From Clostridia bacterium (GTDB lineage: Bacteria; Bacillota; Clostridia; UBA1212; UBA1255), in NCBI GenBank assembly GCA_045546695.1, contig JAZQDE010000052.1, positions 797-64,796 on the forward strand: a stretch of DNA of 64,000 nucleotides, given 5' to 3'. Position 1 is the stretch's first letter. Each line of letters opens with the position of its first letter. The notes beneath the pieces are model-generated. The model was not told where the DNA came from. It saw only the letters and a program-made list of their open reading frames with translations, and did not search any database. Both the position numbers and the translations under genes were made by a program. This document shows positions 1 through 64,000 of the stretch, in pieces.

Positions 1-2
1 TT

Positions 3-3062
<3,060 letters not shown>

Positions 3063-3065
3063 AAT

Positions 3066-3100
3066 AAAAATCCCACCGAAAGTAAATCGGTGGGATTTTT
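3066..3100. terminator. Bidirectional intrinsic terminator between convergent lacZ and hup
   Basis: AAAAATCCCACCGA-aagtaaa-TCGGTGGGATTTTT is a perfect inverted repeat with A/T tracts on both sides. Confidence 0.9.
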
Positions 3101-3114
3101 CAAGCGGTATTTAA

Positions 3115-3390
3115 TTATTGATTAACAGCCTCTTTAAGAGCTTTGCCTGCTTTGAATGCAGGAACTTTGCAAGCTGCGATTGTGATTGCTTCGCCTGTCA
3201 AAGGATTCTTGCCTTCTCTTGCTGCGCGGGCGCGAGCTTCAAAAGTACCAAAACCAGGCAACTGAACTTTGTCACCGGCAGCGATTGCCTTTGTGATAGC
3301 ATCAAATGTTGCTGCTACAGCTGCTGCTGCGTCTTTTTTGGATACGTTTGTAGCTTCTGCTACAGCTGCGATTAATTCTGTTTTGTTCAT
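3115..3390 (-). CDS. hup: DNA-binding protein HU
   Basis: [13 protein letters not shown]...[10 protein letters not shown]...GKNPLTGE...[19 protein letters not shown] precedes the ATG at 3390; the ORF-track extension to 3471 is not used. Confidence 0.97.
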
Positions 3391-3432
3391 AATTAGCCTC
3401 CCTAAAATTATTTGATTTGCTTTTATGTTTGT

Positions 3433-3461
3433 ATTATATATCTTTGTGCAATATTTGTCAA
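3433..3461 (-). promoter_or_regulatory. Sigma-A promoter of hup
   Basis: Perfect consensus TTGACA-17 bp-TATAAT on the minus strand. Confidence 0.85.
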
Positions 3462-3473
3462 AATATGCCAATC

Positions 3474-4274
3474 TTATCTGAGCACTCCTATAATCGGGCT
3501 ACAATCATCAAGTACCAGATCCGGCTTAACGTCGGATTCGTTCAGAATCTCCACTGTCGTCTCGCCGCTCAATACAAGCACGCTGATTGTGCCGGCATTA
3601 ACGCCACTTTTTACATCAGTATAAATTCTGTCTCCGATAACAACCGTGTGCTCTTTTGTTACGCCTGCGTGGTCCATGGCAAGAATTGGCATCAAGGGCT
3701 CAGGCTTGCCTATCACAACCGGGCGCTTTTTAGTAGCGTTATAAATCATATCGCAGAAGCTGCCGCAATCAGGTACGCTGCCATATTCTGTCGGGCATAC
3801 GTAGTCGGGATTCGTGGCAATATATGGAACGTCACGACTTAAAAGAATCTTGCACATATCTTCCAGTTTCTTGAAAGTAAGCTCCGTATCGTTTCCGATT
3901 ACAATGCAGTCAACCTCGTCGAGCTTGTCCGTAACAGTAAAGCCCTCGTACTCAAGCTCCTTTATAAGCGATACTGTGCCACATACGTAAAGTCTTGCAT
4001 CTTTGTGATATTTTTTAAGGTAATAAGCCGTAGCCTGAGAAGAAGTAATAAAATCTTCACGGCTTGACGGGATACCAAGTTTTTCCAGCTTTTTGATATA
4101 ATCAGCTACACTTTTAGAGGAATTATTTGTCATAAACATATAGCGTCTGCCTGTTTCTTTGATAGTAGACAGAAGCTCCTTCGTAAATGTGAAAAGACGG
4201 TCTCCCAGATAGAGAGTGCCGTCCATATCAAATAAAAACAATTCTACGTCTTTTAAAATCGAAATATCTTTCAT
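3474..4274 (-). CDS. HAD-IIA family phosphatase (NagD/AraL-like)
   Basis: [25 protein letters not shown] and [10 protein letters not shown] motifs. Start chosen at MKDISIL, just after the upstream stop codon. Confidence 0.88.
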
Positions 4275-4278
4275 AAAT

Positions 4279-4656
4279 TTACTCCACATCTTTAGTTGCA
4301 ATAATTTTTGTACCTGCCACATTATCACATAATTCGTCGCCTATTTCAACGGGAGCTTTAGCTTCAAGCGAGCGGATAACCTTCATAACGTCAAAAATCT
4401 TATCCTTTGCAACGGGATCTTTTGTCTTTACGCTGACCATAACACCCGGCCTGTTCGCCACGCGCACTGTAGAAGTGATACTTCTTTGCGGATTGGTACA
4501 TTCTGTAATCGCATATACCTCTCCGCGTTTGCACGCGTTGCCGGTCACCACAATCTCGCATCCGGGCTTACCCATATCAGCTAAGGAACAATCAGGAATA
4601 TTAGCACACAGTTTGCAGCCACGGGGGCAAATAATACAAATCAATTCTTTTTTCAT
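4279..4656 (-). CDS. DUF1667 family CxxC metal-binding protein (third subunit of the clostridial GlpA-type cluster)
   Basis: LICIICPRGC...GNACKRGEVYA...TSTVRV; overlaps the stop codon of the upstream oxidoreductase. Confidence 0.85.
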   Translation of the reverse strand: MKKELICIICPRGCKLCANIPDCSLADMGKPGCEIVVTGNACKRGEVYAITECTNPQRSITSTVRVANRPGVMVSVKTKDPVAKDKIFDVMKVIRSLEAKAPVEIGDELCDNVAGTKIIATKDVE

Positions 4657-5921
4657 TTCGCGCTCTCCCCCTTAACAACAATCTTCTTAGAATCTGCAAT
4701 CACAGATAAATCAACGGTAATCTTTTCCATTTCACCTGGCATCGCACGCATCTTCGTAGACTTTGCGATGATATTTCCCTTGTCGTCACACACGGTGAAA
4801 AGTGTGCGGCCCATCGGCTCTGTTACTCTCATATAAAGGTCAACTTTACCTTCATTTTCACCAATTTTTAACTTCTGTGGAAGAACATAACGTATCTTTT
4901 CACCGGCATCAACATTGATAACAGATTCAGCCTGCGCAACACACTCATTTTTAACATACAAAGCAGCACCACGGCCCGCAAGTTCGGCCTCGTCAGAAAC
5001 GTAGTCAACAAGGTCATGCACCTGAAGGACGTTTCCGCAGGCGAAGATGCCATCGACCGTAGTCTGTCTGTCCTGGTAAACAATGGCTCCGCCCGTCACC
5101 GGATTGATGGCAATACCTGCCATTTTTGTAAGCTCGTTTTCAGGAATAAGGCCAACGGACAGCAGCAGAGTATCACACTCAATATAACGCTTCGTACTTT
5201 CAATAATCCGCCTGTTTTCATCAACTTCGGCAATAGTAACGCCTTCAAGACGCGTTTTTCCATGAATCTGCGCAACTGTATGGCTCAGATACAGCGGAAT
5301 AGAATAATCTTCAAGGCACTGAACGATGTTACGCGTAAGGCCACCGGAATATGGCATAATCTCACAAACCGCTTCGACTTTTGCTCCTTCTAATGTCATG
5401 CGGCGTGCCATGATAAGACCGATGTCGCCCGAACCAAGTATAACGACCTTTTTACCGACTGAATATCCTTCACAATTGATGAGCTTCTGTGCTGTACCTG
5501 CGCTGAAGACGCCGGCAGGACGAGTACCGGGGATGTTCAATGCGCCGCGGCTTCTCTCTCTGCAGCCCATCGCCAGAATAACAGCCTTTGCCTGAATTTT
5601 CATGATTCCCTGCCTGTTTGTGGCAATAACAAGCTTGTCTTTTGTAATCTCTACGACCATAGTATCCGGATAAACTTTGATATTACGCTCGCGGACACGT
5701 TTTGCGTACTCCGCAGCATATTCCGGACCGGTCAGCTCTCTTCCCAATTTATGTAAGCCAAAGCCACTGTGGACACATTGCTTCAATATGCCACCGATAC
5801 TCTCTTCTCTGTCAATAATAGCGACGTCCGTAACGCCGCTGTCCCACACACTGCAGGCTGCGGCCATTCCGGCAGGACCACCGCCGATTACAATAACATC
5901 ATGCTTAACGATATTTTTCAT
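4653..5921 (-). CDS. NAD(P)/FAD-dependent oxidoreductase (partner subunit of glycerol-3-phosphate dehydrogenase)
   Basis: VIGGGPAGMAAA, GGILKQCVHSGFG, LAMGCRER, ILGSGDIGLIMARR and FACGNVLQVHDLVD motifs. Confidence 0.88.
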   Translation of the reverse strand: MKNIVKHDVIVIGGGPAGMAAACSVWDSGVTDVAIIDREESIGGILKQCVHSGFGLHKLGRELTGPEYAAEYAKRVRERNIKVYPDTMVVEITKDKLVIATNRQGIMKIQAKAVILAMGCRERSRGALNIPGTRPAGVFSAGTAQKLINCEGYSVGKKVVILGSGDIGLIMARRMTLEGAKVEAVCEIMPYSGGLTRNIVQCLEDYSIPLYLSHTVAQIHGKTRLEGVTIAEVDENRRIIESTKRYIECDTLLLSVGLIPENELTKMAGIAINPVTGGAIVYQDRQTTVDGIFACGNVLQVHDLVDYVSDEAELAGRGAALYVKNECVAQAESVINVDAGEKIRYVLPQKLKIGENEGKVDLYMRVTEPMGRTLFTVCDDKGNIIAKSTKMRAMPGEMEKITVDLSVIADSKKIVVKGESAK

Positions 5922-5933
5922 AGCGGCCTCCTT

Positions 5934-7373
5934 TTATATCTTACCAATGGCAATATATGAATCATTGCCTTTTTTTGTAACTTCTTCAAACGGAATATTG
6001 CGTTCGCGGGCAATCAACGCCATTACGTACGGCATACAGAAGCCACCCTGGCATCTTCCCATGCCTGCGCGCGTTCTGCGCTTTACACTGTCAACGTCAA
6101 GAGCGCCCGGATTGCGTCTGATAGCGTCAAGTATTTCACCTTCACTCACGCCCTCACAGCGGCATACAATCTTACCATATTCTGGGTGCTCTTTGATGAA
6201 AAGATCCTTATCTTCATAGGACATTTCACGGAAAGCATCTGTATTTTCACGAATTGGATTCCAGTCAGCCTTCTCTTTGAGTGTCAAGTCATTTTCCTTG
6301 AGAAGCCTAATTACGTACTCTGCGATTGCAAAGCACGAAGTAAGGCCGGGCGAATCAATCGCAGCGACGTGAATGAGCCCTGCAACCTTCTTTGAAGCCT
6401 CAATAATAAAGTCGCCGTTCTTTTCAGACGACCTGATGCCGGCAAAAGACGTGATAACCTGCCTGAAATTACCATTCGGCACGCTCCTGCGGGCTGATTT
6501 TATAACTTTATCAATACCATTTTGTGTAATATTGTTCATTTCCGGAGATTCAACCTGCTCGGCTGTCGGGCCGGTCAGGAGGTTGCCGTCGACAGTCGGA
6601 GATACAAGAATTCCCTTGCTATCTTTGTTCGGCACTGTGAAAATCGTATGACTCACAGTCGCACCTTCTGTCCTGTCAAGCAGCAGATATTCGCCATTTC
6701 TTGGCATAATCGCAAAAAAATCATCGCCGGCTTTTTTTGCAATAATGTCTGAATACGCGCCGGCGCAGTTTATAAAGAACCTGCCTGTCACCTTTTCACC
6801 GGTACAAGACGTTATGGTGAAAAAGTCGCCGGTCTTTTCTATAGTATCTATATTAAAATTACGCTTAAGACAAACGCCGTTGTCCATTGCGTTACCCATG
6901 GCAGCTATGGCAAGTCTGTACGGGCAGATAATGCCGGCAGACGGTACCAGAAGCGCGCGGTATATATCGCCTGACAACTCAGGCTCAAGCGCCAGGGCCT
7001 CTTTTGCAGACAAAATCTGCATCCCTTCTACTCCGTTTTGAATGCCGCGCGAATAGAGCTCGTCAATCGTCTGTGCTTCTTCTTCGTTAAAAGCACACAC
7101 AATTGAGCCGCACTTTTTATACGGAACGTTGAGCTCGTCTGCAGCCTTGTAGATAAGATCGACGCCCCTTACGTTCATCTTTGCCTTCAGCGTATCGGGT
7201 TTCGGGTCAAACCCACCGTGAATAATTCCGCTATTTGCCTTAGTCGCGCCCATAGCAACATCATTTTCTTTTTCTAAAACACAAACCGAGATTTTATATT
7301 TTGATAATTCTCTTGCAAGCGCCGACCCGGTTACGCCGGCGCCTACAATGATCACGTCATAAAGCACTTTCAC
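5934..7373 (-). CDS. FAD-dependent oxidoreductase with C-terminal BFD-like [2Fe-2S] domain; probable glycerol-3-phosphate dehydrogenase (GlpA/LhgO-like)
   Basis: IVGAGVTG, ATKANSGIIHGG and C-terminal VCRCEGVSEGEI...RAGMGRCQGGFC; downstream of glpP. Confidence 0.85.
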   Translation of the reverse strand: MKVLYDVIIVGAGVTGSALARELSKYKISVCVLEKENDVAMGATKANSGIIHGGFDPKPDTLKAKMNVRGVDLIYKAADELNVPYKKCGSIVCAFNEEEAQTIDELYSRGIQNGVEGMQILSAKEALALEPELSGDIYRALLVPSAGIICPYRLAIAAMGNAMDNGVCLKRNFNIDTIEKTGDFFTITSCTGEKVTGRFFINCAGAYSDIIAKKAGDDFFAIMPRNGEYLLLDRTEGATVSHTIFTVPNKDSKGILVSPTVDGNLLTGPTAEQVESPEMNNITQNGIDKVIKSARRSVPNGNFRQVITSFAGIRSSEKNGDFIIEASKKVAGLIHVAAIDSPGLTSCFAIAEYVIRLLKENDLTLKEKADWNPIRENTDAFREMSYEDKDLFIKEHPEYGKIVCRCEGVSEGEILDAIRRNPGALDVDSVKRRTRAGMGRCQGGFCMPYVMALIARERNIPFEEVTKKGNDSYIAIGKI

Positions 7374-7377
7374 ATCT

Positions 7378-7433
7378 CCACTATTTTCGATTAATCTTTC
7401 ACTACTATTTATGTTAAACTTTCAATACTATTT
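7378..7433. repeat. Imperfect tandem repeat, 23-bp period, about 2.4 copies
   Basis: cgaTTAAtCTTTCAcTACTATTT (7388-7410) and atgTTAAaCTTTCAaTACTATTT (7411-7433), preceded by a partial copy ACTATTT. Confidence 0.6.
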
Positions 7434-7437
7434 TTAT

Positions 7438-7998
7438 TTACAGTTCCCAGAGGTCCTGTTTGCCGGATGAAACGGCGACTGCTCCACATTTGAGAGCGTT
7501 TGTAATCTCTTGCTTGGTCTCAATGAGTCCGCCGGCTATGACGGGAATCTGGCCGGTGGCAAAACGGGAAACTATTTTATCGATAACACCGGGCATGATT
7601 TCAATAAAGTCGGGGCTTGCCGCTTGTGTTATTTCTGAAATAGCAGATACTCCTTGCGAATCCAATGCGAAGAAACGTTGTACGGTAAGAAGGCCAACTT
7701 CTTTGGCCATTTTTACCATATTGCTTTTTGTGGTGATGATACCATCTACACCACATGCTGCGAGAAATTCGATTCCGATCTTGTCCTTACCAATTCCTTC
7801 CGATAAATCAATGTGAACAAACACTTTTTTGTCTGCCTGGTGTGCGTCTTTTGTACGACTTCTGATCGTTCTCAGATTTGCCTTAAGACAAAAAATGGTT
7901 TTTACCGGTGATTCTATGGCGGACTTCCAATCTTCTGCGTGAACAGCAGCTATAACAGGTGCTTGTTCAAGCCAATCGAGCATTTCATTTTTTTCCAT
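7438..7998 (-). CDS. glpP: Glycerol-3-phosphate-responsive antiterminator
   Basis: PVIAAV, VFVHIDLSEGI, GIITTK, TVQRFFALDS, IEIMPG and IAGGLI motifs; RBS AGGAGG 8 nt before the ATG at 7998. Confidence 0.92.
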   Translation of the reverse strand: MEKNEMLDWLEQAPVIAAVHAEDWKSAIESPVKTIFCLKANLRTIRSRTKDAHQADKKVFVHIDLSEGIGKDKIGIEFLAACGVDGIITTKSNMVKMAKEVGLLTVQRFFALDSQGVSAISEITQAASPDFIEIMPGVIDKIVSRFATGQIPVIAGGLIETKQEITNALKCGAVAVSSGKQDLWEL

Positions 7999-8019
7999 AT
8001 CTCTCACCTCCTTACAATG

Positions 8020-8080
8020 AAAAAAGGAGACACAAAAGAACGCTTCCCATTTTCCAGGCGCCCTTTCGCATCTCCATCAC
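8020..8080 (-). promoter_or_regulatory. Leader terminator/attenuator upstream of glpP (probable GlpP target)
   Basis: Minus-strand RNA GGAGAUGCGAAAGGGCGC pairs over 18 bp (including G-U) with GCGUUCUUUUGUGUCUCC and is followed by UUUUUU. It lies between the promoter and the glpP RBS. Confidence 0.75.
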
Positions 8081-8092
8081 TCGCATATTGTG

Positions 8093-8121
8093 ATGATATA
8101 ACTAATTATATGAAAAGTCAA
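8093..8121 (-). promoter_or_regulatory. Sigma-A promoter of the glpP operon
   Basis: TTGACT-17 bp-TATCAT on the minus strand. Confidence 0.65.
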
Positions 8122-8129
8122 TATTTCAT

Positions 8130-8158
8130 TTGACTATATCTACTTGTAAAGTTAAAAT
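8130..8158 (+). promoter_or_regulatory. Sigma-A promoter of the 8188-10654 operon
   Basis: TTGACT-17 bp-TAAAAT. Confidence 0.7.
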
Positions 8159-8187
8159 ATTATATGATTATTCAATAAGGTGATTAT

Positions 8188-9018
8188 ATGTATGTTTGCG
8201 GTCTTGTAGGACCAAGCGGTACCGGAAAAAGTCATAGGGCGCTGTGGGTAGCAAAAGAGCACGACATCGATTATATTATCGATGACGGTCTTTTGATATG
8301 CGGCAATGGTATTGTTGCCGGCAAATCTGCCAAGCGTGAAAAAACGAGAGTCGGCGCCGTAAAAACTGCCGTTTTCACTGACGATGATCACACATTTGAA
8401 GTTGCCCAGGCACTTAAGCTCAGAAACGTCGAGAGGCTTCTGATTCTCGGCACATCCGACGGTATGGTGGCAAAGATTGCCAAGCGTCTCGGCCTGCACG
8501 GAATCGACGAGACTGTCTATATAAATGACATTTCCAGCCAGTACGAGATTCAGCAGGCACTCAACACGCGCCGTAATCAGGGTAAGCATGTTATCCCCGT
8601 CCCTACGATGGAACTCAAAAAAGGTTTTTCAGGCCTGATGCTCGACCCGCTTAACATTCTTCAGCGCAAGGGCCTCGGTGATTTTGAAGTTATGGGTGAA
8701 AAGTCGGTTATCCGCCCGACGTACAGCTATCTAGGAAAATATACCATTTCCGATTACACAATTTACCAGCTTTCCGAGCATGCGATAAAAGAAGTAGAGG
8801 GAGTCAGTGTCATCACACGTTTCCGCGCAGAGAAAGCAGAAGATGGCATACGGATTGATGCAGATTTAGTGCTTTTTTACGGATATAACATCCCGGAGCT
8901 CCTGAAAACCGCCAAAAAAGTTGTAAAAACCGAAATAGAAAAATTCACAGCCCTCAATGTGACACGAATCACTCTGACTGCAAAAAGTTTAGTAATGAAA
9001 AAGAAGGAGACTACCTGA
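8188..9018 (+). CDS. P-loop NTPase fused to a C-terminal Asp23/Gls24 domain
   Basis: Walker A GPSGTGKS and IIDDGLL; the C-terminal GKYTISDYTIYQLSEHAIKEVEGV...DLVLFYGYNIPE...VKTEIEKFT resembles Asp23. Confidence 0.75.
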   Translation: MYVCGLVGPSGTGKSHRALWVAKEHDIDYIIDDGLLICGNGIVAGKSAKREKTRVGAVKTAVFTDDDHTFEVAQALKLRNVERLLILGTSDGMVAKIAKRLGLHGIDETVYINDISSQYEIQQALNTRRNQGKHVIPVPTMELKKGFSGLMLDPLNILQRKGLGDFEVMGEKSVIRPTYSYLGKYTISDYTIYQLSEHAIKEVEGVSVITRFRAEKAEDGIRIDADLVLFYGYNIPELLKTAKKVVKTEIEKFTALNVTRITLTAKSLVMKKKETT

Positions 9019-9021
9019 TTT

Positions 9022-9777
9022 ATGAAGGAAACAATTTATACAATTCCTGTAAACGAAGCATACGATGTCAAATGCGAATGTCCGCTTTGCCTTTTAGAAC
9101 ATAGATTTGAAACAGACCGCGTAAATTATTATCTCGGTCCCTCCCTTATGGAGCCGGAAAACCGCATTGAAACAAACAAAAAAGGCTTCTGCGGCAAACA
9201 TTTTTCTATGATGTACAATACTCAGACAAACCGCCTCGGTCTCGGTCTGATTATTGATACGTATCTTCAGGAGCAAAACGAAAAGCTCGAAAAGCTTTTC
9301 AATGACTTTGACCGCGTTGCCGGTGAAAAAAAGTCTCTTTTCGCTTCTTTCAAAGGTTCAAATGCAGCCGATGACGCAGCCACAAAGATTTCAAAGCATC
9401 TTGACAGCCACCTCGATGAATGTTGTATCTGTAAAGATCTGGTATATATAATGGACAGATACGTTGAGATTATCCTCCACCTCTTTTTCAGCGAAAAGGA
9501 TTTCCGTGAAAAATTTGAAAGTGGTCTCGGTTATTGTATCCCCCACCTGAATATGTTAATTAAAGGTAGCGAAAAACATCTCGGGCCTGCCAGACGTTCA
9601 GAATTCCTGACTTCACTTTTTAAGTTACAAAGAGAAAATATGCAAAGAATCCAGGAGGAAGTCAACTGGTTTACGAAGAAATTCGACTATCGTAACAACG
9701 ATGCTCCATGGGGCAATTCAAAAGACAGCATAAGCCGCAGTATCAAAAAAATCACAGGAGCCAAAGAGCTTGAATAA
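9022..9777 (+). CDS. DUF6062 family protein (duplicated Cys/His clusters)
   Basis: MKETIYTIPVNEAY..CECPLC..FCGKH and ECCIC..YCIPH; ends with WFTKKFDYRN..PWG. Confidence 0.75.
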   Translation: MKETIYTIPVNEAYDVKCECPLCLLEHRFETDRVNYYLGPSLMEPENRIETNKKGFCGKHFSMMYNTQTNRLGLGLIIDTYLQEQNEKLEKLFNDFDRVAGEKKSLFASFKGSNAADDAATKISKHLDSHLDECCICKDLVYIMDRYVEIILHLFFSEKDFREKFESGLGYCIPHLNMLIKGSEKHLGPARRSEFLTSLFKLQRENMQRIQEEVNWFTKKFDYRNNDAPWGNSKDSISRSIKKITGAKELE

Positions 9778-10654
9778 TCTTCCGGTTTATATAGTAAATA
9801 ATGTTAAAGATTTTGAACCTGACCACGTTTTTGACTGTGGTCAGGCTTTTCGTTGGGAAAAATTGTCATCAGAAGGTCGTGAAATGTACGTAGGTGTTGC
9901 AGGTGGACACGTCGCAGCCATTTCATACGATGACAAGTCTTATACATTGACACTTGCAAATGTTACCGAAGAAGAATATCTGTCATTCTGGCATCATTAT
10001 CTCGACCTTGATACAGATTATTCTTCAATTAAGGATTCGCTTGCGTTCCTCGATGACAACATGAAACAAGCCGTCGCATATGGTCACGGCATACGACTTT
10101 TGCGCCAGGAATTCTTCGAAACGTTGATTTCTTTCATTATTTCTGCAAATAATAACATTCCGCGTATCAAAAAGTGTATCGAAAATCTTTCGGTAACTTT
10201 TGGAAACAAGATTGATGTGCCGGAGGCTTTTCACCAATATGTGGGAATACATAAAGACTACTATGCTTTCCCCTCCTGGGAGGCACTGTCAAGTGTAACG
10301 CCTGAACAGATAAGTGACGCCTGTAAAGCAGGATACCGCTGTCCGTACATCGTAAAAAGTGCGGAAAATTATGGTAATGCGCTTGCAGGAGGCGTCAGTC
10401 TGCCTGTTACAGAAAAAGAGATTATGCTCTACCCCGGAGTCGGCCCGAAAGTAGCTGACTGCGTGCTGCTTTTCACCGCACAGAACAGAAACGTCTTCCC
10501 TGTTGACGTGTGGGTACGCAGAGTCATGAGCAGACTTTACAATCAGGAAGACTCTATATCAGGCGTGCACAAATATGCCCATGAACATTTCGGCGACTTG
10601 CAGGGGTATGCACAGCAATATCTCTTCTATTACATCAGAAGTCTTGAAAACTAA
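9770..10654 (+). CDS. ogg: 8-oxoguanine DNA glycosylase (OGG_N plus HhH-GPD)
   Basis: FDCGQAFRW, ISFIISANNNIPRI, HhH motif PGVGPKVADC, FPVDVWV and YAQQYLF. Confidence 0.9.
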   Translation: MNNLPVYIVNNVKDFEPDHVFDCGQAFRWEKLSSEGREMYVGVAGGHVAAISYDDKSYTLTLANVTEEEYLSFWHHYLDLDTDYSSIKDSLAFLDDNMKQAVAYGHGIRLLRQEFFETLISFIISANNNIPRIKKCIENLSVTFGNKIDVPEAFHQYVGIHKDYYAFPSWEALSSVTPEQISDACKAGYRCPYIVKSAENYGNALAGGVSLPVTEKEIMLYPGVGPKVADCVLLFTAQNRNVFPVDVWVRRVMSRLYNQEDSISGVHKYAHEHFGDLQGYAQQYLFYYIRSLEN

Positions 10655-11332
10655 TCAAATCAGTTTGAACGTGCCTTCCATATAAAGGATAATAAACAGC
10701 GTAGTAAGTACAATTGTAAGGACTGCGCCTACAACAAGGAGCACCGTCCTGAATCCGAATTTGAATTCTTTTCCTGACGAGTGTATGAGTCTTGCCCGCC
10801 TTAGCGCAGTTATGAGCGGCTTATAAAGCAAGAGCATCAATGACGCATTCATGAGTGCTTTGCTGAGATTAAACGGAAGCAATGTCTTTGCCAGCATATC
10901 GACAACAGCGCTCATATCTGTTCCCATAAAATGGGGCGTTATGAAAAGGTTTGCAAGGAGCATCACTGCCGTCACCGAGAACACCGCTGTAACAGCCGCA
11001 ATCAGCGCGCCGCTGAAGCTCCGTCTGTATTTGTATATCACACCTACCGCCAGCGCAAATGTACCTGTCGAAAGGAAATTCATTATAAATCCGTAAATTC
11101 CTGTATCGCTGACCGTTATCATCTCAAGTAGCGCAACTACAAAAGCAGATATAATCCCCACTATCGGGCCGTTTATTAATGATGAGATTGCTATTATAGC
11201 ATCTTTGAAGTCAAAAGTAAGAAAACTAACCTTGAATCTGAATACAAAAATTGCCAGATAAGCAAGCGCACACAGCATAGCGGCAACGGCAATTTTCTTC
11301 GTGTCGAATAATCTCTTTGTTTGATTTTGCAT
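10655..11332 (-). CDS. ribU: Riboflavin ECF transporter S component
   Basis: Multi-TM S-component sequence (FLTFDFKD, GPIVG, PFNLSKA) directly downstream of an FMN riboswitch. ATG at 11332. Confidence 0.88.
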   Translation of the reverse strand: MQNQTKRLFDTKKIAVAAMLCALAYLAIFVFRFKVSFLTFDFKDAIIAISSLINGPIVGIISAFVVALLEMITVSDTGIYGFIMNFLSTGTFALAVGVIYKYRRSFSGALIAAVTAVFSVTAVMLLANLFITPHFMGTDMSAVVDMLAKTLLPFNLSKALMNASLMLLLYKPLITALRRARLIHSSGKEFKFGFRTVLLVVGAVLTIVLTTLFIILYMEGTFKLI

Positions 11333-11342
11333 AATAAAAACA

Positions 11343-11457
11343 CTCCTTCTCCCGTCCGGACTGTACCGTCGGCTCCGGAATTTGACCGGATCAACCTGCC
11401 ATGCAGGCTCGCGGGCTATACCGCCGGTGAGGATTTGCACCTCGCCCTGAAGACTAT
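11343..11457 (-). ncRNA. FMN riboswitch (RFN element)
   Basis: Minus strand TCTTCAGGGCGAGGTGCAAATCCTCACCGGCGGTATAGCCCGCGAGC...GATCCGGTCAAATTCCGGAGCCGACGGTACAGTCCGGACGGGAGAAGG matches the RFN consensus. Confidence 0.96.
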
Positions 11458-11460
11458 GTC

Positions 11461-11489
11461 ATAATACACCATTATAATATGTAAATCAA
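11461..11489 (-). promoter_or_regulatory. Sigma-A promoter of ribU
   Basis: TTGATT-17 bp-TATTAT immediately upstream of the riboswitch. Confidence 0.7.
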
Positions 11490-11567
11490 GATGAAAATGA
11501 TTACAGATAGTATGCAACTATAATCCTGCCCGCAAATCCTTGTAGGTTTGTCAAATTTTATATTAAC

Positions 11568-11596
11568 TTGCATCGTTTATATATGTATGATACGAT
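11568..11596 (+). promoter_or_regulatory. Probable sigma-A promoter inside the cassette
   Basis: TTGCAT-17 bp-TACGAT, 34 nt upstream of the ATG at 11631. Confidence 0.55.
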
Positions 11597-11630
11597 AAAA
11601 AAATCAACTCAACTTAAAAGGAAGGTCATT

Positions 11631-13112
11631 ATGAAAAATCCTAACGTTATTAATATTGACTTAGCCACCGATATTGCCACCGCAAAATTGCGCGCAAATT
11701 ACGGCAACCCCGCTACAGGCTATTTAGAACCCCAAGCAGACGAGCTTCGTGCTAAAATTTTGAACTCTCCGAATACCGAAGAAATTTACGAAATAAAGGG
11801 GACTAAATACTATGTTTCGGCTAACGGTAACGACGAAAATGATGGTCTTTCTCCTGAAAAGGCAATTTGCTCGATTGATGCCATTGAAAAGCTTCCTTTA
11901 AAGGAAGGTGACGCCGTGCTTTTCGAACGCGGAAGCATTTTCCGTTTTGGTCGCACACTTAATACCACAAACGGTGTTACCTACGGCTCTTACGGCGAAG
12001 GTATGAAGCCTAAGATTTTCGGCTCGCCCGAAAATTATGCCGAAAATGACAGTTGGGTAGAAGTTAAGCCAAACATTTGGCAAATTGCTTTCGATTACCC
12101 TTATGCCAGTGGTTGTATACTTGACTATGGTATGGTTGCAGGCATTCAAAAGTGGAAGGGTATAGACACAATGGAAGCAAACGGCGACTACTACCACGAC
12201 CTTGAAAGCAAGGTTTTCCACCTTTACTGCGACCAAGGCAAGCCTAGTGAAGTTTACCACGATATTGAAATTATGCCCACCGTTTATCTTTTCTTTATGC
12301 GCGGTGCCGAAAACAATATAGTTGATAACATTTGCTTTAAATATACTTCTGCTTTCGCTATTTTTGCACCCGATGCCAAAAGCAACGTTACCATTACAAA
12401 CTGCGAAATTGGTTACATCGGCGGCCTTTGGGTAGGCGGTAAAATCGGTCGGCTTCGCTACGGTAACGCTATCGAAATTTGGGCAGGTATCCCCGGTCTT
12501 GTAATTGAAAACGTTATGGTTAAAAACAACTGGTTCTACCAGACCTATGATAGCGCTCTCACCTGGCAGGGCGACCAAAAGGGTACTGTTTATAGAGACA
12601 TCACATATACCGAAAACCTTTTTGAATATAACAATGCCGATATTGAATTTTTTGACCAAGATACCTCTGTGCTTGAAAACTTCGTAATATCCAAAAACCT
12701 TATGCGCTTTACAAGTATGGGTTGGGGCACCCGCACAAACGACGGTGGTATCCGTGGTATTGAAGGCTGCATCCGTGCTGTTACAGGCAGTTACAGAAAG
12801 AAGGATGACAATTGGGTTAAGAGTGAAATGGACGTTAAAAGTGCATACTTCACCGATAACACTATGGACTCCCCCGCACGCCAAATCATTAACTGGAACG
12901 TTATCCCCCGCCAAAAAGCAAACATTCACGCTTCGGGCAGTACAATCTACGTTAAAAGCGAGTATCGCACCCTTGTTCCCTGTCTTCAAGGCTTGCAGGA
13001 AAATATGTATGACGAGCATTACAACATCCGCTTTGCCGATAACAAGCAAGAGTTAGAAGAAATGCTCCAAAAATTTGAAAAAGGCGCCAAAATTTATTGG
13101 GACGGCGAATAA
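11631..13112 (+). CDS. Right-handed parallel beta-helix (pectin-lyase-like) protein, no signal peptide
   Basis: YYVSANGNDENDGLSPEKA, GDAVLFERGS, ITNCEIGYIGG, GNAIEIW, VKNNWFYQTYD and YTENLFEYN repeats; RBS AAGGAAGG before the ATG at 11631. Confidence 0.75.
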   Translation: MKNPNVINIDLATDIATAKLRANYGNPATGYLEPQADELRAKILNSPNTEEIYEIKGTKYYVSANGNDENDGLSPEKAICSIDAIEKLPLKEGDAVLFERGSIFRFGRTLNTTNGVTYGSYGEGMKPKIFGSPENYAENDSWVEVKPNIWQIAFDYPYASGCILDYGMVAGIQKWKGIDTMEANGDYYHDLESKVFHLYCDQGKPSEVYHDIEIMPTVYLFFMRGAENNIVDNICFKYTSAFAIFAPDAKSNVTITNCEIGYIGGLWVGGKIGRLRYGNAIEIWAGIPGLVIENVMVKNNWFYQTYDSALTWQGDQKGTVYRDITYTENLFEYNNADIEFFDQDTSVLENFVISKNLMRFTSMGWGTRTNDGGIRGIEGCIRAVTGSYRKKDDNWVKSEMDVKSAYFTDNTMDSPARQIINWNVIPRQKANIHASGSTIYVKSEYRTLVPCLQGLQENMYDEHYNIRFADNKQELEEMLQKFEKGAKIYWDGE

Positions 13113-13117
13113 AATGC

Positions 13118-13144
13118 AAAAAGACCGCTTCGGCGGTCTTTTTT
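13118..13144 (+). terminator. Intrinsic terminator of the cassette gene
   Basis: AAAAAGACCGC-TTCG-GCGGTCTTTTTT. Confidence 0.9.
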
Positions 13145-13284
13145 GAAGTAATAAGTAATATGGTTTTTTATTTTCCAATTTAAAGATAACATAAGAAATG
13201 GAACTTCGCTATTTTTTTCAATGTTCGATGTAACACATGTATTGTAAACCTACAAAACTATAATCATGCCCGCAAATCCTGTAC

Positions 13285-13314
13285 TTGACTTTCCCCCTAT
13301 CAAAATGGTAGTAT
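13285..13314 (+). promoter_or_regulatory. Promoter of the pyr operon
   Basis: TTGACT-18 bp-TAGTAT with an extended -10 TG; RBS GGGAG at 13341. Confidence 0.6.
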
Positions 13315-13353
13315 AGCCAATTGGAAAATCAAATATCAACGGGAGTTATTTTA

Positions 13354-14478
13354 ATGGAACAACATACAAATTATAACAGTTTACATAAAGACGAACTATA
13401 CAAGGGACGCTTGCCCCAAGATATTCTTTCCAATCCCAATTATTCAATTTTTCCGGGTTTTATTGATGTTCACGTACATCTTAGGGAGCCCGGTTTTTCA
13501 TATAAAGAAACAATTGCAACAGGTACACGGGCAGCACTTGCCGGCGGATACAGCGGTGTAGCTTCGATGCCGAATCTTAACCCAGTCCCAGACAGCATTG
13601 ATAACCTAAACGTTCAACTCGATATTATAAAAAAAGATGCACTTACTCAGGTATATCCTTTTGCATCAATTACAAAAGGACAAAAGGGGCTTGAGCTTTC
13701 TGATGTTGGCGGTTTACATAATATGGTAATCGGTTTTTCAGATGACGGCAGAGGCGTACAGAGCGACGATATGATGGAAAAAGCTATGAAAGAAGTCAAG
13801 AAATACGACTCAATTATCGCAGCTCACTGTGAAGTAGATAGCCTTGCCCCCACCCCAGAGAGCGAATATCTGCAGCTTGAGCGCGACCTTAAATTAGTAA
13901 ATACAATAAATGTCAGATATCATATGTGCCATTGCTCAACCAAAGAGTCTGTTAACCTCATAAGACAGGCAAAAGCTGCCGGACTTCCCGTAACGTGCGA
14001 AACTGCCCCACACTACCTGATTTTCACGGAAAAAGACGTACAAGACAGCGGAAACTACAAAATGAACCCGCCTATCCGTACGCAAAAAGATAAAGAAGCG
14101 CTTATTGAAGCCATCTGCGACGGAACAATTGATATGATTGCCACAGACCACGCTCCTCATAGCAAGGAAGAAAAATCAAAAGGTTTCGCAGGCAGTCTGA
14201 ACGGCATAGTCGGACTCGAAACGGCTTTCCCGCTGCTTTATACGCACCTCGTAAAGACTCAAGTGATTACACTTGACAAGCTTATCCAATTAATGTCAAT
14301 CAATCCGCGCGAAGTATTCCGCATCAAAAACGACGGACTGTGCGCATTTGACCTGAATCAGAAGTATACAATCAACCCTGATGCCTTTATGACAATGGGC
14401 AGAAGCTGCCCGTACGGAGGCATGGAAGTATATGGCAAACATATAGCAACATCTGTAAAAGGAGCGACCAATGAATAA
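13354..14478 (+). CDS. pyrC: Dihydroorotase (type I, compact)
   Basis: PGFIDVHVHLREPG, MPNLNP, FSDDG, HCE, YHMCHCST, KMNPPIR and ATDHAPH; ATG at 13354 follows RBS GGGAG. Confidence 0.93.
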   Translation: MEQHTNYNSLHKDELYKGRLPQDILSNPNYSIFPGFIDVHVHLREPGFSYKETIATGTRAALAGGYSGVASMPNLNPVPDSIDNLNVQLDIIKKDALTQVYPFASITKGQKGLELSDVGGLHNMVIGFSDDGRGVQSDDMMEKAMKEVKKYDSIIAAHCEVDSLAPTPESEYLQLERDLKLVNTINVRYHMCHCSTKESVNLIRQAKAAGLPVTCETAPHYLIFTEKDVQDSGNYKMNPPIRTQKDKEALIEAICDGTIDMIATDHAPHSKEEKSKGFAGSLNGIVGLETAFPLLYTHLVKTQVITLDKLIQLMSINPREVFRIKNDGLCAFDLNQKYTINPDAFMTMGRSCPYGGMEVYGKHIATSVKGATNE

Positions 14479-15208
14479 TTACACCGTAAAAAGCAATGTA
14501 AATATCGCAAAAGACGTTTACAAAATGATATTAGAAGGCGACGTTTCAAAAATCACCTCGCCCGGCCAGTTTATAAACATCACAATCGACGGTCTGTATT
14601 TAAGACGCCCGATTTCCGTATGTGATATCGGTGAAAATACGATAACTATCATCTACAAAGTTGTCGGCGAAGGCACAGCGAAAATGAGCGGTATGAAAGA
14701 AGGCACAGTACTTGACTGCCTGACAGGACTTGGAAACGGTTTTGGCACACAAATCAAACCGGACTGCAACAAACCTCTGCTCATCGGCGGCGGAGTGGGC
14801 ACTCCCCCTTTATACATGCTTGCAAAAAAACTTCTTAAAGAAGGCAAGCAGCCAAAAGTAATTCTCGGATTTGCATCAAAAGACGACTGTTTCTACGAAG
14901 AAGAATATAAAGCGCTCGGCCTTGAAGTTGAAGTTATGACTGCTGACAGCAGCTACGGTGGCAAGGGTTTTGTAACGAACGCAAAGCTTTTCACGGATAA
15001 AGATTATGACTACATTTATACATGTGGACCGATACCGATGCTCAAGGCAATTTATGACAATTCAGAAGTGTCCGGCCAGTTCTCTTTCGAAGAGCGTATG
15101 GGATGCGGCTTCGGCGCCTGCATGGGATGCTCATGCAAGACAAAATACGGAAACAAACGCATCTGCAAAGACGGCCCTGTGCTGGTTAAGGAGGAAATAA
15201 TATGGTAA
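14471..15208 (+). CDS. pyrK: Dihydroorotate dehydrogenase B electron-transfer subunit
   Basis: PGQFINI, LRRPISV, IGGGVGTPP and EERMGCGFGACMGC...CKDGPV. Confidence 0.95.
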   Translation: MNNYTVKSNVNIAKDVYKMILEGDVSKITSPGQFINITIDGLYLRRPISVCDIGENTITIIYKVVGEGTAKMSGMKEGTVLDCLTGLGNGFGTQIKPDCNKPLLIGGGVGTPPLYMLAKKLLKEGKQPKVILGFASKDDCFYEEEYKALGLEVEVMTADSSYGGKGFVTNAKLFTDKDYDYIYTCGPIPMLKAIYDNSEVSGQFSFEERMGCGFGACMGCSCKTKYGNKRICKDGPVLVKEEIIW

Positions 15209-16113
15209 ATACTAAAGTAAACCTGTGCGGCATAACGATAGACAACCCGATAATACCCGCCAGCGGATGTTTCGGCTACGGAAAAGAATTTTCAGAATTC
15301 TACGACATAAATATGCTCGGCACGTTCTCCTTCAAGGGCACGACTAAGGAGCCAAGATTTGGTAACCCTACTCCCCGTATTGCGGAGACTCCGTCAGGAA
15401 TGATTAATTCAGTCGGCCTCCAGAATCCGGGCGTTGACACAGTAATCAGCCGCGAACTTAAAGAAATGCCTGAATACTTCAATAAAAAGGTAATAGCAAA
15501 CATCAGTGGCTTTTCACAGGAAGAATATGTATATTGCGTAGAGCGCATAAGCCGCGAAGATCAGGTAGGCTGGGTTGAGGTAAATATCAGCTGCCCTAAT
15601 GTTCACGGCGGCGGTATGAGCTTCGGCGTAAACCCCGACAGCGCATACGAAATAACAAAAGCAGTCAAAGAAGTTTCAACAAAGCCTGTTATTATCAAGC
15701 TGTCACCTAACGTTACAGACATCGCAGCGATCGCAAAAGCATGCGAAGACGGTGGTGCGGACGGCATATCATTAATAAATACAATTCTTTCAATGAGAAT
15801 TGACATCGCAAAGAGAAAACCAATTCTTGCCAATACATTCGGCGGCCTGTCAGGAAGCTGCGTGCTGCCTGTTGCGCTCAGAATGGTTTATCAGGTATAT
15901 AACGCGGTAAAAATTCCAATTATTGGCATGGGCGGCGTTACGACAGCAAAAGATGTTTTAGAAATGATGCTTGCAGGTGCGACGGCAGTTCAGGTCGGCG
16001 CAGCAAACCTGATTAATCCCTATGCCTGCAAGGAAATAATCGAAGAATTACCAATTCTTATGGAAAAATATAAAATCAACAGTTTAGAAGACATTATAGG
16101 AGGAGCACACTAA
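15202..16113 (+). CDS. pyrD: Dihydroorotate dehydrogenase B catalytic subunit
   Basis: ASGCFG, KGTT, NSVGLQNPG, EVNISCPN, KLSPNVT, LINT and GGLSG. Confidence 0.95.
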   Translation: MVNTKVNLCGITIDNPIIPASGCFGYGKEFSEFYDINMLGTFSFKGTTKEPRFGNPTPRIAETPSGMINSVGLQNPGVDTVISRELKEMPEYFNKKVIANISGFSQEEYVYCVERISREDQVGWVEVNISCPNVHGGGMSFGVNPDSAYEITKAVKEVSTKPVIIKLSPNVTDIAAIAKACEDGGADGISLINTILSMRIDIAKRKPILANTFGGLSGSCVLPVALRMVYQVYNAVKIPIIGMGGVTTAKDVLEMMLAGATAVQVGAANLINPYACKEIIEELPILMEKYKINSLEDIIGGAH

Positions 16114-16808
16114 TGGGAAAAGATGTAATTATCGCCTGCGACTTTGCGTCAAAAAAAGACACACTTGAGTTTCTGGACAAATTTACTGATGTAAAGCCTT
16201 TCGTTAAAATCGGAATGGAACTTTATTATGCAGAAGGTCCTGATATTGTAAGAGAAATCAAAGCAAGAGGACACAAGATTTTCCTCGACCTTAAGATGCA
16301 TGATATACCAAATACTGTAAAAAAAGCTATGCGCTCTATCGCATCATTCGGTGTTGATATGACAAACGTACACGCAGGTGGCGGCATCGCAATGATGCAG
16401 GCTGCTATGGAAGGTCTGGACGGCAAAGCTATTCTGATTGCCGTGACACAGCTTACTTCAACAAGCGCCGAGACACTCAAAAATGAGCTCCTTATCGATG
16501 CTTCAATGAACGACACAATTCTCACCTACGCAATCAACGCCAGCAAAGCAGGACTCGGCGGCGTAGTATGCTCACCACTTGAGAGCACAATGATTCACGA
16601 ACATTTCACAAAGGAAAACATTCCTTTTATAACAGTTACACCGGGAATCCGTTTCGCAGACAGCAGCAAAGATGACCAGTCACGCATCACAACACCTGCC
16701 GTTGCAAAAGAAATGGGTTCAGATTACATCGTAGTCGGCAGGCCGATTACTCAGGCACAAGACCCTGTCGCAGCTTACAAAAGATGCGTAGCAGAATTTG
16801 TAGATTAA
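16113..16808 (+). CDS. pyrF: Orotidine-5'-phosphate decarboxylase
   Basis: FLDLKMHDIPNT, AVTQLTS, VTPGIR and VVGRPIT. Confidence 0.96.
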   Translation: MGKDVIIACDFASKKDTLEFLDKFTDVKPFVKIGMELYYAEGPDIVREIKARGHKIFLDLKMHDIPNTVKKAMRSIASFGVDMTNVHAGGGIAMMQAAMEGLDGKAILIAVTQLTSTSAETLKNELLIDASMNDTILTYAINASKAGLGGVVCSPLESTMIHEHFTKENIPFITVTPGIRFADSSKDDQSRITTPAVAKEMGSDYIVVGRPITQAQDPVAAYKRCVAEFVD

Positions 16809-16823
16809 TGGAGGATTTTCACA

Positions 16824-17462
16824 ATGAAAGAACAAATTGCACTTGACTTATTAACTATCGGCGCCGTTTTCCTGCGCCCTGACCAGCCTTTCACATGGGC
16901 AAGCGGCATTAAAAGCCCTATTTACTGCGACAACCGTCTCACGCTCACCTCTCCTGAGGTACGCACACACGTAGAGACAGGCCTGGCTCAGCTTATCCGT
17001 GAAAATTATCCTGAAGCAGAAGTCCTCATGGGCACTTCTACAGCAGGCATCGCACACGCTGCAATCACAGCACACATGATGAACCTTCCCATGGGTTACG
17101 TTCGCTCCGGCGCAAAAGACCATGGCAGAAATAACCAGATAGAGGGAAAACTCCTCCCCGGCCAGAAGGTTGTAGTTGTTGAAGATCTCATCTCAACAGC
17201 CGGCAGTTGCATCGATGTTGTAGAGATTTTAAGAGAAGCCGGCGCCGAAGTGCTCGGTATCGTAAGCATCGTAACGTACGGCCTTAAGAAAGGCATTGAG
17301 CGTCTTGAAAAAGCTAATGTAAAGAATATCAGCTTGACAAACTTTGATACAATTGCAAAAGTTGCAGCTGACAAAGGCTTCATCGCACAAGACGACATTG
17401 CAAGAGTAATCGCCTTCCGCAACAACCCTTCAGATGAAAGCTGGATGAGAGGTAATAACTAA
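16824..17462 (+). CDS. pyrE: Orotate phosphoribosyltransferase
   Basis: [14 protein letters not shown] and [13 protein letters not shown]. Confidence 0.96.
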
Positions 17463-18379
17463 TGAGACACGTACTTGATATTACAGATTTATCAGTTAGC
17501 GAGATAGAAGAGCTCATTAATGTAGCACAGGATATTATTGCAAATCCGGATGACTACCGCGAAGTGTGTAAACATAAAAAGCTTGCCACCCTTTTCTTCG
17601 AGCCAAGCACAAGAACACGCCTTAGTTTTGAAGCTGCAATGTTAGACCTCGGCGGAAACGTACTTGGTTTCTCATCTGCCAACTCTTCCTCCTCTGCCAA
17701 AGGCGAGAGTGTTGCAGATACAGTACAGACAGTAAGCTACTACGCAGACATCATCGCTATGCGCCATCCAAAAGAAGGCGCTCCGCTGGCTGCTTCTTAC
17801 GTTTCAAACGCACCGATTATAAATGCGGGCGACGGCGGTCACTGCCACCCGACACAGACGCTGACTGACCTACTTACTATCTACCGTGAAAAAGGCCACC
17901 TCAGCAATATGACGATCGGTTTTTGCGGCGACCTCAAATTCGGCCGCACCGTACACTCACTTGTTACGGCTTTATCAAGATACGAAGGCTTTAAATTCGT
18001 ATTTATTTCACCGAGCGAGCTTATGATCCCCGGCTACGTAAAGGCAAACGTACTTGATAAAAACGGTCTTAGCTATATTGAAACAGAATCTCTTACAGAC
18101 GTAATGCCCGAGCTTGACATTCTCTACATGACAAGAGTACAGGGCGAGCGCTTTTTCAACGAAGAAGACTATATCAGACTCCGTGATAAATATATCCTCT
18201 CCCCTGACAAGCTTACGAATGCCAAGGATGATCTTGCAATCCTGCATCCCCTGCCGCGAGTAAACGAGATTGCCCGTTCAATCGACAAAGACCCGCGCGC
18301 ATGCTACTTCAAGCAGGTACAAAATGGTAAATTTATCAGAATGGCTCTCATAATGAAGCTTCTGGGCCTGAGCAAATAA
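17462..18379 (+). CDS. pyrB: Aspartate carbamoyltransferase catalytic subunit
   Basis: [34 protein letters not shown] and [10 protein letters not shown]. Confidence 0.97.
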
Positions 18380-18391
18380 GGAGGTATTGAA

Positions 18392-18820
18392 ATGATTGTT
18401 GACCAGATTGAAAACGGAATAGTATTGGACCACATCAAAGCCGGCTATAGCATGCTCATATACAGGTACCTCGGTCTTAACGACTTAGACTGCACAGTTG
18501 CCATAATCAAGAATGTAAAAAGCAGCAAAATGGGTAAAAAAGATATCATTAAAATCGACTCTATTATCGATATCAATTTTGACATTCTGGGCTATATTGA
18601 TGAAAATATCACTGTTAATGTTATCCGAGACGGCAAGCTCGTAAGCAAACAGCAGCTCGAGCTCCCCCAGACGCTTGTAAACGTTATCAAATGTAAAAAC
18701 CCAAGATGTATTACATCTACAGAGCAGGAGCTCGACCAGAGATTTATTCTTACGGATAAAGGTGAAAAGACGTACCGCTGCGCATATTGCGAGACAGAAT
18801 CTGACAGTCTGAAAATCTGA
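18392..18820 (+). CDS. pyrI: Aspartate carbamoyltransferase regulatory subunit
   Basis: GIVLDHIKAG, GKKDIIK, and Zn site KCKNPRCIT...YRCAYCE. Confidence 0.95.
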   Translation: MIVDQIENGIVLDHIKAGYSMLIYRYLGLNDLDCTVAIIKNVKSSKMGKKDIIKIDSIIDINFDILGYIDENITVNVIRDGKLVSKQQLELPQTLVNVIKCKNPRCITSTEQELDQRFILTDKGEKTYRCAYCETESDSLKI

Positions 18821-18822
18821 TT

Positions 18823-20583
18823 ATGACGATAAATGACACTTTTTACCAGCTCCCCCCCGGAGCTATAAAAACTACAGGAATTTTTGATGACCTTCTTACG
18901 CTTGTTTCAGAAAACACGCTTAAGAAGGTCAATTTTCGCACTTTAGCCGATTATTACAGAAATAAATCGGATCAATTTGCCACCGGCGAGTTCTGGGGAA
19001 AGCTGATGCGCGCCGGCTGCCTTACGTACAAATACAACCGCGACCCTGAACTCAAAGCAATTCTCGACGAAACAATCGCAGACATGCTCTCAATCCAGCT
19101 TCCAGATGGCTGTATCAGCACTGTTCCGCGTGAAAAGCAGCCCCAAGGTACGCATGGCTCTGATCTTTGGGAGCGCAAATATGCCCTGCTCGGCCTTCTT
19201 TCATATTATGAAATAACAGGCAGACAGGACGTACTTGCTGCCATCACCAAAGCGGCCGATTATACAATCGCCCAGGTAGGTAAGTCCCCTAAAACGCCGA
19301 TTACCGACACAGGCTGGGCTTTTTGTGGCATTGAATCCTCATCAATCTTAGAGCCGATTGTCAGAATTTACCATATCACAGGTGAAAAAAGATATCTTGA
19401 CTTTGCAACGTATATTGTAGAAAGCGGCGCGTGTAGTCGTGAAAATCTTTTTGAAAGTATCTACGCCGGCAAAGACCCAAAAGACATCGGCAACAACGGC
19501 ATACCGGAGCAAAGCATTGCCAAGGCATACGAAATGATGTCATGTTTTGAAGGCCTTATAGAATACTACCGCGCAACCGGCATAGAAAAGTGGAAAGAAA
19601 CAGCTCTTATTTTTTACAACAAGCTTTTGGAGCAAGAGATTACTCTGCTCGGTTCAGGTGGCGCAGATGCCCCGTACAACCTCGGCCCCGGCACGGGCGA
19701 GCAATGGAATTATACAAGGTATGAGCAGACAAATCCTGACATTACTCTTATGATGGAAACGTGCGTCACTGTTACGTGGATGAAGCTTTGTTATCAGCTT
19801 CTGCGCCTTACGGGTGATGCTACCATCGCCGACGAAATTGAGCGAAGCTGCTATAATATTTTAATCGGCGCAATCCGCCCCGACGGCAGATTTTTTGAAT
19901 ATTTTCCAAGATTTAACGGCATCAGGAATCCAAAAGTGAATTATAGCTTCAATATTGATGGTTTTGACCTGAGTTGTTGCACTGCAAACGGCCCCTCCGG
20001 CCTCGCACTCGTGCCTTTTACCGCTTACATGAACAGCAAAAACGGCCCCGTAATACAGTTTTACATTTCTGCAGAAGTTGATTTTGACCTCCCCTGTGCC
20101 GGTAGTGCAAGATTGAAGACTCAATCAGAATATCCGGCATCAGGCTGTTTTTCTGCCATTTTTTCACAGGTGAAAACAAGCCACCCCTTCTCAGTTCACC
20201 TGCGCGTCCCCGCCTGGTGTGACAGCTTCAACGTAAAAGTAAATGGTAAAAAATGTAATATAAAGACTTCGCCCGGATCGTATGCCGTAATTACCAATAA
20301 CTGGCAATCCGGCGACACAATTGAGGTAGACATGGAGCTTCCTGTCAGATTTTTTGACTCACCGCACGGCTCCAACAGACTCGGTGACAATCTTTTTGCA
20401 GTAATGCGCGGGCCCATTCTGCTCGCCCGCGACGCAAGACTTGCTGATTCTGACGACGTCAGGTGCATGGTTCGCACAAAAATAGTCACCGCAAGCGGTG
20501 ACTCGGTTGAAATGATTGATTATGCCTCCAGCGGCAGCACGTGGGATGAAAAATCAGAATTTGCGTGCTGGCTGAAGAAATAA
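18823..20583 (+). CDS. Glycoside hydrolase family 127 (beta-L-arabinofuranosidase-like, DUF1680), cytoplasmic
   Basis: GEFWGKLMR, KAYEMMSCFEG, GEQW, METCVTVTW, SCCTANG, LRVPAW and RGPILLA; the Glu/Cys catalytic set of GH127 is present. Confidence 0.85.
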   Translation: MTINDTFYQLPPGAIKTTGIFDDLLTLVSENTLKKVNFRTLADYYRNKSDQFATGEFWGKLMRAGCLTYKYNRDPELKAILDETIADMLSIQLPDGCISTVPREKQPQGTHGSDLWERKYALLGLLSYYEITGRQDVLAAITKAADYTIAQVGKSPKTPITDTGWAFCGIESSSILEPIVRIYHITGEKRYLDFATYIVESGACSRENLFESIYAGKDPKDIGNNGIPEQSIAKAYEMMSCFEGLIEYYRATGIEKWKETALIFYNKLLEQEITLLGSGGADAPYNLGPGTGEQWNYTRYEQTNPDITLMMETCVTVTWMKLCYQLLRLTGDATIADEIERSCYNILIGAIRPDGRFFEYFPRFNGIRNPKVNYSFNIDGFDLSCCTANGPSGLALVPFTAYMNSKNGPVIQFYISAEVDFDLPCAGSARLKTQSEYPASGCFSAIFSQVKTSHPFSVHLRVPAWCDSFNVKVNGKKCNIKTSPGSYAVITNNWQSGDTIEVDMELPVRFFDSPHGSNRLGDNLFAVMRGPILLARDARLADSDDVRCMVRTKIVTASGDSVEMIDYASSGSTWDEKSEFACWLKK

Positions 20584-20607
20584 CTACGCTGCGCGCATAT
20601 TAATCAT

Positions 20608-20910
20608 TTACACAACAATATCCGCATAACTTACAAGCTTTACATTACCAAGCCTGTTCGCTTCGTCAATACATCCCTTTGTAAAACCGGATTTAGAGAA
20701 CAGATACAGATGTACATTTTTGTAAGAAAATAATCTGCTACGCCTTTGAAGTGTCTCTAAGACGTTTAAATCGACCTTTTCATTCGTCCATTTACATTCC
20801 GCAAAAAGGGCGGTATCCTTGTCCTGTTCACCCATAATGTCAATCTCAGTCTGACATTTCTCGATATGATCGTTTCCCCACCAACGACCGAGGGATATAA
20901 ATTCTACTAA
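20608..20910 (-). pseudogene. 3' remnant of an archaeal-type ATPase/DUF234 PD-(D/E)xK protein
   Basis: LGRWWGND...EIDI...FAECKWTNEKVD...LYLFSKSGF matches the C-terminal end of this family. The N-terminal ATPase part, promoter and RBS are absent. Confidence 0.72.
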
Positions 20911-20914
20911 TTTA

Positions 20915-20957
20915 AAAATAGTCAAGTACGATTCGGCAAATCTAACTTGACTATTTT
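20915..20957. terminator. Hairpin terminator of the infC-rpmI-rplT-trmH transcript, possibly bidirectional
   Basis: AAAATAGTCAAGT...ACTTGACTATTTT, a 13-bp perfect inverted repeat. Confidence 0.75.
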
Positions 20958-20988
20958 GAAAATAATATTTTCTTGGTTGCTTGTATTT

Positions 20989-21804
20989 CTATCTTATAAC
21001 TTCATAAATCATAAGCGCCGCAGCAACAGAAGCATTCAAAGACTCTGTGCCGCCCGGCATCGGAATAGTAAGAAGCTTGTCGCATTGATGTAGCGTAGCT
21101 GTAGATATGCCGTTTGCTTCATTACCGATGACGATAGCATTCTTGGGTGAAAACTTTTCACCAATCACACTGCTGCCTCCCCTGGGGTGTGCGGCATAAA
21201 CGGTAAAACCGGCATTTTTGATTGCATCAATAACAGATGCAGTATCTGTAAGATTCTGTACAAGGTCTATGTTGAACATACAACCTACAGTAGAGCGTGT
21301 CACTTTTGAATTGTATATATCAACGCAGCCTTCAAGTAATATTATCGCATCAAAAGCGGCTGCGGCCGCCGTGCGTATTATGGTGCCCAGATTGCCCGGA
21401 TCCCGCACATCTTCCAGAATAAGGATATTCTTCACCGATTCATCAAAAGACGGAAAATGGACCTTCTGAGGCTCTAAATAGTTGCACACACATGCGATGC
21501 CCTGCGGGGTCTTAGTGTCACTTATTGAAGCAAACACTTTATCTGATACGTACGTTGTACGTATGTTTTTCTTTTGTGCGAGCAACAAAACACGGCTGTA
21601 CTCATAATCTGCCTTAAAAGATGCGGAAATGACGAGTTCACGTACGAAATCCTTCTCTTCTAAAGCTTCAAGCACAGCCCTGAGGCCTTCTAACAAAAAG
21701 CACCTGTGCTCGTCTCTGAACTTCTTTTTAGTCAGAGACTGTATAAACTGCACAGGTCCGCTTTTAGTATCTGTTATAATCTTATCTGAATTAAAATTAT
21801 TCAC
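20989..21804 (-). CDS. TrmH/SpoU family RNA 2'-O-methyltransferase
   Basis: EGLRAV, TKTPQGI, LEDVRDPGNLGTIIRTA, VIGNEANG and ESLNASVAA. Confidence 0.92.
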   Translation of the reverse strand: MNNFNSDKIITDTKSGPVQFIQSLTKKKFRDEHRCFLLEGLRAVLEALEEKDFVRELVISASFKADYEYSRVLLLAQKKNIRTTYVSDKVFASISDTKTPQGIACVCNYLEPQKVHFPSFDESVKNILILEDVRDPGNLGTIIRTAAAAAFDAIILLEGCVDIYNSKVTRSTVGCMFNIDLVQNLTDTASVIDAIKNAGFTVYAAHPRGGSSVIGEKFSPKNAIVIGNEANGISTATLHQCDKLLTIPMPGGTESLNASVAAALMIYEVIR

Positions 21805-21815
21805 AGGTATAATAT

Positions 21816-22163
21816 TTACGCTTTAACTGATTCAACGAGCTTAGCAAAGCCGTTTGCATCATTAACAGCCATGTCTGCAAGAACTTTACGGTCAAGTGCG
21901 ATGCCTTTTACCTTAAGAGCGTGCATAAGTGTGCTGTATGACATACCATTGAGTCTTGCTGCTGCATTGATACGTGTGATCCAGAGCTTTCTGAAGTTTC
22001 TCTTGTTGGCACGTCTGTCTCTGTATGCATACATAGCTGACTTGATAACAGCCTGGTTTGCAGTCTTGAAGATTGTGCTCTTTCTTCCGAAATAACCCTT
22101 TGCTAATTTAATTACTCTTTTTCTTCTAGCTCTTGTAGCTACTGAATTCTTAACTCTTGACAT
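21816..22163 (-). CDS. rplT: 50S ribosomal protein L20
   Basis: MSRVK...AKGYFG...[25 protein letters not shown]...[10 protein letters not shown]. Confidence 0.99.
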
Positions 22164-22183
22164 ATTTATTCAGCCTCCCTTTA

Positions 22184-22381
22184 TCAGACATATGGTAACA
22201 TTTTCTTTACTCTTGCTGCATCGCTACTAGCTGCAAAAGTCGGCATCTTGTGCTGGTTCTTTGCTTTACGTGGCTTGCTTACGAGTCTGTGACGTCTGCA
22301 AGCGTTGCTCATTTTTACTTTGCCGGTTGCTGTAACCTTAAATCTCTTCTTTGAAGCGCTGTGTGTTTTTACCTTAGGCAT
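22184..22381 (-). CDS. rpmI: 50S ribosomal protein L35
   Basis: MPKVKTHSASKKRFKVTATGK; located between infC and rplT. Confidence 0.98.
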   Translation of the reverse strand: MPKVKTHSASKKRFKVTATGKVKMSNACRRHRLVSKPRKAKNQHKMPTFAASSDAARVKKMLPYV

Positions 22382-22421
22382 AAATATAACTTCCCTTCTT
22401 TATTTACTTTGATATCTGTTA

Positions 22422-22931
22422 TTACTTAGGATTGATGATAACGTTCATTCTCTTGCCTTCTAACTTTGGTTCTTTGTCAAGTGTGCCATAATCCTTTACA
22501 TATTCTGCCATTCTCTTGACAAGCTCTACGCCTTCGTTAGTGTGGTTGAGCTCTCTTGTGGTGAAACGTACCGTAACCTTTACCTTGTCACCGCTCTGTA
22601 AGAACTTAGCTGCGTTCTTAGCCTTTACCATAAAGTCGTGATCACCGATACCGATGCTCAGTCTGACTTCTTTGATGTCAATGACTTTTTGATTCTTACG
22701 AATCTCCTTATCCTTTTTGTTCTGATCGAATATGAACTTGTCATAATCCATGATCCTACAAACAGGAGGCTTTGCAGCCTGTGCCACCATTACCAGATCA
22801 AGATCTTTGTCATAAGCAATCTTAAGAGCTTCCTTTGTAGGTATAATACCAATAAGCTGGCCGTTCTCATCAATGCATCTGACTTCGACTTCTCTGATGC
22901 CTTCGTTTACCATTGATTCATCCCTGTTAAT
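22422..22931 (-). CDS. infC: Translation initiation factor IF-3 with non-canonical ATT start
   Basis: INRD..VNEGIR..PPVCRIMDY..KEVRL. RBS GGAGGT is followed 7 nt later by ATT at 22931-22929. Confidence 0.96.
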   Translation of the reverse strand: MNRDESMVNEGIREVEVRCIDENGQLIGIIPTKEALKIAYDKDLDLVMVAQAAKPPVCRIMDYDKFIFDQNKKDKEIRKNQKVIDIKEVRLSIGIGDHDFMVKAKNAAKFLQSGDKVKVTVRFTTRELNHTNEGVELVKRMAEYVKDYGTLDKEPKLEGKRMNVIINPK

Positions 22932-22949
22932 AACAGACACCTCCATACA

Positions 22950-23085
22950 AAATAAAATAATAGCGAACCGAGTAATACGATCCGCTATTTAATCACAACA
23001 AAACATTAATTAATTGTCTTATGTGAGTAAACCCGCATGCCCAATCGCCTGCCAAGGTGGATAGCGTATCGCTTCACTTAAACTC
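22950..23085 (-). ncRNA. Probable L20 ribosomal protein leader with attenuator hairpin
   Basis: A roughly 150-nt leader lies between the promoter and infC, beginning AAGTGAAGCGATACGCT..CACCT and ending in hairpin AATAGCGGATC..GGTTCGCTATT plus a U-rich tract. This position is canonical for the L20 leader in Firmicutes. Confidence 0.7.
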
Positions 23086-23094
23086 GCGTCCGCT

Positions 23095-23124
23095 ATACTA
23101 TCACACAAGTACATTATATGTCAA
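23095..23124 (-). promoter_or_regulatory. Promoter of the infC operon
   Basis: TTGACA-18 bp-TAGTAT with an extended TG. Confidence 0.7.
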
Positions 23125-23127
23125 GCT

Positions 23128-24072
23128 TTATTTTAAAAGTTCCATTGCTGCTTCATATGCTTTTGTTACCTGAACTTCGTTCAGTGCGCAGTCATAAATA
23201 TTAGCTACGATGATACCATATGAGCCGCCGCTTGAGCCTGCAAGGTTTTCACTTGCGATATTGATGTTACCACCGATACCGAGTTCGTTGTGTCTTGCAG
23301 AACCAACTGTGAAGTCACCCTCACCAAAATCGCCCTCGCCAACAAGCTGTCCGTCGATATACATCTTTACAACTCTCTCGTCGATGTCGAGCATAGCGAT
23401 GATGTGGTGCACTTCGCCAACTGAAATAGGCTCGCCGTTGTTAGGGTCAACTGCGTATGCGTAGTTCGCTGCAACGAATTCTGAAGTGGAGTTGTCATAT
23501 GAACCAAAGTTGATATTGGGCCATGCGTTTGAACCTCTGAACATAAGGCCGAAACCACCGCCGTTACCATTACCAAATAATGGTGCATTTGTAGTAGTCT
23601 GAGCCTCTAACTGGAACAAAGCTTCAAATGTGATACCCTGTTCGTTGATGAGTTCTTCCCATGAATCGAGGTCTTCGAATAAAACAGTAATAAAGTCGCC
23701 TGCTTCTTCGCCGTAGTAAGTATTGAGCTTAACCTCTTTGCCGCCGTGGTTGTATGTGTATTCACCAACTGAGCCACCCATTACTTCAATGTAACCATTG
23801 TCTGTACCGTCAACAACTGTGTCGCCGTCTACCTTGAGTTCAAAGAAAGGAGCCGGGACTTTTGCCGGGTCAGGTGTAGGTGTAGGCACCGGAGTTGGTG
23901 TCGGAACAGGTGTAGGTGTCGGAACCGGTGTAGCTGTGGGTACAGCTGTCGGAGCCATTGTAGGTGCTTTTGTAGGATCTGCGCTGTTGTCATCGCCACC
24001 ACAAGCAACAAGTACTAAAGTAGCAACCAACATAAGCATGATCAGAATAGAAAACCTGGATGTTCTTTTCAT
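23128..24072 (-). CDS. Lipoprotein with Pro/Thr stalk and LamG/concanavalin-like jelly-roll domain
   Basis: Lipobox LVAC-GG and (PTPTPV)n linker; ITFEALF...GFGLMF...HHIIAMLD...[10 protein letters not shown]...IGGN fits the LamG pattern. Confidence 0.7.
23870..23970 (-). repeat. Coding low-complexity repeat (18-bp period) encoding the PTPTPV linker
   Basis: Degenerate GGTGTAGGTGTCGGAAC-type units; translation [35 protein letters not shown]. Confidence 0.8.
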
Positions 24073-24167
24073 TATTACATTACCTCCGTTTTTATCGTCT
24101 TTTAATTTTGCTTAGTTTATCTTTTTTTGAGTTCGGATGCAATACTTTTTCTAAAAAAACAAATATT

Positions 24168-25715
24168 TTATTCGTTTATGAGAGTACATTCAATGCTACC
24201 GGAATATGTAAATGAGATAGTGTATTTACTTTGATAATTATACTTGCATGACATATTGATCATCACGTCTCTTATAACGCCTTCTGCGGCATCAGCTATT
24301 ATAATCAGCTCACCTTCAGCAGCCTCAACAACTGTAGAATCGTACGGATACGCTGACAAACTACTGTCATAATACGTAATATAATAAGCACAATATGCGT
24401 TAATATAATCATCTGCAAGATCAAAAGTATACGTTGTTATACTGCCATCTTCAGCTGTTGACGTGGCAATTGTTTCAAAAAGCATGTAATCCGGCACAAG
24501 ATACAACAATTGCTGATATATGTACTCAACAGCGTCATATGCATCTGCCTCTTGTTCTGAAACTTTTGTCTTATTTTCATACGCAACGTATTTGCCTGTC
24601 TTTGTTGAAAAGTTTTCGGTTATCGTATTTGTAGTTGTTTTAGGAGAAAGTTTGGAGCATTTGATTGTCTGCTCATAATCAATATCAAACGACAGCTCCT
24701 CGTCATTATTAACGTATTCTATGATATTTTCATCTGTAAAAGTCGCCGACGTATTGTTCACGACGAATTTGACTTCATTTTCAGAAGTCAATTCAAATCT
24801 GTTCTTTTCAACAAGATTAACGTATAAACCGGTCAGATTCTGAGCAAAATCCGGATGTGGCAGAATTTTGTATTCGTTGATATCGGGTGCTGCAATCATA
24901 TTTTCCTTATAATCAACTATATTAATATCCATCTCTATATCAATAACTGCAGTTTCGGAACCAATAACAATCTGAGCTTTGATACTGTTGTCTTCTTTTA
25001 CGATATTTTTTTCATCACTGATAACTACATTACCACTTGATTCCAATATAGTAACATCTTCAGGTAAAACTTCGATACCACATAACAGCAACGCCGATAC
25101 GACTTCGCCCTTCAGATACGAAGATTCTTTATCACACCCGGAGTATTGAATTTCCGCACCAAGAACTGTTTTTTCACCTGTGAAAATGTCATATACGTTT
25201 TCAACGGAATCCTGGCCATACAGCTCATCATACCCGTCACTCATATATGATTTAAATTCGTCGTGCGTCATTTCATAAGCAACCTTTGTTCCGTCGTTTT
25301 TCTGGTAAAAAATACCATCAATGTACGTTGTCTCTGAAACAATGGCATCTGCACTGCCTATTGCGATTATAGTTGAATCTGAAAATTGATACTGTTCGGT
25401 ATTTCTGTTGTTTTCATATATATTCGACCTCAAAATCGTTGAAAGAGTAACGTCGCCTACGGAAATAACGATACTTCCTATAATATCAATTCCGACGTTT
25501 TGTTTTTTATCAAAATTATCATTTGCCTCCGCATACAATTTCTTATAGTCATATTCTGTCCGTGCGGTAGCTGCAGGTGTGGTTTGAGTTCCGGATGCAG
25601 GCTTGTCCGCCTCATCTTTTGAACAACCCATAGAAAAAAGCATGAATAATATACAGAAAATGGTAACTACCCGTGAAAAAAATGTATAAGTCAACCTATG
25701 AGATTTATCAGACAT
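24168..25715 (-). CDS. Acidic lipoprotein of unknown function
   Basis: Hydrophobic signal ending SMGC-SKD; beta-rich, acidic 515-aa ORF with RBS GGAA. Confidence 0.65.
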   Translation of the reverse strand: MSDKSHRLTYTFFSRVVTIFCILFMLFSMGCSKDEADKPASGTQTTPAATARTEYDYKKLYAEANDNFDKKQNVGIDIIGSIVISVGDVTLSTILRSNIYENNRNTEQYQFSDSTIIAIGSADAIVSETTYIDGIFYQKNDGTKVAYEMTHDEFKSYMSDGYDELYGQDSVENVYDIFTGEKTVLGAEIQYSGCDKESSYLKGEVVSALLLCGIEVLPEDVTILESSGNVVISDEKNIVKEDNSIKAQIVIGSETAVIDIEMDINIVDYKENMIAAPDINEYKILPHPDFAQNLTGLYVNLVEKNRFELTSENEVKFVVNNTSATFTDENIIEYVNNDEELSFDIDYEQTIKCSKLSPKTTTNTITENFSTKTGKYVAYENKTKVSEQEADAYDAVEYIYQQLLYLVPDYMLFETIATSTAEDGSITTYTFDLADDYINAYCAYYITYYDSSLSAYPYDSTVVEAAEGELIIIADAAEGVIRDVMINMSCKYNYQSKYTISFTYSGSIECTLINE

Positions 25716-25728
25716 AATAATATTCCTT

Positions 25729-26514
25729 TCAATAAAGTGGATAATCTATATCGCCTGTCGTACCCGGCGAAGCAGAAGCACCCGGGTTACTTGTTGAAGT
25801 TTCGGAATTTGATGGATTTGCCGTAGGAAGAGTGCCGTTTTCCCCTTTTTCGCCGGTTGACATGCTTACAAGCAAAGCAGAAGCTATTACTGAAAAAGCA
25901 ATCAATATTGCAAGAATTACCAACAGTGCCTTGTTGGATATTATCGTAGCTTTTTCTTTGCTTTTTTCCTGTGAAGGCTCTTCTTTTGTATATGTAGAAG
26001 GCGCACGGTATGCCGGTCTCGGTCTTTGAGGCGGAACATTTTCCGTTTCCTGTTTATCCTCGCGACCCGTATGATTATCAATCTTATGTTCAGTGGTTCG
26101 TTCAGTTGGTGTTACCGGTCGTTGCGAAGGTCTTGTGCTATAGTATTCATGCCTGCTGTTGCCTACAGGTTTTTCAGCTTCTGAAATCAGCCTGTCAAGA
26201 ATCGCAATTGCTTTTTCTCTGTCTCTGCTGTCTTTTACAGAGTTAAAGACTCTTACGGCGCCTATTCTGTCACCGTTTGCGAAAACAAGGATGCCAAGAA
26301 CCATAATTGCGGAGCTGAATTCAGGACAAAGTGCCACAGCCTTACGCAAATCACTTTTTGCAATGTCGCGGTAGCCATCTTTTATCTCGTTCAGAGCTTT
26401 GTTATACAGTTCGAAGGCAATCTTGACCTGAGGCGTAAACCTTTTATCATCTGTTGGTATACGCTCAATATTTATCGGTCTGAAAGCTTGTAACTCTCTT
26501 GCAATATCAACCAT
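25729..26514 (-). CDS. TPR-domain membrane protein
   Basis: N-terminal TPR-like helices (YNKALNEIKDG...LRKAVALCPEF..AIMVLG), a disordered linker, one TM helix (ALLVILAILIAFSVIASALLV) and an S/T/P/G tail. Confidence 0.65.
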   Translation of the reverse strand: MVDIARELQAFRPINIERIPTDDKRFTPQVKIAFELYNKALNEIKDGYRDIAKSDLRKAVALCPEFSSAIMVLGILVFANGDRIGAVRVFNSVKDSRDREKAIAILDRLISEAEKPVGNSRHEYYSTRPSQRPVTPTERTTEHKIDNHTGREDKQETENVPPQRPRPAYRAPSTYTKEEPSQEKSKEKATIISNKALLVILAILIAFSVIASALLVSMSTGEKGENGTLPTANPSNSETSTSNPGASASPGTTGDIDYPLY

Positions 26515-26626
26515 ATTCTTACCTTATCAGTCACATCAGATCTTGTATTTTTTCCCACTTATGCATTGAAGTCTATGTAATAGAAATCACCATTATTTTA
26601 CATCATTTTCTGCTGTATGTAAACGG

Positions 26627-28255
26627 CTAAAAAGCAGTGGGAGCAAACCTGATATCGCAGATCACCGGCAGATGATCTGAAAGGTATATCCCATGGCGGT
26701 CATACAGCCTGATCTTATAAGAAAGAGCCGTCAGTGAATTTGGGGAATAAAGAACGTAGTCAACAGGCTCTTTTGCCGGATTATATTTTGTTCCGTTCGG
26801 GTTATGTGAAGCAACCATTGTAGCGCAAAAGCCCTCAGGCATGTTATCCGGCGCATCATAACGTGCATTTGAAAAAGGAGAGAACGCCTCTGTTCCATCG
26901 TCCAAAGTAAACTTTTTGATGCCTGTCAGCGTTTTATAAACCGAATATTTCTCACCCTCACTGTTAACTGCTGCCTGGTTCAAGTCCCCTGTCAATATCA
27001 TGGGTAAATCGCCAAAGCGTTGCAAAAACTTCAAGATAACAATAATCTGTTGCTTACGCAGAGCTCTTCCGTCACTGCCTCCCAGGCTATCGAGATGGGT
27101 ATTGAAATGTATGAATTCGTTTCCTGTTACGCGGTCACGCAAGTGTGCCCAAGTACAAATACGAACGTATTGGCTCCCCTCAAATTTTGATCCCGATACA
27201 TCCGGTGTATCAGACAGCCAAAATGTGCCACTGTCTATAAGCTCATACTTATCTACACGATAGTAAATGGGATTTGCCTCTCCTCCCGGCGTCCTTGGTT
27301 CGCCAACGCTTGCATAGCTCTTATTGAAAATAAAGTTATCCATCATGCCACGCCAAAGAGTTGTTACCTCCTGTAAGCCAATTGAATCAGGCATATATTC
27401 ATCTAATAAATCGCGTAGCATATCTGCACGGATATCTGCACGAACCTGAGTTCCGTTTTCTGTTTGTACGTTAAAAGACATAATCTTTGCCACATAATTA
27501 TCTGCCGTTTGCTCTTTTATAGGGTATGTGGTAGCCGGCATGTATTTAAGAGATTCATCCTTATCCGTAAAAAAAGCCATGCTGTCAATATACAGCACTT
27601 CACCGTTCTCGGCTGCCATATTTTCCATATCAAAACGCAGAAGTGGAAGATTTTTGCTGTATTTAGACAGATTAATCCAAAGATATTGCCAATCCTCAGT
27701 CCTTTGGAGTCGATAATCCACCTGGCCTGTCACACCTGTACCGGAAGGTGTCTCAGTTGAATAGCCGTAGAAGGAAAAAATCCCCCCCGTCAGGCCTGCG
27801 CCGCGCACGCGCAGCACAAGATACTGATATTCCTGCGTGTTCACTGATTTATATCCTAAATCCTTAGCCAACTGTGCATGTTTAAAATATATGTAAGGGT
27901 CGCTAGTACCTGCTGCCATAATTGAAGATGACGTCAATGCCAGTACCTGCCCGTCTGTCTCAGTGTCCGCTAATGAAACAGCACACTGATGCGGCCGAAT
28001 AAAGTATTTTGCCAGATCAATATCTTTTGGAATGTCAGAAAAAGACAGTGTAGTCAAAACTTCCTGCTCAGGTGTTTGAGTCGGAGCCGTAGTTGCAGCC
28101 GTAGTTGGAGCAGCAGTCGGCTTTTGAGTCAGAGTCGGTACCATAGTGTTCTCTGCCAAATCATTATTACCGTCACATGCAACCAGTTGCAATATAACGA
28201 GTAAAATTGCAAGTGCAATACAAATAAATCTAACGTTTTTTTCTACGTATCTCAC
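26627..28255 (-). CDS. Lipoprotein with Pro/Thr stalk, beta-sandwich-like domain and C-terminal endonuclease/exonuclease/phosphatase (EEP) domain
   Basis: Lipobox LVAC; EEP motifs IMSFNV, IGLQEV, FNTHLD, TGDLN, VDYVL and SDHLPV. Confidence 0.82.
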   Translation of the reverse strand: MRYVEKNVRFICIALAILLVILQLVACDGNNDLAENTMVPTLTQKPTAAPTTAATTAPTQTPEQEVLTTLSFSDIPKDIDLAKYFIRPHQCAVSLADTETDGQVLALTSSSIMAAGTSDPYIYFKHAQLAKDLGYKSVNTQEYQYLVLRVRGAGLTGGIFSFYGYSTETPSGTGVTGQVDYRLQRTEDWQYLWINLSKYSKNLPLLRFDMENMAAENGEVLYIDSMAFFTDKDESLKYMPATTYPIKEQTADNYVAKIMSFNVQTENGTQVRADIRADMLRDLLDEYMPDSIGLQEVTTLWRGMMDNFIFNKSYASVGEPRTPGGEANPIYYRVDKYELIDSGTFWLSDTPDVSGSKFEGSQYVRICTWAHLRDRVTGNEFIHFNTHLDSLGGSDGRALRKQQIIVILKFLQRFGDLPMILTGDLNQAAVNSEGEKYSVYKTLTGIKKFTLDDGTEAFSPFSNARYDAPDNMPEGFCATMVASHNPNGTKYNPAKEPVDYVLYSPNSLTALSYKIRLYDRHGIYLSDHLPVICDIRFAPTAF

Positions 28256-28383
28256 AACAATACCTCCGTGAAAAATCTAACCGTTACAGTAACTCAGACG
28301 CTCATCCTTACCATATTTTCGCCCATTTTACTCTATTTAATGTTTTTAGTGAAAACGCCAAAAGCCGCATGAAATAAGGTTTT

Positions 28384-31143
28384 TTAAGTACCGCCACAGC
28401 ACCTTTTATACTTTTTACCACTACCGCATGGACATGGATCATTTGGTCCTATTTTACTTCCGGTTCTGGTTACCGGTTTTGCTTTTGCCGGAGCAGACTT
28501 TGGTTTCTCCCGCGGGCCGGTCTCTCCTAAGACTTCTTTACCTTCACCCGTTACTCGTCTTCTTTCGGGTTTATCCTTTCCTACTATTTTCACAGAAAAA
28601 ATTCTTCTTAATGACTCATCCTGTATAGTTGTGATCATTGCATCAAACATGTTAAATGCTTCAAATTTGTACTCGACAACAGGATCCTTGTGGCCGTATG
28701 CGCGCAGGCCCACCTCATATTTGAGCTGGTCGATGCAGTCAATATGCGTCATCCAGTTTTCATCAACAGTCCTGAGCATAATAACGCGCTCAACCTCACG
28801 CATAACTTCGCTTGTAAATTCATTTTCGCGTGTATCATATCTTTGAGTGCAGTCTGCAATCAACTCTTCTGCGAGTTTATCCGGCTTAATCTTGTCAATA
28901 TTTGCCTTATACGCAGCAATAATTGCAGGATTTGCTATGCCGACAAGGTCATCTCTGAGCATATCGAAATCCCAGTACTGTCTGTCGATTTCTTTATTGC
29001 AGGCAGCTTCAACAGCGCCTGTAATACGTTTATTTATCATATTGAGATAGTTATCTTTAAGGTCGCAGCCATCGAGCACCTTGCGACGTTCAGCATAAAT
29101 AATTTCTCTTTGCTGGTTAATAACGTCGTCATATTGAAGAACGTTTTTACGGATGTCAAAGTTACGTGCTTCTACGCGTTTCTGAGCTGACTCGATAGCA
29201 CCTGAGAGCATCTTGTTTTCAATTGCAAAATCCTCTTCAATTCTGAGTGTGTTCATTACAGCTTCGATACGTTCAGAACCAAACAGACGCATAAGGTCGT
29301 CTTCTAATGATATATAGAATTGTGAAACGCCCGGGTCGCCTTGTCTGCCGGCTCTGCCTCGCAGCTGGTTGTCGATACGGCGTGATTCGTGACGTTCTGT
29401 ACCCATGATGAAAAGACCGCCGGCTTCGATTACTTTTTCTCTGTCAGCCTTAGTCTGCTCTGAATATTTTTTAACAAGTTCTCTGAAATGTGCTCTTGTA
29501 TTGAGTACAATCTCGTCATCTGTATCTGCGAAGCTGTCAGCCAACGCAATTAGCTGCTCTGCATAACCTTCTTTGCGCATCTCCTGCTTTGCCATATATT
29601 CACTGTTGCCACCTAAAACGATATCGGTACCACGGCCTGCCATGTTTGTAGCGATTGTAACAGCACCGAATTTACCTGCCTGGGCGATGATTTCAGCTTC
29701 TCTTTCGTGATTCTTGGCATTGAGCACGTTATGTGGCACACCATTTCGGCCGAGGATTTTGCTGAGGAATTCTGATTTTTCAATAGACACTGTACCGATA
29801 AGAAGTGGCTGACCTTTTTCATGTGCCTCTTTTGCATCTTTTACAAGTGCCTTATATTTACCTTCAAGAGTCTTGTAAACTGCGTCCGGTTTATCTACTC
29901 TTGCAACAACTTTATTTGTCGGTACAACGACAACGTCAAGCGCATATATGCCGTTGAACTCGCCTTCTTCTGTAAGGGCAGTACCTGTCATACCTGACAG
30001 TTTATGGTACATTCTGAAGAAGTTCTGGAATGTAATCGTAGCCTGAGTCATGCTTTCTTTTTCAATTTTTACATGCTCTTTTGCTTCGATTGCCTGATGT
30101 AAGCCTTCGTTGTAGCGGCGGGCGAACATAAGACGTCCCGTAAATTCATCTACGATAATTACTTCGCCGTCTTTTACAACGTAGTCAATATCTTTTTTCA
30201 TGATACCGTGAGCCTTTATAGCCTGATTGATATGGTGTGAAAGCTCACTGTTTTCAGGATCTGACAAGTTGTCGATCGCAAACCATTTTTCGGCTTTTTC
30301 GATACCATGTTTTGTAAGAACACTGCTTCTTGCCTTTTCATCGACGATATAATCTTCCGTAACGTCGTCCATGAGGTCCTTGCTGTCTGTTTCTTTTATC
30401 ACAAGGCACTTGAGAGTAGCGGCAAAGCTGTTTGCTTTTTCATAAAGCTCACTTGATTTGTTGCCGGGTCCTGAAATAATAAGCGGAGTTCTTGCTTCGT
30501 CGATAAGGATACTGTCGACCTCGTCTACGATTGCAAAATTGAGTTCTCTTTGAACGAGATGCTGTTTGTAAATAACCATGTTATCTCTCAGATAGTCAAA
30601 TCCGAGCTCGTTATTTGTAGCATATGTGATATCGCAATTGTATGCCTCGCGTCTCTGGTCAGATGTAAGACCGTGAACGATAACGCCGACAGAAAGACCG
30701 AGGAAGTTGTAAATTTTTCCCATCCATTCGCTGTCTCGTTTTGCAAGATAATCGTTTACTGTAACGAGATGAACGCCTTTTCCTGTCAGTGCGTTGAGAT
30801 ACGCAGGCAGCGTGGATACGAGAGTCTTACCTTCACCTGTTTTCATTTCTGCAATACGTCCCTGGTGAAGAATAATACCACCCATCATCTGTACGTCATA
30901 ATGTCTCTGACCGAGCACGCGCTTTGCAGCTTCTCTTACTACCGCAAAAGCCTCGGGAAGTATATCGTCAAGATCCTCTCCTGCTGCAAGACGAGATTTG
31001 AAAATATTAGTCATCTCTTTGAGCTCGGCATCTGATTTTGCAACCATAGTCGGCTCAAGATTGTTAATCTCTTCAACAACAGGTCTGATCTGTTTAATCG
31101 CTCTTTCACTGTTTGTACCAAAAATTTTCTCAAAAAGTCCCAT
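28384..31143 (-). CDS. secA: Preprotein translocase subunit SecA
   Basis: EMKTGEGKTL, VDEVDSILIDEARTPLIISG, ATNMAGRGTDI, RIDNQLRGRAGRQGDPG and C-terminal Zn motif CPCGSGKKYKRCC. Confidence 0.99.
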   Translation of the reverse strand: MGLFEKIFGTNSERAIKQIRPVVEEINNLEPTMVAKSDAELKEMTNIFKSRLAAGEDLDDILPEAFAVVREAAKRVLGQRHYDVQMMGGIILHQGRIAEMKTGEGKTLVSTLPAYLNALTGKGVHLVTVNDYLAKRDSEWMGKIYNFLGLSVGVIVHGLTSDQRREAYNCDITYATNNELGFDYLRDNMVIYKQHLVQRELNFAIVDEVDSILIDEARTPLIISGPGNKSSELYEKANSFAATLKCLVIKETDSKDLMDDVTEDYIVDEKARSSVLTKHGIEKAEKWFAIDNLSDPENSELSHHINQAIKAHGIMKKDIDYVVKDGEVIIVDEFTGRLMFARRYNEGLHQAIEAKEHVKIEKESMTQATITFQNFFRMYHKLSGMTGTALTEEGEFNGIYALDVVVVPTNKVVARVDKPDAVYKTLEGKYKALVKDAKEAHEKGQPLLIGTVSIEKSEFLSKILGRNGVPHNVLNAKNHEREAEIIAQAGKFGAVTIATNMAGRGTDIVLGGNSEYMAKQEMRKEGYAEQLIALADSFADTDDEIVLNTRAHFRELVKKYSEQTKADREKVIEAGGLFIMGTERHESRRIDNQLRGRAGRQGDPGVSQFYISLEDDLMRLFGSERIEAVMNTLRIEEDFAIENKMLSGAIESAQKRVEARNFDIRKNVLQYDDVINQQREIIYAERRKVLDGCDLKDNYLNMINKRITGAVEAACNKEIDRQYWDFDMLRDDLVGIANPAIIAAYKANIDKIKPDKLAEELIADCTQRYDTRENEFTSEVMREVERVIMLRTVDENWMTHIDCIDQLKYEVGLRAYGHKDPVVEYKFEAFNMFDAMITTIQDESLRRIFSVKIVGKDKPERRRVTGEGKEVLGETGPREKPKSAPAKAKPVTRTGSKIGPNDPCPCGSGKKYKRCCGGT

Positions 31144-31169
31144 TTTCTGAATCTCTTCTCCTTAATTTA

Positions 31170-31772
31170 TTATTCCAGTTCATCCAAAGTAAGTTCAAAG
31201 CTGCCTGTGAAATGTTCGAGGAAATACTCAAGCGCCGGCAAATCCATTTCCTTAAGATTGGCATAGATAGACTCTTTTGCCTTTGAAAATTCTTTATTGC
31301 CTGCCTTTACTTCTTCTACGCATTTTAAGTATGCGCTGAGTTTGTCTGCAGCTTTTACAATCGGATAATACGCAGGGTCGCATTCTTCATAGAATAAAAT
31401 CCCTCTGTAAAAATCTCCCATATCATCCGGAAGCATCGATAAAAGCTTATCTTTGGATATATCTTCTATTTTATGGTAGTGTTCTTTAATCACCGGATTA
31501 TAATACTTGATCGGTGTCGGCATATCGCCTGTAATTATCTCATTTGCATCGTGAAAAATAGCGTAGACGCATGCTTTTGAAGGGTCAAGCTGTTTTTCAG
31601 GTGCGTCCTGATTGAGTTTGTTGTGGATGTAGCAAAGTGCGTGAGAAAGCACAGCCACCTGAAGGCTGTGTTCCTGTATATTTTCACTTACAGTATTGCG
31701 CATAAGTCCCCAGCGCATGATATATTTCATACGACTGATATATGCATAAAAATTAAACTGTTCTCCACTCAT
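31170..31772 (-). CDS. yfbR: 5'-deoxynucleotidase, HD domain
   Basis: RMKYIMRWGLMRN..ENIQEHS, FHDANEIITGDMPTPIKY and VKAADKLSAYLKC; ATGA overlap with the upstream gene. Confidence 0.88.
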   Translation of the reverse strand: MSGEQFNFYAYISRMKYIMRWGLMRNTVSENIQEHSLQVAVLSHALCYIHNKLNQDAPEKQLDPSKACVYAIFHDANEIITGDMPTPIKYYNPVIKEHYHKIEDISKDKLLSMLPDDMGDFYRGILFYEECDPAYYPIVKAADKLSAYLKCVEEVKAGNKEFSKAKESIYANLKEMDLPALEYFLEHFTGSFELTLDELE

Positions 31773-32935
31773 ATCCAATACATATCCTCAAATGCTTTTA
31801 AGGCATAACCATCTGTCATACCTGCTATATAATCAACTACGATTTGTTCGGGAAGGTCATTCTCGTCGTAGTTTTTGTCAATAATATATTCAGCAAGTTT
31901 TGCTTTGATCTTGTTATCAGAATTCTTTGCGCGGCCGAGTACCTTGCTGTCTGAATAGTCAATATCGCGAACCTGCTCGTAAAGTTTTTCGAAAAGACCC
32001 TCAACAACATTATTTGTGTTGCTCTCGTATCTTTTTATCATCGGAGCGCTGTAAATAAGCTTGTTGTTTGTCTTTATCATCTCGCTGAGTGCCTGTGCTT
32101 TTGCTTCACTCAGTCTGATATAGTCTGTGCCATAGCTGTTTTCTATAAGATCCTCTACCAATGTTGAAATAATCTTTCCGTTTGTCTGGCCGAGTTCTTT
32201 TCTTATATCGCGTGAAATATCTGTATACGCAAGCATTTTCGCTCTTACTGCATCTTCTATATCTCTGCCTACGTATGCAATTTTGTCGACGATTCTTACA
32301 ACACATGCCTCCATTGTGTATGGCATACAATACCGGTGGCTTGTTGTATAAATCTTTTCAGGATCTTTGTTCTTGTCTGCAGTCAGTATGTATTCATCGT
32401 AATTTTCACCACAATGACTTACGATACCGTCGCGTACCTCATAAGTAAGATTGAGGCCGCATTTTTCATTGATTTTCTCGTGTGATATCCTTGTGGACAA
32501 TCTGTCTACCACTCTCAGGCTGTGGTATTCGTGCTTGAAAGTAAGCTCCGGATTTATGCTGTTTACGCATCTGGATAAAGCACGTTCGCCGCTGTGGCCG
32601 AAGGGCGCATGACCGAGGTCATGGCCCAGGGCGATAGCTGTAATTAAGTCCTGATTGAGTCCAAGTGTTCTTCCGATCGTATTTGAAATAGCATTTACAT
32701 ATAAAACGTGTTCCATTCTTGTACAGATATGATCGTTCTTTGCGTTGAAAAACACTTGTGTCTTGTGTCTTAAGCGTCTGAATTCTTCGGAATATAAGAT
32801 TCTGTCTGCATCACGCTCGTAGTCTGAACGGATATGGCAAGGTTCTTCGTAGAACTTGCGTCCCAGACTGTCAGCCGATCTCATTGCATTTTTTGCAAGC
32901 TGTTCTTCTTGCTTTAATCTTATATCCGACCACAT
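31769..32935 (-). CDS. dgt: dGTP triphosphohydrolase-like HD protein
   Basis: RDADRILYSEEFRRLRHKTQVF, TRMEH, HDLGHAPFGHSGE, DKIAYVGRDIEDA and DYIAGMTD. Confidence 0.88.
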   Translation of the reverse strand: MWSDIRLKQEEQLAKNAMRSADSLGRKFYEEPCHIRSDYERDADRILYSEEFRRLRHKTQVFFNAKNDHICTRMEHVLYVNAISNTIGRTLGLNQDLITAIALGHDLGHAPFGHSGERALSRCVNSINPELTFKHEYHSLRVVDRLSTRISHEKINEKCGLNLTYEVRDGIVSHCGENYDEYILTADKNKDPEKIYTTSHRYCMPYTMEACVVRIVDKIAYVGRDIEDAVRAKMLAYTDISRDIRKELGQTNGKIISTLVEDLIENSYGTDYIRLSEAKAQALSEMIKTNNKLIYSAPMIKRYESNTNNVVEGLFEKLYEQVRDIDYSDSKVLGRAKNSDNKIKAKLAEYIIDKNYDENDLPEQIVVDYIAGMTDGYALKAFEDMYWI

Positions 32936-32936
32936 A

Positions 32937-33902
32937 TTACGCCCACCACATTTCTCCTGCATTTTCAAAAATAAGTACGTCTTTTAAGAATGCGATTGCC
33001 TTCTGGAGGCCTTCTTCTGCAGACATGAGTGCATCTTCGTGTTCGATGCTGATAACGTCATCATAACCTACTGTCTTGAGCATGCTGATGATGTCTTTCC
33101 ATACTCCGATATCGTGGCCGTAGCCCATTGTACGGAATACCCATGATCTGTTTGCGATGTCGCCATAGCTCTTTGTATCAAGAACACCATTCTTTGCTAC
33201 GTTCGGATTGTCAAGTCGTACATCTTTGCCATGTACAAAGTAAATAGCGTCACCGAGAGTACGGATAGCTTCTACAGGATCGATACCCTGCCAGAAAAGG
33301 TGGCTCGGGTCAAAGTTTGCACCGATGATGTCGCCTACTGCAGCACGCAGTTTAAGCAGTGTCTCAGGGTTGTATACGCAGAAGCCGGGATGCATTTCGA
33401 AGCAGATCTTCTTTATGCCGTGCTCTTTTGCAAACTTTGCTGTTTTTTTCCAGTAAGGGATAAGAACTTTTTTCCACTGATAATCAAGAATCTCAAGATA
33501 ATCATTAGGCCATGCGCATGTAACCCAGTTAGGATTCTTTGACTTCGGGCAGTCACCGGGGCAACCGGAGAAACCTACGATACGGTCAACGCCGAGCTTT
33601 TCAGCAAGAAGAATTGTATTTATAAAGTCATTGTGAAAAGCAGCTGCAATCTCTTTGTTAGGATGTACAGGGTTGCCGTGGCAGCTAAGTGCGCTTATTT
33701 CAAGGCCGTTGTCAGCAATTGTCTTTTTGAAATCTTCTAAAGCTGCAGGATCATTCAATAATACCTCCGGTTTGCAATGTGCATTACCCGGATATCCGCC
33801 GCAGCCGATCTCAACTGCCTGAACACCTGAATCTGCCAGGTATTTCATGGCTTTTTTGAATTCCATATCTTGTAATACTACAGTTAAAACACCTAATTTC
33901 AT
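32937..33902 (-). CDS. Sugar-phosphate isomerase/epimerase (AP-endonuclease-2 TIM barrel, IolE/IolI-like)
   Basis: AVEIGCGG, LSCHGNP, FEMHPG, NFDPSHLFWQG, VHGKD and ISIEHED. Confidence 0.85.
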   Translation of the reverse strand: MKLGVLTVVLQDMEFKKAMKYLADSGVQAVEIGCGGYPGNAHCKPEVLLNDPAALEDFKKTIADNGLEISALSCHGNPVHPNKEIAAAFHNDFINTILLAEKLGVDRIVGFSGCPGDCPKSKNPNWVTCAWPNDYLEILDYQWKKVLIPYWKKTAKFAKEHGIKKICFEMHPGFCVYNPETLLKLRAAVGDIIGANFDPSHLFWQGIDPVEAIRTLGDAIYFVHGKDVRLDNPNVAKNGVLDTKSYGDIANRSWVFRTMGYGHDIGVWKDIISMLKTVGYDDVISIEHEDALMSAEEGLQKAIAFLKDVLIFENAGEMWWA

Positions 33903-33917
33903 ATTGAATCCTCCAAC

Positions 33918-35031
33918 TTATTTATTTTTATTGTACTCGAAGGCAAGATAGCTGTTTATAAAGCCATCGATGCCGCCGTCCATTACTTTTGTGATGTTAC
34001 CTTCTTCGTAACCTGTACGTCTGTCGTTTACGAGTGTGTATGGACAGAATACGTATGACCTTATCTGGCTGCCCCATGCAATTTCCATCTGAACACCCTT
34101 AAGATCTGATATCTTTTCAACGTTTTCACGCTGCTTTGCTTCAAAGAGTTTTGAACGGAGCATTTTCATTGCGCGCTCTTTGTTTTGAAGCTGTGAACGT
34201 TCGTTCTGGCAGGCAACTGTGATACCTGTAGGTTTGTGAACGATTCTTACGGCTGAGTCAGTCTTGTTGATATGCTGACCGCCTGCACCACTTGATCTGT
34301 ATGTGCCGATTTCGAGGTCTTCAGGTCTGATATCAATTTCGATATCATCGTCAATTTCCGGAAGAAGCTCTACTGAAACAAATGACGTGTGGCGTCTGCC
34401 GGCTGAGTCAAATGGTGAAATACGTACAAGACGATGTACGCCATGCTCGCTCTTTAAAAAGCCGTAAGCGTTGTCACCTTCGAAACGTATAACTGCACTC
34501 TTGAGACCTGCTTCATCGCCGTCGAGATATTCAACAACCTCAACCTTGTAATCGTGATCCTCTCCCCAGCGCATATACATACGCATAAGCATAGAAGCCC
34601 AATCCTGAGATTCTGTACCACCTGCTCCGGGGTGAATACTCATGATGGCGTTATTCGCATCGTATTCGCCGCTGAGCAGCGTCTCAAGTCTGAGCATCGT
34701 AAATGCCGATTTGAAAGCCTCTATCTCTGCCTGTACCAACTCTACTGCACTCGTATCATTTTCTTCGTTTGCAAGCATGATAGTAAGCTGAATTTCTTCA
34801 TATTTGTTTTCCAGCTCTGTGAATTTTTCAATCTTTGTTTTAAGCTGTTTTAAGTGTCTGAGTGTCTTTTGTGACTCCTTCTGGTCATCCCAGAAACCGG
34901 GCTCTGAAGCTTTTGCTTCTAATTCACCGATTAACTTCTTGATGCCATCTGTGTCAAAGTGAATCCCTCAGTTCGTTTAAGTTTTTTAATAAACTGTCAA
35001 GTTCTAAAGAGAACTGGTCAAGTTCAAACAT
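33918..35031 (-). CDS. prfB: Peptide chain release factor 2 with programmed +1 frameshift
   Basis: The short first frame MFELDQ...ELRDSL ends at CTT-TGA-C (34959-34953). The second frame has GGTESQDWA, SPF and SSGAGGQHINKT. Confidence 0.96.
34953..34968 (-). promoter_or_regulatory. prfB +1 frameshift signal
   Basis: AGGGATTCA-CTT-TGA-C: an internal SD-like AGGG 5' of the CUU UGA C slippery site. Confidence 0.93.
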
Positions 35032-35107
35032 TTTCATCAACTCCTCAAATTAATATAATACCACTAATCTTCATAAAATAAAACCGATAAAAACGGAAAA
35101 TTTATTT

Positions 35108-35836
35108 TTAATCATTATTTGCCGCTTCAAGCAGTTTGTTTACTTCGTCTGGCGTCAGTCTGCGCCATTTTCCCGGCTTCAGGTCCTCTAAACGCAGAGT
35201 GCCATAAGATATTCTGTGAAGGCTTTTTACGCTGTGACCTACTCTATCGAGCATTCGTCTTACCTGTCTGTTGCGACCTTCACGGATAGAGACTTCAACG
35301 ATTGCATTTTCACCTTTGTATCCAACAACGTCGAGTACAGCAGGCAGCGTCTTGCCATCATCGAGCAAAATGCCGTTTGCAAAATGCTTTACGTCTGATT
35401 CATCGGGCACACCTCGTACCACTGCCCTGTACGTTTTCCATATTTCGGAAGACGGATGTGTGACCTTCTGCATAAAGTCGCCGTCGTTTGTCAGAATCAG
35501 GAGTCCGGTCGTGTCGTAGTCAAGTCTGCCGACAGGATACAACCTTGCATCAATCCCTTCTACAAGCGACACGACGCATTCCCTGCCCCTGTCGTCCTTA
35601 ACTGAGGACAGGTAGCCCTCCGGCTTATTGAGCAGAATGTAGTGCTTGTTCTTCTCAGGCTTTATTACAACATTATCTACTTTAACAACATCTTTTGGGT
35701 GCTGAACTTTCGTGCCGGGCTCCGTCACAATCTCGTTGTTGACTGCCACCCTGCCTTCCGCAATTATCTTTTCACTTTCTCTTCTTGAGGCAACGCCGCA
35801 TATTGCCATAAATTTCTGAAGTCTCATTTCTTCCAT
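35108..35836 (-). CDS. rluB: rRNA pseudouridine synthase (RsuA/RluB family)
   Basis: S4 domain RLQKFMAICGVASRRESE; LNKPEG, PVGRLDYDTTGLL and EGRNRQVRRM. Confidence 0.88.
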   Translation of the reverse strand: MEEMRLQKFMAICGVASRRESEKIIAEGRVAVNNEIVTEPGTKVQHPKDVVKVDNVVIKPEKNKHYILLNKPEGYLSSVKDDRGRECVVSLVEGIDARLYPVGRLDYDTTGLLILTNDGDFMQKVTHPSSEIWKTYRAVVRGVPDESDVKHFANGILLDDGKTLPAVLDVVGYKGENAIVEVSIREGRNRQVRRMLDRVGHSVKSLHRISYGTLRLEDLKPGKWRRLTPDEVNKLLEAANND

Positions 35837-35859
35837 AAAATCACCTTTTTTCTTTTGCA

Positions 35860-38800
35860 TTAAATCACGACGATCTTGTCGTATCTTAAAAAGTACAATA
35901 TCTTTTCAGGCTGTTTGCCTGTAATTTCATATAAACATTTTGCATATTCCGTAAGCTGCACGCTATATTGTTTCGCATAATCGCGAATATCATCCTCTGA
36001 CGGGTTATTCTTCACGAAGTCACTTTTGAAGTCTATAAGCGTTATCTTACCGGCTTCTTCAATAACACAGTCTATTATACCTTGTAACGTCACCTGCTGT
36101 CCATTCAAAACTGTTTTCATGGTAAAAGGCTTTTCACGCACCATTTTATCTGCGTTGGCAATTTTTTTTGCGAAGTCGGACAAAATAAATTTCTGAAGAA
36201 TTTCTTTCTGAATAGCCCCTGCGTCCTGAGTGTTTATAAGACGTGCATCCGTCAATTCCATAATCAACTCATCAATATATTCCGGAGCCATTTTTCCAGG
36301 TTCTTCTGACATATTAATATCTTTTACAGCGTTGTAGTCCATTTTCTGTAAACAAAGATGTAATAATGTTCCTTGATTTTTGCCTGTTACAGACTCTGTT
36401 TTTTCTTGTGAAAAGTCCGGAATCTCCTGCATTTCACAGTTTATTTCAGGCAGATGGACCGTGTTTTCATCCTCAAACGCCTCCATAAGGCGTTTCACCT
36501 CAGTGACAGATATTTTTGACGGAAGTTCTTTTGATGTTTTTTTCGCATCAACGATATTTTCACCGGTATACTCAGGCATCCGTGGCAGAAAAGCGACCTG
36601 CACAGGCATCTCATCGTATACCTCTGCGTCATCTTCTATATCGGCCTGCGCATCATCCTCAGAAGCAAGAACCTGATGCAAAACATCTTTATCTTCGTCG
36701 TTTCGTCCGCAATAATACATTGCAAGCCAGTCAAGATAGCTCATCGCATTGAGAATGTGATAATCAAGAGGCCTACCGGTAATCACGTTTCTCTTTTCAG
36801 ATGAGTCGCGTGAAAAGTCCTCAAACGTCTTGGTTGTCTTGCCCGTTATAATAAGCTTATCCTTTGCGCGCGTCATAGCAACGTACAGTATACGCATTTC
36901 TTCGGCTCTGTAGTCGCGGTGAGAACGTTGTTTTATACACTCTTTCATAATAGACGGGTACGTTATTTTTGTGTTCTCATCCTGCTCGTAACACGTAGGA
37001 CCATAACCCAGACTGCTATGGACAACCATTTTAGCATCCAGGTCCCTGAGATTGAAGTTTTTGCCTGTATCTGCAAGAAATACAACCGGATATTCAAGGC
37101 CCTTACTCTTATGAACGGAGATAATATTGACACAGTCGCCGCCGGCGCTGCTTCCTCCGCTGCTGAGATCAAGTTTTCTTTTTTTAAGAAGCTCATAATA
37201 TGAAATAAAGCCATACAGCCCTTTTCCCGTATTCTTATCGTAATTAATCGCATTATTTATCAATATGTTTATGTTGCTTCTGTACTCATATCCGTCCGGT
37301 TCTGCGAGCAAAATATCGTAGAAGTTATTTTCGTGCAAAATAAGCCACATCAATGAAGATACCGTCATAGCATCGGCCCTGGACCTTATATTGTTATATC
37401 TTTCAAGAATAGCTGCAATTTTTCCGCCGTGTTTTTCTGCATAGTATTCACATGCCCCGTAAAAATATTGTTCGCCTCGTTTTATTCCGACCGTCGCCAC
37501 GTTCTGAGTATAATAAATGTTAATCTCTGCCAGTTCGCTGTCAGTAACACCGTATATATTGCGGAGAACGGAGACGAAGTGCATATCCTGCAAGGGATTG
37601 TCAATGATACGAAGAAACGACATAATCACGTTTATTTCACCGCAATCAAAGAATCCGCCGTCAATATGGTAGTATACGGGAATCCCTTCGTCAGCCAAAG
37701 CTTTTGCATAATCCTGAGCTTTATTTGCAAAACTTCTGAGAAGAATAACGATGTCTGAATACTTAACGTCTGTAAGCTGACCGGTCTTAAGATTCATAAT
37801 CTGATATTTTTCATCAACAAGTTGTCTGATTTTTTTTGCAACAAACTGCATTTCGGTGATATTGCTGTTTTTATCTATTAAATGTAATTCAACAGCATCA
37901 TTTTCATTTTTGCCGTCAAAGCCTGTTGCTCCGTAATTCAGACATTCCTTCTCCGTATAATCCATCGAGCATGTCGTTTCATTCATTATATTTGTGAAAA
38001 CGTGGTTTACGCTGTCAACAACGCCCTTTGAGCTTCTGAAGTTTTTGTTCAGAAGCAAAAGAGTGCCGTATTCATCATTTTTCTTGTCATATTCCTTGTA
38101 TTTGCGGATGAAAATATCAGGCCTTGCCTGTCTGAAGGAGTATATACTTTGCTTTACGTCGCCTACCATGAACATATTGGTCTGATTGCGGGAAATAGTG
38201 GTAAGAATTGCCTCCTGTATCTCGCTTGTATCCTGATATTCATCAATGTAGATTTCATCAAACAATTCCCTGTAATACTCGCATACAGTGGGATTGTTCA
38301 TCAGTGTTTCATATGCAATATGTTCAAAATCATTAAAATCTATATAGTTTCTTTTCTTTTTTTCTTCTTTATGAGCTTCCATCAGTTCAATTACTATCTG
38401 TGAAAGCATTTTCATTTCTTCATAGAGTAATTTCATCTCATCAACTGGCATTGAAGCACACGTGCCGAATTTATCCTTGAGCAGAGACAATACGTTCGTT
38501 TTTATCTTGTCTCTTTTCGCTTTAACCCGTACGCAAATGTCTACTTCTTCTTCAGACATTGTTGATTTGATTTTTGAGCTGAGAGTTGGTGCCTTTGCAA
38601 ACGAAACTGTTTGTGCAGCATCATACAACGACTGCCATTCCGATTTGCAGGCAGTAAGGATGTTGTAAAACGCGTTAAGACTGTCAATATCTGACGACAG
38701 CATAGCCTCGTAAAAATTACCGCCGTTGTCTATTGCATAATCTCTCAGTCTTACGTACTCATTCTGATAAGCCTGTATTGCTAAAGTTGTATTATCTATA

Positions 38801-39444
38801 ATATTCTCTGCCCATTTTGTTTCACAAAAATCATTGATTTTCGTGCAATCATAACGTTCGTATTGTTCTTCTAACCATTTTCCGGGATTCACGCATGAAT
38901 TTGCCACGCGTTCTATATTAAAAATTGTCTCTCTTAAATTTTTATCTGAGTTATATCTTCCGTATATATCCAGAAGTCGTCTGAATGTCGGGTTGTATTC
39001 CTCGTAATATCCTGACAGAACTTTATCAAGACATTCTTCTTTAATAATTTCGTTCTCTTTTTCTTCTACAACTCCAGCGGCCGGATCAACGCCGCTTTCT
39101 TTAAAGTTGTTTTTTATTACTTTCTGGCAAAAAGAGTGTACAGTAGTTATGTTTGCGGAGGATAAAAGAATAATCTCCCTGGTCAGCCGTTCTTTTCTAC
39201 TCTGACTTATTCCCTCTTCCTGCAACGCTTCAGACAGCTTATTATAGAGCCTTACGCTCATTTCTTTGGCGGCTGCATTTGTAAACGTTACCACCAGAAG
39301 TTTATCAACGTCAGTCTGTTCGGTAATTATTCTGAAAATTCTTTCGACAAGAACAGCTGTCTTACCCGAGCCTGCAGCTGCCGCTACCAGCATGTTTTTA
39401 CCACGTGTTTCAATTGCTTTACTTTGTTCTTCTGTCCATTTCAC
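35860..39444 (-). CDS. addA: ATP-dependent helicase/nuclease subunit A
   Basis: AAAGSGKT, VTFTNAAA, IDEYQD, QSIYSFRQA, HKSKGLEY, LYVAMTRAK and C-terminal nuclease GIID..IDFKSD. Confidence 0.93.
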   Translation of the reverse strand: MKWTEEQSKAIETRGKNMLVAAAAGSGKTAVLVERIFRIITEQTDVDKLLVVTFTNAAAKEMSVRLYNKLSEALQEEGISQSRKERLTREIILLSSANITTVHSFCQKVIKNNFKESGVDPAAGVVEEKENEIIKEECLDKVLSGYYEEYNPTFRRLLDIYGRYNSDKNLRETIFNIERVANSCVNPGKWLEEQYERYDCTKINDFCETKWAENIIDNTTLAIQAYQNEYVRLRDYAIDNGGNFYEAMLSSDIDSLNAFYNILTACKSEWQSLYDAAQTVSFAKAPTLSSKIKSTMSEEEVDICVRVKAKRDKIKTNVLSLLKDKFGTCASMPVDEMKLLYEEMKMLSQIVIELMEAHKEEKKKRNYIDFNDFEHIAYETLMNNPTVCEYYRELFDEIYIDEYQDTSEIQEAILTTISRNQTNMFMVGDVKQSIYSFRQARPDIFIRKYKEYDKKNDEYGTLLLLNKNFRSSKGVVDSVNHVFTNIMNETTCSMDYTEKECLNYGATGFDGKNENDAVELHLIDKNSNITEMQFVAKKIRQLVDEKYQIMNLKTGQLTDVKYSDIVILLRSFANKAQDYAKALADEGIPVYYHIDGGFFDCGEINVIMSFLRIIDNPLQDMHFVSVLRNIYGVTDSELAEINIYYTQNVATVGIKRGEQYFYGACEYYAEKHGGKIAAILERYNNIRSRADAMTVSSLMWLILHENNFYDILLAEPDGYEYRSNINILINNAINYDKNTGKGLYGFISYYELLKKRKLDLSSGGSSAGGDCVNIISVHKSKGLEYPVVFLADTGKNFNLRDLDAKMVVHSSLGYGPTCYEQDENTKITYPSIMKECIKQRSHRDYRAEEMRILYVAMTRAKDKLIITGKTTKTFEDFSRDSSEKRNVITGRPLDYHILNAMSYLDWLAMYYCGRNDEDKDVLHQVLASEDDAQADIEDDAEVYDEMPVQVAFLPRMPEYTGENIVDAKKTSKELPSKISVTEVKRLMEAFEDENTVHLPEINCEMQEIPDFSQEKTESVTGKNQGTLLHLCLQKMDYNAVKDINMSEEPGKMAPEYIDELIMELTDARLINTQDAGAIQKEILQKFILSDFAKKIANADKMVREKPFTMKTVLNGQQVTLQGIIDCVIEEAGKITLIDFKSDFVKNNPSEDDIRDYAKQYSVQLTEYAKCLYEITGKQPEKILYFLRYDKIVVI

Positions 39445-39474
39445 AACGATCAGTATCCTTTTCTTAAAACACCT

Positions 39475-39506
39475 GCGGAGAAGATACCAAAAGATACCTT
39501 CTCCGT
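39475..39506 (-). terminator. Hairpin (weak U-tract) between the GH99-like gene and addA
   Basis: ACGGAGAAGGTATC-TTTT-GGTATCTTCTCCGC on the minus strand. Confidence 0.45.
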
Positions 39507-39542
39507 AACCTTTTCATTAAAATATTTTATTCAGATAAAATG

Positions 39543-41510
39543 TTATCTGCGTTTTTTTGACTTGAGTACTACTGCAAGTCCCATAACTGCCATAAGGCTG
39601 TATACTGCTGCAGAGCTTCCGCAACCTGATTTTTCTTTTGATGCCGGAACAAAATCAGTGTCAAACTTGTATCTGTAGTTGAATCTGTTGTTAGGTGCCA
39701 CGTCGCCCTTGTCGATGAAGTACATGATGTAATCTTCTTCAGGAATATTATCTGCAATCTTGAAGTCGATTGTGTACTTGTCACTGGACACACCGATAAT
39801 GCTCTTGGGAACAGACACAACCATTTCTTTGCCACTGTATTTAATCTGGCCTACACCTGCTGATGTGAATGCGTAAGTACCGTCAGCACCATAGCTGTCA
39901 ATTGATGTCATCTCACCGCTTACGGATCTGTTTACGACGTAGTCATATCCATGCCAGCCTGTATCATAATCAGCATCGCTGTTGATAAGTATATTCATCC
40001 AGTTTGTACCTTCAGGTGCTGTGATGTCTTCAACAGTCTTTATGTAGAAGTAGATATTGTTCTCATCAGATGATACTCTTACTTCTTCAAAATCATTACG
40101 GCCGGATTCTTCAACATATGTCTTCTTTGAGCCACTTACTGATGTAGGGTGATCTCTGTGCATTGTGTCATAAAGGTCATCATAGAAGATTGCCTCTGAC
40201 TGATTTATTGTAGCAAAGTTGTTGATGTCAACCGTAGTATACTCTTTGTATGTAGGAATCTCACGTGCACCCTTGAAAAGTCTTACGTAATTTGCAAGCT
40301 GGTAATAGTAGTTATCACCATAGCCCTTGCCATCGTAATTCTTCATAGGTGCAATGTCTCTTGAATATTCTGCACTAAGAAGGTCAACGAAGTATGAGTC
40401 GCCTTTTTTAGCATAGTGGTTACCCTGTATCTCTGCGCCTTCAGATATGAATCTTTGTGCAATCCATTCGTTCCACTGTGTTACGAGGACAAACTGCGGA
40501 TCTGCTTCGATAGCCCGTACCCACTGTTCACCAAATCTGATGCCTTCTTCTGTTCTGAATTCAGCGTCAATCGGCTGACCATACTCCATAGAGTAACTCT
40601 TACCGATATTCTGTGTAGGATGTCCTGCTGCAGCAACTGACATCATCTCAAGCTTATCAGCTGTCGAACCCGGACCCCAGCCACCTGTACCTGTCTCATC
40701 AAGCCATGGCCATCTGTTTGCACCTGTTTTCCATGCCCAGCAGTATCTCTGTGTAAAGAAGTCATAATATTCTGATGTCATGGCTGAATCAGGACAAAGA
40801 ATCAATGGCTTGCCATCTACGTAGTAAAGAGCATCCTGATATTCCTCATTTGTATAATAAATATCGTACAATTTATTGAGAACGTTACCAACTGTTCCGA
40901 GAGGACCGCCTGCGCAAATCATCCACGTAGCCTTGAGATATGACTGTCCTTCTTCTTTTCTCTTAAGATTCTCTTCAAAGAACACTTCATAAGCATCGTG
41001 ATAGAGGTAGCCATTACCTGCGTCAAAGAATACACCATCAACGCCTGCATCGCAGAGCATCTGGATATCTTTGCGGATTACCCATGGGTCATCACTTCTG
41101 AAATATCCGAAATACGGCTCATCCCAATAATGGAATGCATGCTGTCCGCCCCAGATGTATCTGCCTGTCTCTTTTGCCTTGTCAGTAATTTTTCTGATGT
41201 TATAAGGTCCCTGCAGACCTGAATGCCATGTGTAATAGAACATGAGAACATGTTTGTCTTCTTCAATATCATGTACGCCCTCGTCGTCGCCTGTAGCAAC
41301 CCATCTGTCGAGGTCATCTACTGCAACCCACGTGTCGCTCATTGTATCTCTGATATCGCCCCAGTCAGCTGTTGACAAGCTTGACCTGCCCGCCTGAACC
41401 GGCAGGAGTGAAAATGCGATACCCGCAACGAGAATCATCACGATAAATGTTCTGAAATATACAGACTTATTTTTAAATAACTCTTTCATCTCTTTAATCT
41501 CCATTTTCAA
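39543..41510 (-). CDS. Secreted GH99/GH71-like TIM-barrel glycosidase-like protein with C-terminal membrane anchor
   Basis: Sec signal ending PVQA; VLMFYYTWH, YWDEPYFGYFRSDDPWVIRK..AGVD..FFD and VTQWNEW; C-terminus KSGCGSS plus hydrophobic helix plus KSKKRR. Confidence 0.65.
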   Translation of the reverse strand: MKMEIKEMKELFKNKSVYFRTFIVMILVAGIAFSLLPVQAGRSSLSTADWGDIRDTMSDTWVAVDDLDRWVATGDDEGVHDIEEDKHVLMFYYTWHSGLQGPYNIRKITDKAKETGRYIWGGQHAFHYWDEPYFGYFRSDDPWVIRKDIQMLCDAGVDGVFFDAGNGYLYHDAYEVFFEENLKRKEEGQSYLKATWMICAGGPLGTVGNVLNKLYDIYYTNEEYQDALYYVDGKPLILCPDSAMTSEYYDFFTQRYCWAWKTGANRWPWLDETGTGGWGPGSTADKLEMMSVAAAGHPTQNIGKSYSMEYGQPIDAEFRTEEGIRFGEQWVRAIEADPQFVLVTQWNEWIAQRFISEGAEIQGNHYAKKGDSYFVDLLSAEYSRDIAPMKNYDGKGYGDNYYYQLANYVRLFKGAREIPTYKEYTTVDINNFATINQSEAIFYDDLYDTMHRDHPTSVSGSKKTYVEESGRNDFEEVRVSSDENNIYFYIKTVEDITAPEGTNWMNILINSDADYDTGWHGYDYVVNRSVSGEMTSIDSYGADGTYAFTSAGVGQIKYSGKEMVVSVPKSIIGVSSDKYTIDFKIADNIPEEDYIMYFIDKGDVAPNNRFNYRYKFDTDFVPASKEKSGCGSSAAVYSLMAVMGLAVVLKSKKRR

Positions 41511-41564
41511 ACGTATTAAAATTTATCATTAATTGTATAACAAAAACCTCTTGTCCGTCAATAG

Positions 41565-43115
41565 TCAATCAAGCATATTGAGTATCTGCTCACGTGCCTT
41601 TTCAGGAGCTGCAAGATCCTGAGTAAAATCTGTAAAGCTCTGTGCCACACTGTTTGCGATTGTATATGCAGCTTTCGGATTGATTTTTCTGAGCATATTG
41701 AGCAATTCCCAGTCCTGAAGACCATCTTTCGTCTCAAGGCCACGCATAGACATAAGAACATCGTTGTTCTTTTCATCGGGATAAATGATGTGTCCGTCGC
41801 CTTTGAATCTCGCCTGAGGCTTGATTCCGTACATCACACTGTCCACGAAATTAAATCCCCAATGCAGGAAACCCGTTATGTTCTGTGAAAAGCATGCGTA
41901 CTTTATAAATCTTGAATATGCGTAAGGCAAATCAACAAACTTGTTAAGCCACCAGTTATCCTCAGGGAAGCAACATGAGTAAACCCATAATTCTTTACCA
42001 TTTTTCACCTGTTTATGGTAAAAAACAGGGTCCTGCTGGTACACTTCGAGGCGCGGAACGAACCAATCTGCATATCCGTCAAGTTCTTCACTCATGTCGT
42101 GAATGTCGAGAGGCTCACCGCAAACAATATCAGGCATAACCTTGCGGCAGATGTCTCTGAGCCATTTCCAGTGAACAGTCTTGTGAGGTTCATCCTGAAG
42201 GTGTACTCTCAACATATGAAGAATATTGCGCTCTTTGAAGTAATTATAAATAGCTGTGTAATAAACTTCTGCCCAGATATCAGCATCTTCTGACGGAATA
42301 TCGAATTTACGAAGGGCGCCATTTTCATCGATTGACTGGATGTTATTGCCATCCACGGGAGAAACAGAGCCTGTTATGGCTACATATTTGAAGCTGCCGT
42401 TTTTGAGGAATATGTCAAGTGTCTTGTCAACCAGACTGAAGTCAAACTCCCATTTATCTTTTGCAACTCTCTTAGAGCCTGCGTCAGCAAGGAATTCCAC
42501 AATCGGCATCCACAAAGTATTCACGCGAAGATATTTCATCGCTTTGGCATAATTTGTCATAAGCTCTTCCCATTTGTCGGAATATCTGATTACAGCATCC
42601 GGACTCTTTGCGTTTGCGGCATTCATCGGGAAATATCCTCTTGCTGTGAAAAAGTATTCATGACCAAAATCAGAATCAGCTGGTTCAGGCAATGTAACAT
42701 TGTGAATCACCAACGATATTTTTGCAGTATACTCACCTGCGTTCGTTGTGAATTTTACGGGAATCATTACTTTTCCGGCGCTTGCATCCTGTGAAACGTC
42801 AAACGACACAACGACGCTGCACGTCGTATGTGCGAGGACGCTCTTTTCCTTTTCACCTGACAATATATCAGGATATGGAACGCCATCATTATAAATGATA
42901 TTATCGCGGAAATTGTATCTGAAGGATACGCCTTCGGGTGTGTTCTCGTCTGCAGATATATGAGTAACAGTAAAATCACCTTCATGTCTGAGGCAAACGA
43001 GGCATGATGCGCTCATATTCTTGCCCGAATGAATAGTGATGTCGCTGCGGTCATTTTTACCACAGCGACTGTTGGTCATAATCTGTTCAGAAATAAATTT
43101 TGTCCAGATATGCAT
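41565..43115 (-). CDS. DUF4091/GH123-like glycoside hydrolase, cytoplasmic
   Basis: HLQDEP, LWVYSCC, GFLHWGFN and GDGHIIYP..SMRGLETKDGLQDWELL (DUF4091 tail); RBS AAGGAG. Confidence 0.72.
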   Translation of the reverse strand: MHIWTKFISEQIMTNSRCGKNDRSDITIHSGKNMSASCLVCLRHEGDFTVTHISADENTPEGVSFRYNFRDNIIYNDGVPYPDILSGEKEKSVLAHTTCSVVVSFDVSQDASAGKVMIPVKFTTNAGEYTAKISLVIHNVTLPEPADSDFGHEYFFTARGYFPMNAANAKSPDAVIRYSDKWEELMTNYAKAMKYLRVNTLWMPIVEFLADAGSKRVAKDKWEFDFSLVDKTLDIFLKNGSFKYVAITGSVSPVDGNNIQSIDENGALRKFDIPSEDADIWAEVYYTAIYNYFKERNILHMLRVHLQDEPHKTVHWKWLRDICRKVMPDIVCGEPLDIHDMSEELDGYADWFVPRLEVYQQDPVFYHKQVKNGKELWVYSCCFPEDNWWLNKFVDLPYAYSRFIKYACFSQNITGFLHWGFNFVDSVMYGIKPQARFKGDGHIIYPDEKNNDVLMSMRGLETKDGLQDWELLNMLRKINPKAAYTIANSVAQSFTDFTQDLAAPEKAREQILNMLD

Positions 43116-43127
43116 ATTGTTCTCCTT

Positions 43128-44162
43128 TTACTTTGTATAAACGCAGAATTCGTAGAAGCTGCCCCACGCTCCGCCGGCTCTTCTGTATCTGATGAATCTT
43201 GCGCTCTCGTTTATATTAGTTATCTCGTAAGGCTCCACTACACTGTCAAGAGGATAACCTTCTTCAATAACTTTATACTCGCCGTCAATTGTGTCACAAA
43301 TCTCAATAACGAATTCAGACTGGCATGACTCAAAGTGGATAGTTATTGAATCCAGATCATATACCTGACCCAAGTCGAGAGTCCATGTAATCACTGTCTC
43401 TGTAGTGCCCGGCATTGGTGCCCAACGTGTAAGAATATCGCCGTCTATAGCAAACTCCGGCAGATATTTTTCACTTTCAGGCGCATTATCTGATGTAGCT
43501 GTCTTGCCAAGGGCAATATTACCTTCTGTTTCTGTATCCTCTTCAGCTACCATATTCTCGTTATACTCGAAGATATCCATTTCCCAGATACTACAAAAAC
43601 CTGTATACTCTGTTGTGAACATTACGTATCTTGCCTTTGTCTTCGGAACAACGAATTCATCATAAAGTTCAGCCGGTGCTTTTCTTGTAGTAAGAAGTTG
43701 CCATTCTGTGTCGGCTTCTGTCTTGTACATTATTTTATATGGATTCTGTAATGATTCAAACAGGATATTGATCTCACCGATTTCATACTCAGCACCAAGG
43801 TCAACTTCGAGCTTGCGCCAGCCGCTCTCATCAGAGTAGGTGCCGATACCGCTCCAACGTGTCGTCTCATCATCGTCAATAGCATACTCCGCATCATACA
43901 TTTCTTCAGTAACGTTTGCTGTAATAGTTACATTCTCACCTTCTGTAAGGTCATTGTATCTGATTGGTTCAGGTGTAGGTGTCGCATTCGGGTCCTCTGT
44001 GGGTGCCGCGGTCGGAACAGGTGTGGGTGCCTTTGTAGGTGCTGTAGTAGGCTTTGATGCCGGCTCTTCAGATGAATCGCCGCAGCCGACGAAACAACCA
44101 AGTACAATAATCATAGATAATAACAATGCTACGATTTTAAGTGTGCGGTTTATTTCTCTCAT
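43128..44162 (-). CDS. Lipoprotein with Pro/Thr stalk and two discoidin (F5/8 type C, CBM32-like) domains
   Basis: Lipobox FVGC; two repeats of AIDxD..TRW...L.(V/L)DLG..Y....I.I.FE...AR(Y/F)(V/I). Confidence 0.8.
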   Translation of the reverse strand: MREINRTLKIVALLLSMIIVLGCFVGCGDSSEEPASKPTTAPTKAPTPVPTAAPTEDPNATPTPEPIRYNDLTEGENVTITANVTEEMYDAEYAIDDDETTRWSGIGTYSDESGWRKLEVDLGAEYEIGEINILFESLQNPYKIMYKTEADTEWQLLTTRKAPAELYDEFVVPKTKARYVMFTTEYTGFCSIWEMDIFEYNENMVAEEDTETEGNIALGKTATSDNAPESEKYLPEFAIDGDILTRWAPMPGTTETVITWTLDLGQVYDLDSITIHFESCQSEFVIEICDTIDGEYKVIEEGYPLDSVVEPYEITNINESARFIRYRRAGGAWGSFYEFCVYTK

Positions 44163-44304
44163 AATCAATACCTTCCTGTATGTAGATTTTCTAGATAATA
44201 TCATTTTACAAACCATTCATTTTACTGTCAAGTAGCTTTTCTGCTTGAAGTTCTTTCATGATGTGATATACTTTAGCGGTAACACTTCATGAGGTGACAA
44301 AGAT

Positions 44305-45039
44305 ATGATTTCAATTGACAATATGATGAAAATAGAGACACATTCTCACACCAAGACGGTAAGTCCCTGCGGACATATCGAGCCTGAAAAAGTTGTTGAT
44401 GAATACATAAATGAAGGCTACGGCGCTATCATCATTACAGACCATTTTTCACGCAATATACTCTCAATATTTGAAGGCAATTATACAGATAAGATTGATT
44501 CCTACCTTGCCGGGTACAGATATTGCAAAGCTCATGCAAAAAAACGCGCAAAGGAAGGCGCTCCCCTTCTTAAGGTTATGCTCGGCGCTGAGATTCTTCT
44601 TGATACAAATCCTTCTGACATACTGCTTTTTGGTCTTACAGAAGACTTTTTCTATGAAAATCCGAACCTCTTTGACCTCGACCAGAAGGGCCTTTACGAG
44701 CTGCTTCACACCAAATACGACGCAGTGATGTATCAGGCACATCCTTTCAGAAAATATTGTAACCGTCAGAACCCTGCGTATCTTGATGGTGTAGAGGTTT
44801 ACAACGGAAATATGCGTCATGAAAACCACTCTGACGTCGCACTTCAATGGGCAAAGGATAACAACCTGCGCTTTAGCTCCGGCTCTGATTTTCACCAGAT
44901 GATGGATCTTGCCATGGGCGGCATGCTTGTGCCTGATTCGATTGAGAATATCCACCAGTTCAAGGATTATATAACAAACAATGACCCGTTATATATAGTT
45001 GACTCCGCGATTCAGGAGAAAGGCAATCTTAAAGTATGA
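44305..45039 (+). CDS. PHP-domain phosphoesterase
   Basis: ETHSHT, ITDH, GAE, QAHPFR, EVYNG and GSDFH metal motifs. Confidence 0.85.
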   Translation: MISIDNMMKIETHSHTKTVSPCGHIEPEKVVDEYINEGYGAIIITDHFSRNILSIFEGNYTDKIDSYLAGYRYCKAHAKKRAKEGAPLLKVMLGAEILLDTNPSDILLFGLTEDFFYENPNLFDLDQKGLYELLHTKYDAVMYQAHPFRKYCNRQNPAYLDGVEVYNGNMRHENHSDVALQWAKDNNLRFSSGSDFHQMMDLAMGGMLVPDSIENIHQFKDYITNNDPLYIVDSAIQEKGNLKV

Positions 45040-46898
45040 AAAAGCCACGGATAAAAAACAAGAAGAATCCTGTTCTTGCGCTCGTATATTGCGCGATGCT
45101 CGCATCTATGAGCATCGTACTTTCGCGTTATCTGTCAATATCTGTCGGAATGGGAATCAGAATCAGCCTTGGTAATCTACCTATTATATTATCCGGACTT
45201 ATGTTTGGTCCTTTCGCAGGTGCGGCCGTTGGCTTTGCAGCCGACTTTATAGGTGCTACAGTGCTCACAGGCACAACGCCGGCAAATTACAATCCTTTCC
45301 TTATGGCAGGACCGATTCTGATGGGTATCCTCCCCTGGCTTGTGCGCGTCATATTCTACGGTAAAAAGCGCGTAAAACACACTCTGCCGGCGCTTGCTTC
45401 CATTACTCTTATTACACATATGTGCACATCGGTGCTCATCACAACACCGATACTCAACTATTTCTTTATGAATTTTGAAGGTGTTGCTTTCTGGTCATTT
45501 CTGGGAACACGCGCGCTAATTTATGCCGCAACAGCAATCGTTGAAGCAGTTGCAATCTTTGCCCTTCTCAAGGCACGCGCTGTGAAAATAAAAAATATGA
45601 CGCCGGGATACAAGATGTCATACGAAGCGACCACTACGTATATTCATTCCGTAAGCTGGAAAGGCAGCCGTCTTGGCCTTAGCAGAATCACAGAACTTAT
45701 GCAGAAGCTTGGAAATCCTCAGGATTCTCTTAAATTCGTTCACGTTGCCGGCACAAACGGCAAAGGTTCCGTCTGCTCAATGGTAAATTCTGTATTGCTC
45801 GAAGCAGGATATACGGTCGGTTTGTTTACGTCCCCTTACATGTATCGTTTTAACGAAAGAATTCAGCTTAATTCCGAGCCGATATCAGACGAAGATCTGG
45901 CAGAAGTCACCTCCTACGTGCGTGCTTTTGCAGATGAAATGAAAGATTCCCCTACTGAATTTGAGCTTATCACCGCAATTGCCCTTGAATATTTCAAACG
46001 CAAAGAATGCGACGTCGTTGTTTTTGAAGTCGGCATGGGCGGATTGCTCGATTCTACAAACGTTATATCTACCCCACTCGTGTCGGTTATTACAAAAATT
46101 GACATGGACCACGTAAAGGAGCTCGGACCTACGCTCGCTGATATCACACGTGCCAAAGCAGGTATTATCAAAGACGGTGGTATAGTCGTTGCAACGGCCG
46201 ACCCGACAGGCGTTATAAAAGAGACTGTAGCTTCCAGAAATTGTCAGCTTTTCACGATGGATGACGATGCCATTGAGGTTATAGAATCTTCTGTGTGCGG
46301 CAATACGATAAATTATAAGAATTACAAAAATATTACAGTTCCACTTGCCGGTATTTACCAGGCAACAAACACAGCTATCGCCCTTGAGGTGCTCACAGTC
46401 CTTCGCGGAATGCTTAATATTTCACTTGAAAATATCGTTACAGGCTTAGAAAACGTTAGCTGGCCGGGCAGATTTGAGATAATGAAAAAAGAGCCTCTTT
46501 TCCTGTATGACGGCGCTCACAATATGCATGGCCTTAACGCAACACTTGCAAGTCTTGACAAATATTTCCAGGGCCGCAAGTTCATCGTTCTTACAGGAAT
46601 GATGGCTGACAAAGATGTGACACACATGGTTGAGCTTCTTGCCACTTGCTGCCAAAAAGTTGTCACGACTCGTCCTGACAACCCAAGGGCCCTTGATCCT
46701 GCAGAGCTTGCCGACAAGTTCAGGGCTACAAAGGCATGCTCAGGCGGCGCCTTTTCACCTGACGACGTGTATGTTACCGGAAATATCCATGACGCCATAA
46801 TCAAAGCGCATGAGATTGCCGGTGAAAATGATATAATTTGTGCATTAGGTTCACTTTATATGTATAAAGATATAAAAGGAGAGTTAAAAAATGATTAA
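45036..46898 (+). CDS. folC: Fusion of a folate-family ECF S component (about aa 1-185) and folylpolyglutamate synthase/dihydrofolate synthase FolC (about aa 194-620)
   Basis: The N-terminal TM region has IRISLGNLPIILSGLMFGPFAGAAVGFAADFIG (FolT). The C-terminal region has VAGTNGKGS, FTSPY..FNERI, EVGMGGLLDSTNV, WPGRFE, DGAHN and GSLY. No stop codon lies between them. Confidence 0.9.
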   Translation: MKKPRIKNKKNPVLALVYCAMLASMSIVLSRYLSISVGMGIRISLGNLPIILSGLMFGPFAGAAVGFAADFIGATVLTGTTPANYNPFLMAGPILMGILPWLVRVIFYGKKRVKHTLPALASITLITHMCTSVLITTPILNYFFMNFEGVAFWSFLGTRALIYAATAIVEAVAIFALLKARAVKIKNMTPGYKMSYEATTTYIHSVSWKGSRLGLSRITELMQKLGNPQDSLKFVHVAGTNGKGSVCSMVNSVLLEAGYTVGLFTSPYMYRFNERIQLNSEPISDEDLAEVTSYVRAFADEMKDSPTEFELITAIALEYFKRKECDVVVFEVGMGGLLDSTNVISTPLVSVITKIDMDHVKELGPTLADITRAKAGIIKDGGIVVATADPTGVIKETVASRNCQLFTMDDDAIEVIESSVCGNTINYKNYKNITVPLAGIYQATNTAIALEVLTVLRGMLNISLENIVTGLENVSWPGRFEIMKKEPLFLYDGAHNMHGLNATLASLDKYFQGRKFIVLTGMMADKDVTHMVELLATCCQKVVTTRPDNPRALDPAELADKFRATKACSGGAFSPDDVYVTGNIHDAIIKAHEIAGENDIICALGSLYMYKDIKGELKND

Positions 46899-47934
46899 AG
46901 AGCGTTTATTTGACCGTTCAGAAGATGGTAGCGAGATTATTTGCTACCGTATCGAAAACTCAACTTCATACGTTGAGATTCTCAATTACGGCGGAATTAT
47001 CCGTGCAATTGTTGTGCCTGACAAAGACGGAAATCTTACCGACGTTGCTATCGGAATGGACAGCATTCAGGGCTATAAAGACTATCATGGCTCATATTTC
47101 GGAGCACTCATCGGCAGATGTGCCAACAGAATCGGCGCAGGCAAATTTACATTAAATGGCAAAGATTATCAGGTTGCTTTAAACGACGGCGCAAATCACC
47201 TCCATGGTGGTATGAAGGGATACGAATCCTATATCTGGGAAGTTGATCCTTACGATGCAGATTCCGATACACTCGTACTTCACCACTTTGACCCGGATAT
47301 GCGTGAAAATTATCCCGGAAACGTAAAGATTACTGTTACCTACTCTTTCACAGAAAACAGCGAGTTGATTATTGATTACAAAGCTGTATCAGATGCAGAC
47401 ACAGTATTCAATCCTACAAACCACGCTTATTTCAACCTCAACGGCGCAGGCAGTGGCGATATTTACGGCCATTATCTGGAAATCAACGCTGATTATTTCA
47501 CACCTGTAAACTCAGCTTGTCTGCCGACAGGAGAAGAAAAGCCCGTTACTCCTGCAATCAGCTTCAAGCCCGGCAAAAAAATCGGCGATGGTCTTATCGG
47601 CTGCGCTGATGACCCTGATATCGTTGCAGGCGGCGGATATGACTGCAACTACGTACTCGGCGATAACGGCAAGATGAAAAAAGCTGCCACAGCAATCGGC
47701 GACGTAAGCGGCATAAAGATGGAAGTTTACACAACACAGCCCGGCGTTCAGCTTTATTCAGGCAACTTCATGTCTGATAACATCCCGGGAAAAGATGGCA
47801 AAATCTACAATTATCGTACTGCATTTTGCTTAGAAACACAGTTTGCACCTGACAGCATCAACCACCCCGACTGGGACAGCCCGATTCTGCGTGCAAACGA
47901 GCCCTGTCACTACATTACAAAGTACGTTTTCTGA
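46891..47934 (+). CDS. galM: Aldose 1-epimerase (galactose mutarotase)
   Basis: GRCANRI, NHLHGG, NPTNHAYFNL, YTTQPGVQLYSGN and CLETQ. Confidence 0.94.
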   Translation: MIKERLFDRSEDGSEIICYRIENSTSYVEILNYGGIIRAIVVPDKDGNLTDVAIGMDSIQGYKDYHGSYFGALIGRCANRIGAGKFTLNGKDYQVALNDGANHLHGGMKGYESYIWEVDPYDADSDTLVLHHFDPDMRENYPGNVKITVTYSFTENSELIIDYKAVSDADTVFNPTNHAYFNLNGAGSGDIYGHYLEINADYFTPVNSACLPTGEEKPVTPAISFKPGKKIGDGLIGCADDPDIVAGGGYDCNYVLGDNGKMKKAATAIGDVSGIKMEVYTTQPGVQLYSGNFMSDNIPGKDGKIYNYRTAFCLETQFAPDSINHPDWDSPILRANEPCHYITKYVF

Positions 47935-48050
47935 CAGATATTAATAAACAGTAAAACTTTATATTGCGGCGAAAATATCAATTGTATTTTTGAAAAACCC
48001 GCGGTATAATAGCAAAGTTAAAACTATATATTTTTTTGGAGGTTTTTAAT

Positions 48051-49061
48051 ATGGCAGTAAAAGTTGCTATTAACGGTTTCGGTAGAATTGGACGTCTTGC
48101 TTTCAGACAGATGTTCGACGCAGAAGGTTATGAAGTTGTTGCTATCAACGACTTAACAAGCCCTAAGATGCTTGCTCACCTTCTTAAATATGATACAGCT
48201 CAAGGTAGATATGATGGTCACACAGTTGATTTTGATGATAACTCAATCACAGTAGATGGCAAAAAGATTTCTATCCTCGCTGAAAAAGACGCAGCTAACC
48301 TTCCTTGGGGTGCTTACGATGTAGACGTTGTATTAGAGTGCACAGGTTTCTACACATCAAAGGAAAAGGCAAGCGCACACATCGCTGCCGGCGCTAAGAA
48401 AGTTGTTATTTCTGCTCCTGCAGGCAATGATCTTCCTACAATCGTTTATGGCGTTAACGAAGGCACATTAACAAAAGAAGATACAGTTATTTCAGCTGCT
48501 TCATGCACAACAAACTGTCTCGCTCCTATGGCTAAAGCTCTTAACGACTACGCTCCTATCCTCAGCGGTATCATGACAACTGTTCACGCTTACACAGGCG
48601 ACCAGATGACTCTTGATGGTCCTCAGAGAAAAGGCGACCTTCGTCGTTCACGTGCTGCAGCTGCTAACATCGTTCCTAACTCAACAGGCGCAGCTAAAGC
48701 TATCGGTCTTGTAATTCCTGAGCTCAACGGCAAACTCATCGGTTCTGCACAGAGAGTTCCTACATTCACAGGTTCTACAACAATCCTCGTTGCAGTAGTA
48801 GAAGGCAATGTTACTAAAGAAGGTATCAACGCAGCTATGAAGGCAGCAGCTAACCAGTCATTCGGTTACAACGAAGATGAGATCGTTTCTTCTGATATCA
48901 TCGGTATCAAATATGGTTCACTCTTTGATGCTACACAGACAATGGTAACAAAGATTGATGACAACCTTTCACAGGTACAGGTTGTTTCTTGGTATGACAA
49001 CGAAAACTCATACACAAGCCAGATGGTAAGAACAATTAAGTACTTCGCAGAACTTAACTAA
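48051..49061 (+). CDS. gap: Type I glyceraldehyde-3-phosphate dehydrogenase
   Basis: [19 protein letters not shown] and WYDNE; RBS GGAGG; promoter TTGTAT-17-TATAAT at about 47981-48009. Confidence 0.98.
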
Positions 49062-49076
49062 TTCCTACAAAAAATT

Positions 49077-49108
49077 AGCGCCGTTCAATCCGAACGGCGC
49101 TTTTTTTT
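49077..49108. terminator. Bidirectional intrinsic terminator after gap
   Basis: AGCGCCGTTC-aatcc-GAACGGCGCT-TTTTTTT. Confidence 0.88.
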
Positions 49109-49115
49109 AATCAAA

Positions 49116-50288
49116 TTACATCATATCATTTTTTGCAAAATCCTTATTGCGGTGAAAAGTCTCTCTTATCTCCTCTACCGTTCCGGTTGTCATCATGTAG
49201 CTGTACTCAAGCGGCTTGAACGAAACAAGCTCAATCTGTTTGAGCGGTGCTACGTAATTGCATGCAGCATTGTATGGGTCTTTTGACTTATTGTATTCAT
49301 GCTTGCCGGCAAGCAAAATTTCAATTCCCGGTACGTACAGGCCTATGCCATAATCATCGCTGTCGTTTGTCCAGCAGCACCACGTCTCGGTGTTAGTCGG
49401 CTTTACTATAAAATAACAAAATCTGTTATATTGCGGGTCGCCCCAGAATTTAAGATCGGGACGCGCTGTAAGCGTATCACCTGTCCACGGCTTTTCACCG
49501 TCATAATGCCTGAAATTGTCAAGGTAGCTGACAGTATAAAAAGCAGGAAGTTCCTGATGCGCAGGGCGATGCTTCCAGCCTGAGAAGTCAACAAAACGAT
49601 TCTCAACCAGTATATAATCCGGCATAAGAATGTAAGAATTTTCCATATAGCTCGGTGTAATTGCGCCGTCAAGAGACCAGTCCTGCGGCTGAGACTTTAC
49701 GTATACGCCATTTTCTTTTTCAACAATATCAATAATCCTGCTGTGGTTTGCACACTTGTCGCCACCTTGCACAGGATTGTACGACCAGCGCTGGTTGTTG
49801 AAATGCCCCGGCTCATATTCGTCGTTTCCACCCGTACCATAATATGACTGCTGAATCAGGCGGCCCTCGTCTGCCTGATTTACGAGATTCTGCATGCCTT
49901 CTACAGGATTTTTACTGTCAGAAATATAGCAGATACCACCGCCCCACACAAGGCGTATACCGACCTTGAAGCGATCATTTTCAATATAATACGTATCGCG
50001 ACTGAAAATGCGATATTTTTCGCAGGAGAAGTCATGTAATTCAAACTCGCCTTCTTCGCCTGTTATGCTTTCAAAACTAAGTGAAACTGCAGCTTCTGCA
50101 TACTTTTCATCGAGATATTCCGGAATCAGGCAATTAAACGTGTTCTCTCCTGCCTCAAGGAAAAAACTGTCAGTTTTTTCTTCGCCATCCAGAATGTAAT
50201 TAAGCCTGCCGCGCAGTGGTTTAGTCGAAAAATAGTTTAGCGAATATCTGTTGAATGGTCCTTGGAACTGTTTTTCAATAAATACCAT
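49116..50288 (-). CDS. Hypothetical protein (aromatic-rich, beta-sandwich-like; possibly carbohydrate-related)
   Basis: 390-aa ORF with RBS GGAGG, 11 nt after the isomerase stop; GRLIQQSYYG, WSYNPVQGGD and HQELPAFY; no signal peptide. Confidence 0.65.
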   Translation of the reverse strand: MVFIEKQFQGPFNRYSLNYFSTKPLRGRLNYILDGEEKTDSFFLEAGENTFNCLIPEYLDEKYAEAAVSLSFESITGEEGEFELHDFSCEKYRIFSRDTYYIENDRFKVGIRLVWGGGICYISDSKNPVEGMQNLVNQADEGRLIQQSYYGTGGNDEYEPGHFNNQRWSYNPVQGGDKCANHSRIIDIVEKENGVYVKSQPQDWSLDGAITPSYMENSYILMPDYILVENRFVDFSGWKHRPAHQELPAFYTVSYLDNFRHYDGEKPWTGDTLTARPDLKFWGDPQYNRFCYFIVKPTNTETWCCWTNDSDDYGIGLYVPGIEILLAGKHEYNKSKDPYNAACNYVAPLKQIELVSFKPLEYSYMMTTGTVEEIRETFHRNKDFAKNDMM

Positions 50289-50299
50289 AAAATACCTCC

Positions 50300-51091
50300 T
50301 TATTCACAATCAACCATATCACGAAGACGATTTGCAGCTGTGGCGGCTCTTTCGTAATATTCACTGGCAGTTATTTCATTATATATGTCGGCATGCGATG
50401 AGAAAATCTCAAGCGTCAACGTGCCGGTGTAGCCTGATTTTCTTATATGCTCTGCAACTTTTTGGTAATCAATAGTGCCATCAAATGGAATCATATGGTC
50501 GTCAGAATTGAAGATACCTCTGTTGTCGTGAATGTGGTTGCAAATCATGCGGTTTCCAAAAAGTGGCATATACTCACGTCCCGGCGTAAAGCAATTTTCA
50601 TGTCCGCAATCCCAGCAAAAGCCAACAATATTGTCGTCTGTATACCTTTCCATTGCCCAGGCAAGGTTGTCCAGACGGCGCTGATTTTCAAAAGCAATCT
50701 TTATGCCTTCTGATGCGGCATGTTCGACAAGGCGGTCAAAACGGCCCCTGCCAATATCTGTAATTGTAGGCGGATTCATGCCGGATGATAAATGAACGAC
50801 ACAAATACCGGCGCCAATGATATGACATCTGTCAACGGCCCTTTTCAGGTGCGAGAGCATCTCATCGCCTTCAATACAGTCAAGCCAGATTTTGTTAATC
50901 CCCCTGAATGGTGCATGAAGCATTTCTGATATCATGTTATATTTTTCCTGCGCCTTGGCAAGCTCTTTAAGCTCGTCGTCGGCACGACTTGCTTCAAACA
51001 CGACGTCAAAACCAAGGCGTGACATTATTTCAAGTTGTTCATTATATGTAATTCCCGGGTATGCGCCCGCGCTGATACCGATTTTTCTCAT
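50300..51091 (-). CDS. Sugar-phosphate isomerase/epimerase (AP-endonuclease-2 TIM barrel)
   Basis: LHAPF, VVH, IAFEN, FCWDCGHE, HIHDN..DDHMIPFDGTID and LTLEI. Confidence 0.85.
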   Translation of the reverse strand: MRKIGISAGAYPGITYNEQLEIMSRLGFDVVFEASRADDELKELAKAQEKYNMISEMLHAPFRGINKIWLDCIEGDEMLSHLKRAVDRCHIIGAGICVVHLSSGMNPPTITDIGRGRFDRLVEHAASEGIKIAFENQRRLDNLAWAMERYTDDNIVGFCWDCGHENCFTPGREYMPLFGNRMICNHIHDNRGIFNSDDHMIPFDGTIDYQKVAEHIRKSGYTGTLTLEIFSSHADIYNEITASEYYERAATAANRLRDMVDCE

Positions 51092-51129
51092 TATCTGCCT
51101 TTTAACTCCTGTAAAATCATAGTTTTTTC

Positions 51130-51158
51130 ATTTTAGCTTGCTGAAAACGTTTTGTCAA
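51130..51158 (-). promoter_or_regulatory. Sigma-A promoter of the 51091-49116 operon
   Basis: TTGACA-17 bp-TAAAAT. Confidence 0.8.
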
Positions 51159-51173
51159 TTTGGCTGAACACGA

Positions 51174-51205
51174 AAAAAATGCTGCGCACGTGTCGAATGC
51201 GCAGC
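51174..51205 (-). terminator. Intrinsic terminator downstream of ilvN
   Basis: GCTGCGCA-ttcgacacg-TGCGCAGC followed by ATTTTTTT on the minus strand. Confidence 0.85.
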
Positions 51206-51296
51206 TTACATTGAGGGAGAGAGCAAATACAGCTATTGCTGTGCTCTTATGCTAAAATACAACACAAATTTGTCTTTTTTATGTCATAATGATTAT

Positions 51297-51788
51297 CTAT
51301 GAGTGAATAGAATCAATTCCGCGGCTTAAAGACACTTTTCCGGTCCTTGCAACCTCGATAATTCCGAATTTTTCTATCATGCTGAGGAGTGCATTCGTCT
51401 TGTCGTACTGGCCTGTAAGTTCAATCGTCATAGAATCAGGACACAGATCAATAATTCTTGCGCGGAAAACTTCAGCTATCTGGATAATCTCGCTGCGGCA
51501 CGCCGAATCAGCTCTTACCTTAATGAGTACCAGCTCTCTTGTAACAATCGCATCGTCATCGAGCACCTTTACTTTAATAACACCAATGAGCTTTACAAGC
51601 TGGTGAATAATCTGGTCAAGGATTCTCTCATCAGTATCTACAATAACAGTAATACGTGATATCTCCGCATCCTCAGTAATACCCACTGCGAGACTCTCGA
51701 TATTGTATCCCCTGCGGCTGAAAAGATTAGTAACTCTGACGAGCATACCTGCTTTATTTTCAACAAGAACCGATATTGTCTTTATCAT
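51297..51788 (-). CDS. ilvN: Acetolactate synthase small subunit
   Basis: ISVLVENKAG...LFSRRGYNIESLAVG, RELVLIKV and EVARTG. Confidence 0.95.
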   Translation of the reverse strand: MIKTISVLVENKAGMLVRVTNLFSRRGYNIESLAVGITEDAEISRITVIVDTDERILDQIIHQLVKLIGVIKVKVLDDDAIVTRELVLIKVRADSACRSEIIQIAEVFRARIIDLCPDSMTIELTGQYDKTNALLSMIEKFGIIEVARTGKVSLSRGIDSIHS

Positions 51789-53416
51789 TTTACGTTCCCC
51801 TCCTGAATATCTATGCGCAAATCTATAAACGTTGCTTTCATTGTTTTTGTGTAATAACCGACCGCCTCTTCAAACGAATCAGGGTCTGATACTTTAAAAG
51901 CCTGCAGTCCAAAACTCTTTGCCAATGCACAGTACAAAGGTTTTTTCTTCAGAACTGTCTGTGAAAAGCGTCTGTGGCACTTTTCTGCCTGCAAATCGTG
52001 AACCATGCCTAATTTACCATTATTTACCATAATAACCAAAACGGGCAAATTATAAGCTTTAATTGTCGCAAGCTCGTGACAGCTCATACCAAAGCCGCCA
52101 TCACCTACTATCAGCACGACGGGTTTATCCTTTGCATATACGCTCGTACCTATCGCAGCGCCCATACCAAAGCCCATAGTACCAAGGCCACCACTTGTAA
52201 TAAAACTTCCACATTTTACAAACGGATAATTGCGTGCCACCCACATCTGATGGTTGCCTACGTCTGCAACAATGTACGCCTCACTTCCCATTTTTTCACC
52301 AAGAATCTTAAGAAGCTTGTCTTTATTGCCTGCCGACGTCACCGGTGAAAAGCGTTCAGGAGTCAATGATTTTTTGTCTTCTAAGTGGCTGATGAGTTCC
52401 GGAAGAATATCTGCCGCATCACCTACAAGGAAGCAATCCGATGAAATCACTTTGTTGATTTCTGCCCTGTCGCTGTCAATATGAATAACTTTCTTAAGAC
52501 CTGATTGCAGAACCTCACGTTCTGATCTGGACACTGTTGTTTTATTGCTGAATCTCGTACCAATCGCTATTATAAGGTCGGCATCATTAAAAGCTTTATT
52601 TGCCTCACGGCTTCCAAAGGTGCCACAAAAACCCATATATCCGGGATAATCCCATGCAATGGAATCTACTGCCATCAGCGATGAACAAATATTGCAATCC
52701 AGAAGAGAAGCAAGTCTCTTTATATTATCAATAACAAGAGGATCTTTATTATTCTTGACACCACCACCGATAAGAATCACCGGTTTTGCGCTTTGAGAAA
52801 TCATTTGAGCAGCATTGTCAATTACATCTTCCTGTATGTCAGTTTGCGATACAGTGCATTTCATAAGCTTGTCGGCTCTCAATTTCTCTATGCGTCTTAT
52901 ATAGCTTGTAGCGGTAAAAGATTCCAGTACGTCTTTTGGTATATCGACAAGAACCGGTCCTTTGCGACCACTGTTTGCTATTACGAAAGCGTTGCGGACA
53001 GCCTCTCCGATTTCTTCGATACTGTGTACGACACAGTTATACTTCGTAACCGACATCGTAATGCCCACTATATCAACTTCCTGAAAACTGTCTGTACCAA
53101 TCAGGTGCTGATCAACGTTTCCCGTTATAACAACCATCGGAACAGAATCCATATAGGCATTTGCTATACCTGTCACAAGATTGGTCGCACCGGGGCCGGA
53201 CGTTGCAATCACAACTCCTGTCTTGCCTGAGACCCTTGCATACGCGTCTGCAGCATGCGCAGCAGCCTGCTCGTGAGCCGTTCTGATATGAGTTATACTA
53301 CGTCTTTTCTGATACAATTCGTCATAAACAGACAAAACAGTAGCGCCCGGATAACCGAACACTACGTCAACGTTATTTTCACATAAAATGTCAACTAAAT
53401 ATCTTGCCCCATTCAT
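51785..53416 (-). CDS. ilvB: Acetolactate synthase large subunit
   Basis: FGYPGA, HEQAAAH, TSGPGATN, GPVLVDIPKD, ADVGNHQMW and the ThDP motif GDGGF..NN. Confidence 0.93.
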   Translation of the reverse strand: MNGARYLVDILCENNVDVVFGYPGATVLSVYDELYQKRRSITHIRTAHEQAAAHAADAYARVSGKTGVVIATSGPGATNLVTGIANAYMDSVPMVVITGNVDQHLIGTDSFQEVDIVGITMSVTKYNCVVHSIEEIGEAVRNAFVIANSGRKGPVLVDIPKDVLESFTATSYIRRIEKLRADKLMKCTVSQTDIQEDVIDNAAQMISQSAKPVILIGGGVKNNKDPLVIDNIKRLASLLDCNICSSLMAVDSIAWDYPGYMGFCGTFGSREANKAFNDADLIIAIGTRFSNKTTVSRSEREVLQSGLKKVIHIDSDRAEINKVISSDCFLVGDAADILPELISHLEDKKSLTPERFSPVTSAGNKDKLLKILGEKMGSEAYIVADVGNHQMWVARNYPFVKCGSFITSGGLGTMGFGMGAAIGTSVYAKDKPVVLIVGDGGFGMSCHELATIKAYNLPVLVIMVNNGKLGMVHDLQAEKCHRRFSQTVLKKKPLYCALAKSFGLQAFKVSDPDSFEEAVGYYTKTMKATFIDLRIDIQEGNVK

Positions 53417-55994
53417 AAACGTCTGTTTTCCTTAAAATTGTTTCCTTAGCTGTATCAATATTCTGAGCGCCCACAACGTGAAGCTGTACCTGGCTTGAAT
53501 CATCAAGTTTGAGCTTGAGTTCATTTGTATTGAAAGTCATCGTATATCTGTCTACGTATACGAGTGAATATCTCTTGTTGTTGATAACAATAAACGTGTC
53601 AGACGTAAAGCCGTCACCTTTTATTGTATACACGCCGTCCTGAACGGTACTCGGAGATATACTCTCAATGTAGAAAGGAAGAATACCAATCTCATAATCA
53701 GGATTGTTTACAAGATTGCCTCTTTTGTGCTCGTCGTACATCTTGTAGTACTGCAGATTCTTGAATTTATTCTCATATTCCTTGTACTTTGCGTCATACT
53801 CAGCCTTAAGAGTCTTGTATTCTTCTGTATCCTTAAGTCCGTCTGCTTCCATCCGGTCTAAAGAGGCCTTCCATTCCTTAAGAAATGCGTAATTCTGCTG
53901 GAGTTTGTTTGTTGTAATACCATCCATCTGGAGTAAATCGAACATGTATGTAGAAAGTTCATACAACTGAAGGTGCTTGTCTTCCTGCTTTTCAAGTCCG
54001 AGATTGTCCCATGTGAAAAACTGTGTTATATAGCTCTCTTCGCCGTGAATATCCGCATAGAGTGTCGGCATATGGTCTGAGTAGAAAAGTACGAAAGACT
54101 TTTCATCTTCTCTTGATTCAAGATAGCTGATAATGTCAGAAATGACCTTGTCAACTTCCTGCGCCTGGCTTACATAATATGCCACAGAACCTACGACATC
54201 CTCGCCTGTAGCACCGGGGAAAGTGTCATATATTTCCATGGTATATTCTTCCTTTTCAATCGGGAAATAATTACCATGAAGCTGTACTGTAACAGTGAAA
54301 ACAAAGTTCTTGTCATTTTCTTCCTTATCGAGAATTATCTTAAGCTGGTCAAGCAAAGCAGAGTCATTTGCCCAGATTGTGCCCGGCTTTTTCTGGATAC
54401 CTGACATGAGCTCCATCGGAATGTATCTGTCAAACGCAAGATTCTTATATACTCTGTCACGGTTGAAAAACTCTCCTCTGTAATTGTGCATAGCAGTGGC
54501 ATTATACCCATATTCTTTGAATAATCTTACAATGCTGTCTGTCGAAGTGTTCAGAATCTGTTTCGGATATGGATTATATCCCACCGGCAGATAATCCATA
54601 TTCATACCTGTTATAAATTCAAATTCACTTTTTACAGTACTGCCGCCAAAAACAGGAACCTCTACCGTACCTGAAGTATAATTTTCACAAAGATAATGAA
54701 TAAACGGAATCGGGTCTGTTTCGTATGCATCCGCGCCCATTGATGAAAACAGATATGGGTCAACGAATGATTCTACCTGGATTGCAATAACATTGTCCAC
54801 TTCATCAAAGACAGATGTATCAATGCCGAGCCTGTCAAGAGCGTCAATATATTCATCGTCGATTTCCTTTATAAACTTGTCGAAATCTATTGATTCATAT
54901 CCATCAGGCATATCTACATTTGATGAAAAAGCATACGAAATAAAGCTGTATATAAAGCCTTTGTTATTATATGTTTCTGTAAGTTCTTTATCATCGAGAC
55001 TAAACGCATCCAGTGTTGTTACAGCACCAAGGCCAAATACACACGTGATACAAATAAACAACGTTGCCATTATTCTTGACAGTGAAAACTTTACCGGCTT
55101 TTCAAACCTTGACATCACTATAATCAACAGTATGCCGACAACGAATGCTGAGATAACGCCTATAATCTCAGGCAGAGAATAGTATGCAAACATGGCAACA
55201 ATGGCGTCAGACGCCTGGTAAACGTCAAGCAACACGACAGGCTGCCAGAGGCTTGTGTATTTTACGTATGACACGAACGACAAAGCAATCCATAACAATG
55301 AGTAAATAACCGCCATTGATTTCGGTCTGCGGAAAAAGAAAACGAATAATCCTATGCAAACCACGTATGTAAGATTCAACGCCAGTATATCAGGGTTCAT
55401 AAAGAACAATGAAAACGGCTTTGTTATACTTCTTGTCTGGAACATCTGAACGATGAAAACTGTGACAAGCATAACACCTAAAACAAACGTAATATTTTTA
55501 TATAATTTTTCATGTTTGCAAGGGGCTGTTCTGTTTCCGAAATAATACATCGCAACTGCCACTGCTATGGACAAGGTAAGAATTGCCAGACCGATAATCA
55601 GTCTGCCGCACGTTATAGACATCCACGTAAACCATAAGCCAAGCAATATAGATGAATACATTTTGCTTCGTTTTGTATGAAGCACAGGCACGGTGAAAAC
55701 AAACATCATCACCATGCGCAAAAGAACGAGCGTAAAGTTCTGTGGGAACTGCTTCATTTCCCACGAATTGCTCGTTTCTGTCATAACAACAGATAAAAAA
55801 GCTAACAAAAGGTATATGGCGACCCATTTTACGAATGCTTTTGCGTCGCCATTTTTAATTTCTTTAAGATCATTCTGAAAATCATTGACAAGATTCATCC
55901 ACTTGGTTTTCAGAGGAACCTTTACCTTCTGAGCTTTTTTCTGTGCTCTTTTTGCTTTTTTATCAGCAAAGAAATTACTTAATCTTTTCGACAT
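53391..55994 (-). CDS. LTA synthase family (sulfatase-like) membrane protein with C-terminal IPT-like domain
   Basis: Many N-terminal TM helices; IQVESF, FGGSTVKSEFE, MHNY, TVQLHG and YSDH motifs. The start (55994 versus 56021) is uncertain. Confidence 0.85.
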   Translation of the reverse strand: MSKRLSNFFADKKAKRAQKKAQKVKVPLKTKWMNLVNDFQNDLKEIKNGDAKAFVKWVAIYLLLAFLSVVMTETSNSWEMKQFPQNFTLVLLRMVMMFVFTVPVLHTKRSKMYSSILLGLWFTWMSITCGRLIIGLAILTLSIAVAVAMYYFGNRTAPCKHEKLYKNITFVLGVMLVTVFIVQMFQTRSITKPFSLFFMNPDILALNLTYVVCIGLFVFFFRRPKSMAVIYSLLWIALSFVSYVKYTSLWQPVVLLDVYQASDAIVAMFAYYSLPEIIGVISAFVVGILLIIVMSRFEKPVKFSLSRIMATLFICITCVFGLGAVTTLDAFSLDDKELTETYNNKGFIYSFISYAFSSNVDMPDGYESIDFDKFIKEIDDEYIDALDRLGIDTSVFDEVDNVIAIQVESFVDPYLFSSMGADAYETDPIPFIHYLCENYTSGTVEVPVFGGSTVKSEFEFITGMNMDYLPVGYNPYPKQILNTSTDSIVRLFKEYGYNATAMHNYRGEFFNRDRVYKNLAFDRYIPMELMSGIQKKPGTIWANDSALLDQLKIILDKEENDKNFVFTVTVQLHGNYFPIEKEEYTMEIYDTFPGATGEDVVGSVAYYVSQAQEVDKVISDIISYLESREDEKSFVLFYSDHMPTLYADIHGEESYITQFFTWDNLGLEKQEDKHLQLYELSTYMFDLLQMDGITTNKLQQNYAFLKEWKASLDRMEADGLKDTEEYKTLKAEYDAKYKEYENKFKNLQYYKMYDEHKRGNLVNNPDYEIGILPFYIESISPSTVQDGVYTIKGDGFTSDTFIVINNKRYSLVYVDRYTMTFNTNELKLKLDDSSQVQLHVVGAQNIDTAKETILRKTDVYEWGKIFS

Positions 55995-56577
55995 CGGAGA
56001 AGTCTCCACCCTTTGTGTCAATCGTTATTGTCTTGATAACAACATCTTCGTACGGCTTGTCATTGCTGTTCGTATCAACTTCGTTGATAGCCATAACTAC
56101 GTCAAGGCCTTCGATTACCTTGCCAAATGATGCATATTGACCATTAAGCCAATAAGGATCTCCTGTACAGATGAAAAACTGTGAACCTGCGCTGTTGGGT
56201 GAAGAAGAACGTGCCATTGAAATAACACCCTGTGTGTGTTTCAGGTTGTTCTCAAAACCATTTTGTGAAAATTCACCTTCAATGGAGTATCCCGGGCCGC
56301 CCATGCCTGTGCCCTGCGGACAACCACCCTGAATCATAAAGTCTTCTATAACGCGGTGGAAAATAAGTCCGTCATAATATCCATCCTGTGCAAGAGTTAC
56401 AAAGTTTGCAACTGTATTGGGAGCCACGTCATCATAAAGCTCTACTACGATTGTGCCAAAACCTTCTACTTCAATTGTTGCAATAGGATGATAAATCTCC
56501 TTTTCGCATCCTGTACTCATAAAAATCAACACTCCAATCAAACAAAATACTAAAATACTTAATAATTTCTTTTTCAT
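55975..56577 (-). CDS. Cyclophilin-type peptidyl-prolyl isomerase, lipoprotein
   Basis: Lipobox STGC; APNTVANF, FHRVIEDFMIQGG, SMAR and AGSQFFI. Confidence 0.93.
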   Translation of the reverse strand: MKKKLLSILVFCLIGVLIFMSTGCEKEIYHPIATIEVEGFGTIVVELYDDVAPNTVANFVTLAQDGYYDGLIFHRVIEDFMIQGGCPQGTGMGGPGYSIEGEFSQNGFENNLKHTQGVISMARSSSPNSAGSQFFICTGDPYWLNGQYASFGKVIEGLDVVMAINEVDTNSNDKPYEDVVIKTITIDTKGGDFSDVEKIK

Positions 56578-56586
56578 AAATACTCC

Positions 56587-58869
56587 TTAGTTGTAGTAGT
56601 TAATCAGACATCCTGCCGTGAGTATATCTGACTCATCTTTGGAAATATCTGCCAATGTCAGTACGCACTCATCTACAGTGCCGTCAATACGGTAAATTGT
56701 CGCATCAACAGTTCTGTCCAGATTTGCAACTGTATCTTTAATATCTTTTATAAATATTCTGTCGCCGTTTTTAAGTTTCAGATCAGCAATGCTATCAACT
56801 GTAAACGGCAGGCATCCCCAGTTGATAAGGTTGCTGCGATATCTTTTTGTGCCGTATGCAACTGCAATATTTGCAAGACCGCCCAGTACCTTCTGGCATG
56901 ATGCAGCCTGTTCTCTTGCAGAGCCGTCACCGGGAGATGTTGCAACTACTACGCTACCTATCTGTGTTGTGTACGCTAGCTTCACAACGTCATCAATACC
57001 TGCAAAAGCTTTTTTGAGTGCCTCACCTTCTTTTTCACCTCTTACGTATGCAAGTCTCTCGTCTTCAGCTTTTTTGATAGCCTTTGCTCTGCCTACGTAT
57101 TCAGGATCTTTGCGTGACAATGTAAATTCAGCAAGTTTAAGAGGATTTGATCTGTAAGATGAAGTCTCGCCACTCGGTATAAGCTCGTCTGTAGTTGTTA
57201 CAGGGTCGTTTATAACGCATGCAACTTCAAGAAGAATATTCTGATGAAGTCTTTGCTGTGCCGGCCAGTCAGCGATGTTCGGTCCATACTGAAGCGGAGC
57301 GTCTTTTTCAGGCTTTGAGTAACCGTTATACACACGTCTGTCGTAAACTTCTTTATCAAATTTATATTCGTATTCTTTTTCTTCGATGCCATTTTCAGCG
57401 GCAAAGTCGCTTGCGGACGTAAGAATACCCTGATTTGCAGCTGTTGCTGCGATAGAACGTGCATCCATAAGTGCAACCCATGATATCTGACCGTCAGCAG
57501 GACGAGAGCCTTCTCTGTTTTCAAAGTTTCTCGTAGTATGTCTGATACTAAAGCCATTGTTGGACGGTACGTCGCCTGCTCCGAAGCAAGGTCCGCAGAA
57601 GGCAGATCTTACGATTGCGCCACAACGCAGGAATTCTTCAATCATGCCATTTTTAACAAGCTGCATAAATACAGGCTGGCTTGACGGATACAGGCTGAGG
57701 TTGAATGCGCCGTTGCCTGTTGATTTTCCATTTATATACTCGTATGCTCTGCAGATATTTTCAAAAGTACCGCCTGAGCAACCTGCGATAACTCCCTGGT
57801 CAACGTGCATTTTACCGTCAAAGAATTTATCCTTGAGCGTATATGCGGCAATCTTTTTACCATATATATCAATTGCTCTTTTTTGTGTAATATCGAGAAT
57901 CTCGTCAGCATTCTGAATAAATTCGCTTACTTTATATGCGTGTCTCGGGTGAAAAGGCATAGCAATCATTGATTCAATCTTGCTGAGGTCAACAACGAGA
58001 GCACTGTCATAATATGCCACGCTGTCAGGATTGAGCTCCTGATACTCGTCGCCTCTTTGGTGAATGTCGAAATATTCGCGAACTTTGTCGTCTGTTCTCC
58101 AGATTGAGCTGAGGCAACGTGTCTCTGTTGTCATTACGTCGATACCGTTTCTGAAATCAACAGATAAATCGTCAATGCCGGGGCCCTGGAATTCCATAAC
58201 TTTGTTGTATACAAAGTCACAGTCATAAACTTCTTTGATAATAGCAAGAGCTACGTCCTGAGGACCTACGCCGGGACGTACTTTACCTTTAAGATAAATA
58301 CATACAATCTCAGGCTTTTTAATCTCGTAAGGCTTTTTAAGAAGCTGCTTTGCAAGCTCCGGTCCGCCCTCGCCTACAGCCATAGTACCGAGTGCACCAT
58401 AACGAGTGTGGCTGTCTGAGCCGATAATCATTTTACCGGGAGCTGCCATCATTTCACGCATGTACTGGTGAATAACAGCCTGGTGAGGTGGAACGTAAAT
58501 TCCGCCGTATTTTTTAGCAGCTGACAAGCCGAAAACGTGGTCGTCTTCATTGATTGTGCCACCTACAGCACAAAGTGAGTTGTGACAGTTTGTCAGAACG
58601 TAAGGCACCGGGAACTGTGTAAGTCCGCTGGCTCTTGCAGTCTGGATTATGCCAACATATGTAATATCATGAGATGCCATAGCATCAAAGGTTATGTGAA
58701 AACGCGGTGCTTCGTATGAATCTTCTTCTGCATGCGCACATATAATCTTAGAAGCAATTGTACCTTTTGCTGCTTCTTTTTTATCTATCCCTGCAACTTT
58801 TGCATCGCTCATGTCTGTGATAAGCTCTCCGTTTACCAGAAACACTCCGCTGTTGATCTTATCAATCAT
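56587..58869 (-). CDS. Aconitase-family hydratase (YbhJ-like)
   Basis: SHDITY, TNCHNSLC, GSDSHTRYG, AGCSGG, CGPCFG, HTTRNF, TTDELIP and GDGSAREQAAS. Confidence 0.9.
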   Translation of the reverse strand: MIDKINSGVFLVNGELITDMSDAKVAGIDKKEAAKGTIASKIICAHAEEDSYEAPRFHITFDAMASHDITYVGIIQTARASGLTQFPVPYVLTNCHNSLCAVGGTINEDDHVFGLSAAKKYGGIYVPPHQAVIHQYMREMMAAPGKMIIGSDSHTRYGALGTMAVGEGGPELAKQLLKKPYEIKKPEIVCIYLKGKVRPGVGPQDVALAIIKEVYDCDFVYNKVMEFQGPGIDDLSVDFRNGIDVMTTETRCLSSIWRTDDKVREYFDIHQRGDEYQELNPDSVAYYDSALVVDLSKIESMIAMPFHPRHAYKVSEFIQNADEILDITQKRAIDIYGKKIAAYTLKDKFFDGKMHVDQGVIAGCSGGTFENICRAYEYINGKSTGNGAFNLSLYPSSQPVFMQLVKNGMIEEFLRCGAIVRSAFCGPCFGAGDVPSNNGFSIRHTTRNFENREGSRPADGQISWVALMDARSIAATAANQGILTSASDFAAENGIEEKEYEYKFDKEVYDRRVYNGYSKPEKDAPLQYGPNIADWPAQQRLHQNILLEVACVINDPVTTTDELIPSGETSSYRSNPLKLAEFTLSRKDPEYVGRAKAIKKAEDERLAYVRGEKEGEALKKAFAGIDDVVKLAYTTQIGSVVVATSPGDGSAREQAASCQKVLGGLANIAVAYGTKRYRSNLINWGCLPFTVDSIADLKLKNGDRIFIKDIKDTVANLDRTVDATIYRIDGTVDECVLTLADISKDESDILTAGCLINYYN

Positions 58870-60521
58870 CTGTATAACTCCTTACTCTTAATTAGTCTGT
58901 ACAACATTTTCCTCGATACTATTGTGGCGACAGCCTCAATAATCAATGTCAGAACAATGACAAGTGCGATATTCTGTATCTTCCCAACCACGTAAAGCAC
59001 GGTGGGAATTATATATATTACTGTCAAAATAACGCACAAAACCAAAGCGATCATGCCGTTTGCATTTTGCTTTACGGCCTCTGCTTCTCTTGTCCAATAT
59101 ATTTTAGGTCTCGTAACATCGATAAAAGCACCGATGTAACTATACGAAAACAATGCAATTATACATATCACGATACCAATTATTACAGGCAAAAAGCTGA
59201 GTTTAAATAAAACTCCACCTATCGCCATCATAGTTATAACACAAACAAGATTGATAATCAAGGAGCAAGTGATTTTTGCCTTTATCTGCTCCTTGTACGA
59301 CACAGGAATAATCTGTGTAATCATGTAGTTGCCACCCTCGCGCGACACTGACGTTGATGCTACCATAGATAATGTAGACACCACCATCGTCACTGCCACA
59401 AGGATAGCTGCCACAACGTATTGGGCATTGATATTATTTTCCAGGAATTGTGTTATCATGCTGATAATATCATCGCCTTTTGTCGTCATATTATTGGTGC
59501 GAAGTCCGAGAATAATTATAAGAAGCGGCCCGATAATAACGTTCAGCACGCAATTGAGCATATATACCGGCGAGCGGAAAAGCATCCTGAATTCTTTTTT
59601 CAGAAGCGCCGTGCGTACAGATGATTTTGTATAATTTTTCTTCGTCTTATTTGCACTTGAAGCACTGTAGTAAAGCATTTCAGTTACTTTTTCATACAAT
59701 CTGCCGCCCGGATAATACATAATGACAAAAGACACAGCAAAAGTCACAAGTGAAATACCTGTGCCGATGAAAAAGTCGATGCCGCCTTTTAACATCATAT
59801 TGTACGATAAAATGTTTATCATGTACTTTCCGAGACCCTCGATTATGCCATTATTTGCCAGTAAAACGCCTGAAATGTCATCTTGTGTTACTGTTGTTCC
59901 GCCTGACGAGAAAACTGCATACAATACAAAGCATGCGACAACAAGAAGCAAACCCATAACAGTTGAGATTATTTCCTTATGCCTGAATCTTCCGGAAATT
60001 ACCATAATGCCAAACATTATAAACGTAGCGACAGTGCATGGCAGCGCCGGAAACAGGAGTGCGCCCAGCAGCATTTTCACCGTGAAAATAAGTGAAAAGC
60101 CTTCATAATATTGGTAAACGCTTGTAGCCGGAATTATTATTACCAACGCAGACAGTAGCGCGCTTACGTACATGACAACGTATGACGTCATGAAGATGTG
60201 TTCCCTTTTTATGGGAAGCGGCCTGAAGAATTCCTGCTCTTTGCCGTTGAACATCGTGTTGAAGGACGACAATATTATTGTGAAAAGTGATACAATCTGT
60301 GCAAAAAGCAGCGTAAAAGTCAGATATAATTCTTTTTCACCTGCCTGCCGGAAGCTTTTGTACATCATGCTCATCATGATTACATATGCAAAAATGAAGA
60401 GCGAAGCTATCAATAAAATAATAATGAGTCCTGCAAGACCGGCTACACTTATGCGCGCGGGTGCAGAGCCGAATTGATTCATTATTTTGAATCTTAAAAG
60501 TCGTAAAAACTTATTCACCAC
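58866..60521 (-). CDS. Putative ABC exporter permease (ABC-2 type, about 12-14 TM)
   Basis: Highly hydrophobic; LRPLPI-like EFFRPLPIK, KKEFRMLFRSP, SREG and IDVTRPKIYW motifs; coupled to the ATPase gene. Confidence 0.8.
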   Translation of the reverse strand: MVNKFLRLLRFKIMNQFGSAPARISVAGLAGLIIILLIASLFIFAYVIMMSMMYKSFRQAGEKELYLTFTLLFAQIVSLFTIILSSFNTMFNGKEQEFFRPLPIKREHIFMTSYVVMYVSALLSALVIIIPATSVYQYYEGFSLIFTVKMLLGALLFPALPCTVATFIMFGIMVISGRFRHKEIISTVMGLLLVVACFVLYAVFSSGGTTVTQDDISGVLLANNGIIEGLGKYMINILSYNMMLKGGIDFFIGTGISLVTFAVSFVIMYYPGGRLYEKVTEMLYYSASSANKTKKNYTKSSVRTALLKKEFRMLFRSPVYMLNCVLNVIIGPLLIIILGLRTNNMTTKGDDIISMITQFLENNINAQYVVAAILVAVTMVVSTLSMVASTSVSREGGNYMITQIIPVSYKEQIKAKITCSLIINLVCVITMMAIGGVLFKLSFLPVIIGIVICIIALFSYSYIGAFIDVTRPKIYWTREAEAVKQNANGMIALVLCVILTVIYIIPTVLYVVGKIQNIALVIVLTLIIEAVATIVSRKMLYRLIKSKELYR

Positions 60522-61248
60522 TGCCTCCGACTATATCAATAAACACATCCTCCAGTGTGGAATTGCCACTTTTTGCCTGCTCCTTGAGTTCATCTACCGT
60601 ACCGGTCGCCACAATAACGCCGTGCGAAATAATCGCCACTCTGTCGCATAATTTCTCAGCAACTTCCAGTACGTGTGTAGAAAAGAAGACAGTATTTCCC
60701 TGCTTGCAATGCTCGCGCATTTCTTCTTTAAGGCTATGCGCCGACATAGGGTCAAGCCCTACCATAGGCTCGTCCAAAATCCATAAATCGGGATTATGTA
60801 TGAGCGCACCGGTAAGTACGATTTTTTGTCTCATTCCATGTGAAAAGCTCTTAATTCTGTCATTCAGAGCATTTTGTATATCAAACATTGTGGAATATTT
60901 CTGTATTCTGTCTTGTCTGTCCTGAGTAGAAACGCCGTATATATCTGCTATAAATTCCAGATATTCCATTGCAGTGAGTCTTTCGTACACGTCGGGGTTA
61001 TCCGGAACGTATCCGAATTTCTTTTTATAATTTATTGGATCTTTTTGTATATCGATGCCATCTATGAGTATTTGTCCCATCGTAGGCTCGATGATACCTG
61101 CAATCATTTTTATCGTGGTACTCTTGCCTGCTCCGTTCGGCCCCAAAAAGCCGAAAATCTCGCCTTTGTTTACTTTGAGGCTGATATTGCTTACTGCTGC
61201 GACTTTGCGTTTATCATAATATTTTGTCAGATTTTTGAGTTCAAGCAT
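60511..61248 (-). CDS. ABC transporter ATP-binding protein
   Basis: GPNGAGKST, FSHGMRQK, ILDEP and STH. Confidence 0.95.
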   Translation of the reverse strand: MLELKNLTKYYDKRKVAAVSNISLKVNKGEIFGFLGPNGAGKSTTIKMIAGIIEPTMGQILIDGIDIQKDPINYKKKFGYVPDNPDVYERLTAMEYLEFIADIYGVSTQDRQDRIQKYSTMFDIQNALNDRIKSFSHGMRQKIVLTGALIHNPDLWILDEPMVGLDPMSAHSLKEEMREHCKQGNTVFFSTHVLEVAEKLCDRVAIISHGVIVATGTVDELKEQAKSGNSTLEDVFIDIVGGSGE

Positions 61249-61384
61249 AAAAGAAATCCTTTCAGAACTTTATTATTGCATTATACCATACATTTTCCTT
61301 TATATCGTCCTTCGCTGAAAATTCTTCAACCAGGGGTGGCTGTGTTGAACTGCTTGTCGAACACGTCATTTTCACTGAAAAATG

Positions 61385-61439
61385 AAAAAGCCCGACGGTA
61401 CTGGTGTAGGGTATAATAAATACGACCGAAGGGCTTTTT
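61385..61439. terminator. Terminator-like hairpin downstream of thuA
   Basis: AAAAAGCCCgaCGGT...ACCGaaGGGCTTTTT, with an unusually long 25-nt loop. Confidence 0.55.
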
Positions 61440-61465
61440 ACGCAATTTAATAAATTTTTACCGGA

Positions 61466-62176
61466 TTATTCCAGAGGCTCTGTCTGGGGTGCAACCATTC
61501 TCTCAACGCGGCTTGTAGGCTTTGCCCATCTGACAGCGTTTGTGATAACTTTCTGAACGTATTCGTGATGATACGTTGGATTTGATTCATGTCCGGGACG
61601 GAAATAGAACACCTTGCCGTGTCCTCTTCTGAAGGTCACGCCTGAGCGGAATACTTCGCCTCCTTTGAACCAACTGATGAAAACAAGCTCGTCAGGCTGT
61701 GGAATATCAAAATACTCACCGTACATTTCTTCCGGTTCGATAACAAACTGCTCCGGAATGCCTTCCGCTATGGGATGTCCGGGATTGCAGCACCATACTC
61801 TTTCTTTGTCATTGTCTCTCCATTTGAGTGTGCCTGTTGTGCCAACAAGTTTCAGGAAAGGCTTGGACATGTGTGCTGAGTGAAGCGCGATGAATCCCAT
61901 GCCGCAAAGTACGTGTCTCTGAACTCGTTCAGCCACTTCGTCCGGCACAAGGTGATGCGCCATGTGTCCCCACCATACAAGTACGTCTGTATCTTTGAGA
62001 ACTTCTTCTGTGAGACCGCACTCTGGGTCGTCTAACGTCGCTGTTTTTACGACGATATCTTCGTTTTTACCAAGAAATGCCGCTATAGCGCCGTGAATTC
62101 CGTCAGGATAGATTGATCTTACGTGTTCGCTGTTCTTTTCGTGTGTATATTCATTCCATACTGTTACTTTAATCAT
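61466..62176 (-). CDS. thuA: ThuA (trehalose utilisation) domain protein
   Basis: [39 protein letters not shown] and YFRPGHE. Confidence 0.9.
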
Positions 62177-62237
62177 TATGTTTGCCTCCGTTTTTTAACT
62201 AAAATAATTTTACAGCATTGCGATTCTAATTACAATA

Positions 62238-62849
62238 TTATTTTTCAACAATCAGAATCAATGTGCCGTTCTCAACGCTGATTATTGCTTTTTCACCGAT
62301 GAATTCGTTACTGACACCAATCGGAATAGAAGCATCAAGAGTGGCGTCGTCGAGAGTGTATTTGAGGCCCTTTATCGTAACGCCCCACGCCATGCCGCCA
62401 AAAGCAAAGACAGAAATAAGCCCTTTGTCGCGTGATTCAAATTCTATTTCCGTGTCTGAGATAGCTGTTATGAGCGTGGAGTCATCTTCGAGCGCGATTT
62501 TTATTTCTTTCTGTGAAAAGTATGACAGCATCTGGAGGTTACCGAGAGTGTGGTCCATGCGGCCGCCAAGCGCGCCATATACGATGATATCGTCGTATCC
62601 CCTCTTTACTGCCTCGTCAACTGCAAGCATCATATCCGGATAATCTTTCTCGCATGGGAAAACGATTGTCTGTACGTCCTCGGGCACAAATCCGAGTGAA
62701 TCAAAATCACCCATGGCAATATCAGGCAAAATATTTGCCTTTTTCAGGTGCTCATATCCTCCGTCAGCGCTGATTACAAAGCTGCCTTGCGGTATATTTA
62801 TAGTCGTTTTAGTCATATCGCCGGCACCGACAATATAGCATTTTTTCAT
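62238..62849 (-). CDS. thiN: Thiamine diphosphokinase
   Basis: SADGG, GDFDS, EKDYPD, GALGGRMDH, GLKYTL and GVSNE. Confidence 0.93.
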   Translation of the reverse strand: MKKCYIVGAGDMTKTTINIPQGSFVISADGGYEHLKKANILPDIAMGDFDSLGFVPEDVQTIVFPCEKDYPDMMLAVDEAVKRGYDDIIVYGALGGRMDHTLGNLQMLSYFSQKEIKIALEDDSTLITAISDTEIEFESRDKGLISVFAFGGMAWGVTIKGLKYTLDDATLDASIPIGVSNEFIGEKAIISVENGTLILIVEK

Positions 62850-62867
62850 AAAATCACTTCCTTAATT

Positions 62868-64000
62868 TTACATCGTAAGTTCGTAACATTCGAGTAGCTT
62901 CTCTTCTATAGAAGTCTTTTCGCTGTCGAGTTCGGAAAGCTTTACATAATCTGCCTGATTTTCTTCGAGTGTAAGTAGTTCCTCAATCTCTTCAAGGCGT
63001 TTTTCCAACACAACTATCTGCTCCGCTGCTCTCTTTCTGGCAGTTTCCATTTTGCGCTTGTCCGAAGCCGCTTTTTTTGCTTCCTCATATGCGATTTTAG
63101 CGTCTGTCACCTCGTTTTTCTGTTCTTCTTCCTGAATTTCGCCACTCATAGCCGCGTAATCTGAAATATTGATCATTCTGGTTGACAATTTCTGTATAAA
63201 ATATCTGTCGTGTGAAACGGCAATCAACGTGCCTTTGTATTCGCTCAGTGCGTTTTCCAGAGCCTCTTTTGAGCCTATATCAAGGTGGTTTGTGGGCTCA
63301 TCAAGTACGAGTACATTGTTCTTACGCAGAATCAGCTTTGCAAGTGTGAGCCTTGCCTTTTCACCGCCGGACAGCACGCTCACGCTCTTGTTTACGTCGT
63401 CACCTTTGAAAAGGAATTGTGCCAGCGCCGAGCGGACCTGAGTAAGTGTATGAGTCCTGTAATATTCTGACATTTCGTCAAGAACTGTGTTTGCCGGGTT
63501 CAGGTTCTGATTTTCCTGATCATAGTAGCCAATGCTGACGTTATATCCCCAGTAAACGCGGCCGGACGTAGGTGTCAGGCGGCCATTCAATATTTTCATA
63601 AGTGTACTCTTGCCGCTGCCGTTTTTACCGGTGATAAAAACAAATTCGCCTTTGCGTACCTGAAAATTCAGATTTTCAAATATTGTTTTTGTGTCAAAAC
63701 TTTTAGACAACTTCGACACGCTCAGAACGTCATTTCCACTCTCTCTGCCGGCATCAAAGCTCAGTCTGATGAGTTCGGGAAGCGCGTTCGGGGCATCAAT
63801 TTTTTCCATCCTGTCCAGATACTTCTGGCGGCTTTCCGCTGCAACAATGTTGTGCTCCCTGTTCCATTTGTGCTGGAGCGTAATAAAATCCTCTATGCGT
63901 TTTATTTCCTTTTGCTGGTTTTCGTAATGATGCTGCTGAATCTCGCGGTCTTTAGCCTTTTGTGTGACATACGACGAATAATTTCCATTATATAGCTTGC
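62868..64000 (-). CDS. ABC-F family ATPase; 5' part lies outside the window
   Basis: The frame is open to the window edge (LYNGNYSSY..linker). Second NBD GKNGSGKST, LSGGEKAR, LDEPTNHLD and SHDRYF; C-terminal coiled coil. Confidence 0.92.
   Translation of the reverse strand, partial: KLYNGNYSSYVTQKAKDREIQQHHYENQQKEIKRIEDFITLQHKWNREHNIVAAESRQKYLDRMEKIDAPNALPELIRLSFDAGRESGNDVLSVSKLSKSFDTKTIFENLNFQVRKGEFVFITGKNGSGKSTLMKILNGRLTPTSGRVYWGYNVSIGYYDQENQNLNPANTVLDEMSEYYRTHTLTQVRSALAQFLFKGDDVNKSVSVLSGGEKARLTLAKLILRKNNVLVLDEPTNHLDIGSKEALENALSEYKGTLIAVSHDRYFIQKLSTRMINISDYAAMSGEIQEEEQKNEVTDAKIAYEEAKKAASDKRKMETARKRAAEQIVVLEKRLEEIEELLTLEENQADYVKLSELDSEKTSIEEKLLECYELTM

Follow-up and report, generated by a model that had tools for sequence, protein, structure and literature searches.

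Between ribU and the pyr operon of this Clostridia genome lies an insert of ~1.7 kb, which is bracketed by a long direct repeat and carries a single gene between inverted tips, and the question it raises is which enzyme placed it there and whether it moves as a unit. The earlier note on this DNA had proposed a mobile single-gene cassette, mobilised in trans by an enzyme that it left unnamed.

The insert and its empty sites

The direct repeat (11516-11540 and 13256-13280) proved to be 25 nt rather than the 24 nt first described, as a T follows both copies, and with this extension the element tips are redrawn to 11541 and 13254, where TGTAGGTTT (from 11541) and AAACCTACA (to 13254) stand in inverted orientation; otherwise the repeats and inverted tips were confirmed. 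In the window, namely the whole 64-kb stretch of DNA that was analysed, the 24-mer occurs twice against none expected from shuffles, and TTGTAGGTTT with its complement is found solely at 11540-11549 and 13246-13255, against 0.15 expected. The sole mismatch between the repeat copies, a C at 11526, is a SNP confined to this genome, the position being A in eight metagenomes and in five other occupied contigs, and the A at 13255 is a one-nucleotide polymorphism, missing from the contigs of three metagenomes (X1, X5 and X6). The features are as follows.

11340-11489, minus strand: ribU promoter-like site (11489-11461) and FMN riboswitch (11458-11340), an untouched neighbour
11516-11540: left copy of the target-site duplication, 25 bp, AACTATAATC[C]TGCCCGCAAATCCT, present as a single copy in empty sites
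11541-11555, plus strand: what is left of the inverted repeat at the transposase-distal end (IRR), TGTAGGTTTGTCAAA, with 15 nt of the 27 that are conserved
11548-13158, plus strand: passenger unit (promoter, RBS, CDS and terminator), with DNA homology to L011/L012
~11563-11596, plus strand: passenger promoter-like site, with the RBS at ~11618-11625
11631-13112, plus strand: passenger CDS, 493 aa, predicted beta-helix glycosidase-like
13118-13143, plus strand: passenger terminator
13159-13254, minus strand: transposase-proximal end of the parent IS, the right 96 nt, comprising a 26-nt inverted repeat (IRL) and ~70 nt of leader
13255: additional A that separates the IS tip from the duplication, polymorphic
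13256-13280: right copy of the target-site duplication, 25 bp
13281-13314, plus strand: target promoter of the pyr operon, with a 4-nt spacer (GTAC), the -35 TTGACT at 13285-13290, an 18-nt spacer with TG and the -10 TAGTAT at 13309-13314

An empty allele was present in six contigs (L001-L004, L007 and L008), in which the RibU protein is identical. The occupied allele is longer than the empty one by exactly 1740 bp. The empty site consists of one repeat copy followed by TGTACTTGACT, which is the layout that the earlier note had predicted and which bears out its reading of an insertion with target-site duplication. The insert structure is not an assembly artefact, a concern raised at the outset, as both junctions are spanned by independent assemblies (a 4.7-kb contig of X4 and a 2.7-kb contig of X8), the X8 contig containing both repeat copies. 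As had also been stated, the insert contains no transposase, integrase or recombinase; moreover, the transposase of the parent IS has no homologue anywhere in the 64-kb window, and an Rfam scan of the window returned the FMN riboswitch alone and no other RNA family.

The alleles could also be read in the reverse order, the occupied state being ancestral and the empty alleles arising by precise deletion between the repeats, since a perfect 25-bp repeat can support RecA-independent deletion. The six empty alleles read G...ATGCCCGC or A/G...ATTCCCTC, and none of them has the very 24-mer predicted for the state before insertion (A at position 1 with ATGCCCGC), which agrees with this order. It would, however, leave the origin of the repeat unexplained and still require a transposition event; the empty 24-mers are polymorphic, as for an old undisturbed site, whereas the occupied alleles all share one version, and transposition of IS481/IS3-type elements probably follows the copy-out-paste-in route, in which the donor would not be excised. 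We consider the ancestral occupied state improbable, and take the empty allele as the original one.

The ends of the insert and their parent insertion sequence

The inverted repeats, which had been described as 10 bp long, are in fact the unequal ends of an insertion sequence (IS), with a full 26-nt IRL on the right and a shortened IRR on the left. The IRL (13229-13254, TGTAGGTTTACAATACATGTGTTACA on the minus strand) matches the consensus at 26 of 26 positions, and when aligned to the leader of an intact IS, the right-end remnant ends a short way before the RBS and the start codon of the transposase gene. On the left, the window agrees with the IRR consensus TGTAGGTTTGTCAAACATATGTTACAC, built from 20 distinct ends, at 15 of 15 positions and diverges afterwards, so that the inner conserved block CATATGTTACAC is missing from the cassette.

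The right end is a multi-copy repeat. In the metagenomes, contig depth reaches 200-320 over this IS segment against 5-20 around it, and the outer boundary at 13254/13255 is sharp, the contigs diverging at 13253-13257 into many flanks. The 21-mer at 13234-13254 was found in 73 metagenome contigs or loci and was absent from the viral collection, while the 26-mer at 13219-13244 had no matches in the metagenome scan because that stretch varies among IS copies. The search for further copies of the termini and for an enzyme gene with the same ends, which the earlier note had recommended, was productive on both counts: beside these contigs, the relatives provided an IS481-type transposase, so that the enzyme can now be named.

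Full copies of the parent IS are 1067-1075 bp long, with one ORF of 311-315 aa and inverted repeats of 26-27 nt that begin with TGT (TGTAGGTTT...). Because the window itself has no transposase, the transposase profiles were run on relatives (L051 and others). The best match was the NCBIfam model transpos_IS481 (E=2.9e-63), at 214 bits marginally below the curated cut-off of 224, followed by IS21 with 79 bits, and the Pfam domains are rve, rve_3 and HTH_28. The annotated plasmid relatives retrieved by tblastn (25-35% identity) all belong to the IS481 family. Gut and bioreactor Firmicutes contain the group in great abundance, with at least 7,999 transposase clusters at 90% identity among the matches listed.

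Seven other independent insertions of the group are flanked by duplications of 25, 26, ~26, 25, 26, 26 and 25 bp, which are unrelated to one another in sequence. Therefore, a duplication of 25-26 bp is the normal footprint of this IS group and is made by its DDE transposase, and the long staggered joins of ~25 bp that had been proposed from the window alone hold true. No duplication was seen around the majority of complete IS copies in contigs from short-read metagenomes, which we assume to result from chimeric assembly across the repeat, L097 and L099 carrying the right flank of L094. No duplication was found around the transposase-less ends in L025, L029, L043, L056, L077, L079, L082 and L084, and no second passenger-carrying derivative was identified among the ends examined. 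In L066, two IS copies lie exactly 25 nt apart.

A direct repeat with inverted sequences just inside it also looks like attL/attR, and the 24-25-bp repeat might be the core at which a tyrosine or serine recombinase or Xer integrated a circle. Against such site-specific recombination, the same terminus adjoins at least 66 different flanks, the duplications elsewhere are unrelated, elements with these ends encode a DDE transposase and not a recombinase, and the window contains no further copy of the 24-mer; flanks as diverse as these refute the att-site reading, which we hold to be very improbable. Integration by Cas1, casposon-like and with a long target duplication as in CRISPR repeat duplication, had been entertained in the earlier note and accords with the length of the duplication alone. 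The ends, however, belong to an IS whose sole gene is an rve-type DDE transposase, with no associated Cas1, and the duplication of 25-26 bp differs from the 14-15 bp of casposons; the identity of the parent IS thus refutes this reading, whose probability we regard as close to nil. Integron attC, Xer/dif, IS110/bridge-RNA and IS30 (IS1630) systems were dropped, given the diverse flanks and the IS481-type transposase.

It is thus very probable that the insert consists of IS481-type ends with the normal duplication of the group, between which a passenger has replaced the transposase gene. With the transposase gene swapped for a passenger in an IS481-type shell, the element is of an ordinary kind.

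Promoter spacing and known systems

In all seven of the other insertions, the IRL faces a sigma-70-type promoter, and the duplication is followed by 4 nt and then by a -35-like hexamer; the window keeps this spacing of the group, with the duplication, 4 nt and the -35 of pyrC. Among 66 unique IRL flanks, 38 are promoter-like, and promoter-like sites with the -35 at offsets 29, 30 and 31 from the IRL tip number 19, 23 and 15 (57 calls), while any other offset received 0-5 such calls. The gene next to the IS is divergent from the transposase gene. Based on these findings, we tentatively propose, at slightly less than an even chance, that the cassette may be the by-product of an undescribed and extremely abundant IS481-type clade that measures its insertion point from a sigma-70-type promoter. 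The IRL would always be placed towards the promoter, with the transposase gene pointing away from it. One strand transfer would fall 4 bp upstream of the -35 and the second a further 25-26 bp away from the promoter, whose own upstream (UP-element) region the duplication would thereby restore.

If true, promoter targeting in transposition would have evolved independently a second time, beside the system of TnGBS/ISLre2. Promoter-targeting insertion is the trait in common with the TnGBS/ISLre2/ISKra4 elements (prokaryotic Mutator-like), which differ by a transposase of an unrelated superfamily, that of the present group being of the rve/IS481 type. TnGBS places its end 15-17 bp upstream of the -35; in the present group, the IRL tip lies 29-31 bp upstream and the duplication ends 4 bp from the -35. 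The TnGBS duplication is ~9 bp.

With IS481 family members, e.g. ISKpn27 and ISKpn28, the parent group shares the rve-type DDE transposase, the N-terminal HTH and the TGT ends, and its length of ~1.07 kb, its one ORF and its inverted repeats beginning 5'-TGT agree with the family definition (~1-1.3 kb, one ORF, 5'-TGT). However, its duplication of 25-26 bp (eight independent sites including the window) is outside the IS481 range, ISfinder giving 2-15 bp and mostly 6 (PMC10045372). Discrete duplications of ~25 bp are documented for the IS481/IS1202/IS481EU supergroup (PMC10045372; bioRxiv 10.1101/2022.12.17.520857), and the origin of its duplication classes of ~5, ~15 and ~25 bp is an open question (PMC10045372). 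The IS1202 subgroup likewise has a DDE transposase related to IS481/IS3, TGT ends and Firmicutes hosts; its members are, however, 1.32-1.99 kb long with transposases of 400-500 aa (bioRxiv 10.1101/2022.12.17.520857), against 1.07 kb and 311-315 aa here, as compared by description only. Their very long duplications are 27-28 bp (24-29 in ISfinder), and some members carry passenger genes (bioRxiv 10.1101/2022.12.17.520857; PMC10045372); set against these descriptions only, the 25-26 bp of the present group are within the ISfinder range but outside the 27-28-bp class. The weak match to the ISNCY_2 HMM (29 bits) is far below the IS481 score, and promoter targeting is not reported for the IS1202 subgroup (bioRxiv 10.1101/2022.12.17.520857).

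No description of promoter targeting by an IS481-type element was found in the literature searched, ISfinder itself not being queried. The parent group pairs two unusual traits, a duplication of 25-26 bp and a one-orientation insertion at a promoter spacing fixed to the base pair. A small and hugely abundant transposase of 311 aa with a defined target landmark could be a convenient system for tracing the origin of these duplication classes, and it might be turned into a tool that inserts DNA next to promoters and spares the gene. If the proposed promoter targeting is true, the group would also lend itself to work on how transposases of the IS481/IS1202 type make staggered joins of ~25 bp, the cassette showing that a cargo of 1.6 kb can sit between such IS ends.

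Passenger gene and origin of the cassette

The complete expression unit that had been recognised in the insert was confirmed, from the promoter-like site through the CDS to the terminator. Its AF2 model (pLDDT 94.9) matches GH120, GH136 and GH110 beta-helix glycosidases in Foldseek, by which the product is predicted to be beta-helix glycosidase-like. The preference for CAA noted by eye also stands, with CAA:CAG at 11:3 for Gln against 26% CAA in the pooled genes, and the RSCU distance of the gene is the largest among the 49 genes of the window, marking the most atypical codon usage. This captured carbohydrate-active gene was probably acquired horizontally. Its closest homologue is a gene unit in L011/L012 with 94.6% DNA identity in a different genomic context; the true donor was not found, this being the best match. 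Exact-protein look-ups gave matches for RibU and none for the passenger or PyrC.

We propose that an IS of ~1.07 kb of the IS481 family would have come to lie upstream of the pyrC promoter by an insertion typical of the group, with the IRL facing the promoter and the strand transfers 25 bp apart, the promoter-side one 4 bp upstream of the -35, and that gap repair would have produced the 25-bp duplication. Nearly all of the IS interior, from nucleotide 16 of the IRR to just before the transposase RBS, is now taken up by a foreign unit of 1.6 kb, which would have been joined through illegitimate, microhomology-mediated recombination. On the left, the 8 bp at 11548-11555 (TTGTCAAA) are common to the IRR stub and to the region upstream of the passenger's closest homologue, the homology to L011 beginning at TTGTCAAATTTT inside the shared TTGTCAAA; on the right, the junction of passenger and IS lies somewhere in 13146-13172, where a short ambiguous overlap may have served. 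Since the IRR has kept no more than 15 of its 27 conserved positions, replacement in situ, after insertion, is the more likely order of events. Two illegitimate joins are required for it, and an intact IS at the exact ribU-pyrC site was found in no strain, both of which count against it. The data show the ends, the duplication, the empty site, the spacing rule of the group, the IS481-type transposase of the relatives and the single site of the cassette. This order, the recombination mechanism and the present immobility are what we infer, and the cassette is probably an immobile, transposase-less IS shell. Taken as a whole, the account of an IS481-family insertion, interior replacement in situ, a probably immobile shell and spread by flank recombination is somewhat more probable than not. 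What appeared to be an enzyme-less mobile cassette can now be explained as an IS shell with a captured gene between two housekeeping promoters, neither of which is disturbed, and it exposes an abundant, apparently promoter-seeking IS group for which no description was found.

Alternatively, shell and passenger could have been assembled elsewhere and then transposed into the ribU-pyrC spacer by the transposase of an intact IS, acting on the complete IRL and on the 15 nt that remain of the IRR. Both the duplication and the distance to the -35 are canonical for the family, which indicates that the transposase chemistry acted on whatever stood between the tips; TGT/ACA termini are kept at both tips, intact IS copies with an identical end are present in the same metagenomes as the cassette, and an intact IS was never seen at this site. 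Such trans-mobilisation is known from MIC231-type cassettes of the Bacillus cereus group, in which IS ends and an IS-typical duplication likewise surround a non-transposase gene, the 25 bp here being the same as in intact copies. In MICs, both inverted repeats are complete, several copies exist and mobilisation in trans has been seen, whereas the present cassette has lost the inner part of its IRR and is known from one site. At the left junction, the ribU flank alone was observed in the eight metagenomes, and the five other occupied contigs carry the cassette at the same site. The contigs of the eight runs, a form of data that cannot reveal rare molecules, contained no intact IS at the ribU-pyrC site, no circle or empty-site joints and no other cassette flanks. 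We regard trans-mobilisation as unlikely, though a good deal less so than the reverse order of the alleles, and retain in-situ replacement as the preferred reading.

Mobilisation of the cassette as a unit, which the earlier note had proposed, is doubtful because of the single site in eight metagenomes, the shortened IRR and the spread together with flanking DNA. The shell persists as a presence/absence polymorphism and would move between lineages with its flanks through homologous recombination. A second species (L019) also carries the cassette, with at least 400 bp of flanking DNA; this flank is ~75% identical to the window up to ~11100, 89% over 11042-11141 and ~96-100% from ~11140 through the cassette. 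The cassette in the second species therefore came with near-identical flanks, a pattern that favours homologous recombination over transposition.

Insertion polymorphism between ribU and pyrC

The 1.7-kb insert is a true insertion polymorphism of the spacer between ribU and pyrC. Ten places were retrieved in a look-up of contigs whose RibU protein is exactly that of the window, and in six of them (L001-L004, L007, L008) the ribU-pyrC distance is 281 nt versus 2021 nt when occupied, a difference of exactly 1740 nt that equals the spacing of the two repeat copies. Each of these six has a single 24-mer with TGTACTTGACT after it, as the earlier note predicted for the empty site, and the other four (L005, L006, L009, L010) are occupied; samples of one study yield both alleles. 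Empty alleles are polymorphic in the 24-mer, (G/A)ACTATAATCAT(G/T)CCC(G/T)CAAATCC, and all occupied alleles carry AACTATAATCATGCCCGCAAATCC at both sides, the C at 11526 in the window's left copy being private to this genome; the A at 13255 is a 1-nt polymorphism. Because both junctions are spanned in independent assemblies, the structure is not an assembly artefact. The parts of the region are as follows.

Left of the insert: ribU with its own promoter, ECF-transporter S component (Pfam PF12822)
11340-11458, minus strand: FMN riboswitch upstream of ribU (Rfam RF00050, 106 bits), the sole Rfam match in the whole window
11516-11540 and 13256-13280: direct repeat, full length 25 nt
11631-13112: single long CDS of the insert
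13118-13143: strong terminator of the insert
13285-13314: pyr-operon promoter right of the insert (TTGACT-18-TAGTAT), followed by pyrC

The layout proposed from sequence alone stands, with flanking ribU and pyr promoters and one CDS accompanied by a promoter-like site and a strong terminator, and the repeats lie where claimed, their length being refined from 24 to 25 nt. The 24-mer occurs twice in the 64-kb window versus never in 100 shuffles, and TTGTAGGTTT and its complement are found in the window solely at the two positions just inside the direct repeats.

The strains with identical RibU (L001-L008) share 98.7-99.5% identity with the window on the ribU side (9000-11540) and just 92-97% on the pyr side (13257-19000), and the two flanks appear to have been shuffled by recombination.

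An IS481-type parent with long, promoter-anchored duplications

When Logan contigs from goat, pig and bovine gut metagenomes were aligned to this stretch, the final 40-80 nt of the insert were covered at a depth of 200-320 versus 5-20 around them, and contigs exited at 13253-13257 into many unrelated sequences. The 21-mer CACATGTATTGTAAACCTACA (13234-13254) was present in 73 metagenome contigs (bioreactors, human gut, rabbit), where it borders 66 different flanks. This 21-mer is the terminus of an insertion sequence, which when intact measures 1067-1075 bp, begins with TGTAGGTTTGTCAAACATATGTTACAC at one end and finishes with ...GTAACACATGTATTGTAAACCTACA at the other, and has a sole ORF of 311-315 aa that runs inward from the ...GTAACACATGTATTGTAAACCTACA end, starting about 95 nt from the tip. 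By its Pfam domains (rve, rve_3, HTH), its NCBIfam score (IS481, 214 bits versus 79 for the next family) and its annotated plasmid relatives, assigned to the IS481 family in every case, the protein is a DDE transposase of IS481 type. The earlier note had left the mobilising enzyme unnamed; the insert's ends belong to this element, and in ISfinder terms the insert has its transposase-proximal end, IRL, on the right and its transposase-distal end, IRR, on the left. Transposase homologues with E<1e-30 fall into at least 7,999 clusters, many of them on contigs of about 1.07 kb.

Long duplication and a promoter-side site are the norm of this group. Duplications were scored at IS copies whose two flanks belong together.

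Duplications at IS copies with matching flanks
L047: 25 bp
L063: 26 bp
L046: ~26 bp, degenerate
L094: 25 bp
L096: 26 bp
L101: 26 bp, one mismatch
L104: 25 bp
Window: 25 bp

No duplication was visible at the remaining full IS copies, some of which at least seem to be chimeric assemblies, since L097 and L099 bear the right flank of L094. In every duplication-bearing case, 4 nt on the IRL side separate the duplication from a -35-like hexamer. Among the 66 unique IRL flanks, the -35 of promoter-like sites (sigma-70-type, at least 8/12 consensus positions, spacer 16-18 nt) lies at offset 29, 30 and 31 in 19, 23 and 15 cases, respectively, and at any other offset in 0-5 cases, and 38 of the 66 have such a site at the expected offset. 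On long contigs the transposase gene and the IRL-adjacent gene are divergent in nearly all cases. The window, in the order IRL tip, 25-bp duplication, GTAC and TTGACT of the pyr promoter, fits this rule exactly. Duplicating about -40 to -64 plausibly leaves the promoter its native upstream region, and therefore insertion would be nearly neutral.

In the IS481/IS1202/IS481EU supergroup, duplications fall into discrete classes of about 4-6, 15-17 and 24-29 bp (PMC10045372; bioRxiv 10.1101/2022.12.17.520857). The present group resembles IS481 in sequence and size, but differs by its long duplication class, as IS481 entries in ISfinder have duplications of 2-15 bp (PMC10045372); it shares the long class with the IS1202 group, whose elements (1.32-1.99 kb) and transposases (400-500 aa) are however larger (bioRxiv 10.1101/2022.12.17.520857). 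Oriented insertion upstream of sigma-A promoters has been reported as an unusual trait confined to TnGBS, ISLre2 and ISKra4, which insert 15-17 bp from the -35 by Mutator-like transposases unrelated to those of the present group (PMC3942029). No report of promoter-anchored oriented insertion by IS481-type elements was found in the literature, ISfinder lying outside the search. More interesting than the insert is the clade itself, an abundant IS481-type group whose duplications measure 25-26 bp and whose insertion is oriented and anchored to promoters.

Contig L066 (1-2200) holds two same-orientation IS copies exactly 25 nt apart, one duplication length, with a promoter at the usual offset after the downstream copy. 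Internally deleted, MITE-like copies keep both ends (L078, 427 bp; L050, 706 bp), and three loci (L065, L082, L077) consist of IRL and 65-85 nt of leader alone, resembling the window's right-hand remnant. In intact leaders (e.g. L021, L030, L032) the transposase RBS/start region pairs in a hairpin with a distal stretch that precedes a T-run, as in GCGAGGATACTCC...GAGTCTATCCTCGCTTTTT. The hairpin probably protects the transposase gene against transcription entering from outside; just its distal arm remains in the window (13195-13216). In the inverted-repeat consensus (L021-L113), IRR carries an outward TTGACA and IRL an inward TACAAT, each 8 nt from the tip, so that abutted ends (0-2 nt between) would yield a junction promoter serving the transposase gene. 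Such a promoter is a hallmark of copy-out-paste-in elements.

Interior replacement and the order of events

The window's IRL (13229-13254) is complete (26/26 against the consensus of 28 distinct ends), and inward of it lies a leader of about 70 nt, which shows no difference from intact copies of those metagenomes and ends just short of the transposase RBS. The IRR match is limited to its first 15 nt (TGTAGGTTTGTCAAA, 11541-11555), and the conserved inner block CATATGTTACAC is missing; inverted tips are therefore present at both ends as described, but not with the 10-bp extent given to them. Homology to the gene unit of L011, a contig bearing the closest passenger homologue, starts inside those 15 nt, at TTGTCAAATTTT, and the left join therefore falls in an 8-bp microhomology; the right join lies within 13146-13172, not placeable to the base. 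Thus a 1.6-kb gene unit stands in place of the IS interior with its transposase gene. As claimed, the insert holds no transposase, and none of this family is encoded in the whole 64-kb window.

Transposase-less IS shells with passenger genes are known as MICs. The window element is likewise transposase-less with a passenger, but departs from MICs in the completeness of one inverted repeat and in copy number; it is a variant of an already known type of object, the IS shell with a passenger.

Left of 11541, no flank besides ribU was seen in eight metagenomes from several host species, and the other occupied contigs all (5/5) lie at the same ribU-pyrC site. In L019, the GTDB representative MAG RGIG7689 from water-buffalo rectum (L019:1-2198 versus window 9842-12039), ogg and most of ribU are just ~75% identical to the window up to ~11100, identity is 89% across 11042-11141, and from ~11140 it is ~96-100% per 100-nt bin through the ribU 5′ part, riboswitch, repeat and cassette, making L019 either an interspecies recombination tract carrying insert and flank or a chimeric contig. 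A pre-formed cassette might have transposed into the site by way of the IRR stub, which we consider less likely given the truncated IRR, the one site in eight metagenomes and the near-identical flank beside the L019 copy. The same points argue for spread of the structure as it now stands by descent and homologous recombination rather than by transposition, and we therefore favour the order in which, first, a canonical IS would have inserted at the ribU-pyrC site and, second, its interior would have been replaced in situ by the gene unit; an intact IS was not found at this site. Overall, the earlier reading holds for an insertion with long duplication and no transposase, fails for the enzyme, and is probably wrong in taking the cassette as mobile.

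Four metagenome runs (X1, X4, X5, X6) carry a variant cluster (A>T, T>G, G>A) at 13220-13227 and 13248, within the IS remnant, on contigs that continue into the pyrC flank; it resembles the IS variant L032, which suggests that the remnant has undergone gene conversion with other IS copies.

The passenger gene

The passenger has the most deviant codon usage among the 49 window genes and an ordinary G+C content, and its preference for CAA, previously judged by eye, was confirmed (CAA:CAG 11:3 versus 26% CAA pooled). Its closest relative, P0001, is 95% identical in amino acids and 94.6% in nucleotides across window 11548-13159, and is flanked by a Dus gene and an M50 peptidase gene (L011, L012); P0002 (84%) has a sigma-factor gene on one side and the same M50 peptidase gene on the other (L013). 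Neither locus has the insert's direct repeats or inverted tips. This locus type occurs in six of the eight cassette-holding metagenomes and is absent from X4 and X6, and therefore need not belong to the cassette's organism.

The 493-aa protein belongs to a large, uncharacterised family of ~480-550 aa in Clostridia (Acutalibacteraceae and Ruminococcaceae MAGs). Pfam gave a weak Beta_helix match and nothing else, and the AlphaFold2 model (53 homologues, pLDDT 94.9) is a right-handed beta-helix, which Foldseek matched to beta-helix glycoside hydrolases/lyases (GH120 XylC, GH136 lacto-N-biosidases, BT_1002, GH110) with probability 1.0, yet TM-scores of just 0.3-0.4. Because of the weak Pfam match and these TM-scores, we call the passenger a putative carbohydrate-active enzyme. 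The homology search returned 710 matches, often in tandem arrays. At three loci (L016, L017, L018; hosts Acutalibacteraceae, Ruminococcus and Clostridia MAGs), homologues 58-68% identical in DNA form head-to-tail arrays of 2 to ~9 copies, an expanded beta-helix protein family.

Follow-up and report, generated by a model that had tools for sequence, protein, structure and literature searches.

Does the long open reading frame (ORF) at 45036..46898 on the + strand encode a folate transporter component and a folate-modifying enzyme in one polypeptide, and what would such a protein do for the cell? The question arises in a stretch of DNA of 64,000 nucleotides (hereafter the window), for which the initial annotation had proposed an uninterrupted 620-aa fusion of folT to folC. 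The ORF runs unbroken from the ATG at 45036 to the stop codon at 46896-46898 (included in the coordinates above), and its product has 620 aa and about 67.6 kDa. It contains the Pfam domains ECF_trnsprt, Mur_ligase_M and Mur_ligase_C, and both halves lie in the same frame, which upholds the reading as one fused gene.

Some split relatives are as little as one stop codon away from a fusion, so an assembly or sequencing error where two genes meet, namely an overlooked stop codon or an indel of 1 nt, could mimic a single ORF. However, Logan contigs from four runs of four studies, that is four independent metagenome assemblies, cross the interval 45560-45620 with 0 gaps and no stop. The gene is likewise a single ORF in orthologues that are 99, 82, 74 and 68% identical, with a junction of identical length in those at 68-82%, and most of the eleven proteins in the 99% cluster have 620 aa. 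Moreover, the substitutions listed within or just upstream of the linker fall at third codon positions with the exception of one Gly-to-Arg change, and the whole gene compared with the 82% orthologue (locus L001) gave a pN of 0.113 and a pS of 0.743, as under purifying selection, which acts on each of the two halves. An artefact has next to no probability, and it was rejected on the four assemblies, the orthologues and the substitution pattern.

The N-terminal half (45036..45572, + strand, aa 1-179) is a FolT-family ECF S-component domain of six helices with both termini in the cytoplasm. The assignment to a FolT-type, multi-TM S component had been made beforehand and agrees with the score of 88.5 bits obtained with TIGR04518 (folate-family ECF S component, curated cut-off 60) on aa 15-180, with PF12822 (ECF_trnsprt, 41.9 against a cut-off of 30.7) and with the six helices of the AF2 model (12-32, 47-57, 59-76, 87-108, 116-145 and 150-179; model pLDDT 88.7). 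A single-sequence search with the window protein reaches the FolT structures only at E 0.004-0.005 (about 19 bits). A profile built from the window's FolT half and its nearest relatives finds the solved structures of FolT with E-values of 7e-22 to 4e-17 (4HUQ_S 6.7e-22, 4Z7F 2.7e-21, 5D3M_C 2e-18), against 1.8e-5 for RibU and 4.5e-4 for BioY. Of the positively charged residues (K+R), the N-terminus has 6 and L4 and the linker have 4 each, against only 1 in L1 and none in L3 and L5, and this positive-inside pattern places the linker in the cytoplasm. The published FolT topology matches this N-in/C-in reading (PMC4820897). The window protein thus shares family, six-helix fold and topology with the FolT proteins of group II ECF transporters (L. 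brevis 4HUQ, E. faecalis 4Z7F, L. delbrueckii FolT1/FolT2 5D0Y/5D3M), from which it differs by its low identity, the 427-aa enzyme on its C-terminus, the replacement of three folate contacts (F80, T81 and K145 of E. faecalis FolT, EfFolT) and the lack of a THF riboswitch.

The C-terminal half (45615..46895, + strand, aa 194-620) is a complete FolC, or folylpolyglutamate synthase (FPGS), domain. TIGR01499 (folC) scored 357-359 bits on aa 215-614, far above its cut-off of 162.65, and was matched over profile positions 1-397 of 400. In a full-length alignment to L. casei FPGS (1FGS, E 7.8e-70) Met194 falls on the first residue of that enzyme, so nothing is missing from the FolC part at what used to be its N-terminus, and it is complete, as had been claimed for the Met at 45615. 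With the AF2 model as query, Foldseek ranked FolC/FPGS entries 1-16 (E 4e-32 to 4e-27) with target-normalised TM-scores of 0.84-0.90, 2VOR, 1O5Z, 1W78 and 1JBW being among them. The P-loop GTNGKGS (45750..45770, + strand, aa 239-245) corresponds to L. casei G46-S52, and Lys374 in the motif RAKAGIIK (46155..46157, + strand) is aligned with L. casei Lys185, which we take to be the carbamylated active-site lysine. S266, E331, K374, R479, D492 and H495 correspond to L. casei S73, E143, K185, R300, D313 and H316, which, together with the P-loop (G51/S52), have catalytic roles in the L. casei enzyme; the P-loop and all six residues are invariant in 40 fusions. The equivalog models for bifunctional FolC scored 245 against a cut-off of 700 and 200 against 360, values that neither prove nor exclude DHFS activity. 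The fold is thus shared with L. casei FPGS (1FGS, 1JBV, 1JBW) and T. maritima FolC (1O5Z) at target-normalised TM-scores of 0.84-0.88, but these are free soluble enzymes whereas the FolC of the window is tethered to a membrane domain.

The two halves are joined by ARAVKIKNMTPGYK (45573..45614, + strand, aa 180-193), a basic linker predicted as coil, with coil at 180-195 in the AF2 model; the short basic linker of the first description is therefore confirmed. In the comparison between fusions it counts 11 residues in the window against 14-30 in the others, and is the shortest of those compared. One could imagine that the fusion is only genetic and that FolT and FolC are made as separate proteins, because translation would also start internally at Met194 or Met188 or because a protease would cut the linker, in which case the locus would be functionally equal to a split operon. 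The FolC part does begin exactly at its ancestral residue 1, its start Met is kept in 93 of 113 fusions, and close relatives pass between the fused and the split state as though the two were equivalent. However, the pairing of the 20 nt before the ATG at 45615 with the anti-Shine-Dalgarno sequence is only -4.1 kcal/mol (20th percentile relative to the background of the ORF itself), whereas values of about -7 to -11 kcal/mol are seen for other genes of the window that have a clear Shine-Dalgarno sequence; the GGGA before this ATG had rightly been called weak. It is lost in the 82% orthologue through a synonymous change, and T, L, Q, K or E takes the place of the Met in the other 20 of the 113 fusions. 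From these three observations no independent FolC start is apparent, although the frequent conservation of Met194 may reflect occasional internal initiation. In addition, codons 176-200 differ from the 82% orthologue by 13 synonymous and 2 non-synonymous changes, counts which indicate that the linker is under purifying selection and which argue against a merely genetic union. We regard separate production of the two proteins as improbable.

A single polypeptide is better accounted for as a folate-salvage protein, which would combine uptake, through an ECF module whose genes would lie in another part of the genome, with polyglutamylation at the membrane, all in one membrane-anchored chain. To this reading we give a probability of about 0.7. 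In it the six-helix FolT domain would capture folate outside the cell and, after docking on a shared EcfAA'T module, would carry it across the membrane. The FolC domain would hang in the cytoplasm from the cytoplasmic end of helix 6 on the 14-residue basic linker and would add gamma-glutamates to the imported folate, which would then be kept in the cell and be a good cofactor. The fusion itself would have arisen from a widespread folT-folC pair, usually under THF-riboswitch control, for which the loss of the stop codon or spacer would suffice. The state before fusion is directly visible at locus L005, and the junctions of split pairs need a single mutation to become fused.

The partners that this reading calls for would lie outside the window. 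No EcfAA'T genes were found within the 64 kb, where the only two ABC ATPases, at 60511-61248 and 62868-63809, look unrelated. A second S component lies behind an FMN riboswitch (10655-11458) and likewise has no adjacent ECF module; this second orphan argues for a shared ECF module elsewhere in the genome, and such a module is plausible. As to regulation, the absence of a THF riboswitch directly upstream of the fusion, stated in the initial annotation, was borne out by scans which found none in the window at gathering score and none in 43900-45700 at E up to 10. Further up, none was found upstream of the PHP-domain gene that precedes the fusion. The loci of the same lineage (L001, L087, L088, L089) have none either, also not in the 283-nt leader of L088/L089. 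Outside the lineage the picture is different: of sixteen relatives scanned with Rfam, either fused or with folT followed by folC, fifteen have a THF riboswitch before folT, and among split loci the count is 9 of the 10 scanned. Two fused relatives (L002 and L090) lie among genes for MTHFR, FTHFS, FolD and corrinoid methyltransferase, whereas the window's lineage has no folate-gene neighbourhood. The context of the relatives, with its THF riboswitches and folate/C1 clusters, would fit metabolic trapping or a coupling of uptake to polyglutamylation.

Whether the FolT half still transports folate can be judged from its residues. S components dock on the coupling helices of EcfT through the AxxxA motif of helix 1 (PMC4820897). 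At this position the window has the small-xxx-small motif A20-M-L-A-S24 (45093..45107, + strand); columns 20 and 24 are Ala in at least 90% of relatives, and the Ser24 of the window is still small. Nine folate contacts of EfFolT were compared (R26, K36, D64, F80, T81, N117, T121, R142 and K145). R26, D64, T121 and R142 are kept as R31, D70, T136 and R159, and K36 is represented by an Arg (R42); the position of N117 is S132, while F80, T81 and K145 (three of the nine) are replaced by L89, M90 and I162, respectively. Asp70 (45243..45245, + strand), the equivalent of the Asp64 that contacts N2/N3 of the pterin, occurs without exception in the fused FolT halves and in almost every stand-alone FolT. 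Arg159 (45510..45512, + strand), which corresponds to the Arg142 that contacts the glutamate/aminobenzoate part, is invariant in all fused halves and in most stand-alone ones. In EfFolT D64, R142 and F80 are all essential and the F80A mutation abolishes binding, so the window keeps the equivalents of the first two but not of the third.

These three replacements raise the possibility that the FolT-like domain is a mere membrane anchor, a solitary binder that works independently of ECF and brings FolC to the membrane, or a domain with a substrate other than folate. The lack of a riboswitch and of a folate neighbourhood in the lineage and the absence of an ECF module from the window point in the same direction, and a linker as short as this could get in the way of toppling on EcfT. 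Yet the same substitutions at the F80 and K145 positions (L or I for F80, no Lys for K145) are the rule in the riboswitch-linked relatives too. Moreover the HMM score lies above the curated cut-off, D70, R159, R31, R42 and a small-xxx-small form of the helix-1 docking motif are kept, and the FolT half evolves under strong purifying selection (dN/dS about 0.06 against the 82% orthologue). A domain that no longer works as a folate S component thus appears to be a rather remote prospect, a little more so than separate production of FolT and FolC, and folate is the probable substrate in the window's lineage.

A more demanding form of the folate-salvage reading can also be considered, in which the tether is functional in itself. 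The FolC domain, placed at the cytoplasmic exit of the toppled FolT, would take folate directly as the binding site opens on EcfT, which would be true channelling, with polyglutamylation pulling the transport cycle. If this were the case, the many natural fusions would mean that an S component can topple with a 46-kDa cargo, and the riboswitch-free, short-linker lineage of the window would be the most tightly coupled variant. This extension is tentative and on the whole unlikely. Against the folate-salvage reading in either form, there may be little room next to EcfT and EcfAA' for a 46-kDa domain only 14 residues from helix 6 once FolT has toppled. Tethering may bring a kinetic benefit under the folate-salvage reading.

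The architecture itself turned out to be common, an outcome that the initial annotation had listed among those that would speak against its claim. At least 112 of the best 120 database protein clusters have FolT and FolC in the same order within 592-673 aa, and their holders are Clostridia including Oscillospiraceae (MBE7002385.1), Christensenella (MEA4913328.1, Christensenella sp.), Feifaniaceae and Lachnospiraceae (other accessions are NLI53112.1 and HWQ07148.1, the latter from Feifaniaceae). The novelty that the initial annotation had left to be verified was therefore not confirmed. Its statement that folT and folC are normally separate genes is true of the characterised lactic acid bacteria but not of this part of the Clostridia. 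In GenBank the fusions carry automatic names that read only "folate family ECF transporter S component", and a full-text literature search that did not extend to Eudes et al. 2008 and Rodionov et al. 2009, the likeliest to mention the fusion, found no paper describing it. The window gene is a divergent new member of a known but unstudied architecture, and the fusion is common in related gut bacteria. With the other Clostridia fusions it shares the domain order, the size range (592-673 aa), the coil linker and the conserved FolC start, but it is no more than 23-36% identical to them over the FolT half and 43-50% over the FolC half. The linkers of the others are also longer (14-30 aa) and unrelated in sequence to that of the window, and a THF riboswitch was present in 5/5 of those scanned, in contrast to the window's lineage.

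Close relatives, Faecalibacterium prausnitzii among them, have folT and folC adjacent but split, often only one stop or ATGA overlap away from a fusion. The split pairs have either a stop and 3-70 nt between the genes or an ATGA overlap, and the split operons (L012 and L005) contain the same two genes in the same order but, unlike the window, make two polypeptides. L012 is the locus of F. prausnitzii APC923/61-1, and L005 is an acetogen-like locus in which a stand-alone FolC lies directly behind a stand-alone FolT. A further split pair, orf2/folC of S. suis, is described in PMC4232619. As the coverage given in a tblastn table does not tell fused from adjacent genes, F. prausnitzii could be taken for a carrier of the fusion; this was rejected because it has two ORFs in different frames. 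At three loci (L008, L009 and L085) folT and folC share a frame with a single stop between them, and a recoded or read-through stop was considered; each stop is an ordinary TAA followed by a normal ATG, which gives no sign of recoding, and the idea was rejected.

The FolC of L005 is the nearest stand-alone FolC and the closest relative of the window's FolC half outside its own lineage (448 bits, where the FolC halves of other fusions reach at most about 424). Both halves of the window protein in fact find slightly better-scoring matches among stand-alone proteins than among other fusions. An independent origin of the window's fusion was considered with a neighbour-joining tree of 209 FolC domains (100 bootstraps), in which the window's lineage forms a separate clade with 100% support, and fused and split forms mix inside well-supported clades. 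The deeper nodes have a bootstrap of 2-8%, so what can be stated is lability within the well-supported clades and not a number of fusion events. A free interchange of the two states is what would be expected if the fusion were nearly neutral, and thus gives no sign of a mechanistic advantage.

The fusion is not a new kind of system but a Rosetta-stone style fusion of adjacent, functionally linked genes. Uptake with immediate metabolic trapping is found elsewhere, in the transport of nicotinamide riboside by PnuC with NadR and in the "vectorial acylation" by FATP. The logic there is the same as would apply to the fusion, namely that the transported substrate is turned into a charged, retained form, but the protein families are different, and PnuC and NadR are separate proteins. 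Folate salvage by gut anaerobes shapes the cross-feeding of vitamins, and knowing which organisms take up and trap folate helps metabolic reconstruction. As the GenBank names give only one of the two functions, automated pathway calls can miss the FolC, or the folate transporter where the protein goes under the other name. For work on ECF transporters, moreover, the natural fusions can be set against close relatives with split genes to see whether the toppling of S components tolerates, or exploits, a large cytoplasmic cargo.

The immediate neighbours of the fusion suggest how it is expressed. Upstream lies a gene for a PHP-domain protein (44305..45039, + strand, 244 aa), whose TGA overlaps the ATG of the fusion as ATGA, in agreement with the overlap reported earlier; because of it the two genes are probably translationally coupled. 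The 82% orthologue has the same arrangement of PHP gene and fusion. Downstream, the galactose/aldose 1-epimerase gene (galM, 46891..47934, + strand) overlaps the 3' end of the fusion by 8 nt and is its conserved partner across the window's whole lineage. It is followed by the GAPDH gene (gap, 48051..49061, + strand), for which a strong Shine-Dalgarno sequence points to the ATG at 48051 as the likely start. The first strong intrinsic-terminator-like hairpin downstream of the fusion lies at 49077..49101 (+ strand), and gap is probably the last gene of the transcription unit. In this lineage expression of the riboswitch-free PHP-folTC-galM-gap unit is probably constitutive. RNA contigs cover the boundary between the PHP gene and the fusion (44936-45183) and that between the fusion and galM (46825-47184). 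The host of the fused gene is a ruminant-gut bacterium of the Clostridia type.

The gene at 45036-46898 (+) is a single uninterrupted ORF of 620 aa encoding a folate-family ECF S component (FolT) joined to a folylpolyglutamate synthase (FolC, FPGS). TIGR04518, the model for folate-family ECF S components, matches residues 15-180 (88.5 bits; cut-off 60), PF12822 likewise falls in this part, and TIGR01499 matches residues 215-614 (357 bits; cut-off 162.65), indicating a complete FolC in which Mur_ligase_M and Mur_ligase_C were also matched. Met194 lies opposite residue 1 of the Lactobacillus casei FPGS 1FGS (alignment E 7.8e-70), so the FolC half is intact from its ancestral start, in agreement with the initial annotation, which had described a FolC complete from an internal Met.

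That annotation had also read one ORF across the junction, and this reading was borne out. Independently assembled contigs from four runs and four studies (goat gut, faeces and gut metagenomes) cross 45560-45620 with no gap and no stop, and the substitutions listed in the linker or just upstream of it are at third codon positions, except for one Gly-to-Arg change. Of the eleven proteins that cluster at 99% identity, nearly all are 620 aa long, and a single ORF is also present in the orthologues L001 (82% identity), L088 and L089 (74%) and L087 (68%), which share the junction KIKNM(T/N)P(G/A)Y(K/R)MSYEATT. Compared with L001 the gene has pS of 0.74, synonymous sites being near saturation, and pN of 0.11; codons 176-200 carry 13 synonymous and 2 non-synonymous differences, so the linker must be translated in this frame and is subject to selection. 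The contigs of four studies, the single ORFs of the orthologues and the selection through the linker rule out an assembly artefact.

A FolC initiated separately at the internal ATG (45615) would be the alternative product. In 93 of 113 fusions a Met occupies the FolC-start column, the other 20 having T, L, Q, K or E. Only a weak GGGA precedes this ATG, as had been noted: the anti-Shine-Dalgarno pairing in the 20 nt before it is -4.1 kcal/mol, the 20th percentile and within the ORF's own background, compared with about -7 to -11 kcal/mol for genes with clear Shine-Dalgarno sequences elsewhere in the window, and the GGGA is lost in L001 through a synonymous change of a Pro codon. The weak pairing, this loss and the absence of Met in 20 fusions make a separate FolC unlikely as the main product. 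The start of the fusion itself has little Shine-Dalgarno pairing (-3.5) and overlaps, as ATGA, the stop of the PHP-domain ORF upstream (44305-45039, +), which suggests translational coupling of the two genes. Metatranscriptome contigs of low depth span PHP and the fusion (44936-45183), the junction region (45393-45604 and 45597-45830), and the fusion and galM (46825-47184), the latter starting on the + strand 8 nt ahead of the fusion stop. The first strong terminator predicted from the sequence lies past gap, at 49077-49101 (+). The GAPDH start in the mechanical ORF list is TTG 48036 (+), which has no Shine-Dalgarno sequence (+0.8 kcal/mol); ATG 48051 (+), with GGAGG ahead (-10.5 kcal/mol), is the likely start.

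The fusion does not represent a new architecture. When the protein was compared with clusters built at 90% identity, 112 of the 120 best matches, which come from NCBI, ENA, JGI and Logan, were 592-673 aa long; every one of these has the same domain order, ECF_trnsprt followed by Mur ligase, and several have accessions (for example MBE7002385.1, MEA4913328.1, NLI53112.1, HWQ07148.1 and MEN6419459.1). FolT-FolC is thus widespread and already in the databases. The named members belong to MAGs of Oscillospiraceae/Ruminococcaceae, Christensenella, Feifaniaceae and Clostridiales, one fusion (L090) is found on a contig of 3.7 Mb that encodes a member of the cluster named for Feifaniaceae, and among species-representative genomes the fused ORF occurs in Faecousia (L007) and a Lachnospiraceae MAG (L027). 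Every named member bears the annotation "folate family ECF transporter S component", a name which hides the FolC function, and recognising it is of value for annotation. No description of a FolT-FolC fusion was found in the literature searched, which covers part of the field's papers. The window fusion is a divergent, short-linker member, lacking a riboswitch, of this common Clostridial family.

Many relatives have folT and folC as adjacent, unfused genes, among them Faecalibacterium prausnitzii APC923/61-1 (L012). The junctions of these split pairs vary from spacers with Shine-Dalgarno sequences to a same-frame TAA CCT ATG and ATGA overlaps, so close that a single point mutation or indel would fuse the two genes. 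A neighbour-joining tree built on 209 FolC domains groups the fused P0095 with the split F. prausnitzii (100% support), the split L016 with three fusions (97%) and the split L010 with four (88%), and places two split loci among 32 fusions (98%). The fused or split state is therefore labile, and such natural pairs can be useful to the ECF-transporter field. The window's lineage forms its own clade (100%). Both halves of the window protein score slightly higher against stand-alone proteins than against other fusions, the closest stand-alone FolC reaching 448 bits, above the FolC half of any other fusion. This stand-alone FolC lies, at locus L005, 67 nt behind a 195-aa stand-alone FolT with a THF riboswitch, in a Wood-Ljungdahl cluster. 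The linker of the lineage is the shortest among the fusions compared and unrelated in sequence to the others. The separate clade, the scores and the linker hint at a possible independent fusion event in this lineage, although the deep nodes have less than 10% support. The Lachnospiraceae MAG has a 734-codon stop-to-stop ORF (L027, 2576-4777) in which FolT occupies residues 40-177 and FolC 275-665, leaving a linker of ~100 residues compared with 11-30 in other fusions; only a partial match to the THF riboswitch (38.8 bits) was found upstream.

The AlphaFold2 model, built with 40 fusion sequences (mean pLDDT 88.7, pTM 0.73), has six helices (12-32, 47-57, 59-76, 87-108, 116-145 and 150-179), a coil at 180-195 and then an FPGS fold, with target-normalised TM-scores of 0.84-0.90 to 2VOR, 1O5Z, 1W78 and 1JBW. 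The FolC half retains the P-loop GTNGKGS and the equivalents of L. casei S73, E143, K185, R300, D313 and H316, whose roles we take to be those assigned in L. casei work. Lys and Arg number 6 at the N-terminus, 4 in loop 4 and 4 in the linker, with 1, 0 and 0 in loops 1, 3 and 5; this pattern corresponds to the N-in/C-in topology published for FolT (PMC4820897), which puts the enzyme on the cytoplasmic side, as its function requires.

Searched as a profile together with its nearest relatives, the FolT half matched solved FolT structures (4HUQ_S, 6.7e-22; 4Z7F, 2.7e-21; 5D3M_C, 2e-18) far better than other S components (RibU, 1.8e-5; BioY, 4.5e-4). Nine residues of Enterococcus faecalis FolT contact folate (PMC4525288), and R26, K36 (as Arg), D64, T121 and R142 are retained here, N117 is conservatively Ser, and F80, T81 and K145 are replaced by Leu, Met and Ile. 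Riboswitch-linked relatives, too, usually lack a Lys in place of K145 and have Leu, Ile or Phe in place of F80; the pattern looks like a Clostridia-type FolT branch rather than decay. The helix-1 docking motif is A20xxxS24, at least 90% of relatives having AxxxA.

Rfam scans of sixteen fused or folT-then-folC relatives found folT preceded by a THF riboswitch (RF01831, 39-96 bits) in 15; in the exception, L024, it lies further upstream, before a second folC. Two further loci, L017 (2944-4968) and L063 (2749-5051), have the order folC, THF riboswitch (about 4314-4422), folT, so that the riboswitch controls only the transporter. Two fusions (L002 from a Christensenella MAG, 3734-10499; L090, 680-10151) lie amid folate-dependent C1 genes, in the order pterin-binding methyltransferase, corrinoid protein, RACo, MTHFR, fusion, FTHFS, FTCD_C-type cyclohydrolase and FolD. 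Such riboswitches and neighbours provide good, though indirect, evidence for the handling of folates by the family. Tandem folC paralogues occur near folT at L024 (1556-4819), L055 (2238-5471) and L070 (2941-5511), the orders in this group being folC-folT-folC, folT-folC-folC and folC-folC, and may represent a split of DHFS and FPGS functions.

No THF riboswitch was found anywhere in the window, the initial annotation having expected none directly upstream of the fusion, nor in L001, L087, L088 or L089, even with a free 283-nt leader. Expression in this lineage is probably constitutive; its conserved neighbours are galM and gap. The PHP gene, intact in the window and L001, is two small ORFs in L087 (838-1625) and absent in L088 (1301-1585) and L089; its matches to RNase RNM, HisJ-family phosphatase and nucleoside bisphosphate phosphatase are weak, all far below cut-off.

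The energising module EcfAA'T was not found within the 64-kb window, and a second orphan S component (PF12822, 60.5 bits), probably RibU-like, lies behind an FMN riboswitch (RF00050, 106 bits; 11340-11458) with no adjacent ECF module, gene and riboswitch together at 10655-11458 (-). Both observations fit a group II arrangement, in which the shared module would be elsewhere. The listed GTG start of the second S component (11440) falls inside the riboswitch, and the true start is probably further downstream.

Sequence and model together show what is predicted to be a single membrane protein: its FolT-type domain is outward-binding, and its FPGS domain, in the cytoplasm, has intact catalytic residues. 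The S component would capture folate, or reduced or formylated folate, the FolT domain would topple on EcfT and release the substrate inside, and the tethered FolC would gamma-glutamylate it, leading to retention. Polyglutamylation is the retention step in L. casei and in mammalian cells, and uptake-trapping is a reasonable interpretation of the fusion. With both domains on one chain, expression is bound to be 1:1 and the enzyme sits where folate enters, and actual channelling may occur. Given how freely fused and split forms interchange, any benefit of fusing is probably small, and with a linker of 14 residues steric hindrance may arise in the toppled state.

Elsewhere in the window, two ORFs overlap on opposite strands, one of 514 aa (11568-13112, +), for which no Pfam match was found, and one of 383 aa (11898-13049, -). 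They are followed by a compact pyrimidine biosynthesis operon (13321-18379, +) encoding dihydroorotase, a PyrK-like electron-transfer subunit, PyrD, PyrF, PyrE and PyrB. The prfB gene (PCRF and RF-1 domains) contains the programmed +1 frameshift site typical of release factor 2, CTT TGA C, at 34953-34959 (-), where frame 1 ends in LNELRDSL and a stop, and reading resumes after the shift with DTDGIKKLIGELE; the listed 285-aa ORF (33918-34778, -) is therefore only the downstream part of the gene.
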